From: Bispira polyomma
Lineage: Eukaryota
Direction of reading: 5' to 3'
Assembly: GCA_965649765.1 (NCBI GenBank)
Contig: OZ287752.1
Span: 66,898,001 to 66,962,000, forward strand
DNA: 64,000 nt
Below, piece by piece: positions 1 to 64,000 of the stretch; position 1 is the first letter of the stretch, and every line of letters begins with the position of its first letter. The position numbers and the translations under genes were made by a program. The notes under the pieces are model-generated. The model searched no databases. It was not told where the DNA came from and was given only the letters and a program-made list of their open reading frames with translations.

Positions 1-3000
1 ATTATAGTACTCCATCAAGGAAGTATTATTAACTTCTTGTACTGAATCCATACTATCACCGTGTATCTTATGTATATGACTACTAGTGTTACCCGTGTGT
101 CCATTATGATTTTCACCATACTGATCTACAGTCCCGTCCATATACACGTTATGATTAGCCAACGTGTGTACATTATGGACTTTTCTATTAAGGTGACTGC
201 CATTCTGAATGTGAATATCATGATCACATGTGTTTTTACACATAGTATCCTGCCATATTTTATTTACACTGTTATTGTAGTATGTTAGTACACTATGGTG
301 TTCCATTTTTGTTTCACATCTACCACTGTTTATATTCTTCTCTGAACACCTACTGTCAAAACAAGTTTCACCACCACCCCATATGTCCTTTACCTCTTGT
401 GTAATTTCAAGAGACGATTCAAGTGTTGAACAAGGGTCAAGGTACTTATTATTATTGCCGTATCAAGAACTTACCTGGCAGCAATTTAGTGCAACGTGTT
501 CTAATGTACACGTAGTTAGATAACTGGACCTATGGACCAACGAGGACAGGGTGTTAAGGTCATTAGAATATACAGTTATATTGGCCATACTAGTGTTATT
601 GTTATTTACACTGACAGATACGTTATTAGCTTTAACAAAAGTATAACTAATTCTGTCACTTGTACTAACTATGTGACTAGTCACACCATAAACACTATCG
701 CTAAAATTATTCTCTTGTGACATTAATATATTAACGTCGCTCTCATAAACTCTGTTATAAGAGCTCGACACATTTGTATTCATTTTTACTAAGTTGTCAC
801 TAAGTCTATCAACATTTATTTTAGTACTATTAATAGATTCTATTTTTTCAGCTAGTACTTTGGACCGGGAAGATGTTTTTCCTGTATCATGACTTTTGTA
901 CATAAACACAGTAGCCAATGGGTTTAATTGGTTTCCCATATTACCCATACCCGTTATAACTGATACCATGATCATGTTTTTTAACACGAGCACCTTGTTT
1001 TGGGCTAAACTCGCTGGTCAACGGGTTCAAAGTGGTTTCATAATTTCCAACACATTCATTCAATCTATTCTTAGCCATATTATTACATGATTTGGTATAA
1101 ACATACATACTATTAGAATGAGTATCATGTTGTAACCATTTACTATCAGTATTACAAATTTCCTGTCTAAAAATTTTTGCACGTGGATTTAATTTAGTTT
1201 TATGACAATTACCTTCCTTATGATGATTTATCTTTACAATAACTGTGTCGTTGTAATTTAGGCCAGGTTTATTATAATATTTCCTGCCGTTGTTAACTTT
1301 AGACACATTACAACTAATAGGGTTAAACTCGCTGCTCAGTTTTCTGTCCCTTACTATCATTTTTTATTTGCACACATTTGCAAGCGGGGTGATCATGCTT
1401 TTTACCACATATCTCTTTGTAGCAGTAAGTGCAGTAGTGCTCATATTTGAAACCTCTGGACACGTGGTCCTTGTCTAGCTTACAGGTACCCTTATTAAAC
1501 AAGGAGCAGACACAACTTTCTGTATTCCTGTTTTCACTACTACCTGTACCACCGTCATAAGGGACCCTTTGAGCATTTCTAGCTCTGATTTTTTCTATCA
1601 GTTTGATTTTGTCCCATGTGACCCGCCCTTTTTCAATTTCTTGAAGTACTGCAGCATGCGCATTCTTAGCTGCTTCTAATCCCAAACTCGACAGCGTCTT
1701 GCATTAAGCTAACGTGGTAATTAAGCATAACCTGCCTTTTCTCAAGATCACATTCCTCTAACGCGCAACAAAGCAACCCCTGTGCCCATTGTATTGGAGA
1801 CATTTCGTCGTATGTCGGTTGTTTGTTAGTATGAGCGACGGTGCAATAATCTTGGGGCCAGGTGACCTGGACTTTTACTTTATGTACACCCGCTCTATAC
1901 CGGCCAGATTTTAAAGTGGAAGTATTTTTACCTTTATAGTCGAGACGTGAAGCTCCTTCATAATCACGCAATCTCTTCTGAACTTCGGCTTGGATATGGG
2001 AGTCACTTTTGAGGACTTCAAAAAAGGGTAGCTTTGGAGCTACACTCTCTGGAACAGCCATTTTCTGACCCATAGCCTTTGGTGAACTTTGGGCTGACGG
2101 AAGCACAGAAATTTCATTTAAGCTCACTCTGTCCTCTTGTTTTTTCAACCGTTCGTCCTGATTATTTAATTGCACACCCATACCCTTCACAACCATTAAT
2201 AGTTCAGTTAATTTGTCCGACATGGACTTGCTGTGCATATTTGTTATCTCGGCTTCTTCACCCTGAACATTATTAGTAACAATATCAGTGTCCGGTACAT
2301 TATTTTCACTTCTTTCAACAGTACTTTTATTTGTACTTTTACTGTTCTTGTTAACTCCCAGCTTAGGCCCCATTTTATAAAACACTTGACTCTGGAAGGA
2401 CTTTTGCCGACTTGACTGTTAGGAATTTAAAAGGTAATTCTAATTCTGACCAAAATTGAATTTCCTATGTAGTCAAGCAGACAGGAGTCCAATTTTCCAA
2501 TATGGCGCTCAGCCCTCTAAACTTCCAACTGACTTTGAGCCCCAAGTGTGGAGGTATTTATGCACATAGATTTCAGCAAGCCCCCATGTGATTTAACAAC
2601 TCACAGCCTCAGTATCAGAAGGCCTAGTTGTATACAAGATATGGGTAGACAGCCACCATGTCATTTAATATCTCAAGCTTTGCACACACCTTGTGGTCTA
2701 GTTATGTGCAGTATATACAGGCCAACCTAGGGGTGACCTTCCACTTTAACCATTGAAACCTAAGACTAATATTGATACCAAAGTAGCAAGGCCACTTGTA
2801 TTTAATTTTATGTTTTTTAAGCTTTCCCTAAGACTGACACGGTTTGCTACTTAAATTCTGCAACACCTATTAAACACTTAAATCAATTAAACTTAGCCTA
2901 TTGTATATTACTTTCCTGTACGCTTTTACTGCTGCTCATGATATTGTTATAAAGTGGTTTTCTAGATTAAGGCTAAACTTGAAATTACTAAGGTCAACTT
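1..3000 (-). mobile_element. Ngaro/DIRS-like YR retroelement copy 1: 5' region, gag-like ORF (1323-2385, frameshifted near 1680) and low-complexity start of ORF2; continues off the window start
   Basis: ORF 1666-2385 has KSGRYRAG..VKVQVTWPQDYC..PTYDEMS. ORF 1323-1685 has AAKNAHAAVLQEIEKGRVTW and a Cys/His cluster (CSLFNKGTC..H..H.C..C..H). The same motifs occur in the copies at 32.5 kb and 52-53 kb, which carry RT/RNase H/YR. Confidence 0.75.
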
Positions 3001-3289
3001 AACAATAACATAGATTTATATTGGTAAAAGATACATGTATTAGATAGATAGGGAGGGGGAAATGGGAAGATAGATAAATTTGTCATTAAACTGACAATAT
3101 GCAAAGCAGAAATATTTTACAAATGACTAAGAGTAAACATAAAAGCACTCGGCCAAAAAGGCTTATAAATCAACTGCACAATCAAATACCAATTTATAAG
3201 TGTGTGATTCTGTTACCAAACCAACATGATCAAAAATAGCAATAAGAATACTACATTATCAGACTAAATACCCTCTCTAAATAATTCAT

Positions 3290-3660
3290 ATTTTTCTTAA
3301 TTGCCATATTGGGCATAAAAAATAACAATTTTTTTATATTTAGATCACTTAAAGACATTAAACTCAATCATCTTTTCTTCAGGAGTTGCATAAAATAAAT
3401 CAGCACCGACGTGTTCCCAGATGAATTCAAAGAAAATTTTCCCATTGTGAATATACAATGGGCAATGAATAAGAAAGTGTTGTTCATCTTCCACAATTCC
3501 AAAATCAAATAATGTACATGTTCTACTTGATAACTCTTTTTTCTTGTATCTACCCTTCTCTACTGCTAGCTTTAGTGTTCCTGATCTTAATGCTGTGGTA
3601 ACACTGAGCCAATCACAATTATTTAAACAGTTTTTCTTTGGCATACTCCAAATCAACATC
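3290..3660 (-). mobile_element. Non-LTR retrotransposon 3' fragment (C-terminal zinc-knuckle region of ORF2)
   Basis: LRSGTLKLAVEKGRY..RTCTL...VEDEQHFLIHCPLY is a typical LINE ORF2 C-terminal motif. Confidence 0.7.
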
Positions 3661-4424
3661 TTTTCGTAAATACATTTTCAAAGACATTTATTTGTAACAA
3701 ACACCAAAAAAGATGTTTATTGTTCCCGTTATTTCATGAAATTCTAAACACAACTGGAGTGGTGTGTGAGGTGGCTCATCGGGGCTAGCCGTGTCAGTGC
3801 TTAAAGTGGTTCCAATGACCCCAGCAGGGATTGGTTCTAATTAACATAATTAAATAAGTATTCCCGCCAAAATGATAAAAGCTTCACTTCAAAACTAAAA
3901 GTCTAAGAGGCTAGGCTCCATTTTAAATATACTGAAATTGTAAAAACGTACCAAACTTCGAGCAGTCCGAAAATTGAGACGTTTTTGAAAAAATAGGATA
4001 TTGAGGAACCATTTGACTCATGCATGCTTATGCTTATTTAAGTATACTACGTTCTGCTTCCGTTTCATTTCAAAGATTCACTTCAAAACTGATAGTCTAG
4101 ACGCCATTTTAAAAATACTGAAATTATGTTTTATACCCACCCACATCCCCAACTGACTCCTGTGGTGCTGCTGCGTCACTGTCCGGGAGCATGTTTTCAG
4201 CAGGAGGGGTTTCTAGACTCACTTTACTTCTATTGCGAAGGGGGTGAGGGGTCGGAGGGTCAGGCCTTGAGAACAGCGAGTAACATGGCTCAGCTGCAGG
4301 TTTTCACCACTCCCTCTCGTTGGGGGCATCCTGGGACTTCTCCTCCTTGTCTCCACCAATCACTGGGTAACACCAGGTCCCCCCCCCCCCCAATTGGGGT
4401 CTTCTTTCTATTGTAGCACATCTT

Positions 4425-4677
4425 TTTTTTTAATTTGGATATTTAACGTCTACTCTAGTACCTGTTTAGGTTATATTGGGACTGGTAGTTGGAAACGCTG
4501 GAGGAAACACTGCATACAGTTGATCAAGGTTCTGCACTGAAACCAGCGGCCCACGGTAAGGAACTACCACTTTTCCTACATAGGCATCGACGGGATTTGA
4601 ACTCACACAGCCCAGAGGTGAGAGACCAGTGATTGTGAAGCGCAATGCTTCCTAACCACTAGGCCACTGCGGCCCCC
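4425..4677 (-). mobile_element. tRNA-derived SINE, family A
   Basis: Near-identical to the copies at 11206 and 33496. Box A TGGCCTAGTGG and box B GAGTTCAAATCCC on the minus strand. Confidence 0.9.
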
Positions 4678-4739
4678 GCTGCTTGTATGTAACAAGGGGC
4701 TGTATTAGACAGTCAATATTAGACAGCCAAGTAAGGCAT

Positions 4740-5780
4740 AGTGAGTCAGTGAATCTAATAAGGTTGCCAACGGGACTCTAATGTTATGATGTGCTTTAAG
4801 GCAGTTTTTTTAGTATTTAGCTAGCGCAGTGGGAATTTTTTGCTTTGTTATTGCTATTTAACTCTTATCTCATACTACATTTTACATTCTGCATTTTAAT
4901 ACTCTATTGGGGTTCTTTTACTCCTATTTTACACTTAAATTTATATCATTAATGTTACTCTAGGCTAAGGCCACCTTAAAACACACCATATTAAAAATCA
5001 ACTCGAATTTAGGTTAAGGTTACCTTATATTCAAAACAGCATCTTAAATTAGGATGTCCTTAAATTAGAGATAGAAAAAATTAAAGTAACCTTATCTTAG
5101 ATGGAATTCTAGTTAAGGGTGACCCTTGAGTTAAGGACACCTTAAACTCCTTGTCTTAAACTCAAATAAGTTAGGGGTGTGTCTTGAATTAAGACCACCT
5201 TAAACTTTGGGTGTGGCCTTATTAGTATTGTATATAGTTAGTCTAACATAGAATAATAAATTCATTTTCCCAACATGCCTCTATTACTGACTTAAATACC
5301 ATCTCAAGGTCACTAAAGGGCGCTGATAATGCATGGGCGGTTTTAGTGATAATAAAATTCACAGGCAGTATCATATAGTATTATATATATAAAATATAAG
5401 CTATGCCTATGGGTAGTGTGATACTAGATCTACCCATATATGGTAAAAAAGTTTACCAGGGATCACGTGTCAAAAGTGTTTTTACATTTTTACCCAAACA
5501 GAGTGGTTTACGTCAATTGTCTGAGTGTGCATTTAACTCTTGTGCAAAACAAAGGGGATACTTCGGTATACAGGAATATCAGAGAGGATATAATACAACA
5601 ATATATAAAGTGAGTAATAACCATTGAATATATAAATATTATGTTTTCTAGTTAATATTTTAGTGGTGACAGACCAGTTGACGCCAGGGTACCAATCGAC
5701 GCCCACCCAGATTGAAAGAGTGGATATCTCTCTGTTGGAAGATCAATTTCAAACCCATATTTGGTAATTCAAACATAATA
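4740..5780. mobile_element. Probable solo terminal region of a Ngaro-like element
   Basis: Array of TAAGG-N3-CCTTA-like palindromes (4965-5225) and CCCATAT[AT]TGGTAA motifs (about 5432 and 5754). These resemble the 3' non-coding regions of the copies at 35.5-36.2 kb and 45.4-46.2 kb. Confidence 0.4.
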
Positions 5781-6149
5781 TTATATTAATTGATTTGACA
5801 TCATTAATAATAGTAGTATTATAGGTAGTATTATAATTTGGCAATTGGAATAACAACACAATATGTATGTCAGATCAATTGCATTGTATTTAGATTTACA
5901 CTCAATGAATTTGCCTACCTGTATCCAGAATTCAAAGAAGCACCAATGAATGTTTACTTGATTGCCCAATTGCAGTCAACCAAAAATGCTGTCATCCTCA
6001 AACCTCTCTCGCAGCTCTTGTCAGTTACTCACTATTGGGCCAAGTGTTTTTTTAACTTGCAAATGGGGATAGGACCTAATGACAGAAGGTCGGCATTTTA
6101 AGTGGTCATCTTATCTATTACAACTATCTATTCGACAAGCTGGAACATG

Positions 6150-6610
6150 AAACAAAGTGTGGAAACAGTTAAATAGTTTTAAGGTAATTTTCGGCTTCTT
6201 GGTAATGGTATTAATGGGTATCCATTTGACTTGGTTTTCAGTAAATAACTCAAACTTATCACAACTTTGAGGAAAGGCCCCTGGTGAAACATATGAAATG
6301 TGTTTCCATTTAGATGTTCTTCACAAAATAGTCTTAGTTTTATGTAAATTAAATTTCAAGCCAGAAAATGTTCAAAAGTCATTGAACATTGCAATTGCTA
6401 TTTGGAAAGATGTACAATCTTTTAAGTGTAGAGTGGTATCGTCTGCTAAATGACTGATTTGGAATTCTTGACCTGAAATTCTGATGCCCTTTATGTTTGA
6501 AACCAAATATATTGGTGTGTTTCTTTTGATTTTCCGGTGTAAATAACTGAAGAAAATGTAGTTTATAGTGAGTGACCCCAATTTTGCCAATGAAATGAGT
6601 TGCCAAGCTT
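6150..6610 (-). mobile_element. L1/Tx1-like LINE reverse transcriptase fragment
   Basis: NIKGIRISGQEFQISHLADDTTLHLKD (RT ADD motif), followed by FSGLKFNLHKT. Confidence 0.75.
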
Positions 6611-6763
6611 GTCTCATTCGATCAATAATTTTTATTTTATTTTTTATTATGTCTTTGTCATTCAATTGGTACACGTGGGCTTACTGGCTTCTACACAAGC
6701 TACGCACCTGACGGCCAGCTACTTATTGACCCTCAGCAACTGTGGGCACATACCTAGTCCTTG

Positions 6764-7470
6764 TTAGCCTACGCTTCCTTTCAGCATGTTTTTATCGGCC
6801 GATTTTTTCCCTCATTATACAATACTAACAAGTGCTTCCTTTCAGCAGATTTGCATCAGATCCGATCAGACGTCGGCCGACGTCTGTTTGGCCAACAGAT
6901 TTTATCTGTCAGAGAGGGAAAAAATCGGGAGGACTGACCGATTTTGAAACAAGAATGTCTGCAAAAATGCTATCATAGTTATGGTTTTCATCCTATATAT
7001 ATACTCAATATTCGTCAGATGTTTACGTTGAAAATGGCATGAGAAAGGTTATTTTATTGTCATTACATTGCTTTTTTCCCCACCAAAATCCGTTAAGAAA
7101 CGGCTCAGATATTTAAGTTTATAGATGGGTACCCCATTTAACTTTCCCTTCTACAGTGAATAATACGTCATAATGACGTCATAATGACGTCAGTTATGTA
7201 GCTACGTCACAGCTTACATACCAGGAAGTAAAAATGGGTACCCTTACTTAACTGTATATATCTCAGCCGTTTTACAAGGAATTTTGATGGGGAAAAAAGC
7301 ACAGTAATCACAATGAAATAGGCTTTCTTCTGCCATTTTTCAAGTTACCATCCGACGAATTTTGAGTGTATATCTGATGAAAGGAAGCACAACATCGGCC
7401 GACGTCTGATCGGATCGGACAGCTTTAAATCGGCCGACGTCGGAATGTGCTGAAAGGAAGCGTAGGCTAA
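6764..7470. mobile_element. Foldback MITE
   Basis: Perfect 23-bp TIR TTAGCCTACGCTTCCTTTCAGCA / TGCTGAAAGGAAGCGTAGGCTAA, plus a long internal inverted repeat (about 6986-7146 vs 7225-7383). A shorter relative lies at 31230-31433. Confidence 0.85.
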
Positions 7471-7958
7471 GATTAAAACTCCAGGGAATGCAAATCATTC
7501 TGCCTATTAAGTCTCATATTGTTTTTCATAAAGAATCAAAGACACAGATCTTTGGCAATGTATCCAAAGAACTCTTGACTTATCAGAGGCCTTTGACACT
7601 GTAGCTCATAGTGTTTTATTTGATTGGTTGGTGATCTGGTTGGGCCTGAGTGATTCAGTCTTTAGTGTTTTCCCTCATTACATAAAAGTAAAACTTATAA
7701 ATCCTGTTTTTATTCTATTTGGACCATAAAATACAGCAGTCACAATTTCCAGTTAAATTATTTTGATATTCCTAGTATAATGCTGTTACCATGTTATACA
7801 CAAAGCAATTGCAATACCTTCTGCTAATAAACTAGTTAGTAATTACTCTCATAGCTGACCCTGTAAATGTGATGAATAACTAACAGTTATAATTTAACAG
7901 TCATTCTTGTATTTGTTTACAGAAATAACTACCTGAGAAAATATTGCAGACAAGTAAT

Positions 7959-7999
7959 ATGGTATCCACAATGGATGATGAACAGAGCAAGTTACTAAA
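7959..7999 (+). CDS. First coding exon of EamA/SLC35G-like gene 1 (MVSTMDDEQSKLLK); exon probably starts at 7923
   Basis: Acceptor TTTGTTTACAG ends at 7922. Donor AA|GTAGGT at 8000 is phase 2, matching the acceptor before 14158. Homologous to the exon at 57104-57156. Confidence 0.75.
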
Positions 8000-8052
8000 G
8001 TAGGTACAGTTGACCATGGTCTGTTTTATAGGTAGTTTGATGATGTAGGATG

Positions 8053-8430
8053 AGCCGTCACAGTGGCACTGTGGTTAAAAGTGTGTGTTTCAACATCACT
8101 AATATCTTACCAATGTGGGCTTGAATCAGAAAGTTTGTCAGGTAGTTGCCGTAGGTTGGTGGTTTACAGTGGTGCAGCCCGAGTTTCTTCCACCACTGAA
8201 TCAGGCCATCGTAATATGATCTAAGCTTTTGAAAGCGACATTAAACCCAACTAAATTCAACTAACCTACTGGTGGACGAAACCAAACAGTTGGTCAAGAT
8301 TTCTGCACTGTAAACCATTGGCCTTCAATAAGTCTTCTTGTTAACTTTCCCATATACATGGCCAGAGCCAAAGATTTGAACCAACAACTGCAGAAGTGAG
8401 ATTATACCCATACACCACTAAGGCGCCTGC
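8053..8430. mobile_element. Two degraded tRNA-derived SINEs, tail to tail (+ 8053-8262; - 8268-8430)
   Basis: Box A-like GTGGCACTGTGGTT and a Meta-SINE-like 3' end (CGTAATATGATCTAAGCTTTTGAAAGCGACATTAAACC). The second element shares GGTCAAGATTTCTGCACTG with family A. Confidence 0.55.
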
Positions 8431-9119
8431 CACTGACTGCAATCTAACCTTTAATTCGATTCACGATGCAATATACATTGACATGTTTCCATGAAAATGT
8501 GTCTTATGGAAATATTAATGCAGTTAAAAAGCTTTACATTTGTTCCTGTATCTTGGCGTGGTGAATCACAGTTGGCAGATGGTATTGTTATGATATCAGG
8601 TACTGAAACATGATAGATAATTGTTATATGCATGTAAAATGGGATAAAACCTATTACCTGAAGTTAGGTTATATATCTATTTGAGTGACTTTTTTTGACG
8701 TGGCATTCAGCAGGATTAGAAAAAAAACTAGCTAAGTTGTTAGCCGGGCAATTTGTAAATGTATCAGATTTGGTCACTTTGTTCATGTATGTGTATATAC
8801 TAGTAATCTCAACTGGTATCTGGGGCCCTAGGTATACATCCTAGTCTCTCCTTCCCGAAACCTATTTTGTAGAACTTTTAGTACTCAAAGGGTTGTGTAT
8901 TGCTTATACAATATGTTTCCACTCAAAACGGCAAACCAAAACGGTAATGAAGAAGATGTGGGTCATCTTCACTCTTCAATGTTTGTTTTATCAAGTTGTT
9001 CCCTTCCTTCTATGTAGAGAGATTGAAGGAGGGGAGGTAATTCTATACACACATATATGGGAGCGAGACAAGTAGGGCTAGTTTGTGTTGTGGTAAATCT
9101 GTATACATGACCATGTATA

Positions 9120-10517
9120 TGTTATACCTAATCCTTGAACTCGAACTGCCCATTTCGTGAAATGGGCAAAATACTTGCCAATTTTACGAAATGGGCAACA
9201 AATTCTCTGCTCATTTCACGAAATGGGCCAGTAAGTGTACGAAATTTTAACTTTCGTACACACAGTAATTCAAACACGTGACTGATGCTTTTTTAACTTT
9301 ATTTTTTTAGCATTTATGTAACTTCTACATACATAAAAAACATTTCCTTGAATAATAGTTTTATTTCATATATTAGTTCATCAGTTTGCAATATAACACC
9401 ATTTGTATCAGGTGTGTGGTTCAATGGTTTTTTAACATGGTCCAAGCATGAACAGGTGTTGTCAGACTCTGGGTTTAAGGGTGTAAAAAACATGGGCCCA
9501 AAACATATTCAATAGATGAAAAATTTTAATTATTGGATTATGGAATAGATTTATTGATATGACCTATAATAGGCTTACCATAATTTTTTATGGGAATACA
9601 AGAAAAGGTAAATAACTGGGTAACTGATGTCCAAAGTGTCACAATGGATTGCAGCTTCGATACTAACTTTAAGAAAAAAAAATATGTGACTTACAGGAAA
9701 TAAAAAAAGTCCTTAATTACAAATAATGAAAATGCCTATATTTACTTATAAAATAAGACAAAACTTATTATTTAACTAAATGAAAAGTAACTTATGTATA
9801 CAAAAATTTTTGTCTGTAAGTATTTTTAAAGTAAAGTTTTGAGAATGTGATAAATGTAGAGAGTTTACCAACTTTACCTTGTTTTAAGACCCTAATTACT
9901 TTTCCGCATGACCTAAAGTCCACAAAGATGTACAGTTTAACACTATAATGGGATTTTAAAACCTACTCACATTTGATTTTCTTTTGAAAATGATTCAGGA
10001 TTGTAATACAAGTATTAACTTCAAAAAGAACAGTTAGTCAGGTTTAACACTTCAAAGTGAATTTAAATCTTACTTACATTTGGTTTCTTTTGAAATTAAC
10101 TCAGTATTATAGTACAAGGTGTGTAATAGTATGAAGGCATTTTCAGACTTCCTCACATTATATTTTCTATTAAACCGGATTCAGGACTTATATGTGAAAA
10201 AAAAGTTAAAAACATTATTTTTAATAGACACCTCTAAACCAAAAAGTCAAAATATATAATGTCAAGTATAAACTGTTAGATAATAAATTATTACACATTT
10301 GTAACTTGTCAAATATCTTACTATCGAAATGTTTTTAAGATCTGTGTATGAAAAATATTTTTTCGTAAATAAGATTGCCCATTTCGTGAAATGGGCAAAT
10401 CAAAACTTATTAAATTGCCCATTTCATGAAATGTGCAAGCGATATGCCCATTTTACGAATTGGGAAATTTTGTTGCCCATTTCATGAAATGGGCAATTTC
10501 ACCAATTGGGTGTAATA
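9120..10517. mobile_element. Non-autonomous TIR element with subterminal palindrome arrays (possibly Ginger-like)
   Basis: Ends TGTTATACCTAAT ... ATTGGGTGTAATA, flanked by TATA on both sides. TGCCCATTTCNNGAAATGGGCA occurs 3 times near the left end and 4 times near the right end. Confidence 0.65.
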
Positions 10518-11205
10518 TATATATATAATATATATGTTGGCTGTGTTGACATTTTGTTTTCACTTGTATAGGGAGGGGGGGGTGCAGGGTTTTTTGTTGT
10601 GGGAATGTATATTTATATATATATGTATATATTGGTTGTTAATGAAGTTTTGTTTTCGTGTGTAGGGTTTACAGAACAATTTTTTTTTTTTTTTTTTTTT
10701 TTTTTTGCAAAAATTTTGAATTTTTGTTTCGCAAAAATTTTTTAAATTTTTTTTTTTTTTGCAAAATTTATTATTTTTTATATTTTCTTTAATTTTGTTT
10801 GTTCGAAATTTTTCAAATTTGTAAAAGGCAAAAATGCACTTATCTCGGAAACGGTGCCAAATAGAGCAATTTCGACCAAGTTTTGGGCCCGCAGGTTATA
10901 TACAAAGTAACCCGCACATTTTAAAAAAAATCGCTCTCCCGGCATTTTTGGCGGCTATCAAAATACCTTTAATGTCACACAATGTCTTATTGTGACGTTT
11001 TGTTTTTGCTGTGCAAAAACAATTATCTTTCGTTAACAAAGCAGTACTCTAGTTTATACTGTTATCTCCTCCACTCATACCCTACCCCCCCTATCCCCCA
11101 AGTAAAAAAAAAAGACAAACCAAGTGCCTCTGTCAACTTGTGGTACTGTAAATACAAATGTATTTAGAGCCCTCTTTCATTTCTGTCCTGCTTTGAGTGT
11201 GTGTG

Positions 11206-11462
11206 TTTTGAATTTGAATTTGGATATTTAACGTCCACTCTAGTACCTTTTAGTAGGTTATATTGGGACCGGTAGTTGGAAACGCTGGAGGAAACACTGC
11301 ATACAGTCGGTCAAGGTTCTGCAGAGAAACCAGCGGCCCACAGTAAGGAACTACCACCTTTCCCACATAGGCATCGACGGGATTCGAACTCACGCCGCCC
11401 AGAGGTGAGAGACCAGTGATTGTGAAGCGCAATGCTTGCTAACCACTAGGCCACCGTGGCCC
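11206..11462 (-). mobile_element. tRNA-derived SINE, family A, full length with TSD
   Basis: Boxes A and B intact (GAGTTCGAATCCC), (TTCAAA)n tail, 15-bp TSD CTTTGAGTGTGTGTG at 11191 and 11463. Confidence 0.95.
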
Positions 11463-12649
11463 CTTTGAGTGTGTGTGCATTGTATATAGTCTTTGTAAGT
11501 ATGTGGTGCTTAGTGTAGAAAAAGAAGTAGTAGTGTATTTCCTTGTGTTTGTTTATTTTACATTATATGATTGGGGGGTCATAATGTGCTTATATCAGCT
11601 ATGAAGTGTGGTGTTTTCTGCTTGTACATGCAAAGTTCTATTCTTTCCAATGGTCCCTTTACAGGATGGTGTTGCTGTGCAATGCATAGTTCCACTGTCG
11701 TACCTGTATTCCCTGTAAACCCCCCCCCCCCTTCCCCAACCACAACCCACTCCTCTTGTCAGACAAAAAACCTCTTCTGCCCCTCACAACTCCTGCTGCT
11801 CCATGTAGATATGTATTGCTACTCTTTCCTATTGTGTGTGTGTTTGACACTTATTACCTGTATGCTCTACACATATCCTGTCCATCCCCCCCCCCAAAAA
11901 AAGGGGGGGGGGGAAATACCCTACGACACACAAAAAAAATCTCATCTCAGCCCCTGCTCCTGCACATATATGTATATTTCTGGTCAGTTCCATTGCCTGT
12001 GCTCTATGTTTTTGTGGTTTTATGGTCTTATGTGATTCTCTATAAATGCTATACAGAGGGTATATGCAGAGTAATTCGCACATTTTTCAAGACATCGCTC
12101 TCTCGCCATTTTTGGCGGCGATCAAAATTGAATGTGCCTATATCTCCCTTATTATTGGTCGTACAGGTTTGGGATATGAAACCAACGAATAGGAAATCAT
12201 GGACTGCTAATCTTTTGCTGTGGTCAGATTTGACCTTGGATCGCTTGTGCAAGGTCAAACAGGTAGGCCAAACTTTAAAGGGCCTATCTCCCACATGTTT
12301 GCAATGTGAAACCCACTTGTGCGATTTAAGGCTTCAGCATAAATGCCCTAGAAGTGTGGCAAAATATTTTTAAAATGAAGTTTATTATCTGTACAAAGAG
12401 ACTTTTACTTTTTTTTATTACCTGTAATACAATTTTCTTTTTCTAAAAGTAATTTTAGTCTAATAACTCCCCCCCAAAAAGTGTGGCGAAATTAATAGAT
12501 AATAAGGCAAAATCATACCCCCTGTAAAAAGTGTGGCAAAATCATTGTGTGGCAAAATCAAGTGTGGCAAAATCAATGTACACCATATTTTCTTGGTATA
12601 ATGCAGTGTACCTTATGTATCCCTTTTATATGGAATTTTCCCTTTTTCC

Positions 12650-13012
12650 AATGATCCACTTTAGTCATGAAACCAACCACCACATTCTGTACATTCCCAA
12701 TTCACAATTCCTTGACCCTTTCCTTGAATAAATCATAAATTTATATGTAACCTTACCATCAGCCACTCCTAATCCTCTTTCCCTACATCTTCAAACATAC
12801 ATTCCTTTACACAACCTTTAGCTATTTACACTCCCTAACACCTACACTCAAACATTTTATACCAATGCCTCTATCCAAACGCCAACTTCACACCTAAAAT
12901 ACATACCTAATCACTTCCACAAACATACTCAATCCCCTCACTCATTCATTACACCAAATCTTATCACTTACATCACTGTGGCCCCCAAGGGCCACTCCCT
13001 TCCCATCTTGTT
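12650..13012 (+). mobile_element. Helentron-like 3' end with a C/A-rich interior
   Basis: G-depleted tract followed by hairpin GTGGCCCCCAAGGGCCAC and a CTTGTT terminus. Confidence 0.45.
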
Positions 13013-14157
13013 AAAATATATATGTGGACATATTTTCATATTTCGAATGTAGTTCTTTTACTTTTTTTCTAAATCGGCCGTATTTTTTTTAAATTTTAAA
13101 TTGGCGATATTTTTATCGAATCTAAATTGGCTGTACATTCTACAAGTCAAAATTCCCCAGCTGGCTCTGTCTCCTAGCTCATGACCAAGTTCACCCTTCA
13201 TTGATACCTTACAAGATTACAGTTGACCTTTGATATGATGCATGAGTTGAATTACACTTTATTATGAATACAACAATGTAATAACACTTCGGGGCATTTT
13301 ATTAGTATCACACATACAGGTTAAACATTGAGCTACAGTTGTTAATTTCTAAAATTAATGTTGTTATTTATATTACAAAAGAGTTTGAATTTCTTCCTTT
13401 TTCACTAACTCCGAGTATAACTATGCTACACCCAGCTGTTGATAAAGAAGAGTTCTGTCAACATGTGGTATGTGTTCCAGTTCATGGTGTTTTTTATATC
13501 TATTTTATTTTACAAGCATTATTATGATGCCTACAGCACAAAATCATCCATCCCTTTCATAAACCATCATAGTGTTCGCGACTCTTAGACAAAGATACCA
13601 AGACACTGCATGTCACACACAAACTTTAATAGGTGAAGACAACTGAACCGGCTAAGGCCAGGTTCACCAGTGACGAGGTTCTTCCCAACATGAATGATCT
13701 CAGTGCTGCAGCCCCAAGTGTAATTTCATTTCCAAATGCCATATCCGTTCTTGCCATATGATATTACCTCAAAATACATGAAAGTTACAAATTTATGTTT
13801 ACAAATATTAAATTTACAAATAGTACATATAATACATTTATAGATAACTCTGTTACACATTCTAAACCAATAGAGCAATTACTGGGTGGATGGGGGGGGG
13901 ATAAATGTTTCCTCCTTGCTGGCTACCTTCACACTGAATAGTTCAGCATATTAGAATCCCAAATTCCCTAAATTGGCTGTGTTCTCTCAAGAAAGTTTGC
14001 AAAATTTGCCATTTTTTTCTGGTGGCATATTTGTTTATCCAAATTATTCACCAATGTGCAAAAATAATACAGCAAGAACCGCCCTGGTAGCAGTAATACA
14101 CGATGTTGAATACCCTGGTATAGATTTAAGTTTATTTGATATTTTATTACTTCTTAG

Positions 14158-15274
14158 ATCCAAAGGCAAGCAATCAAGAGAAGTAGAGGAAAGAAAAGAA
14201 GATATCCAAGAACCATCCCCCCAAAGAGGCCTGAAATCTCTGATATTTGCCTACATCATGCTGCTCTTACTGGCCATTGTTTATACAGTGGCCATTGCAT
14301 CTGCTCAAATAACAGGAGGAAGAACTAGTATGTTTGAAATCAACTTCTTCCGCTTTGGTCTGCAAACAATCTTTGCAGCTTCGTGTCTTCTCGCTTTCTC
14401 GCAAAATCCAGCCAAAATTGCCATGAAAGATATGCATAAATTGGTCATTGGCGTTGGCTGCAACTACATCTTGGTCACAACTTTCTACATTGCAGCAATC
14501 CTCTTACCTGTTGGTAATATGGATGCTATATACGGCGGTTGTTACATCATATTGACCACAGGTATTGACCTCTATCGAAAGCAGATTTCCAAACATTCCA
14601 TTCCAGCCTCAGTCTTGGCACTTGCTGGACTAATCATGTTGACTCAAATCTGGAAAAAAGGTGAAGAAGATTCCACGACTAAGGGTATTGCTCCCTGTGA
14701 TTATATGCACAACCATTCAATTTTCCCGGAACACATCATCAGTGCCAATTATTCCAATTCAAGTACTATCGTTGACATAGCTGGGAGAACCCAAACATTT
14801 AGGAACGAACTGTTAATTGGCTATATCCTAGTGTTATGCGCAGCTTTTTGTTCGACAGTATCCGGCAATATGTACAGATCATTACTGCAGTCCTATTCGA
14901 ATTATATTGTTCTGTTCTGGGCCGGGCTTAGCCAATGTATTCTCTCAGCTGCTGTGATGACTGGGCAAAAGTATCTTAGTCATGGCCACTTATCACTACC
15001 TATTGGAGCTATATGTTTGAGCTTTACTATCCTACTCATACTTACAGCGACACTGACAACAATCTTTGCCAATATTGTCTACAAGTTTTTACCAATCTCT
15101 AAAGTAGCCATTTCCACCCCATTCACCACACTGTTACTGTATTTTATACAAAGAACACTATTGAAGCAGTTTCACCCTGGTAATCACAATATCCTGGAAA
15201 TTATGGGTATTGTGTGTATATTTTGTGCTGGAATCTTGTCTCCAGTGATGACAATTATATTTGAACAGACCTAA
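14158..15274 (+). CDS. EamA/DMT-superfamily (SLC35G-like) 10-TM transporter gene 1, main exon
   Basis: About 10 hydrophobic segments, motifs FEINFFRFGLQ, LPVGN and HPGN..LEIMG. Acceptor TTACTTCTTAG ends at 14157. AATAAA near 15312. Colinear with the paralog at 60783-61890. Confidence 0.88.
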
Positions 15275-16775
15275 AATCAAACTGGATTATGATATTTGCA
15301 TTTGTTTGCACAATAAATTGTGAACAATGTTAGCAATTGTAGATATATTAGGAAAAATTATGTTTATTGCAGGTTAGACTTGGCCAAATCTTGCTCAATT
15401 ATATTGAAGCGGCCTAGGGGTTGCTATCTCTGTAGTCTCAGTCAATATTAGGGTCTCAGTTACTAAAGCCACTAATAAGTTGTGTTCAAGTTCTGTTGTG
15501 TTGTGATCTCAATACTGAAGATCATACAAGTAATCATGCAGTATCTCTGCAATGTCAGGCCCTCTGTATTGCAATGTTTAAATTAAGTAGTTTAAGTCTT
15601 TATATCAGGATATCAGGTCATAGGGAGAAATAGTACTCAATGAGGTTTATAGTTCGAGTTAAATACACTAGAATCTGGTAGACACAGTGTAGTAGTATTC
15701 AGTATAGAAATATTTTAAGTACAAAAAAAATGTACACAATTAACCCATATTATTATAACTACCCAGTGGTTAAAAGACCAATCCCACCGACTGTGGCTAA
15801 TTAAACTTAAATGCTACTGCCTACAGTAAAATTATGAACAGGTAAATTATAGCTGGGCCACTAAATATGTAGATCCACTATAATTAGTCTATGCTAATAT
15901 TTTAGAACTACAGCAGATTACATTCAACATATATATTATATGCTAGAACAACTATTCTTATAATCTAGGCGAAATGGAAGAAATAATTATTTAGATTAAA
16001 TATAGAAATGCACTCACATTAACTGCCTATGAGTTGTCTAATCAGATTGATCAGATTCAGTCTTGTTGACAAATTTACTATGTTGTAGTAAGTTGGGGCC
16101 AAATATGGTTAATTCACACCTGCTGCTAGTAATGGACTAAAAGGGGTGTTAGCTCTATAGAGCTGTTCCAATTAAATGTTAGTGAAGTGACAGGTGAATT
16201 ATATCTATGTAAAATGATGTGTAATGGTTTCCAAAATCTACAGCTGATGTTGTCTCAAGGGAGTTCTGAGCTAAACTCCGAAAATGATATAGTTTACTCC
16301 TATTTTATAAGCCCTACTCTGAATGTACTCTGGTTTCCAGAGTAAACAAATACCACAATGCCTAGGAGCATTCTGATTGGCTGGCTTTACTCTGACCTGC
16401 TCTGAATCTACTCTGACTTTCAGAGTACGTTTAAGTACAATTAAAACCTAAAATACTAGTAATATTAAAACATTAAACCTTTCTAAAATACCACCAAATA
16501 TTCTAGCAATATGTTAAATATTTTTACACACACTATCAGCAAGTCAAAACCAATATTCATGACATTCAATTTTGTGGGAAACTGCCACTGGAATAAATGC
16601 ATCACTCTGCAGTGTATCAAATAAAGACCGCTAAATCATCGAGAATTAACAAAATATACACACAGATACTTGGTTCACATTTCCCTCTACTTTTGGTAAG
16701 CAGACTTTAGAAAATCAATACTCCAGATATCCGGATACTACATTCATTTCTCCATAAGTGCTGCATTATGCACTA

Positions 16776-17391
16776 CAGGGGGGACAGGAATTCGTGGTGG
16801 ACAGCATTTCACCATTAATATGGTTACACCTAATCACTGTATAATATTCATTTTAAAGGAATTATTTTCGCATTATAACATTCATATAACATACACATGC
16901 CTACACCACAAATATATAGAATACTGTTTGTCTAAATAAATTTTAAATGAATTTAAAGTACCAACTCAGCTAAATAAACAGTGGTACTGCACAAAATTTG
17001 AGGTTGATGATTAGACAGTACTAATGATTGGCTATTGGGCTGTATTGGGGTTTCTTTCCTGTTTCTCATATTATGTATCATGTACATAAACTATTTCATA
17101 ATATAATTATTATTGATAATAAAAGTTATAGGTAATATTTTAATGTAAATATTTACTATTGTTTGTAAATGGTGAAATGCTGTCCACTTCTAATCTATAT
17201 TAACCCAATTACTTTAGTTTCTAACTTGTGGTTAAAATTCATCAGAAGTCACTTAATGTATCTGGATACGAGTCAGATTTATATGCAATGGAACGACCTC
17301 CACAAATTACCAGTGAATTGCCTCAACATTATTTCCTTTTGCTCATATTTGTTAAATTTCTGTTAATTTCGAACGAATCGCTGTCCCCCTG
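16776..17391. mobile_element. Tc1/mariner-like MITE
   Basis: TA|CAGGGGGGACAGGAATTCGT ... ACGAATCGCTGTCCCCCTG|TA: imperfect TIR with TA flanks. Confidence 0.6.
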
Positions 17392-18007
17392 TACTATACT
17401 GTACTGCATGTTCCTTATTTGGCCCACACACACACACATCCAAATACCTAGTACTGAACAATCATTCACAGTAGAATAAAAACACATTTGCAGGTTGTAA
17501 ACTTACACTTCCCATACTCTAGACCCATTACAATATAAATCCATTAGGAAAAGCAGCATTGTTTCTAGATGTCAGAAGTGTAGATGTCTTAGTGTACTCT
17601 ATCACCCCTCATTTTGTCAAGGCTACTGATCTCGTATTTTCCTGTTATTACATTATGTTGAGTTTGGTGTCAAACAATTTCAAATACATATATTTGTATC
17701 AAACACTAATGCAGTGGTCACAATGAGCATGTTTGTGTTTACGTTCGCTTCATTTTAAACGTAAGCAAAGAGAAATAAACGAAGTGAAAATTCGGGAAAA
17801 CATAGCAAAAAATGTATGGGCCGTTTTGTACACGTTTTGTACACACATTTAACACGTTTTAATATAGTTTGTATTGTTAGCCACATTTTAAAATATGTTA
17901 GCCATGTTTCTATACACATTTCGATCTCATTTTAAATATTATTTGGATGTATAGTATGTCTTACTGCCATCTTTTATGTTATATACACATTGAAGATGTT
18001 TCATATG

Positions 18008-18690
18008 TTTTTTTTTTATATTTTTATTTTTTTGGGGATTGCCCTTTTAAAAATAATTCTGCAGGCACAGTGTAGGAAAAGGGGTTAAAGGCTACACTGA
18101 CCTGTTACAATCAACTTAATTAACATAACTTGTAGTTTACTATTACAACACATTTAATTACCGATATTCATAAAACAAAAAATACTTCTATACTGACAAT
18201 TTTATTGTTCCATTATTATTTTCCATCTATTCCATATTATACTGAAATTATCAAAATTGGATTGTATCTTGGCAAGCATTTCCTGCTCTTTATATATTCG
18301 TTTAATTACATTTTGTATAACATGAAAATACATTTTTTTATTTAATTGGGCAAATTGGAAAAGGTAATATTTTGTCACAAGTATTATTGTGTTAATTGGT
18401 GTAAAGTTTTGATCGAAATGAGGATAGCCCATTATAATAAAGTAGTCCGTAAAAGTAATTTTTATATTCAAAACATTTAAAATCCAGCTTGTTATCTGTT
18501 TCCATATTTCATTTGACACATTACATCTCGCAAACAAATGAATAATTGATTCTTCTTCTAAGTTACATAGTCTACACTTTGCACTTGCCGAGATATTGAT
18601 TTGTTTCAGAAAACGTCGAACTCCAAGACGACGTGTTAGGATACGCTATTGAAGCCAAATTATACGATTATCTATCAGAGTTTTAAAACA
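18008..18690 (-). mobile_element. L1/Tx1-like LINE 3' end (zf-RVT region and A-rich tail)
   Basis: CRLCNLEEESIIHLFARC...IWKQI...ILVTKYYLF...WNRW, followed by an A-rich tail. Confidence 0.8.
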
Positions 18691-19819
18691 AGTTTCATAT
18701 GTTACTCGCAAACACACCAAACAGTTTAGTCGAGATCGGCGAAAATGCCCCAAACAGGTTTGAATGTCGTTACATTTTTTGGTGCGAAATCGAAACTTAA
18801 GGCCAGTGTGATCACGGCATAAAGTAGTTGTTTAGTGTTCCTGTTATTTCATGAAATTTTAAAAACTTAGTTAGAATGGTGATTATGCATAGGCGATATG
18901 ACTTGAACTGGACCAGTTCGCACGCCGGGTCTGCTTTCAACTTCAACTCAGAACAAGGATGCCACACTGGCAAAATCCGCAAACGAGTCGCAGTTGAACA
19001 CGAAACCGAATGTGCCTGCTTTCTTGATAAGACATAAGAATAATTTTATTTTATAATTGATATATTTTAGTATAGATTGCTTTGCATAATCAATGCAAAA
19101 GGTGCTAGAAATGGATTTATTAAAAGACAGAGAGTAGAAAGAATCCACCTGCCGTTTTTTCAACAAAATGTACTAAAATGAACTAGAAGAAGCCTCCTGC
19201 CTCTTCTAACAAAACGTATTAAAAACTAAATTTGATAATTAGTCATATAAGAAAATCATTTTTCTTCCTCAATATATATATAAATATGTCTGAAATTGAT
19301 GGTTCATTTTTACACAGATTGACTAATCAGTATACTGTGATTTCAGTCAATCTGTGTAATGGTGTTGGTAATAGTTTTTACATAGATTGTCTAATCAATA
19401 TTAAGAGATTTTAGTCAATCTGTGTTATGGTGTTTGTAATAGTTTACTGTGATAAGATGTAGCTAGTCAAGATGGTATGTCTTTGAATAGTTTTATGCAA
19501 AACCCTTTGCCTGTAACTTTTTTATTTCTTTTCAGCAGCAGTAGCAGGTGGACTTAAATTTTATTAATATAAATGCAATATAAGTATCTCAGATGTGAAT
19601 TATATTGGGTGAATTAACATTATTTTATGCATTATAAGTATCTCAAGTGGGGTTACATATTGTGTTAATGACAAGATAAAATTCTTAAATATTTCTTAAT
19701 TTGTCTTCTAGCTGTGAATTCCAAATGTGACTTCTTTGATTTTTAAAAAGGTCATTTTCTCTGATTACGCGGACCATAAATTTTTAAGAAACATCTGATT
19801 CTCGGCTATTCTCCTACAT

Positions 19820-20530
19820 GTAAACCAACAAAATCAAGCAAAAAGAAGAAGATTCATCATCTACTCATTCTAAACCAAAGAAACTTAAGATTAATAACAA
19901 TAATAATAATAAAACTGATGAAGTTGCTGCTATCGAGAAGACTCTAAATTATCTTCAGAATTCTGCCACTGATATTACAGACCTGGTCTATCCTCCTCAG
20001 CTTCAAGCTAATAATATTATTTCATCACAAGGAATTCAGGATAAATGGACTTTTCATATTTGAAGATATAATTATTTAGTTTCTGTAGGTTCTAATGGAA
20101 AATTAGAGGATATAATGTAAACAGTCTTAAATGAAGGTGTTAAGTTAAATATATTAAAATTTGTCATTATACTACATCACGTAGAAATTATATCTCAATC
20201 AATGAAAAGAAAAATGATAGATGGAAAGAAAGATATTAATTTTCAAATTCATCTAGGAGGGAGAATATATGCTGGTTGTAATAGTCCTTATAAAACCATT
20301 TTAATTAGAAAATGGAATACTAAATGAAAGAAGACATCTCTTTAAAACCAAAAGAATGTGAAGAGTTTGTAAAATATGGAAATATGATATATTCAGAGAG
20401 GGTACAAATCTATTTCTTTATTCCTTGTATAATTCAATTAAATAAGGCCAACCATAAACCATGAGAGTGTACAGAGTGCAAGCATCTTCACCAAGCAGTC
20501 CAAGGAGAAGTGGATATAGACAGCCCTCTA
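19820..20530 (+). pseudogene. Degraded tandem PC4-like (ssDNA-binding fold) gene, Polinton/Maverick-like
   Basis: Manual translation: LNEGVKLNILKFVIILHHVEIISQSM...QIHLGGRIYAGCNSPYKTILIRKW..(frameshift)..EDISLKPKECEEFVK...IPCI...NH..ECTEC. Contains stops and frameshifts. Confidence 0.55.
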
Positions 20531-21339
20531 ATTATATGACTGATATATTATAGAAAAACATATATACATACATACACTTGTATTTTCTAATGGTAGTTTG
20601 TAATAGTATTGTTGTTTCTTAAGAAAATTCTTATGTACTCTATAAGGATTTTGGAAAATAAAATAAAGTTACCCAGCTTATTTTCATAAACCCACTCAAC
20701 CCTCTTTGACCCACACTCTTATTATTATTTCACCAGCCCCAAGTAGTCTAACCTTCAATCTGGTCTTTACTTTTGTTAAAATAGGCCAATACACACTATA
20801 TCATATGCTCATTTTATATCGTGCTGCAATCTTTACTTTTTATTTTACAATGATGAAAAATTAAGATTTTTATTTTGACTGTATCAATCTTACTCGTATT
20901 GTTTTCTTATCTGGCGCCATATTGTCTACTCGATTTTCATGTCAAGATTTATCTCAATTTTATTTTATAAAGCTGAATAAATTATTATTGTAAATATGCG
21001 TAATCAGTAAATATGCGTAAACTTACTGATTGGTCAGTAAATACGCGTAATCCCTAAAAACTTCAGTAAATACATGTATTTACTGAGATTTAGTCTCCAT
21101 TATTTCACAAGTTTACTGGTTATCATTTCGGTAAACATGTATAATGTTAAAATGGTTTTTGTTTGATTTAATGTTGAATTTAAGGTGTTTAATTTAGATT
21201 CAAAAGATAAATATCAATATTTGACCTTGTTTCATAAATTATTAAGTTCAAGTTTACATTGGTACATCATATTCAGTAACTTTTAAATATATATTACATT
21301 TATTCATCAAAATTATGATATAAAATTATATTAACATAA

Positions 21340-21680
21340 AATTGTATCGCGGGGTGTAGACATATTATTTATGCTTTTTCCGGCATCTGTCGTCTGCCGT
21401 CCTCCATCTGCCGTCCGCCGTCACTCTTCGTTTCCGCTCATTGTAAGAAAAAATATTTTAGCAATCTTCACCAGATTTGGTATGCTGGTCAGTAGCTCGC
21501 TTGGTATTGCCACGGCCGCCATCTTGAAAACGGTTTTCGGATATTTAAAGGAAAAGTATTGCAGCTATCATCACCAAATTTGTTGTGGAGGTGTATCATG
21601 TCGATAGCTTGGCCATGGCCACCATCTTGAAAATGGTTCCTGGACATTTAAGAAAAACATACTGGACAGATCATAAAGCA
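21340..21680 (+). mobile_element. Helentron-like non-autonomous element, 5' part
   Basis: TTGTAT start, degenerate (CCGT)n microsatellite, and repeated TTCACCA[AG]ATTTG / GCCGCCATCTTGAAAA motifs also seen in the 27.3 kb element. Confidence 0.5.
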
Positions 21681-22949
21681 ATATGGATTGCCATTTGATT
21701 CAAGTAGTCTACAGGTTAGTTTCTAAAATAAAAGTAGTTAAAACACGGGCCAATAGTCTTGCAGTCTATAGAACTGTTTACAGTAAAGTAACTATAAATA
21801 TGTACAAACAAATAATAAACTTGAAATTTGTTGCCGGATACCAATTGCACAACCCGCCTTTTTAGGGTCTATAATCCCACTTGTTATTTCAATTAGCTAT
21901 CAACATGAGAAATTCGCAAATAGCACAGAAACCGTTACAAATAAAGCGATTTCGAGCAAACTTTTGGCCCTTTGGGTATGAAAGACCTTACATATAGTGC
22001 ATCTGAACAAACAAAACAAAGTCTTTAAAGACTACTGTACAACTGTTGACAAAGTATTCATAGGGTGGACGTTACTCATGATTTTGTGTTTTCTTTTATG
22101 CTATCCTGTTTATTTTCATATGTTGCAGCTACTCTTAACAGGGCATCCTATTTCTGTGTGAGTGTATATTTGTAATGGGTGTATGTGTATTTAGAAATTT
22201 GAAAGAACTTTAAACAATACTTAAAAATACAATTTGTTACTGTCAACTTAGATTTCAGCAGTTTAAGTCATAGAATTGCCACAAATCAGGTGTTTCTTTA
22301 AATTAATAGTCCGAGCCGAAGGCAAAGACCATTAATTTTAAAGAAATACCTGATTCGAGGCTATTTTCCTATACTTAAATAACAATGTACAATGAAATTT
22401 AAGAACTTAAATGGGTATTACCGGATATCTAAATACACATACCTTACCCTCACAGTGTACTTAATTCTATTTTTGAATTAACCGCTCGAACACAAAAGAA
22501 TAAAAAGTCTTTTTCCAAAGATGATTCTTGTTCCAAACAACAATGTGCACTGCGCATGCATGGAAGTGATATACTTCCGGTAACAGCATGGCATAGTCAT
22601 TCTTAATTTGTTCGCCGACCAGCTCGGATGACCTGTTTTGTAAACAGCATCGGAACTTCAGTGAGTTATGACAGGGAATCAGCAGTGATGACATTTTAAT
22701 TCAGGGTTTGTGTGCCCACATTTGTTGGGGAGTTCTCCACTTTCGTCCATAGCGGATTTTGAAGAGTTTTGAAACAGCCTATCAGGGTTTGGGTACCAGT
22801 CCAACAATTGCTTGGTCTGTCATTTGGAGAAGACTTTCAATTACATGAATCTCAAGAAGAAAGAGCAGACTCTTGAGGACCACCACCTAGTACTGCTCTT
22901 GGCTAGCAGAAGCAGAAGACCAACCTTAAACTGGCATGGACCCTATACA

Positions 22950-23800
22950 GCTCAGCCCTATGACGTTTTGATAGTGATGTCTCAGTAAAACTCAGTATTT
23001 GTATGCCTAGTAGCCTCTACATTGTCTAAAGTTTGCAGTCCGGTGGGTATTTTGAAGGAAGACCTTGCTCAGTGGTAGAAGATCAGCCCTCAACTGCCGT
23101 AGACCCTCTACAGGCCTTTGACGCTCTGAAGTAGCGAGTGGTTGTGGACAGGGGCAAGGCCCCAGATAGGTCCCAACTTACTTAGCTCCGGTAGTAAAGA
23201 TGTAGATGGATGTGCAGAATACTGAAGATAGCTGCTGTTGTTTCTGCAGAAGATCCATCACCTCCTTGCCGTGGTGTGACGAACGATGTTTCTATAGTGA
23301 TCTCCCAGTAAAAGTCAGCATTCGTATGTTTAGTAGCCTCTACAATGTCTGAAGTTTAAAGCATCATCCAGTGAACAGAGAAGATTGGTCTAGTGGTTAA
23401 CTGTCTCACCTTTGGATCTACACAGACATAACGATGTGAAGATGTTTCTGAGTAGGCAGACGACCCTTCCTTGCTGAGTTGACGACAGGGACTGGGCCAT
23501 TAATGTCCCTACTTAGATCAACGGTCCTTTTTAGAGGGTTACTTTCTATCCCATGATCAAGAGTTCGTAGATCTGTGGCTCTTGTCAATGTTTTCCTACA
23601 ATTTGTCACAGTTTTCTGTCAGAATTGTAGATTTTGAGGAGATACCAGGCCTGATTTCATCCTTCTCTTACAAGGTAGGACGAACACAACACCCAGGTTA
23701 CCAGAGAACGCAGTTTTACCTTCATTTGACCCTTTGCAGACTCTTCTACAGAGAATGGAGCCTTGAGGTGACTGTTGGGACCGAGGAGGTGAAGACAGGC
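22950..23800 (-). mobile_element. Highly degraded DIRS1-type recombinase remnants
   Basis: A duplicated ~70-bp segment (near 22971 and 23294) translates as TLDNVEATRHTNTEFY*DI, resembling the DIRS YR C-terminal FYLRD motif. An LGPI motif follows. Confidence 0.3.
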
Positions 23801-26099
23801 TTAACACACATTTTATTGAATGCGGTTTAACTGCAAATAAACAATGACACAGTATGGCACAACTTATTTCATTTAGACATTTAACAGATCAAATTGGAAT
23901 TATCAATTGTACTAAACTTAAATTTAAACATTTCTGTAAAATGCTGAAAGCCTTTGTGTGACCTTTATGTAAGTACTTAATGACCTCTTATAATTACACT
24001 GAAATATATTCTCCCTTTTGCCTATATTATTGTTGTTATTATTAAACCTTTATTCACACTTAAATGATACAATTACAATTATGCTATACAAATATTTTAA
24101 CAATAACAATCCATCTTGACATTCAGAATATGACAGTTAACGTAAGGCAATGAGTGCATTAATTTTATAAGGTAATATACTGGCAACGTAATGCTGACAT
24201 TATACCTACAAATTAAAATTAAGTTCATTAGTATAATTTATACTAGCAGAAATCTGTGATTTATCCCCAATATCAAACTTTCTTTTATGCTTTATTTAAG
24301 GTGGTCACTTGTTACACTTTGATTTATATCTGAGCAATAACACATTGTGCAGCTCAATTTATACTCAAGCAAACAATATACAAATAACAATAAAATAACC
24401 AATCACATAAAACTACACTCATTGACCAATCAGAAAGAAAAACCATTATCCAAATACTCTGATATAACCATTTCCTGTGACAGTGAATGACCCTTTGTTT
24501 TGTACTCCTTTGTAGTCACCACATGCTAAGTTTATCCAATATTCAAAGAACCCATTTTTTATCTGGACACTACAGATAACATGGAACTCCTTTGAAGTAG
24601 GCCAGAGACTATATAATAAACATTTATGATTATGTAATATACATTTCCCTATCATGGTGTTTAATTACAATATACATTGTGCAATATTCTTTGATATTCC
24701 TTATATAAAAATACCTTTATGCGGTAAGACTCTAGCTGCACCACAGGCTATTGTTCGATAACTTATATTGGACCCTGTAATAAATTAACACTATTTGTTT
24801 GGCTGAATTACACGTGATAAAAAAAATATAAACATAAAGTACGCATAGGTAGATACAGAACCCAACAGTGACAAGATCCAATAACCAGAAATTTGCAAAA
24901 CGTTTGAAGTTATTGCCAGGAGATTGAATGAAGTTTCACAAAGATTTGCTCATCTCTGGCCCAGTCCAATGTATTTTTCAGCCTCTAGGAGGGTGTATGG
25001 AAGTTTGCCCTTTAGGAACTTTGCCCTTCGGGAACGTTGCCTTTCGGAAGATTGCCCTTCAGGAATATTGTCCTTCACTAAAATTGAGAGGTAGAAACTT
25101 TGCCCTTCACATAAAAGAAAATTGTTATTAGAAAAATCTAATGGAGCTTTTTCACAGTTATGCGTATAATGAGATGGGCGCACAGTCTGGTTTTGAGTTT
25201 GCGCTATTTGCAAAGAGGATGGATATCTCTTCAAATGGCTTTGACAAATATTGTGTACATTGATTAGTACTACTACATGGCAGAATCCCTTTGTAGATGG
25301 GGTAAGTTTGGGTTTTTCTATATCTTCTTTTGAGTTCAATACTAATGGCACTGTTGGGAGAGAATGCACCGGCTAGCTTGTCCAAGTTTCACTATGTGGA
25401 GATGAGGCGGAGATATCTGGATTTTGCAGTGTTTCTAGCCAAGACAGGTATATTTGGGTGGGGTTAGACTTCTCGTGATATTCTTAATAATTCAAAGATT
25501 CACAGAGATTCGTCGGATTCGCGGGATTCTTCGGATTTATAGTGAGGAATCATCAGTCTGTGGTGGGCGATATTGGGTGGCACTACGACTGACCCCTTTA
25601 TCCTTATTTCTGTCGAATTTGCAGATATTCCGGAGTTACATTTGTCGGAAGCAGTTTTGTCGCATTTCATATCCTATTTGGTTTGGATTCGCCAAGATTT
25701 GTCCTGGATTCGCTGTGCGGAACATGTGGTTACTAATGACAGTCATCTACAAGACCGTTCCTGTCATTTGCAGCTCTCTCAAATATGCAGTATTTCCAGC
25801 CAAATTTTGTACTCGGTGGTGTTAGATGCTCACTTTCACATCCTAATGATTCAGATTGGTACACATTCATCGAATTTGCTGTATGGACATTTACTTTGAC
25901 TCACAACTTTTGACTGTCACATTTGAACACTGCTATATGGAATTTCGATTGGTTCCCTCGAATTTATTTGAACGGAACTTAGAATTTCAATCCACCATTT
26001 TTACTGACTGCATTAAGATTCATCAGTCCCAGTTAGTCGACTGCCTGGTTGATTGGTCTCCATCGCTAGAACAAATTTGAATTCAGATTTAATAGGTAA

Positions 26100-26465
26100 G
26101 TTTATTTCGACAGTTCAAAGATTGGGCTGTGTGATAAACCTTCAGAAATCAGAGCTTCAGCCCCCTTGATGATAGATTTCCGCTGCTACCACTTCACTTT
26201 GACACCAGGTAGAGTCAAGTATAGCACCCAGAATGTTTATGGTCTTCATACGAGAAAACAGTGCCATTTGGAAGGTTACCTATGAGACCCTTCCAATAGC
26301 ATCTAAAATCTCATTGGTGGTACCCCAGTCACTGGTCATACAGATATTAAAATCGACCAATTAAGATACCCTCTTTATGTCTTGGTAGGGGAAGATTTGC
26401 ATCCAAGAGAGCTAAATCTTCTCTTATTTACAGATGCTTTGAATATCCGTTGGGGGCACATAAGC
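26100..26465 (+). mobile_element. DIRS1-type RT/RNase H fragment
   Basis: LGCVINLQKSELQP; VPFGRLPMRPFQ*HLKSHW; LLLFTDAL..RWG(A)H (RNase H start). Confidence 0.7.
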
Positions 26466-27330
26466 ACTAAATGAAGACTGTATACATGTCCCTCTACAAG
26501 GAAATAACCTACACTTCTTACCACTCATTTTAGATGAGATACCAGCTGTGAATTCAAATATGTCCTCAGTTATTACTTAACCTCACTCCAGCAGTGATCT
26601 AGTAATTTTCGAGTTGAGCTGAGCTTGAGAATTTTCGAAAAGACAGTCTCAGATATTCGTGTGAATTTATACTCAACAAATTTATCCTTGTTTATCTCGT
26701 ATTCAAAGTGCTAATTAGCCTTTTCTTTTCTGTTTTACATATATTAAACAAAGATTTAACACAGATTCTCGAATTCGGATGTTCTCAATATCCCATTTAC
26801 TGACTATATACAGAGCCATAATATCAAATGGAAGTATGACTAATCTAGATTACCAGATTAAGTGAACTTACCCACGAAATACAGTATTAAGTGGCACAAA
26901 ATTAGGAAAAAAGGCAGCTGCTATAAAATTTGATCATTGTGGCGTAATACATACAGTTTGTTTAGAGCAAAAAGCCCAATTTTAAAAATAGGAACTCAAA
27001 AGACTATCTTTATTTCAAATCCTTATATATACAAAATACTACATTTGACCATTGTTTATAATAACTTTTTTAATCTTGAATTCACAAGTATTATCAGTTT
27101 TCAAAAATCGTATTGTAAACCAAGAGCTGGAAAACTAGGATGATAGCTTGTATTTCAATTCAGCACTGGAGAGATTATAATTGATATTTCAGTTAAATGT
27201 CATCAGTGTTATAATTTTGCATGTTTCAATTGGTGCGGATGTCTTACTGTGAAAACAAACTCTAAATGTTGGAGTACTTTCTTTGTCTCATTAGACAACA
27301 AAAGCTTTGGTTGGCCATCTTAAAGAATAA

Positions 27331-28383
27331 TTGTATCCACCTATCCTGTGGATACTTTGGTTTAGCATTCGCTATGCGCCGCCGCCGCAGAGAGATTTTT
27401 GCCGTTAACACTCTCAGCAAAAAACTAGACCAGCTAGCTTCACCAAATTTGCAGGATATCTTCATTGGGAGGTAAGCTTCTCTGCGACTGAAATTAGCTT
27501 CTTTCTAAAAAACAAGATGGCCGCCATCGAAATTTCTTTGAAAATTATAAACCTTTTTCTACTGGCTGGTTTTCATAACTAAAAGGTTAAATCTATTCAT
27601 AGGTGAAATGTATAACAAATATATATGTCCTCTACAAGCATGCAGACATTTTACCTTGAAGCTCTTCATTCAAGGTCATCCACGGAGTGCCAAAGTACCC
27701 CACATAGTGAACCTATATCTCCCTTATTAGTGCCTATATCTCCCTTATTATTGGTCCTAGAGGCTTGGCCTGTGAAGCCTATTCATAAGAAGCCTATTCA
27801 TAGGGCTAGCAATCTTCTGATGTGGTCAGGTTTGACCTTGGACCCCTCATTCAAGGTCAAACAAGGTATCCAAACTTAAAAGTGCTCATAACTCTCTTAT
27901 TTTTGGTCCTAAAGGTTTGACATGTGAAGACTACCTACAGGAAATCATGGGCTGGGAATCTTCTGATGTGGTCAGATTTGACATTGGGCCCCTCCATCAA
28001 GGTCAGACGAGGGTAAAACTGTTAAAAGTGCTTATAACTTGCTTATTATTGGTCTTACAGTTTTGAGATGTAAAACCAACCTTTAGGAAATCATAGGCTG
28101 GGAGTCTTCTGATGTGGTCAGGTTTGACCTTGGGCCACTCCTTCAAGGTCAAATGACAATAGCCAACTTAAAAGTGCTTATAATTCACTTATTATTGGTC
28201 CTACAGGTTTTCAATGTGAACCCAACTTGTAGGTAATCATCGGCTGAGAATGTTTTGATGTGGTCAGATTTGACCTTGGGGCCCCTCCTTCAAGGTCAGA
28301 CGAGGGTAGCCATAGCTTGGATGCTTCCTACCTAGGGGGCTCTGTCTTTCTGTGCATCGGTTCTCCGATGTGCTAGGTCTAGT
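27331..28383 (+). mobile_element. Complete Helentron-like non-autonomous element (HINE) with a ~148-bp tandem array
   Basis: 5' GTATCCAC..GTGGATAC inverted repeat and (CCG)n. Four units containing TTATTGGTCCT...GTGGTCAGATTTGACCTTG..CAAGGTCA. 3' hairpin CATCGGTTCTCCGATG, then CTAG|TTTT. A related unit occurs at 12135-12290. Confidence 0.8.
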
Positions 28384-28453
28384 TTTAGTTTTGAATTTAG
28401 TAAATACTCTCATGTTTCCTTTTTTTTTTGGAGGCAAGTTTCAAATCTGTTAA

Positions 28454-28991
28454 TTATGTAGCGTTCACACTGTCCATGTTCTCGAGACCATTCAAGCCCC
28501 GTTCTGAGAACTTGTGTGAACTGAAGTAAATGTCTGACACCTGGGCATAAACTTGGCATAAACGGTTGAGATCGGCAAGAATGGAAGGCAGAGCCGGAAA
28601 TTTTGAACATGTTAAAAACTTCCGTGTGTGGTCGGCTCTAAAAGCACATCTTGAGAGAACTGGAGAAAAGGGCTGTGGTTGGGGCATAAACAGGGTTCAA
28701 ACTGCTCAGAACTTATATAAATGAGGCTTGAACTGCTTAAAACTTGTGTAATCTGACCAGAACTGGAGTAATTTAGTGATGAACTGCTTAGATCTGGTCA
28801 GGTCTGGGCATAAATTTGTCATAAACAGGCGAGATCTGGTAAAAACTTGGCATATCCTGGGCATAAACGGGGATGCAAATATATGCAAATGAACATTTTC
28901 CAGCAATTCTCTTCCGACCATCCAAGTTCTAATGGTCGGGAGTAACGACTAACATCGGAGCGTGAACTTAGACAGTGTGAATGGTACATAA
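28454..28991. mobile_element. MITE
   Basis: TIR TTATGTAGCGTTCACACTGTC / GACAGTGTGAATGGTACATAA with 2 mismatches. Confidence 0.7.
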
Positions 28992-29248
28992 CTATGATTT
29001 TAGAGCTTGTATGTTGACAGTTTGGGGATGTCCTGAAGGTTACAAATAAACCTCTACTATCAGAACTTGTTCGGAGAGCAAGATTTTGTTTGGATAATAG
29101 AAGAAGGTTAATAAACTAGACGATGCATTTCTATATAAAACATTAGCAAAAATTAGATATTATAGACAGTGAAAATTAATTGATAAAATAAAATATTCGG
29201 ATAACAGTAGTTCAGATAATAGAGGTTCTACTGTATTTTAGCTCTATA

Positions 29249-29455
29249 CAGGCGGTCACAACAGTGTCCCGGGCATAATAGTGTCCGTTGCATTTTTAAA
29301 GAACTTACGGAAATTATTATTGAAGACACATGCTACATTATGCCTATGGATTAAATTACAGAATACTTATTTATTTTTGAGAAATCTATGTTTTTTATAC
29401 TTTAAAATCTGTGTCGACCAAAATTGTGACCCAGACACTGTTGTGACCGCCCGTG
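29249..29455. mobile_element. Tc1/mariner-like MITE
   Basis: TA|CAGGCGGTCACAACAGTGTC ... GACACTGTTGTGACCGCCCGTG|TA. Confidence 0.8.
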
Positions 29456-31229
29456 TATGTCCATAATGTGTGTGATACTGTACATTGTTTGTGTCACATT
29501 ATGTTTGGTTACATTTCACTTTAGCCAATAAGACTATATAGTGTTGTGTTTTGTGGGTTGTTGTTTTTTGTAAGGGGGCCTTTAATTAAATATATAATAG
29601 GGTGCATCGTTTGGGTGAGTTATGTATTAAACTTAGTTTTCCATTCAACAAAATCCGATTAAACTTACTTTTCCATTCAGAAAAATCTGAATATACACAC
29701 ATCCATTAGTGTTAAAGAGATGTGTGCTTCACACTAAATAATATCTGTCTGTAAACTGGATCTATGGGAGGACCTTATAAAATCTGCACAGATCTTTTTC
29801 TATTTTCTAGTTTTGACATGCATTTCTGAGCCATATGTCCTAATGTAGCCATAAACAAGTGTTTTTTTAGCAAGTCACAGAAAGAATTTTTTTGCCCAGT
29901 TTGATTTGATTACAAGAATATTGATTACTTAGTATGTGTATATTGAAATTTTGCTTAATGTGAATCAAACATAATTATTATTACTTATAAAACTTGATAC
30001 TGTGTCAAAATCAACAATAAGCAATGTTTGTCACATTATGTAGTGATCCAATTGAAGGTTTCCCTTTTGACCCGATGAGTTCTAAATTTGGTGCGGTAAC
30101 ATTCTATGACTAATTAAGCAGAGAATAGCCAGAGTTATACCAAGTTTTGAAATGGATGAAGATCAAGTCCAAGGATTGGACTGAGTAGGATAATAAGGCA
30201 AAGTCTTAAGTCAAACCTCGAGGGACCAGAAGAAATACCTCTACTTAAGCAGGATGTCCACTTAAGTAAACGATTCCATATGGGCGGCTTGGGCTTGCGG
30301 GGTGTGGCTTGCCATTATAAAATCGATAAAAGAGGCGTTTCCATGTGCGGGAAAGGGTTAATCCAAAGTCATCCATACATATTGAAGTTGTCAGTGTCAC
30401 AAGCTGAAAATACTATGCAATTTGTCTGTGAGGAGTATTACTTAAAACACCACACATACCCACAAAAATATCGGCCCTGGTTGCAAGAAATGTTTTAGTG
30501 TCACTGGATTTCTTTCAGAAAGTACTGTACTATTTTGAATAAACTTTTTAAATATTTTACAATACCATTGGACACTATCACATAACTAAAGTTTGTTCAT
30601 CAAAATGTACTTGCCATTGGTAAAACAGCATATCTACCTGCCATGCATTATACTGGGTGTTTTGCCACATTCCGCATTCTGTCTCCCAGCAATGCATATT
30701 GTATCATTTTAGACAGAAAGATAACTAATCGTCACAAGATATGGTCTTGAAAATGCCATTATTACCACACTGCACAAATATATAGGTTATTTCTGACAAA
30801 AGTAGTTCTAGTGAAGTACATGTAATATGAAAGAAAGTAGTACATAATGTTGTTAAAATGATTGCTAAGGTATTGTGTGTGTGTGTGTATGTAGGCTGAA
30901 AAGTGTAATATATGCATGTATAATGCTGTGTAATTTTGTTCCAACATTTGAAATAAAAGAGAAATAGACAATGAAGAAAGTTTTTATTTAAAAATGTCCT
31001 TATTCCTTGTTACAATTAATAGTACTTTGTTAAAGAGATTTACAAAAATATACATACAGAGTTTTAGATGTATAAAAACACACATACATAATTACCGTTT
31101 ATAGTTGATGGTCCTAAATTGGGTCCATTTTAATTTGTGGTCTAAATTTTTAATGTCGTATTTAAAATGTTTTAAAAGCTAAAAACACCAACAGAATCTT
31201 ACTTTCTATCGCAGAAAGAGAAACATTGT

Positions 31230-31433
31230 TAAGCCTAGGCTTCCTTTCAGCATATTTTTATCGGTCAGTATTTGATATTAGGAACCTGATATTAGGAAAA
31301 AAATAAATTTGTCACACCATTTTACATAGTACATATCGGATGAAAGGAAGCCCTACATCGGCTGATGTCGAATCGGCTCAGATGTTAACAAATTGGCCGA
31401 CGTCAGGATCGGCGGAAAGGAAGCCTAGGCTTA
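31230..31433. mobile_element. Short MITE of the same family as 6764-7470
   Basis: TIR TAAGCCTAGGCTTCCTTTC / GAAAGGAAGCCTAGGCTTA; shares ATCGGCCGACGTC-like motifs. Confidence 0.75.
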
Positions 31434-32080
31434 TTATAATTTGGCTTTTGGTAAGAAATAATTGCTCACTAATGTTTTAAACTGCTATTATATAAAAGAA
31501 GTGTATATGTTTTTATTAGACCTAAAAGTGGCACAACCATTATATATATTTACCTATGATACAAATAAAAAAGTTATTGGTTACAATAGGCCTGTAACAT
31601 TCACTTCTTTCCATGTATTTAAACACACTGTATATATATATAAAGAGCAACTTCACAGCTTCATTACTGTGGGATTGTTTATGATTTACATAAACTGTAG
31701 AAATATATGGGTTCACAGATGTGAGACAGAAGGGGTCAGTGAAACACAGACACCACAAAATATGTTTGGCATTTCATAATGGGCTCATTTATTTGTACAC
31801 TTGATAACATGCATAACCGTTCCTTAGGTAGTCCAAGGATAAATTTTGAATGACACAAAAGGAGGGTTCTGAGAAACCAATTTTCAAATGACTCTCAAAT
31901 AGAAATTTAACAGTACAAATAATGAGAAGGTCACAAACAACTAATCAGATTCAATTCACCAGATTACTCTTGGCACTCCCAACTTGGAGTGGATTACTAG
32001 ATTTAAATAAATTTGTTTTGTTTTAAGTTTAATATTCCAGGATATTTGATATTTTATGTTTATAACTATAACGTAGTTGT

Positions 32081-32517
32081 ATCTGTTTTCCTTGTAAATC
32101 TTGCACGGCATATTTTACAGTAATGTGCGAAACTTTTGCTCTTATGTAGGTCACACACCAGTATTGTTAAATAAAGCTATTCTTGTAGTTGTATTTAGTT
32201 TTTTCAAGGGTAACCCACAATTTTGCCTTAAAAGAAAATAAACTACAAGAATATATTTAGTCAACAATAGTGGTGTGTTACCTACACAAGAGCAAAAGTT
32301 TCGAGCATTACTGTAAAACAATATACGCTGACAAGACATGAGAGTGATATGTTGTTTACATTACACAAAAGTTGTTAAAATTAGTGTGTGATATTAGAAT
32401 AGGCAGTAAATGTTTGTGATAGGCACATATACAAACCTGTCTGATTGCAGGTAACAATTTATATTTGTTGTGCCAGGGATAGAAATATGCCGTGCAAGAT
32501 TTACAATGAAAACAAGT
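32081..32517. repeat. Foldback (long inverted repeat) element
   Basis: Outer arms TTGTAAATCTTGCACGGCATATTT / AAATATGCCGTGCAAGATTTACAA. Inner ~95-bp arms at 32112-32210 vs 32225-32320. Confidence 0.8.
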
Positions 32518-32519
32518 AC

Positions 32520-35500
32520 AAGTGAGCTCTGTCTCTAGCCGTGCCTACCATCAAAAAAATCAAAGCATCTTGATTATATGGCGGATTTGATGAAAAGACT
32601 CCCAGGATTTTTCCTGGGAGGCCACCAACGCGTCTCACGCTGTAGTATTAAGCACCCTTGGGTTGGACAAGCTCCAGCGGAGTGAAGTCGAGAAACTTGA
32701 CTGGCTCAGACAGGCACATGCACAGAGGCACGTTTCTAGTAGTACCAGTGGTTACAATGCGAGTCGTATTAGTAGCAAGAGTACTGTGGTAGGGAAGCAA
32801 GGGTCGGCCAACTGCAAATTTTACCAGGAAGGCACCTGTAAATTCCCTTCTAGTCACAGAAATGAAAATACATATTTCAAACATGTGTGTGAACAGTCCG
32901 CTGGTGCTCACAGAAGCAGTAATTGTAGCCCGGGTTTAAACTGCTATTATACCGCCAATATAATACCCACTAATCTGACTAGTGAGGTCTCTCAATTAAG
33001 CAGAGGTATATTTAAAGTAGACATAAGCCACGCATTTAGGCATGTGCCTATTGATCTTGAAGATGTAGATTTATTGGGTTTTAAGTGGGACTTCTATTAT
33101 TTGGACAGATCTCTCCCCTTTGGTTATCAGAACGGATTCACCATTTTTCAGCAAATTTCATATGCCGTGAGATATATAATGGCTCAAAAGGGCTTCCATA
33201 TACACGCGTACATAGACGATTATTTATGTGTGGCGTTACCTAGTAAAATAACCAAAATTTATGATAGATTACAGGCACTCCTGGCGGAACTGGGCCTAAC
33301 GGTTAGCCCAAAGAAGCTTGTTCCCCTAGTACTAAAGTAATATGCCTAGGCATTTCATAAATACAGTGGATTTTACCACTTCGATCCCTTCAAAAAAAAA
33401 TGGGGGAAATCAGAGCATTATGTCAAATGTGGGAGGGGAAGCAAACTTGTACTAAATAAGAATTACAATCACTACTTGGGTCCCTCTTATATGTCGGGGG
33501 CCACGGTGGCCTAGTGGTTAGCAAGCATTGTGCTTCACAATCACTGGTCTCTCACCTCTGGGCGGCGGGAGTTTGAATCCCGCCGATGCCATGTGGGAAA
33601 GGTGGTAGTTCCTTACTGTGGGCCGCTGGTTTCTCTGCAGAACCTTGACCGACTGTATGCAGTGTTTCCTCCAGTGTTTCCAACTACCCGTCCCACTATA
33701 ACCTACTAAAAGATACTAGAGTGGATGTTAAATATCCAAATTCAAATTCAACCCTCTTATATGTCTCTAAGTGCATATCTAATATATCTACGATATGCTT
33801 ATGTATATTTGAACAGAATGCTACAATTACTAAGAGATAATCACACTAACAAGCGTTTTTCAGTAACAAGTGAATTTAAAAGAGATCTTTATTTGTTTAC
33901 AACCTTCATCCAACAATTTAATGGTATCAGTTTATTTGCCCATAAACCCATAGATGGTCAAGTGGAGCTCGATGCGTGTCTTACTGAAATGGGGGGGGGG
34001 GGGGGATTTATGCTTGTCAAGTCTATAAGTTGGCTGTACCCAATTACATGTTTCAGCAGAACATTGCCTCTTTAGAAATGATTAATATATTGGTTGCCCT
34101 AAAATTATGGGCTAGAATTTGGCAAGGTAAAAGAGTCCTATTTAAATGCAATAATCAAGCGGTTATTAGTTCCTCACTAGTGGTCATACACAGGACTTGT
34201 TGCTGGCTACTTACAACAGAAACATATATATGTGGGCCAGCAGGTTCGACATAAAAGTTATCCATATATTGGGAGTCAAAAATAAAGTGGCTGATTTGCT
34301 TCCAGATGGGATAAACCAAAAATAATACCGTGTTGTTGCATGATTGGATGGGACCTGTCATGTGGCTGCCCACTGTTGAAACCCTCCTTGACGTGGATAA
34401 TAATATAAAAATTATATACTGTAGCTTTATATTCCAGGTGGTAACCCTCTGGAAAACCTGCTCACAAGTCTGGCTTGCAGAAGGATACACATTGCTCTGG
34501 CTTCTTCCACTACGTCTGCTTACAACAGCATGTTCAGGTTGTTCCTGGCCTTTAGCCTTTTCATGAACTGGACCGAATCTCAGTTGAATGTCTTTCAGTT
34601 ATTAGCTTACCTAGAATTACCTTCTTCTGAAATTGCCAATCATTTGTCTGCCATCAAATTCAAATTTACATTGTTTCATATTAAGGTGGATGCCTTTTCA
34701 GATCCAAGGATCTCTTATTACACCAGGGCCTTGTTAATTAATAGACCCCTACAGGTGAAATTAAAGAGTGTATTTGACATCCCTCTCGTGTTGATCTTAG
34801 TAGAGAAATGTAACTTAACCTACATGGGTCAGATATTTAAAGCAATATATCTTATTAGTTTCTTCAGTTTTTAGCGTTTATCTAATCTTTGCCCTCATTC
34901 CATGGTGGCCTTTTTGCCATTCAAGCACCTGGCTAGAGGGGACATTCTTTTTAAACCTGGGTATGTCATTATTTTAGTCAAATGGAGTAAGACCCTGCAG
35001 ACTAATGATGCAGTTACACTACTGTCACTACCACCTTTACCTTCTTCTGAGCTATGCCCAGTGGCCGCTATTAAAACGACCCTAGCCCTGTCCCTCTCTG
35101 GCCAGAATGCTTCATTGTTCCAGTTCAAGGTGGGTAGTTCCTGGGCCCTCATGACGGAAAGTCGAGTCCGATGTCACCTCAAAATTCTCTTGAATATGTT
35201 GAATTTGCAGCATTCAAACTTTACTTTCCATGCCTTCCGGCATTCGGATGCCACATTTGCGTTCAATAATAATGTTTGGTTATATCCAGTGACATCGCAC
35301 CTGGACGTCAGACTGCGTCTGGCAATATATCTCTGACTCGGCTATGGTCGGCACCCAAGTGGCTTCCAAGTGCTTCTGCTCTACAAAGTACTCCCCAGTG
35401 TATCTGGTGTTTGGTGGTCGGGGACATCTCTTGTCACCTGCAAAAGAAAAGAGTTACATGTCTAAATACATGAAAATGCACAGCTAAAATTCAATAAATA

Positions 35501-36190
35501 AATAAATCACAGTATATTGGGGCATAAGATCAGCTTACTTGGGTAGGTACATAATGTACTCATCCATATCACTTTGAAACTGTATATTCTAAACTAATTC
35601 ACATTTAACAAATGTCATTAAGTCAAAACATTCTTAAACTCATTTTAATAAATTCAACTAAGGGTAACCTTTTTTATCTTCAAACTACCACTTAATTTAT
35701 GATTATCTCAAACTCAGTTTAAGAGTTCAGATTATGGTGCACTTATGAACTTATGGTCACCTCTGACTCAGTTTAAGAATTTAGATTATGGTAGCCTTAT
35801 CTTGGAACTCTTCCTGGTTACCTTAAACTAATTCAACTTATCTAAGGTCACCTTATGCCCTCCATGCTAAACTATATATAGTAATCTTAGTATTCTTATA
35901 ATAAACTTATATACCGCAATCTTTTTCTTTTTTTAACATAAATAAATGCTAATCCCCGAACTGCTACCTAGGGTGTTAATGCAGCTTAAAATTAGGAATA
36001 TAGGTATATAGATACTCGCTAGTTAAGGTACTGATTAGTGATTCAAATTATATATATTGAATGGGTGGACAATAAACTTTTATAAAACTCTAAGCAACGT
36101 ATGTAGCACTAAAACCACACACAGAGTTTAAAATTATGGTGTTGTATAATGTTGAAAATGCGTATTTAACGTGAAGGTTTCCCCTTATAT
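32520..36190 (+). mobile_element. Ngaro/DIRS-like YR retroelement copy 2 (5'-truncated, internal deletion): gag Zn finger, RT, RNase H, YR, 3' non-coding region
   Basis: CKFYQEGTC..H..HVC; FKVDISHAFRHVPID, DRSLPFG, YIDDY; VELDACLT, IASLEMINILVALKLW; YR with VKWSKTLQ, LCPV, FTFHAFRHS. Confidence 0.9.
33496..33751 (+). mobile_element. tRNA-derived SINE, family A, inserted into the RT of Ngaro-like copy 2
   Basis: 14-bp TSD CCCTCTTATATGTC at 33482 and 33752; boxes A and B; (TTCAAA) tail. Confidence 0.95.
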
Positions 36191-37915
36191 GGCTGTTCCA
36201 CTTAGCCGATCGATTGGGGCTAACCTCCCAATAATGCTATCGGGGACACTGATTTTTGAAGAAAAGCACGAGAAAATCTGCGTCATACGATTATAATCAT
36301 GAAGACTGCCGAGTTGGACGATACGTGGGAGGGGGTTCCTGATAGGCCTAACAATCGGCTCAATTTGACCTCCTGATACACAAATGGCTGCCCCGATTCT
36401 GGGCGATAAGTGGGTAGTACTACTTACGATAATTAAGATAACCTGGGGAGGCCGTCCGATCCACTCGGCGTGGTTTCTAATAACTCGGCAAGGCCGCCTG
36501 ATTACTCCAGCAAATTCTGGTAATTAACGTCAGTGGAAACCTCGAAATGTCCATGATTGTCACATATAAACCCTAGATATTGGTTGACTCAATCCAGACA
36601 AATTTAATTCTTAAGATGATTCTACAAAGAGTAATTGAGATGATGAGGGTATTTCAAGTTTTAATTGTTTCAATAAGACTGCAAGTGATGGATGTTTTAC
36701 ATCTGCAAAGAAGAATAGATATATTAAGAAGAGAGACCGACAAAGAGAATACAGGTCAAGAGAAAGTTGTCACACAATGAAGTGACAGACTTCGATTCTG
36801 ATTGAAGCTAAGCTCAAGCAACATGAGGAAGATAGGCATTACTCTACTTCTCTCCTGCCTGAAACTACAAGAAGGGAGTACTGTAACTTCCTGGGGATGT
36901 TTCCTTATGCATTCCAAGATATGGAGAGGAGTGTGGGGCATAGGATCAATAAGCAGACCACCTGGTTTAGGAAGCTACTGTCCCCTGGACTGAACATTGC
37001 CATAACATTGAGACATTTGGCCACTGGGATCACCTACAGTTCTCTACATTACTCTTTTGCAGTGGGGAGGTCCACCATAAACAAGTTGGTCCCCAGGTGT
37101 GCCAGCCAATCATTGGTGAATACCAGGAGGAATTCTTGTCTTGCCCAACAATTTCACAGGGCTGAAAGAATGTGATGGCTCAGTACATGTGAAATGTGCC
37201 CAATGCTGTGGGCTCCATCGATGTAAAACACATTACAATTAGATGCCAAGGAAAGGGGGGAGCGAATACTTCAGTTACAATGGTTTCTACTCGATTGTAA
37301 TGCTGGCTTTGGTTGACGGGAATACTGATTCCTCTGGGTGGACCTTGGATCTAGTGGCTCCAGCTCAGATGCACATATCTTCAATCAATCTAAACTAAAA
37401 CAGAGGATAAAATATCAACCAATCAGCTTCCCCCTCCTGAACCCCTCAGCCTTTTTAAGCCCCCCATCCCCATCTTTATCCTGGGTGACAACGCATTTGC
37501 CCTAACGCCCTGGCTGATAAAGCCTTTCTGCAGACAAAGGATGGACCCCAATGAGCGCATGTACAACTACAAAATTTCTAGGGGTAGAAGCATTGTGGAG
37601 AATTCATTCGGAATACTAATCCAGAGGTTTTGTGTATGCTATCAACAATGCAACAAGAACCACCCGTGGTAGGCACTATAAGCATAGCCTGTGTGATGTT
37701 GCCGAATATGATGAGGACGGCCAACATCAACCAGGCAATGCTCTACGAAAACAACGAAAAGGACCCACCTATCCCATAGGAGGCAGTGGAAGGATACCAC
37801 CAACCCTCCGACCACAGAAATCCATGCAGGGCAGCGAAAGAGCACAGGGAGCTACTGATGGCGTACTTTCTCAATGAGGGGGCAATGTCATGGCATAATG
37901 ATAGAATATGAAGCT
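36190..37915 (+). pseudogene. PIF/Harbinger (HARBI1-like) DDE transposase pseudogene with left end
   Basis: LSPGLNIAITLRHLATG..YSSLHYSFAVGRSTI; AVGSIDVKHI; FYSIVMLALVD; FILGDNAF; YNYKISRGRSIVENSFGIL. Multiple frameshifts. Confidence 0.88.
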
Positions 37916-38952
37916 GAGCTGCAAGAAAAACCAATCGGCCCTTTTCAGGCTGTAATGTTCTAAAAACATTATCTGAGCTGTTTGTTAAATTAAAAAATAC
38001 AACAACAAGCAAATTGGCCCCACAAAATAAATTATCTCATGAACACATAATTAAAAACAAAATTAAAAGCCCTGCAAATAAAACTAAAACTAAATCAATA
38101 AAATAATAACCCCTCCCAGTAGAAATATTTCAAATACTTGCCCCTTTTAATATTACTCTGTTAAAAAGTTGGCCTCTTTAAATAGACGTATGTCAGAAAC
38201 TGCCTGCCTCCATATACAAGCAAAGTTGTTAACAGACTTCCATTTAATGGGGCCATTTACTAAACAGGCTTCCATTTAAGGGGGCATGTATCTAAAATAT
38301 TTCTACTGGGAGGGCAAGTACTTATCATAGTTTTATTTAAGGGAGGAAAGTACTTAATACTTAATATATTTTGGGGTAGGCTTTCACAAGTTGAAAATTT
38401 AACAGTATATTTTTATTTCTATGGGAAAGGGCCAAGTATTGTTTTTGCTATGGGTGTATGTGTGATAGGTTATTTGTGGGGCCAGTATGCTTTTAGTAGT
38501 TAGGTTTTTTTTCATTTAACAAACAGCTCAGAAAATGTTTTAAAAGAAATTGGGTGGCCCTGAAGAGATGTTTACACTCTACTGGTCTGGCAGGTTCAGC
38601 AGGGTTGGTACTGAGGTGGAGGAGGTTGTTGTGTTGGTTGAGGAGGAGGCTGTGGTGGCTAAGGAGGAGGCTGTAGTGGTTGTGCCTGCGTCTGTGTAAT
38701 GGTTTACATACACTGCATACTTTGTCATAGTGGGTAAATATTGCATCTGTAACATGACTAAGATCATGAAAGCAAATTACTAATGTACCTTAGAAACTCT
38801 TTTAAAGATACAATACAGGCAAACATCAGTAAAGGCTTATATTTCTCGCATAAAAATGCATTGAGTATGACGATTTAAATATTACATTTATCATTTCAAA
38901 ATGATGTGACCATAGCTTAATAATTGTACAATAATTTATTCAACCAAACTAC

Positions 38953-40940
38953 AAACAAGATAAGGGTGGTCCATGGACCACATCGCCAGATGACTCTGTG
39001 AGCTGGAGTGAAATTTAGGGACTCGAAAACGTATACGTTTTGTAGTAAAAATCTGACATTACCGCCTATAATCCTAATTCACTTCGCTAAAACAATAACT
39101 TTGGTCTGATTCTTGCTTCCAACATAAGATTTCCTTCTAATTTACAATATTCCCCCAGATATTTGCATTTATTTTTCGATAAAATTTGTTTACATCAGCT
39201 GCCATTTTGTTAGACTGGTTTCTGAAATTGGTGCATACTAAATTCGTGGGTACCTGGTTTCGAAACAGTTAGACGCTAGCGATTATTTGGGCCACTTTTT
39301 TAAGGCCCAGCTCACCCCTAATTTTTATCAAATATCAAACATAAAACTAACCTTTTTAACTTTAGGGTTAGAGTTAGGGGCTAGTTTAGGATTAGAGGGT
39401 TAGGCTTAGGAGGGTTAGGGGGTTTAGGGTTAGGCTTAGGGGGGTTAGGTTATGAGGAGTTAGGGTTAAATAATATATAGAGGAACTATATTTGATCAAA
39501 TATCAAAAATTTATAGGTAATTTTTTTTTTTTTTTTGTATTTTTATTTTTTAACAAAATTCAACAATTTTTTTTTTTCACATGCCGACCTGTCAACCTGT
39601 TACCTTCTAAATATAAACCTGTGTCTCGTAATTTTTTTTATTGGTTTATTTGACCTTAAAAATTACCGTTCTTGGCAAAAACTGGAGCTGTATTTTAATC
39701 TAAAGATGTTAAAATATTTATTTGGCATGTAAATGTCAATTAATTTTGATTTGTATGAAAAACCACAGGTTTACCACAAAAACACATGACCAGGACAATT
39801 TTGTCTAAATAAAAGGTTGGAGACAAAAAAAACGCAATTAATTTTGACTTGTATGAATAACCACAAAACACAAAAATATATGAGCAGGGCGATTTTGTCC
39901 AAGATATAGGTTGGAGACAAAAAAAAACAATTAATAATTTTGACTTGCATGAATCACTACAAAACACAAAAACATATGAGTAGGCCGATTTTGTCTAAGA
40001 TATAGGTTTGAGACAAAAAAAAACTAATAATTTTGACTTGTATGAATAATTACAAAACACAGAAACATATGTCCAAGATATAGGAGTAAAAAAAAAACAA
40101 CAATTAATTTTGACTTGTATTAAAAACTATAAAAGACAAAAACATAGGTGCAAGGCGATTTTTTTCAAAATACAGGTTGGAGACAAAAAAACAATTAATA
40201 ATTATAACTTGCATGAATCACTACAAAACACAAAAACATATGAGTAGGGCGATTTAGTTTAAAATATATGTTGGAGAAAGAAAGCAATTAATTTTGATTT
40301 GTATGGATAGCTACCTGTTTACCATAAAAACATAAGACCAGGGCAATTTTGTCTAAGTTGAAGACAATAAATGTAGATACAGCCATTTATTTATATTAAA
40401 AAAAACTTCTAGACTTCACAAAACCCAAAAATAAAATAAATTTAGACCACGTTTTTTCAACTGTCTCAGGCAATATTCATTGTAGCTTAAAACTTTTGAA
40501 CAGCACAAAAGATTACCTTTCTGATGAAACCAAAACGAAAGTTCTTTATTAAGTAGAAATATAGATACAGCGATTTAATCACATTCAAATTTTCGGGAAA
40601 TAAAAGACGTTTTGCGCGAATGTCGAATGTTTGACTTTTAGTATTAACCCTCACATCCGGTCCCCTGATTGGTAAACATAACAAACTGGTAAATTTGTCA
40701 CATTTTCGTTAATAACTTCTATACTAGTAAGCAGAATGTCATAAAAAAAATTTGAGTTATATACAGAGTATGTCAAGTATTCTGTGTGAATTTAAATGCT
40801 CAATTCTTAGCGGCTTCTGAGATTATCTTGTCGACACATTTTCAGGCCTTTTCCCAATATAGTATATATGCAGGGGGCCATTTCGACTTCCTCTCCATTT
40901 CAAATCGGCTAGGGGGGCCGTTTTGACGCCCTCATATAAT
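38953..40940 (-). mobile_element. Helentron-like element with degenerate (TTAGGG)-like tract and ~95-bp tandem array
   Basis: AACAAG plus palindrome GTGGTCCATGGACCAC at the left end. GGTTAG-rich tract 39361-39468. About 7 units of AATTTTGACTTGTATGAA...AGGTTGGAGACAAAAA at 39740-40365. Confidence 0.6.
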
Positions 40941-41479
40941 TGTATTGGTGTCTACTTTTTACTAGTTTTCAGTCTTAATCCAATCTCAAGTTTTGCTAGC
41001 TTTCCTGGCCAATCTTAAGATTGGCTAGTAAGATGGGCTGGTGGTCCATCTTAAATAGGCTGGCAAACTTATAATCCTAAGTTGGGCTATAGCTCATCTT
41101 AAGGTTGGCCAAATTGTAAGTTGGGCGACAACATTTACAATGACAAAAATAAATCAGCCATTGAATACAATATGCTATGTATAAATAAATAGTAAAATTA
41201 TTTAGAATACATGTGTTTTTTCCATTTTTGCCTTTCTTCTCTGACCTTTCTGTACATACAATATTACGTGTAATACTGAATTGGCAATATTGTCCCATAT
41301 TTGGCATAACATATAAAATGCAAGCAGTGAAAAGTTCACACTGTCACTTGGCCACAAATAGGATCATAGTTTGATCGCTGGGTTTAGCCCAATCACACAA
41401 GGAAAAATAAACATATTAAATATTTCTATACATACAATGGCCATAATATTTGGTGGAATCATAAATAAATGCCATACCC

Positions 41480-41698
41480 ATTAGTTGAGCCACTAACATT
41501 TAAAAAATGTTGAAAACTGGTGAAGTTATAGAGGTTCAAAATCCAAAATATGCCTAAATTAGGATCATCATTTGATAAATGCTTCTACCTATTAGTTGAG
41601 CCACTTACATTAAAAAAATGTTGAAAACTGGTGGAGTTATAGAGGTTCAAATCGAAAATTTGCCTAAATTAGGATCATCATTTGATAAACGCTTCTAC
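41480..41698 (+). repeat. Tandem duplication, 2 x ~110 bp
   Basis: ATTAGTTGAGCCACT...GCCTAAATTAGGATCATCATTTGATAAA.GCTTCTAC occurs twice. Confidence 0.85.
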
Positions 41699-43947
41699 AC
41701 TAAACAAGGTCTTTATATCAACTTCAAAGCCATTTCTTTTAGTTTATATCCAGGTGTTTTTCCCCAAGAAGGCAAAGACTGAGAACATATTAACACACAC
41801 ATACACATAAGGTGATCTCTGCATACAAAGCAGAACAACATCTGAATTTTTTTTTTTTACTGAAGCTTTTCGCTGATATGGAAGCCCATTTAGGACTTTG
41901 TTTTGTTTATTTGTAAAGACAAAGTTATTTCGCCCAGGCAATTTGTAACTTGCCCAGGCAATTAGTAAATCGTCTGGGCAATTTAACAATTCATATATTG
42001 CTAAATTGCCCGGGGCAATTTGTAAATCGGCCGGGCAATTTATAAACCGCCTGGAAATCTTAAGTTAGAAATTATTCTATATATATTACAGGCAATCTGT
42101 GCAATCAGGGATTTTGTGAAATCCCTGATTCATTCATAAAAGGGCATAAATTTTTAGGGATTTCGCGAAATGACTGAAACTTGCAATCTAAATTACACAG
42201 ATTGTCTGAATGGTAATACATGATTTTCAGCAATTTGTGTAATATGTTTTAAAGGAAAGAAGTTCAGTCTTCCACGTTGAAAGAAGTAAATTAAACAACA
42301 AAATGTAAACCTTTACTTGTTTTGTCCCTCTCTATTTAATATAAGTAAATTAAGTAATTAAATGAAAATAATTTACAAATTGCCCGGGCGAAATAACATT
42401 GTGTTTACCAAAAAAAAAATTTCTACCATGTTCTAAATGGGCTTCCGTACACTGGGGCCTTAGGAAATGGGGGAAAAAACAATTAAAAGAGGTACATATA
42501 GTTATATATATCCCCCAAGAAAAAAAAAATTCCCCCCCTAACAAACAAATTCACATTTTCGTTAATAACTTTTCTTCTACTAGTCCGATTGACACAAAAA
42601 AACTTTTGAGTCATCTACATAGTGTGTCTAATATTTCCTGCAAATTTCAGCGCACAACTCTCATCCGAATCTGAGATTATCTTGTGGACAGCCCTCCATA
42701 GCCATGTACCATATATAACCACCCCCCACACCAATAGATAGAAATACCTCAGAAAACGTCACTTCCTCTGGAAGTGAACGTCATCTGACGAAAAAAAGTA
42801 ATTTGCATGTGTAACACACACTGTCATTTGAATGGAACTTGGTGAAGGTCATAATTTAAGAGTAAGTTTTCAACTAATTAGCTATCTTGATTTAAAGGGT
42901 TATGTCTTTATGTTTTACATTGTTATTTTGGTTAAATATTGACCCTATACAATTCGGTATCAATAACTATATTTACAAGAATACAAATTTGAATCGAGAT
43001 TTAAATTTGAATCGAGATTTAAACTAGGAAGTAAGTTTTAATATTCTAGTCTCACACCTCAATTCTTTAATACATGCAGAATACAAGGAGTTATTTATGA
43101 GATGTTGTTTTTATAACACATGTATATGGTATCTCATGTCAAACAGAAAAAAAGACCTATGCCACTGTGTATGAAATTGATAGGGTCTGTAGAGACATAT
43201 ACCTCTTAAGTGGGACAGAAACACCCATTTCAAATTAGTATTTAAGATATGAAGTAATACAGTAAGTAATGAATACTCACTTCACTTTATCCATATATGC
43301 ACCTTTAGTATGTTTGTGTCTCGTCCTTGTGCCATGGGCCTGCATCTGCATGGACAGCATTGTCAATGTACTTTGTCTACTTTATACAATTCTTTAGTAT
43401 TTACAGCTTATGTACAGATTGTTTTTAGGAACACAGTCACATTTTTATGATTAAAGTTTCTAGTGTTGAAACAGTCCAGAGAAGCCATTTATTTCAAATC
43501 AGCCTGGTTTCGAGATGGCCCCCTGCATAAAATGACATTTAGTGCTTTTGTAATTTTACATATGCAACATGTAATCCTAAAACTGTTTAAATTCCTTTGA
43601 GTAATAAACTTTGTTGACTTAACATTTTGTTTCTGTTGGAATAGAGATATCAACGGTGAAGTTCAAGCCTGTCCATGTACTATGGGTCATCCAATTTATA
43701 AATTTTGCAAATTGTACAATTTTATGTAAAAATATTTCAATTCATTGTTTAACTGAAGCTGTATATTTGTAGTAACGAGTTATTTCAGTAATGAGTAACA
43801 ATGATTTGGGACTAATTTGGAACTAATTTATTACATGTACACCATCGTATGTGAACATTGCGGACAAATAAAATTTAAACACCAGAGAGCAATACATACT
43901 ATTGTCAACAACAGAAATAGCTTAGCTCTGCTACAAACTTATAAAGA

Positions 43948-44312
43948 GGCTTGCTACTGCTGGGATTCGATACTGGGATATCACAGATCTTGAATAGTCC
44001 AGTACACAAACGGTTGAGCTAAAGGGGAAACCCCAGAAGCCTGAGTGATTAATGTGCTGATATCACAAATGTGACATGCCTCTCCCTCACAAAGACCTGA
44101 CCTCAGGTCTTATACGACTACCACATTAACTCTACTAACGCACTTGGCTTATCAGAGGGGGGATTTTGCCACTGAACTCCACCAAGTAAACCACAGAAGA
44201 GGTTCGCCTCTGCTGAGATTCAATCCTGGGTTGTTGTGGATCTTGAGATAATTAGTCCAGTACACTAACAGTTGAGCTAGCCGGAGTGTTTAATGTGCTG
44301 ATATACACAGAT
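43948..44312 (-). repeat. Two head-to-tail tRNA-derived (Pol III promoter-like) units
   Basis: Minus strand reads TAGCTCAAC[CT]GT...[CT]GAATC[CT]CAGCAG twice, about 255 bp apart. Confidence 0.5.
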
Positions 44313-44819
44313 ATTACACTATCAAATGCCAGCAAATTTTCGCCTATGTGTGACGTCATACCATTATGCATTTATTTGATGTAAATACACAATTTCCTTC
44401 TGCATACGTCACACCAATACTTTCATGAACTTGAGAGGTGTAACAGTTATTTTAATTGCTTCAGCAATTTTATTGAACACAGTTTAAATTTATTAATTCA
44501 ATAAATTTGACTGCCTTCATCTCATTTATACATGTTACACTAATTGTCCAATATTGTTCAGGGGCTCAAGTAGGGCTTAAAATAAGTTACATTTAACCTT
44601 CATATTATCATCATATAAGGCTGTACTTTAGATCCCAAACTCTCCAAATAGGGTCTTTTAAAGGACAGATACTTTTATAATTCTCTCTCTGTGTTGATCT
44701 CCAACCATTTTAAGCATCTTTTGTTAGAGTTTACAAACCACTGAATATCTTGACATTATTTATACACATGACTGATTAAACGTGAGGAAAATAGAGGGAC
44801 CATTTAAATCTGTTGATAA

Positions 44820-44845
44820 GGGGGGGGGGGGGGGGGGGGGGGGGG
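44820..44845 (+). repeat. G26 homopolymer
   Basis: Direct count. Confidence 0.9.
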
Positions 44846-47440
44846 AAACAATATATGTATATGAGCATTTTTTCAGACTAGTGGCTTCCAAATCTCTATT
44901 AAGATATCTGAAGTTTTCGAACTAGTAAAGCATATGATTGTGTGACTTATTACTGGGTATATATATACATTATGTACAATTTAACAGGTATATCAAGGAC
45001 ATTAACATGTGGCTGGTTGAAGATACAATGTACGTCAGGTGGTAAATATTGTGGTATACCCAAGACCTTCTGTAATCACAAGAAGAACACTGGATACTGT
45101 CAGAAAAAAGGTAATATACATTAGTAGGGTTGTTGTGATTGTTGGACTGATAGTAGCTTTTTTAAAGTTAGAGTTTATCTTTACAAATATATTTTGTATT
45201 TTTGCTGACAAATATCAGTCTTTGGATTATGGAATCCTCACTTTTCAAGGAATTTTGTCTATTTGTTATGAAATTCTCACTGTGGTATTTTTAGTTTTAC
45301 CTGATATTTTGCAAAATGGGGTAAACATGATTGAAGAAAAATTTGCAGTCCCTACTTATGACATTGAAAGGCACCATTTACCCTTTTTGCTCATTGAGGA
45401 GACAACACTCTAATAGTTAGTAGTACTGGCTAGTAGTTAGTAGTTCTAAACAGTTTACATATTTGGTGACATTTAATAGCACCTTAAGGTGTTTTGGTGA
45501 GTGCCTTAATGACAACCTTATTTAGGTTAACCCAATACCTCAAGGTGACCCTGTTATCTGAATACCTACAGTTAAGGTAAACTTATAATATATATATGTA
45601 AATTGTAAATGAAAACAAATAAGCTATAATAGATATATTCTGGTTGGAGGTAAACCCTGCGGGAAAAGCTTGCTATTATACAGAAGACAGGTATAGCTCA
45701 TATAAAAGAATTATTTGTTCCAAAAATATGGCTAAATGCAAATCAGAAATAGAAGCAGAACACAACTGTATCTTGTCTCAACACCATTATAATTCATTTT
45801 TAGTTAGCGATGACCCCAGAATGGAAAATGATCATTCAACAAGAATATGACGAAAGAGTCTATAATTTGAATATTATTGACCAGGATATAGCTACGTCAC
45901 AAGACCTTTGATGTAAGATATAGGTGATTGACCAGTTATAATCCATTTGGTAACTCACATGAAAAGTAACGGTACCCAGAGGTTGAAGTCAATCTGCACT
46001 ACAGGTGCCTATGACCCACCTATTGTAGCCAAGTATTATTATTTAATATAAGGTTGACCCAACTGCACGATAAGTGCCTGAGGTTTAGTATGAACAATTA
46101 TAGTACATAGTTTGGGCCTTTATTGACTATCATTAACATATTAACCATTAGTAATTTCAGTATAATGTTAATACAATACACAACTACCATTACATAAAGT
46201 TTATATAATACATTCCTAAATTGCACAAGTATAGTATGAAGCGAATAAAGGGGCTGACCCCCAGCCTAAATTATGTGTTGTATAGTAGCGTTTAAAATGA
46301 TATAGCTACTGTGTGAGCTGCATTTGTATTTTTAAATATGTACAGCTAGCGTTGCTCTTCCAACTACCATGAAGTATAATCTCTTGGAAGGCGACGTTAT
46401 TGTTGAATGAATATGTAGCCCCGCTACACATAAAGGCATGGAAAGTGTAGTTTGCTGGTGTCAATCCTATTGTGTGAATAATGGTGGCCTAGGTTTGTCT
46501 CACTTTAAAAGCCAATAAAGGGCATACACCATTTTTAGAAAGCAACACAACTATTCACACAAGCACACATTTGTTTAAAAGCAACCACTGGTCACAATAA
46601 GAAAGCCCTCAGACGTGGTACAATTATAAAATGACTCTCAACATACTGTTGCAATGTTTTTGATCTATAAAATGTAACCTTCATTCCAGAAGGAATAAAT
46701 TTAAAGTTTTGCCTTTTTAAACACCTGTTGTCTTTGGCCTTAGTGGACGAAGGTACAATACTGGCCAATCTCAAATATTAAAAAAGCAAACAAAAATAAC
46801 ACTTTATACACCAGTCCATTTGGGACCATACCACTACTCTGCACAATATCCTTTAGAATTTTTATAGTAATAATCTCCTTGAATCGAGGCATGTGTGCTA
46901 CATTTATAGAAATAGAACGCAGAAGCCTTTTAACTTTTTTGTGGTTAATAGCCCAAGTTGGCAAAGTGTGGAATTGGAATTAATGTCTAACTAATGACAT
47001 ATAATTTAAAATAGAAGGGTGTTTCAACTCAGTTTGGTGAAGAAATTCTATAAAAATCAGGATATAGGGTAGTTGAGTGAAATCATTAATTTCCAAATAA
47101 CAAGCTAGCATTAGGAAATCCCAAAACTGATTTTGATGAGCCTGTTGTGTCCTGTCTCTTAGGACAGATAGGATACGTTTAGAAGCGAAAGTTAAAAAGG
47201 AAGAAGCCAATGCTGAACCTGAAATGAAATGTCATAGTTTGATACAAAATACTGGCCCAATACAGGTTCACATACATGGTCAACTAATTCATGTGCTATT
47301 TTGTTATCCACGGGATCAGAAAACCACCTTGAGAGACAGTCCACTTAATAATTCTGTTTACCAGCTTTATGGGTGTATTGTAATTGTATATAATTACTGG
47401 CTGTCAGCATCCATATTGATCTAGCATATAACAGTAATAT

Positions 47441-50400
47441 TGTTACGCTTGGATTGTATAGTGGTTTGTAGATAGTAAGATAGTAAAAGAGCGTTCTAAA
47501 CTTTACTAGGCTTATTGCTATTTATTTAAATTACAATAGTAAAACAAAAATAACATGTGGCTCACATTAAGTGTGTTCAATCTTAACAATTTTAACTCTC
47601 TTTACACCATGGGTTCAAAACCAGATTATTGACAAATTAATCTCAGCAAGGATGCTCCTTTAATATTTTTACAATACCATAGTTCACAAAGTTCCTGACT
47701 ATCGTCCTGCCGATGAAATATCTGCCAAGCTGGTAGCTGTATTACAGTAACGTTGCTGTTGTCAGTTCAAAGTCCAACTGAAGTTGTTATGCAGTCATAA
47801 CTCACAGTACCAGTGAAGAATTGTGCAGTTTCCATATAACATGCTGAATCTTGCCTATATCACCATACACTGTTGTTCTGTGTAACCAACAAGATGAATG
47901 ATAGCACCAGCCTCACTGATTCAGTCATAAAGAGCGTACTGCCAACACCAGTGCTCGAAAAGTAAAGAATTAAGCATCCTTACTATACTATTCATACAAG
48001 TGTATCCTTGTTCATGAAACATACAGAATATTCACTATAATTATACATAATTACCCTTGATAGTTACATATTATTAGTTAGTAATTTTACTTGTCACCTA
48101 TATGCATAATTACATATAACTCTCAAGTGCTTTTAGTATTATATTATTGTATTGTATTGTGCATTTTTAAACGCGCCTTATTGATGCTAGGCATCTTCTA
48201 AGGCGCAACATCAGAAATAATCAGCCAATAGAAATATGAAAAACATAGCCAGGTCATAAGGACGGAAGTGTAAGTGCCAAGGAAGAGGACTACGGCGTAT
48301 AGGCGAGTCTGAACAGATAGGTTTTAAGCTTTTTCCTAAGCCCAAAAGTGTTTCAATCAGTCTAAGTTCAGCTGGAAGACTGTTCCATAATCTAGGTGTG
48401 GCCACCGAGAAGGCTCTAGTTCCAACCCTCTTGGTGGTTTTTTTAAGGAAACAGAGAGTCTTTTTCCTCTTTTAAGGCTGCTGAAGGAGAGTTTAGTAGC
48501 GAGGTAGTGAGGCTGTTTTTCAGTTTTAAAAATAGTTACGTGCATTTTTAAACAGGATTCGATAGTGAATTGGAAGCCAGTGAAGTTTCTTGAGGTATGG
48601 AGTGACATCAGTACGGATTCCCAGACGAAATATGACTCTACAAAGATTGTTTTGAATGGACTGCAACTTGTCAGTATGGGACTTATTGGCTCTATACAGA
48701 AGAGAATTACATTAGTCAAGGCAGCTAATTACAAGAGCGTTCGCCACTGTGATAGCAGTATTTAGTGACAAATAATTTCTGATTCTTTTAAGGTCCCGAA
48801 TGTGATAGTAACAGGAGCCGCCGATGCTGTTAATGTGAGGAAGAATGAAAAAGCAGGGTCGATGGTGACACCTAAGTTTTTGACCTGGTTTGAAGGATGA
48901 ATCTCATTACCCAGCAGTGTGATTGGGAAAAGTGATCTGAAGTATTCACTGTGTTTCTTATTTCCAATTAGGATGAATTCAGTTTTGTCAGGGTTTAGTT
49001 TCAGTTTGGAGTAGTTCATCCACGCCTGAACTGAGGAGAGACACTCAGCAAGTAAATCTAGGTTGTGTCCGGCATTCTGAGTGTTAAGAAAGGGATAGAT
49101 TTGAGTGTCATCAGCATACATGTGATGTTTAATATTGTGATTATTGATGACTGCACTGAGAGGATGAGTGTAGAGGGTAAACAGTAAAGGGCTGAGAACG
49201 CCAATCCGGGTACTCCAAATGGTAGGTTAAAAGAAGATGAAAAGTGGTCGCCCAATTTGATTTTTTGAGTTCTAAGGGCAAGGTATGATTTGATCCAATT
49301 AAGGACAGTGCCATTTAGACCAAACCACTGTTTTAGGGTGTCAAAGAGTAAGCCATGGTCGATGGTATAAAAAAAACAGAGAGATCGAGAAGGGTGAGGG
49401 CTACAGTTTCATCACGATCCAAGGCAAGGTTAATGGTGACATATGCAGTTTTGAAACAATACCATCCCTAAGCGAAAAATTTATGATGTTGGTAATGTTG
49501 GTAATAGGAGTTATGAGAATGTCTAGACATTCTGTGAGAACAGTGGTAGGGATAGGATCTAGTTCACAGGATATAATGGAGTTGGATTTTATGAGTTTGA
49601 GAACATCGTTCTCGGAAAGTGGCTTAAAATGTAACAGATTTGAGACTTTATAGCTAGGGGATGGTGGAGAGAACTGTAGTATTGTTGAAAAACCTTTTCG
49701 AATTTTAGTTATTTTTTCAATGAAAAATTTTCCTGCAAGAAATGTGAGGCAGTAATTTTCAGGCAAAACTTTTCCAGCTGTGCGGTGGAGTATCTTATTT
49801 ATAAAGCTACATAACCTTTTTGGTGAGTTGGAATTATCATTGATGATTGGATCATAGTGCTCTTACATATACATACTACCACAATGAAATATTAGTAAAG
49901 TAAATTATAATAAAGTAAATTAACTTTACTTACAAACACTCCTGTAGTATAACAGTTACATTTTTTCCCCCAGTACTACTACCAAACTGGCTGCTAAAAC
50001 TCCACTGATTTTAAAATAAACTGTTTGCCATTCTACACCTTAAACAGCATGCCTGTGTCAAAACCGCTTAACAGAATACCTAGACTATATTGAATCAAAG
50101 TTTCTGAACAGAGCATAGCTTAAGCTCAATGTACACTATGTCGAATCATTTCCGAGTGATGAACAACAATGTTTAAGATACACTACTAAATTCTAAATTA
50201 CATGTAATAGTAACACTCACACTTAAATACAACTAATGAATAACATGTTAAAAAGTCATCACTAATCCTCAACAACATATCACTAATAATGCATAGTGCA
50301 TCTGCGTATGTGTGATTGGAACTTAATCTTTTATAACAGACAGTTATTCATCAATATTGTACCCAATACACATCAGCTGATACACCTAAAGTCTGTACAC

Positions 50401-50503
50401 TAAATATGACATTTTGAACACACATAAACTAAATAAACTACATCGGAATGTCCACATACAGAATACCTAAATAGTAACAAAATATATAATTTAAATTGAA
50501 ACA
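47441..50503 (-). mobile_element. TG...CA element with 5-bp TSD, probably a solo LTR (BEL/Pao-like), containing an L2 insertion
   Basis: AATAT|TGTTAC ... GAAACA|AATAT. Removing the insert and one TSD restores the RNase H reading D-P-I-L-L-L-Y-A-R. Confidence 0.75.
48140..49860 (-). mobile_element. Degraded, 5'-truncated L2/CR1-group LINE
   Basis: [44 protein letters not shown]; (CAATA)n tail. Confidence 0.9.
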
Positions 50504-53500
50504 AATATGGGGTCTCTAGTTCTACCATGATTCAACATGTGTACGACAGCCTCGTGGTCACAGAACATTTGTATCATATTATGAACCCAATATTTGCTCC
50601 ATATTTGTAGCATGACTATACACTATTTCCATGTGTCCTATGGTTATATCAGGGTGGATCTCATTACGGTATGTGGCAGCATACAATCCCAGACAGCGAG
50701 GCGTCAACATAAACCACGTGATCAGGCTTGTTTTGTTTGTGAATCATGACCACACCATAAAACTTGTTCAGAAATACATTAAACCATGCTAGGTCTTTCT
50801 GAAACTGCTTATTTAATACAACGGGTACGTGTTCTGAACTGGTACGTAATAGAGCGAGCATTCTGTTAGAAAATAACCTTGCCGGCCTGACACACTTATA
50901 AATGTATAACAGGCGACCCAATAATGTTTAAAGTTGCGGTCTAGTAGCTTTATCTTTCTTCTACATAAAACATATGCTTCTAATTTCACTCATTTTGTCG
51001 TCAGGTATTCTAAGCGTACTAGTTTATATGTTCACAAAAAACTCCATACAGGTCACTTCAACACTAGGTTCAGCTAATTTTTTAGCGTTTATGGGCAAGC
51101 ACAAATTTTCAATTAGGGATTTAGGTGTTTTTAATGCACGTTGTGCTTCAGAGACGTTTGTACTACGATTATGTCGTTGATATACGGAAAGACACATTGT
51201 ATGATGTACAAGGTTGCTGATGAGTTGCATCTGAGCAGTTCCGTGTCTGTAGCCAAATGGAATACTGAGATTCATATAGTATTCATTGTCCCAATGCAAG
51301 ACCATGGCCCCATAGTCACATGGGTCAAAACATAAATTACTGAATGCGCATTCAGTTTATATAGCAAGACTTTATCTTCACACTGAGCTATATGGTCGAT
51401 AATATTATCCACAGATGGATATGTTAAAGTGAAGCCATAATCGTCATATATGTCTGGTCATTACTATTGACTGAGTTATCTGCTGGGTATGATAAATTTA
51501 CTATGATTCGACGGGTATCGCCTAGTTGGGGTTTTGACGATAAAGGTGATATATATAATGGCTTGACAGGTGCAGTATTATATGGCTCAGCAATAGAGTT
51601 GTGAAGCGTTTCAGTTTTGACATAAGTGTCACATCGTGAGGAAACCTATGCGCAGACAAATGATTGTCAGTGGTCACTATAAATTTAAAGGTGTCAATAC
51701 AAAGCAGAGATCCAAATCTAATAGAACTGAATAGTGATACTGTTCAGTTAATTGATACCATAATTTAAGGTTGAGTCTTGTATTAACTAAAATACGTGCC
51801 CCCTTATAGTTACTGGTTTTCTATTTCCTGACTAATTGGTGTGCTTTCACAGCCCATTCGTTAAGAGAATTAGCTTGCAAATGTTGTGAGAAATCTTGCA
51901 GTTTAAACCTAGTGACACCATTCCTAATAAAGCTAAAGCCCTGCAGTCTAAGCTGCCTAGATATATGTTGAGTGTTACTCAAATAACTAGAATCATGTGC
52001 CATATAATTATACTCCAACTGTTTTGGCTGGTCACGTGTAGAATCAGTTATTTGATTTATACTAGCTATTTGTCTACTGTCTGGTTCAGCAGGGCTCGGG
52101 TTCATAGGTACAGCAGCACTGACAGTACTTGCAATGTGTAATTCATTATCAGTTTTACCTACATCAAATTAAGGGTCAGAAACAAAGTATCCGTTGTTAC
52201 TAACAGTATTATCGTCCAACTGTTGCTGATTCTCCCCCTCTCTAATCACATTTACATAATTTACAGTATTTACAAACTTGTCCTCTTTCTTAAATGGCTT
52301 AAACACTCTAGTACAAATGGCAGGGGTATGAGCACTGTTTGATTTTTTTAATATGACGTACATCATTGGGGATATATGGAATATTTGCCCTCGTTTTGGA
52401 AAACTCGGGATTGGATATATATTTAGTATGGACTATTTTTGGCAACATTTTCTAATTTGAATTTGTTTTGGGTAGATTGTTCTCTGGGTGTACCAAGAGC
52501 GAAGCTGATTGAATTGACGGGAATCCCCATCACAAACGACCTCTTTCCATTTCAAAGAGTAGTATTTTATGTGCTGATTTAGCGATGGACCAGTTTGTTT
52601 CCTGGGCAGCCTGAAATAGTTGCTGGGCATATGTTAACATATTGTTTCTGATTTTTGAATCTTTTTGGTCTAGAAGACACCCAATAAATCCCTAACAAAA
52701 CTGCATTGTTGACAAATCGTCATATGCAGGACTTGACTAAAACAAAATTCATGAGGCCAATCGACCTCGATCTTAACGTTTGTGTCCCCCTGTGTATGGA
52801 GACCTGACTTAATTATTTTACCTGGAGTCTTGAACTGCACTGGATTGCCCGGTTGTCTATCAGGAAGCTCATGGATGACACTACCAAATCAGCCGGCACA
52901 TTATGGAGCATCATCTCGTGGTCCCAGCTGTGGTGTGATAGAGGACAATAAATAGCTTTGGGGGAGAAGTGGGAAGGTTGGGAATGGGAGGATGTCTGAG
53001 TCATTGCTGTTTGCCCCTCTTCCTGTCAGCCTTCACCTCGCTAATGTCTGCATCCAACTTCTTCAGGTGCTGGGGAATGGCTGCCAAAGCATCAGATTGT
53101 GGTGGTGGACCAGTGGCTCCTGCATCTTCTTGGTCCTCCTCAGATTTTAGGTCATATGATTTCTGTCCCAGCTGAACTTCAGAATCGTTAGACACATGTG
53201 TGGAATCTTCATCAATCCTGTCTGCTGTATTATGGCTAGCAGTAAGAGTACAATGCCGACCCACAGGTCTAATGTGTTTTGGAAATGATCTTTCAGCCTA
53301 AAATCTTTGTCTCCGATGTCAAATCTACTGACAAATGAATTGCCCCATCAATTCACAAGTACATATAGCAAACCCTGAATTGGGCCCCAATGTTTTTTAC
53401 ACAATTACTCATGTCCTGATAGGTTAGCAATTATCTAAATGTGGTGCTATCCTCACTGATAGGTGCATGCTAGGTCTGGCGAAACAGCTCAAGGCATGAT

Positions 53501-53844
53501 GATATTTAGAAATCCCAACAGTACCCCATTCCCTATATCATTTCAAGTAGAGCGTCTGCCCTTACCATGAAAAAAATAAGGACAAGTACAATTAGTTTAC
53601 TCTACCTTTCTAGGTGAATTTGTCACGTACACATATTATTACAGGTAAACTTGATCCTAGTTCAGTAATATACGTGACTATGTCACACCAAGACACACAA
53701 CCCACTTTTACATAAAAAGCAACATATGTATACAACAATTACAATAACTATAAACATACAACCGACATCAGTCCAATCATTATGGACTTTCTTTATATGA
53801 CTAAACTTTATTACGTCTCAATAAGGCATTATCTTATTTTTTAA

Positions 53845-55877
53845 CCCTACCCCTAGAACACCCAGGTTCTACACTCTACCAAAAATCCAAAAATGAAAAA
53901 GCCCACCCCCTGGTAGACCCATAGTGTCGGCAAACAATAGTCCAACAGAAAAAAATCTTTTCTTTCGTTGACTTTTTCATGAATCCAACCATACCATTCA
54001 TGAAATCCTATGTGAAGGATACCACCCATTTCCTTCAAAAAATTAAAAACATACACCCACTGCCTAAGGAAAGTTATCTTGTAACCTTGGATGTCACTCC
54101 CCTATACACAAACATCCTAAATAAGGAGGGCATCAGAGCGGCAGCAAAAACATTTGCCAAATACCGCCCAGGGGCCCAACACCCTACCAACCAGTCTATG
54201 GTACAGCTACTAGAACTAGTCCTAACAAAAAACAATTTTGAATTCAATGGACAGCATTATCTACAAATAGCAGGTACTGCCATGGGAACCAAGGTAGCGC
54301 CCTCACATGCCAACAACTTTATGGGTAATTTTGAGGAAGACAGTGTATACACATATCCAAACCAACCACTCATTTGATGACATCTTTATTGTCTGGACTG
54401 AAGGAATAGAATGCCTAGATGACTTCATTGTACATCTTAACTCTTGCCACCAAACAATTAAATTCAAATCTGAAATATCTCAAATATCAGTGAACTTTCT
54501 AGACACCACGATCAGCCTCAACTCTCAGGGCTCCATAAATGTAGACCTGTACAGCAAACCTACTGACTCACATAACTACTTACTGTACACCTCGTCACAT
54601 CCCCAACACTGCAAAACAAGTCTACTCTATAGCCAATTTCTAAGGGTTAGACGCATATGCTCCTCCATAGATAACTATGACAAACACTGCGTCAATCTAG
54701 CCCGTCATTTCCTTAGAAGGTGCTACCCCCAAGAACTCATTGAAGATGCCTGTCTACAGGCTAGGAGAAAGGACAGAGACATCCTACTTACACCTGCTCC
54801 TAAGGAAATAACACCAACAGATAAAAACCTATATTTTATTACCACACACCAACCAGATTTTAGCGGATCAAAAGAAATCATAACCAAAATTTAGGATTTC
54901 TTAACAAGGTCCAATGACACTAAACATCTACATGACAAGAAAGTCACCTTCGGTTACAGGCGTAGCAAAAACCTAAAAGACATTTTAGTCAATGCTAGGA
55001 TACAATATCCACCCAGCAATAAACCACACACAATAAATCAGTTGCACATAAGAATCCCTGTACCACCAAAACCTGTAGATATTGCCCAAAACTAAACGAA
55101 TCCGGCAAAATCATGAGCACCTTCACGGGCAGTGACTACTGCAGCAAAACCCGAATTAACTGCAAAAGTGGAAATCTTATCTACTGCATCACCTGTAAGA
55201 CATATAAACTACAATATATAGGCCAAACCAAGAGAAGGCTAATGGACAGATGCCAAGGTCATTTCTACAATATCACACCAAAAAACACTAAGGATACTAT
55301 AGGCTAGCATTTTAATCTCCCAGAACACAATGCACTAGATGACATAGAAATACACATAGTTGATTTCATACATGCCCATCCTTTAAGCCCTAACGCCTTA
55401 AACATCAGAAGAACTACAAAGAGCAACTGGCAGCATAATCTCAGAACAAATGCACCACAAGGCCCCAGCATGCAGGAATAATCCAAGGGTCACCACCAGA
55501 TTTTTGCCACGTTTTAAAAAATCCTATATGTATAGATCTTTTAGATGTGCTGGTAACCCTACGTAATCTCCATACCCCTATGAGCTTGGATTTCCAGGTA
55601 CCTTAATACCCAAACCCTCCAGTCGGATTGAACCCTATGGTCAACCCCCACTGCATATCCCTCCTCACCCTTAGTATACACCACAATGATACTAGGCGAC
55701 ACTCAATCAGAGTACAAGTAGAATTGGGAAAATCAGTCCCAACCTGGTCACAAAACCTCAGTTGCAATGAACAGCCTTTCCCCATACAGGGAAAATTCTC
55801 CACTAAGGTTAGCCGATAACTGACCCTGTTCAATCAGGTAAAACACGTCTGATGAGCCTCTCTGGCGAAACCATGTA
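53845..55877 (+). mobile_element. Penelope-like element (RT plus GIY-YIG endonuclease), frameshifted
   Basis: SYVKDTTHFL, LVTLDVTPLYTNI, GTAMGTKVAPS, DDIF, NFLDTTI, LYSKPTDSHNYL, YSQFLRVRRICS; CKSGNLIYCITCK..LQYIGQTKRRL. Confidence 0.92.
55843..55877 (+). ncRNA. Hammerhead ribozyme core (incomplete) at the Penelope 3' end
   Basis: CTGATGA-GCC(TCTCT)GGC-GAAAC-CAT-GTA. No 3' arm of stem I is visible downstream. Confidence 0.6.
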
Positions 55878-56229
55878 CAAAATTCATAAAATTACCGCTC
55901 AATTTTATGATTTGGCAATAACCCTCATAAAAGACCACTGACATAGTTGTGATGTCACAACCACAATGACATCACAATACTATGACATCACAGTATGCCT
56001 AGGAACAACTGGCAAAACAACAAATTTATTCAAAAATGTTGGATACTGGATATATTGCTAAGGTTACCAGATGTACATGACCCATTCAGGTTCATAATTG
56101 CACGGTTACGAAGCCGTATACACGTACCAAAGGTTCCATAGTAACTTGTTGCCACGTTTATTAATATATATATATATCTACATGTATATAGACAACATGT
56201 AAGGAAGAACTAAAGCGAAGGACTAAACT

Positions 56230-56640
56230 AGATCTAAAATATAATACTGATTAAAAAAGTAAGTTTTCAAAAGTTTTTTTAAAACCATTTACACTTTCAG
56301 CTCTTTTTATATATACTAAAAGTCTATTCCAAAGAAGAGGAGCAGCTACAGTAAATGAACGGGTCACCATATTATTGTATGATCTGTACTTAGTCAGCCT
56401 GTGTTGTTCTTGAGTTCTTAGATAGCGTATTGGGTTGTAAGGTTTAATAAGTTCAGACAAATGTGAAGGTACTGCATTGTGTGGACAGTCATAAATATGA
56501 ACAAGTCAATTCGATGATGAATAGGTAGCCGGTGTAGTGATCTAAATATGTGAGTGGCATGATCATGATATGCAGTTTCACTAATAATCTCAGCTGCAAA
56601 GTTTTGAATTCTCTAAAGTTTCCTAATATATGACTTATTT
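56230..56640 (-). mobile_element. L2-type LINE 3' fragment
   Basis: LSELIKPYNPIRYLR...RSFTVAAPLLWNRL...FKK. Confidence 0.75.
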
Positions 56641-57103
56641 ATTGAAAAGTTTAAAAAAACACATTTGTGCTAGTTCTGTAATGAAGTTAACACTTTACAA
56701 CATTTAATTTTTAGGAGTATCATCACACTCAATGTTTATGGATGGAACTGAATCTTTGGTGTTTAATGTAAATTATGACTATACAATACCAGAGGTGTTA
56801 CATGGTATTCTTGATATTATATACTGAGCACTCGGAAAATTTCCTGATATATTCCAATTAAATGTACCTATGTTAAAGATTTGTCAACATCATATCAATA
56901 GACTTCCAATCAGTATTTGATATCTTTGTAAAATTACCATCACTTTGTGAGTTTTGTGTCTTGGATATTGCTGTATTCTCATGTGTAAGATGTTTACTTG
57001 TATGGTTTTGCAAACTTCTGCATTTAATGTTTATGCTCATGTTTCTTCACTTAATAGACAGCAAACCAAAGAATACAGCAAACAGAAAAAAGTGACAATT
57101 ACC

Positions 57104-57156
57104 ATGACGTCAGCTACTGATACCGAACAAAGCAAGTTAATGCAGAAACATTTTCA
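57104..57156 (+). CDS. First coding exon of EamA/SLC35G-like gene 2 (MTSATDTEQSKLMQKHFQ)
   Basis: ACCATG start context; upstream acceptor near 57057. Donor CA|GTAGGT at 57157 is phase 2, matching the acceptor before 60783. Homologous to 7959-7999. Confidence 0.75.
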
Positions 57157-57844
57157 GTAGGTGCAGATGTCTTCAGATTTCATTCATTGGCTTGTTTGTT
57201 TGATTTGAATATTTGATGTTATAGTAGACTATGATGTCATTTTGTGTACTTTCAAATCAAATAAATATTTTTGGGTTAACAAAATATATATAAAATAATC
57301 TAATAAGATCAAATATTGGACATATGATTCATCAATTAGTTACTAAATCATTTAGTCCACCGAATCCCGTCAATCCAATTCACAATTACCTCAATCCTAT
57401 CCTAAATTTTTCTGAGTCAAGTTTACACTTTGCTTTGTTATTTGAAGTTCAAAGAACTTTAGTTTACTTTGATTACATCCAAATTGATAATGTGTCCTTA
57501 ACAGCTTTAATAGCCACGTGTAATAGAAGAATCTTTTTTAATGTACTAAAATCTTAAACCTAAATAATAGTAAAAAAAGTATAAATACTCTTATCAGTCA
57601 GTACCAGTTAAGAGTTTTCAATATAAAATCCCACGTACAGTTAAATTCTGTGGTTATCTTTTAATGAGAAAGTCTAGGTGAATAGTTTTAAATACTGGGA
57701 TCATTTTTAAAAGAAAGCAATATTAAAGGGAAGATTGTTCGAATTTGAATTCTCAATATGATAAATGATGTTTGCAAGTCATATATAATTATTAAACATT
57801 ACAATTTATTTGATGACAGATACAGTATTGTTTATATATGTATA

Positions 57845-57882
<38 letters not shown>

Positions 57883-57887
<5 letters not shown>

Positions 57888-60508
57888 GTAATTGTAATTA
57901 GACTTTTATTGCGCTTAATCTCCCCTTAACAAAGGGGACTCTAAGGTGCACCAGCACAAAAGACAGTTATCCAATTACCAAAATCAAGGGACAGAAAAAA
58001 GGGTCAGCAACATAGAGCGCACCGGGGGATGATTGAAACTAAGGTGGATATGCTTTAGTGTACAAGTGGGTTTTAAGCTTCTTTCTAAAACAGGCTAGTG
58101 AGGGGGAAGCACGAATCACATCAGGGAGACCATTCCAAACAATGGGAGCATCAAAAGCAAAGCTGTGACCAAACTGTTTAACTGACTTTTGAGTAGATGG
58201 GTGGAACTTTGGAACAACAAGGAAATTACTACCACTCTGACTACGTCGGGTATTGTAGGAACTACTGTAAGTGGAAAGATATGGGGCAAAATACTTTGGA
58301 AACCCAGTGTGGAGAAACTTATAAACAAGTGTAGCTGTCTTAAACACTGAATGCTGTTCAACAGGGAGCCAATGCAATTTCTTCAGAACAGGAGTTATAC
58401 TAGTGTATCGACTGGTGTTTGATACAATTCTAGCTGCACTATTTTGAATGCATTGTAATTTGCGTAAATTAAACTTTGAGAGACTCCTGAAAAGTGAATT
58501 GCAATAATCCAGTCTACTACTGACAAAAGCATTGGCCACAAGTATAGAAGCATCATAAGTGAGAAACCATCTGACACGTCTAAAGTCACGGAGTTGCATA
58601 AAACAGCTTTTGCAGACACTCTGAACGTGTTTAGAGAAAGAAAAGTCAGAGTCAAACCATACACCCAGGTTCTTGACAGAATCAGCTGGACTGAAAGGGC
58701 TACCCAGGATGTCAACTGGGAACAATGCTTTCAACTTATCCCTCTGTTGTTTTGAGCCAAAGATTATGAACTCATTCTTATCGGGATTAAGTTTGAGTTT
58801 ACCAGTTGACATCCACTCTTTCACATCGTCAAGGCACCTGTTCAACTGTTCAAAGGCAGTAGATGTGTTTTTATGGGATAGGTGCACATAAATTTGGGTG
58901 TCATCTGCATAAAAATGAAACTTTATTCCTGTGTATTTGCCAATAACCAATCTAAGAGGGGAAGTGTAAAATGAGAACAACAGAGGGCCCAAAACAGAAC
59001 CTTGAGGAACACCAAACAAGAGTTTACAAAGATCGGACAGAGTAGAGCCAATTTTTATCGACTGATAACGATCAGTTAAGTAGGAAGTGAACCATTTAAG
59101 AACAGAGCCCCTAACTCCAAACCAAGTCTGAAGATAACTGAGAAGCGTGGAAGGATCAATGGTGTCAAAGGCAGCAGAGAGGTCGAGCAATACCAGGGCA
59201 GTAGGTTCCCCTCTTGACAAAGATAGGTGAACTTCATTTTTTATAGACAGGAGAGCTGTCTCAGTCGAATGACCAGTTTTATACGCAGGCTGGTATGGGT
59301 TGTCTAAGTCGTGGACAAAGATGTGATCTAACAGTTGCCTAGCAACCACACGTTCAACCAATTTTGATATGAAACTAAGACCAGATACAGGGCGATAATT
59401 CTTCAGGTCATCAACTGGAAGAGAAGCCTTCTTAATAAGAGGAGTAACCACAGCTGTTTTAAAACCATCAGGTACATGTCCCTCCGTAAGTGAGCAGTTT
59501 ACAAGCTTTGTAATGGATGGTAGTAATATATCACTACATTCTTTAATAAGAGATGTTGGCCATGGATCCAACATGCAGGATTTTGTAGGCGAGTTACTTA
59601 TTATTTTACTAACATCATCTTCAGAGACTCTGGTAAAGGCAGTAATTTCTGGGGGATCAGAAAGAGGATGAACATCAATTTTAGTTCCAGAGAAAACAAA
59701 AGTATCTCTAATTCTCTTAATTTTGTCCGAAAAAAAGGAAGCAAACTTATCAGCTAGTGATTTATCCGAATCATGGGACGGGAGTGCCACATTGGTATCC
59801 ATATTAAGGGTCTTGCGCAGTTCGTGCTACAGCTTCCTGGAGTGGTGACTGTTGTCAGAGATAAGCTTGCTGTAATACACCGACTTATCCTCGTTAACAA
59901 GTACATTGCACCGAGCAATCTGGCGATGTAGTCGACTTCTATTTAATGGATTCTTGGCCCTTTGCCAAGTTCTTTCATATTGGCGCCTGAGAGATTTTGC
60001 CCGTCGGTAAGAATCAGAGAGCCAATGCACAGAATCTTTCTTTGACATTCTGGATACAAGTGGTGCATGCTTATCTAGTACATCACCCAAGTCATGTATG
60101 TATTGTTCATAAAGTTTGGCTACAGAATTGGCAGGTGACTTAATAAAGGAAGTACTCTCAAGATCAGTACGGAGGTCAGACATGTTAATACGGTGGTACC
60201 TCCTATAATGCACTGTATTAGGTATATGAGCCACCTGTGGGGGAGAGTCAATTGAGCATTTGATTAATGCATGATCCGATATGAAATCACAGACTTTGAC
60301 ATCCACAATAGCATCCTGATCACAAGGAGATAAAATAAGGTCCAGAATGTGACCATGCAGATGGGTAGGTTGTCTAACTGACTGTTTTAAATCGCATGAA
60401 TCAAAAAAGGTCATAAATTTATGACCGTCACCAACTGGTGCATCAACATGGATGTTAAAATTACCACAGATATGATATGAACTGTTAATGGAAGACAAGA
60501 AACCAACA
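57883..60508 (-). mobile_element. Young 5'-truncated L2/CR1-group LINE in the intron of gene 2 (APE C-part plus RT; one in-frame stop at 59827-59829)
   Basis: PTHLHGHILDLI, SDH, NYRPVSGL, LDLSAAFDTI, GVPQGSVLGP, YADD. The two ORFs are in frame across a TAG. 3' end GAGATTAAGCGCAATAAAAGTC plus (ATTACA)n. Flanked by (TA)n on both sides. Confidence 0.95.
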
Positions 60509-60782
60509 ATATATATATATTCTCTTTATGTATTAAAATGTTACTTTAAACAATATATTTATACTTTGTGTATGAAAAATAAGTAAATAAAATAAAAATA
60601 AAAACAGGACTGAAACTATAGAGTAAACAAATGCAAGAGAGGCTTTTTGCCTTTGGAGTTGTGTGCTCACTCCTCAAGAGTGGTCGTGACCTTGTGTTTT
60701 TTGTAAACAGATGAACCTGTCTATAAATCATATGTTTGAAAGTGCAGAGAATATTTACAAGTGGTATTTGATTACGTTTTAG

Positions 60783-61890
60783 ATATAATGATGATCTTGC
60801 AAGAGAACTGGATGAAGACAATAACAGCAACAATGCCAAAGAAATGTTTGAAAAAGCCAGCATTAGGACCATAGTAACAGGATACTTACTATTACTCTTG
60901 GTGATGGGTATATACACAGTAGCCGTCATTTCTGCTCAGATAACGGGAGGAAAAAACAGTATGTTTGAAATTAACTTTTTCGGCTTTTGTCTGCAAACAA
61001 TCCTTTCAATCATCTTTGTGGTATTCTGGCAATTAACTCTGAGGGTAGCAAAGAAAGACCTTCATAAATTTATAATTGCTATTACCTGTAACTATTATGG
61101 GAGAACTGCCTTATTTATTGCAGCTGTCATTCTACCCGTTGGCAATATGGATGGTGTATATGGAGGTGCTTACATCTTATTTACCACTTGTGTTGACTTG
61201 TACAGAAAGCATATTTCCAAACCATCTGTTGCAGCATCCACTGTGGCATGTGTTGGACTGGTCATGTTAACACAGCTATGGAAAACAAGCGAAAATGCCA
61301 CAGTCAGAAAAATTGCACCATGTGATTATATGTACAACCATTTGCTAATGTTAGATATTAAAGACGATTATTCAAATTCTAGCAAGTTAGATACCATTTC
61401 AATGAAGGAAACTGATTGGACAGGGTTCCTAATCAGCTACGGTTTAGTTGTATCTGCAGCTCTTTCTGCTACTGTGGCAAACAACAACTACAGATCATTA
61501 CTGCAGTCGTATTCTCTTTTTAGTGTACTGTTCTGGGCTGGGATAGCTCAGTGTTTTGCATCAGCCATTCTTATGACAGGAGAGAAGTATCTCTATAATG
61601 GCCATCTATCCTTACCTACTGGAGCACTTTGCTTGGGGTTTACTATTGTGTTAATCCTTTCAGTGGCATTGCTATCACTTTTTGGTAATGTAGTGTACAG
61701 ACTATTACCAATCTCCAAAGTGGCAATCGCCACCCCAATTGCCACAGTGTCCCTGTATTGTATACAAAGAACCTTGTTTAAGGAGTTTCACCCTGGAAAC
61801 AAGAATGCTGTTGAAATAATTGGTATTGTTTTCATATGTTGTGCTGGAGTCCTTTCTCCAGTGATCGCCATTATATTTGAAACACAGTAG
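60783..61890 (+). CDS. EamA/DMT-superfamily (SLC35G-like) 10-TM transporter gene 2, main exon
   Basis: Acceptor TTACGTTTTAG ends at 60782, with an open frame (YNDDLARELDEDNNSNNAKE) into ORF 60844-61890. Colinear paralog of gene 1. AATAAA near 61972. Confidence 0.88.
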
Positions 61891-62214
61891 ACATTGTTGT
61901 ATCAGACATTATGTGACCCTTGCTGATATCCACACACAAGATTCATGGCGACATATTTTTATGTTTGATAAAATAAACTGTACAATTTGTAGTTTCTTTG
62001 GCTTATCCGTAGTTCAAAATACTTTTGCAAAAACTGAGAATTCCCGAAAATGATCAAGCAATTTGAGACTTGACATGAAACATAATGCAACAATGTTGAA
62101 GGAGTATCTAACAATGCCCTTAATTTAGATTTTAGAATTTAGTTAGGATTTTTCGCTTTTATAACAGCTTAAGTATTATTACGATGGCCTACAGGCCTAT
62201 GGCAAGGACCTGAC

Positions 62215-62310
62215 AAAGTTTCCCATATGAAGGAACATATAGGATTGGAACCCATATTGGTGAGAGGCCAGTGATTGTGAAGCAGATACTTCTAACCACT
62301 AGGCCTCTGT
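62215..62310 (-). mobile_element. Degraded SINE family A 5' fragment
   Basis: GAGAGGCCAGTGATTGTGAAGC...CTAACCACTAGGCC matches family A. Confidence 0.6.
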
Positions 62311-63451
62311 CACATCAATAAGGCCCTCAAAACAGAATGTGTAGGTTGCAGTGTTAACAATAATGCTGATCCATGTACATAACTTAATATTTTACATAAA
62401 CTAAATAAAATATATTATGTAAAGCAAAGAATAAACAATGGATTTTCGTCATCTGTGTCAGACTGCATATAAACTGCTGCAGTTGCAAATTGGCTTGTAT
62501 TGATGTGGTCCTGTCTTATATCAAAATTATCAAAACCTTCTTTCAATCCTACTTGCCTTGCAGTTGAGTACTTAGTTGTGTACTGCACGTTGCCAGGAAG
62601 TACAGCTACTTGTTTTTTTTAGAATGGATAATTTATCTATGAACCTCTGGCTGATTTCTCCACCAGCTCATCAGTCATATCTTCTTGGTGGTGGATGGAG
62701 GCATCTGGCTGTTCATCTGCCACAAAAAAAGTCTTGTATAGGTTAGGGACATTTTGAACTACATTACCAGAGTCACTGGAAGTGTCACTGTGGGGGAATT
62801 ATCACTGTGAGATGTACATTCATCAGATGAAGTGTCATCATCACAGATGGATGAGTTGTCAGAGAAAAATGAGTCAGATAACCTATCCAGTCAGAATCAT
62901 TACTTGTGTCTTGAGATGAAAGGTCATCATCAGTGTCAGTAGATGAGCCAATAATGACGTACATGGTATCACGTGGTATCACATGGTACCACAGAAGAAT
63001 AAATTAAGGGTTCACAAGCCATGGATTGAATATGTTCATCTTTCCTCAGAATCTGACATCAGCTTGCATATCTTCTTGACTTTAATTTGGTACTTATAAG
63101 CTTGAAGGGAGTTGAATATCAGGATCATCAGTTGTGACATGTCTCTTTGGTACATCAACGACTACAGAGGAATATAGCCTGGTACTCTCTACGTAAGTAG
63201 GTTTAGCTAGAAAATGAATGACTGAGGCGTTGTATTGTAAACTGCATAGCTGTTACCTAGGAGTTTAGGTTTAATGGTTCTCAACAAAATGAAATCAAAA
63301 AGAAACATCATTGTCTATATTGTATTATGTGCTAGTTAAAACCATGTAATAGCTTATAACGATACATTATGGAACCATAGATCTACAACAGATCACCAAA
63401 TTACAAATATTACACTTACATTATGTATGTATATATATAGAATCTATATAT

Positions 63452-63675
63452 ACCTGCCTTTTGGCAGTATATGAGCTGCTTACTTCCACTAATTTCAATC
63501 TTGAAGGGTTTGTGACACCAGAATTTAAATCCAGCTCCATCAGCACAAGGAGTTCCCTTAGACAGTTGGAGGCATGCTAGAATCTTGATGTAGACCTCTT
63601 AAGTGATGATGAGCTTATCCTTCTTCTTCTTGTCAAGAGCATCATTGTCTATATTGTATTATGTGCTAGTTAATA
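63452..63675 (-). pseudogene. Fragment resembling the N-terminus of Ginger2/KRBA2/NOL4-like integrase-type transposases
   Basis: DALDKKKKDKLIIT*EVYIKILACL..G...AGFKFWCHKPFKIEISGSKQLIYCQK, followed by a donor-like CAG|GTATAT. An exact 34-bp direct repeat lies at 63306 and 63640. Confidence 0.4.
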
Positions 63676-64000
63676 CCAAGAAGGCAAAATTGTTCTTTCT
63701 GATCCTTGATAAAACAGTGGTAGAGAATCTTGTGACTCACTAGATGTGCAAAGTGAAGGGAAAAATAGCTGAGCAGCATTTTACTCAGGTTTTATAAGAT
63801 TTCTCAGCATACATCAAAGTAACACTTCTACCTTTCATCAGATCTCCAGAATCGCTTAATAAGGAAAATATCCCTTTGAAGTTTTCTTTGACATATGGAT
63901 TTAAACATTGGTAATTCATCCCTGAGGACAAATTAAAGAGATGTGTACCAAAAGAATCTTTTCAAGGGTTACATCTACTTATTCATTTCTGAGAACACAT

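Follow-up and report, generated by a model that had tools for sequence, protein, structure and literature searches.

The window analysed here, a 64,000-nucleotide stretch that occupies contig positions 66898001-66962000 of a 1.04-Gb genome of 75 contigs, harbors three decayed retroelements with a tyrosine recombinase (YR) gene. The features of these three copies are collected in Table 1. None of the copies is intact, and relatives elsewhere in the genome were therefore needed for a test of the splice sites predicted within them. Both predicted sites are found inside the window in copy 3 only. Copy 2 is without a donor because the N-terminus of its gag is missing, and the YR of copy 1, which lies outside the window, has AAG at the place of the acceptor instead of YAG. 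In copy 3 the RNase H region is split by a 3.1-kb insertion, and the acceptor consequently comes after the RNase H C-terminal piece. The whole insert is missing from the relative L111, and its section from 47903 to 50023 is missing from the paralogue L112. Self-BLAST of copies 2 and 3 gives no split direct repeats.

Table 1. Coordinates of the three element copies within the window, with strand and remarks
Feature	Position	Strand	Remarks
Copy 1 pol, N-terminal region	1..1355	-	RT, RNase H and YR continue past the window start (L011)
Copy 1 gag	1325..2418	-	one frameshift near 1680
Copy 1 predicted splice donor	1931..1932	-	phase 1; seven codons before KSG
Copy 1 5' terminal repeat (A1)	2493..2872	-	two matches in family member L092
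Copy 2 gag, C-terminal part only	32552..32929	+	
Copy 2 RT/RNase H	32975..34407	+	PF00078, E 1e-11; broken by dispersed repeat at 33495-33751
Copy 2 predicted splice acceptor	34424..34438	+	phase 1; exon from 34438
Copy 2 tyrosine recombinase	34438..35364	+	one stop and one frameshift
Copy 3 tyrosine recombinase	46274..47218	-	stops and frameshifts
Copy 3 predicted splice acceptor	47218..47232	-	phase 1; T-rich tract, CAG; exon from 47218
Copy 3 RNase H C-terminal piece (pol end)	47228..47440	-	59% to pol of L114
Insertion splitting copy 3 RNase H	47441..50511	.	carries LINE RT fragment
Copy 3 pol, RT and RNase H N-terminal part	50497..51943	-	decayed
Copy 3 gag remnant	52448..53279	-	frameshifted; tblastn with gag of related loci
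Copy 3 predicted splice donor	52821..52822	-	phase 1; Gly codon; four codons before KSG

The initial annotation had proposed that elements of this kind express their recombinase from a spliced RNA that fuses the N-terminus of Gag to YR. It had placed donors after 1932 and 52822 on the reverse strand, and acceptors before 34438 on the forward and 47218 on the reverse strand. On re-reading the window sequence, all four sites are found at these positions, with both donors and both acceptors in phase 1, and with each donor dividing, as G|GT, a Gly codon that lies upstream of KSG. In copies 2 and 3 a stop closes the YR frame 4-5 codons upstream of the acceptor, and the first Met follows it only after 30 and 35 codons, respectively. 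Each window acceptor is also the top-scoring site of its surroundings, ranking first among 195 and 165 AGs under a matrix that was trained on the element acceptors of other loci and not on host introns.

Genome protein searches returned 8702, 6078, and 3645 candidates at first look, the best 150 of which were scored in each case, and 140 loci of 10 kb were fetched, with long open frames favoured; these copies are related by descent. The genes lie on the same strand in the order gag, RT/RNase H, YR (PF00078, PF13456, and PF00589 in L081). The YR alignment carries the motifs R..K..HxxR..H..Y, which mark a tyrosine recombinase rather than a DDE integrase, with the PF00589 and SAM-like Pfam matches below or near cut-off. 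All 10 of 10 long pols end 33-35 aa past the last RNase H motif, and there is therefore no room for a methyltransferase, for which no Pfam match is found on two pols. Both pairs of split direct repeats, arranged A1...B1-A2-B2, are present in L085, L091, L100, L105, L132, L141, L144, and L147, where internal repeats of the B1-A2-B2 type sit 3' of YR; in many other loci a single pair is seen, or a pair truncated where the locus ends, or no pair at all. By the layout and repeats described in the available passages of PMC4157794, these elements are Ngaro-like. An assignment as PAT-like, which needs a methyltransferase in addition to split direct repeats, was rejected for want of room for the former after RNase H. 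A DIRS1-like assignment, which needs inverted terminal repeats with an ICR and a methyltransferase, was rejected as well, the repeats here being direct and the methyltransferase absent.

Predicted splice signals in gag and at the recombinase start

Spliceosomal introns have the consensus MAG|GTRAGT at the donor and YnNYAG at the acceptor. In the genome-wide copies, a phase-1 G|GTA donor lies ahead of the gag KSG motif in 92/94 copies and 30/31 families, gag sites having been located by the motif KS[GQ]...WP alone and only copies that match it being counted. The donor was scored as an in-frame GGT with A as the next base, 2-9 codons ahead of the motif, and its background is 5.0% (1383/27752 windows). 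The site has the logo (A/C)AG|GTA(A)(A/G)A and is found 3-8 codons from KSG. The donor Gly is encoded by GGT in 44/44 cases of the first set, as against 267/958 of the Gly codons elsewhere in gag, and the residue after it is K, T, I, N, M, or R, all of which are specified there by codons that begin with A. The donor shifts with local indels but retains MAG|GTA. Control positions in the same motif vary freely, with the Gly of KSG encoded by GGT in 11/24 families and the Pro using all four codons. What counts against a splice reading is that positions +5 and +6 are mostly A and not GT, which makes the donor a weak one.

The N-terminal part of Gag has a Cys/His motif in most families, a long predicted helix at 48-83, and a further predicted helix at 142-160. 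In an AlphaFold model of the L012 Gag (mean pLDDT 74, pTM 0.40), the donor Gly165 is found in a low-confidence linker (163-165) between this second helix and a helical core at 206-288. The model has no fold match, the best Z being 4.8, and the identity of the protein as Gag thus rests on its position and its Cys/His knuckle.

At the start of the recombinase, a phase-1 YAG with a T-rich tract upstream occupies the start column in 99/105 aligned frames, a set reached by starting from 115 YR frames no shorter than 290 aa and dropping 10 with a gap at that column. Clustering at 80% identity gives 27 YR clusters, here termed families, number 17 having arisen from 18 by tandem duplication or the reverse; the YAG is modal in 25/27, and the median identity of the cluster representatives is 34%. 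Every one of the eight NYA codons is found ahead of the acceptor G, encoding Ser, Val, Leu, Ile, Thr, Pro, or Ala, and the residue that follows is G, A, D, E, or V. Since the residues vary and the bases are constant, it is the bases that are kept. An in-frame stop is found in the YR frame at a median of 10 codons upstream of the acceptor. Among 40 held-out loci, chosen solely as YR matches without a listed gag partner, YAG is at the projected place in 35, compared with 1.8% at other offsets. A leave-one-family-out matrix, whose training set comprises element acceptors and not host introns, ranks the acceptor first among some 40-250 AGs in 15/26 families and within the top five in 22/26.

Ngaro-like elements thus keep two phase-1 signals, a donor within gag and an acceptor where the recombinase begins. 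Chance as the cause of these sites is excluded by the genome-wide counts (99/105; 35/40 vs 1.8%; 92/94 vs 5.0%). The aligned copies vary in amino acid and hold constant in base at both sites; conservation beyond codon need, for which the initial annotation had proposed a test, is borne out.

The same arrangement is met beyond this genome. A metagenome scan yields three loci among 45 pattern matches, 36-39% identical. The two with gag, L151 and L153 (38-39% identity), both carry a phase-1 donor where the same helix ends, 13 codons upstream of KSG, and all three elements, L151-L153, have a phase-1 acceptor; the match in phase between donor and acceptor put forward for the window is accordingly seen in this genome and in L151 and L153. 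For the 69 database homologues whose upstream sequence is long enough, peaks of the matching dipeptide fall at two neighbouring offsets (32/69 and 19/69), with other offsets reaching 21/69, a distribution that may be taken only as a hint.

It might be supposed that the signals are kept for some other reason, such as an RNA structure, a packaging signal, or another splice partner (for instance a pol acceptor), or that they are inherited relics. The copies do share ancestry. Against this stand the persistence of the AG across branches of the YR tree that exceed one change per site between groups (in rows chosen to have AG), and the donor's movement with indels described above. Furthermore, the 16 near-intact elements have no second (pol) acceptor at a common place or phase, and the YR acceptor is the highest-scoring in 13 of them. 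Retention for another reason is extremely improbable.

Frame and start codon of the recombinase

The route suggested previously for Ngaro is a different one. Poulter and Butler 2015, as quoted in the available part of PMC13003380, consider the YR probably to be reached by a frameshift; on this view, ribosomes that reach the pol end would undergo a programmed -1 shift, or read through a stop, and so yield a Gag-Pol-YR polyprotein. Among the 83 copies with a traceable pol end, out of 99 copies with AG, YR is in frame 0 to pol in 26, in +1 in 21, and in -1 in 36. The -1 relation is therefore the commonest, and most of the copy-3-like families overlap pol in this frame; slippery-like heptamers occur in some of the pol-YR overlaps, and one ENA protein, P0001, reads from pol into YR in a single frame. 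Yet the frames are mixed even inside families, for which decay accounts in part, and many copies have an in-frame stop or no overlap between pol and YR. In families 12, 16, 18, 24, and 26 the two frames share just 4 nt, and in L151 the pol stop is some 306 nt upstream of the opening of the YR frame. The gag-pol junction, by contrast, keeps a recognisable shift-like site and its frame within each group (as read by eye, not counted). According to the available text of PMC3783388, every fungal Ngaro group likewise has YR in the same frame or in a shifted one. Recoding at the end of pol also leaves the donor and the YAG unexplained, and as the source of the recombinase it is highly improbable.

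A further explanation would have the acceptor used for leader trans-splicing, for joining to a 5' non-coding exon, or in conjunction with an internal promoter, with YR translated from its own ATG and no Gag fusion made. There is precedent in gypsy, whose spliced env mRNAs are described in the available passages of PMC4276936 as lacking gag and pol sequences. In 10/27 families, and in 14 copies of family 3, a Met follows the acceptor within 6 codons, and this leaves room for an own YR start. The lack of an N-terminal ATG noted in the initial annotation consequently holds for copies 2 and 3 but is not universal. In the other 17/27 families there is no Met for 16-228 codons, the distance being 16-39 codons in 9 and 54-228 in 8; in the latter a start at that Met would lose most of the SAM-like domain, which Pfam places at residues 15-82 of the L144 YR. 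A leader, moreover, needs no fixed phase, whereas the acceptor is in phase 1 throughout and the conserved gag donor has the phase that fits it. Translation of YR from its own ATG is thus very unlikely. Across the aligned copies there is neither a conserved ATG at the YR start nor a conserved pol-YR frame, and either would have told against the splice proposed in the initial annotation.

Traces of the join itself were sought in DNA and in protein. No intron-less genomic copy is found in 124 gag-N/YR pairs or 40 orphan YR loci, in six family DNA searches (the best 40 of 53-208 candidates each), or among the best 150 of 1372-5293 candidates in further genome searches; these searches covered a small share of the copies, and the absence is for this reason weak evidence. 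L161 and L205, considered as intron-less copies, were rejected as internal deletions that miss the sites, and long open frames (538 aa in L115, and others), considered as spliced copies, proved to have arisen by duplications or frameshifts. Three unlabelled, DNA-like runs give a flat depth over L081:900-7000, and none of the 10 joints detected there is at the sites; the ends of these joints are not GT..AG, and they are read as deleted genomic copies and not as splices. No Gag-N::YR fusion protein is present among the 286 proteins retrieved, although these resemble gene calls of prokaryote style made on DNA (the listed sources are all ENA). A gag-N match is absent from the best 150 of 8267 representatives and the best 120 of 321 near matches. 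A search for longer proteins with the YR profile finds only P0001, the gag-N profile finds no fused protein, and viral contigs provide no relative.

A probable spliced Gag-recombinase fusion and its relation to known systems

Taken together, the conserved sites and their matched phase argue strongly that the recombinase is made from a spliced Gag-N::YR mRNA, a reading that is very probably correct. The host spliceosome would remove an intron of 2.9-4.5 kb from part of the genomic RNA, and the resulting mRNA would skip Gag-C, RT, and RNase H and join Gag-N to YR in frame. Translation from the gag ATG would then give a predicted fusion of 439-542 aa, a length obtained by arithmetic on 11 near-intact elements, with 114-202 aa of Gag and 290-350 aa of YR. 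Gag would be made from the unspliced RNA, as would Gag-Pol through a frameshift or read-through where gag ends, and this RNA would also be the one that is reverse transcribed. With its +5 mostly A, the weak donor would hold splicing partial. More speculatively, Gag-N might allow joint assembly of the recombinase and Gag into the cDNA-making particle.

In a broader form, Gag-N::YR splicing would be the general recombinase route in animal Ngaro, replacing the frameshift. Two Gag-tagged enzymes would then come from one RNA, Gag-Pol by recoding and Gag-N::YR by splicing, with the Gag N-terminal helices acting as a particle-loading tag. We consider the chances of this extension to be about even.

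The translation route of the Ngaro 3' recombinase ORF has so far been assumed and not shown, and exact donor and acceptor positions are now named for it. If the splice is used, the active enzyme is a Gag fusion of 439-542 aa, and annotations that begin at the first ATG, as well as biochemical and engineering work, therefore use the wrong protein. The efficiency of splicing would, in addition, be a control point of recombinase supply.

No published report of this splice was found, although an earlier mention is possible in Poulter and Butler 2015, in Goodwin and Poulter 2004, in Repbase entries, or in supplements. Neither 'splic' nor 'intron' is mentioned in the available text of PMC3783388, 'splic' is absent from that of PMC9210276 and PMC8547959, and a Gag-YR splice is undescribed in the available passages of PMC6681497, PMC7192593, PMC4157794, PMC9341512, PMC12477816, and PMC13465315.

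In their organization, the elements resemble Ngaro (order DIRS) as described in the accessible parts of PMC4157794, PMC3783388, PMC9210276, and PMC8547959. They share the order gag-RT/RNase H-YR, the lack of a methyltransferase, the split direct repeats A1...B1-A2-B2, and a YR frame that is unfixed relative to pol. Published Ngaro elements are treated there, and in the passage quoted in PMC13003380, as having YR as a third ORF, reached by frameshift, with no splice mentioned, whereas the conserved phase-1 splice sites found here predict a Gag-N::YR fusion.

The predicted strategy also mirrors that of gypsy and the errantiviruses and of retroviral env, as outlined in the passages of PMC4276936, in that a subgenomic spliced RNA skips the internal genes in favour of the 3' ORF and pol is reached by a frameshift from gag. 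In contrast to spliced env, the 3' product here would be the integrating enzyme, and the join would keep 110-200 Gag residues in frame, so that gag is not dropped. A second likeness is to the spliced subgenomic Gag RNA of Ty1/Copia elements, in which, according to the available part of PMC5580714, a conserved alternative splice sets the ratios of proteins made from one transcript. However, the Copia splice yields an excess of Gag alone, whereas the splice predicted here would yield a Gag-enzyme fusion from which RT has been removed.

Three modes of entry into pol

Among the gag ends of loci L012-L149, 10-kb stretches of the same genome, together with those of two metagenome elements, L151 and L153, entry into pol takes one of three modes, as judged, for the genomic loci, from junctions that were read by eye. 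In families 1-6 and 16-26 of the genomic loci (families being clusters of YR frames at 80% identity), A AAA AAC is found at the end of gag and pol lies in the -1 frame. In families 7-14, which include copy 1, the gag stop reads GTT TAA and pol lies in +1. In L151 and L153, a lone TGA (1122-1124 and 1317-1319, respectively) separates gag from pol, which is in frame. The N-terminus of pol carries a long, low-complexity extension of 250-650 aa with short tandem repeats, in which neither a Pfam match nor a recognisable protease was found.

Features of the window and of a related locus
Feature	Coordinates	Strand	Remarks
pol N-terminal extension, examples	window 1-1300; L081:2150-4100
Long single-frame paralogue pair	13955-15274 and 60772-61890	+	68-81% alike in stretches; 13955-15274 has a weak EamA-like transporter match, E 3e-4
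LINE-type RT frame	58039-60525	-	PF00078, E 2e-30; one stop
Dispersed repeat, ~255-nt, three copies	4467-4678, 11208-11463, 33495-33751		90-97% alike

Interrupted and rearranged copies

The pol of copy 2 is broken by one copy of the dispersed repeat. The copy 3 region (window 45000-54500) has a paralogue, ~89% identical, about 70 kb away (L112, G000:C5:67021931-67031930), which lacks both the LINE found at window 47903-50023 and the gag stretch matching window 52201-52736. Another locus harbors a perfect 3.9-kb tandem duplication within one element (L115:791-8561), and it is this duplication that produced its 538-aa frame, a YR N-terminus followed by gag.

Genomic setting and spread

Ngaro-like elements often lie within or adjoin other families of the same group, as at loci L012, L026, L062, L069, L130 and L011, which suggests clustering or a target preference. 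Among the matches listed, about 20 near-identical copies, including those at L128 and L143, have a YR frame shortened to 109 aa; these possibly represent a non-autonomous subfamily that spread after loss of the recombinase.
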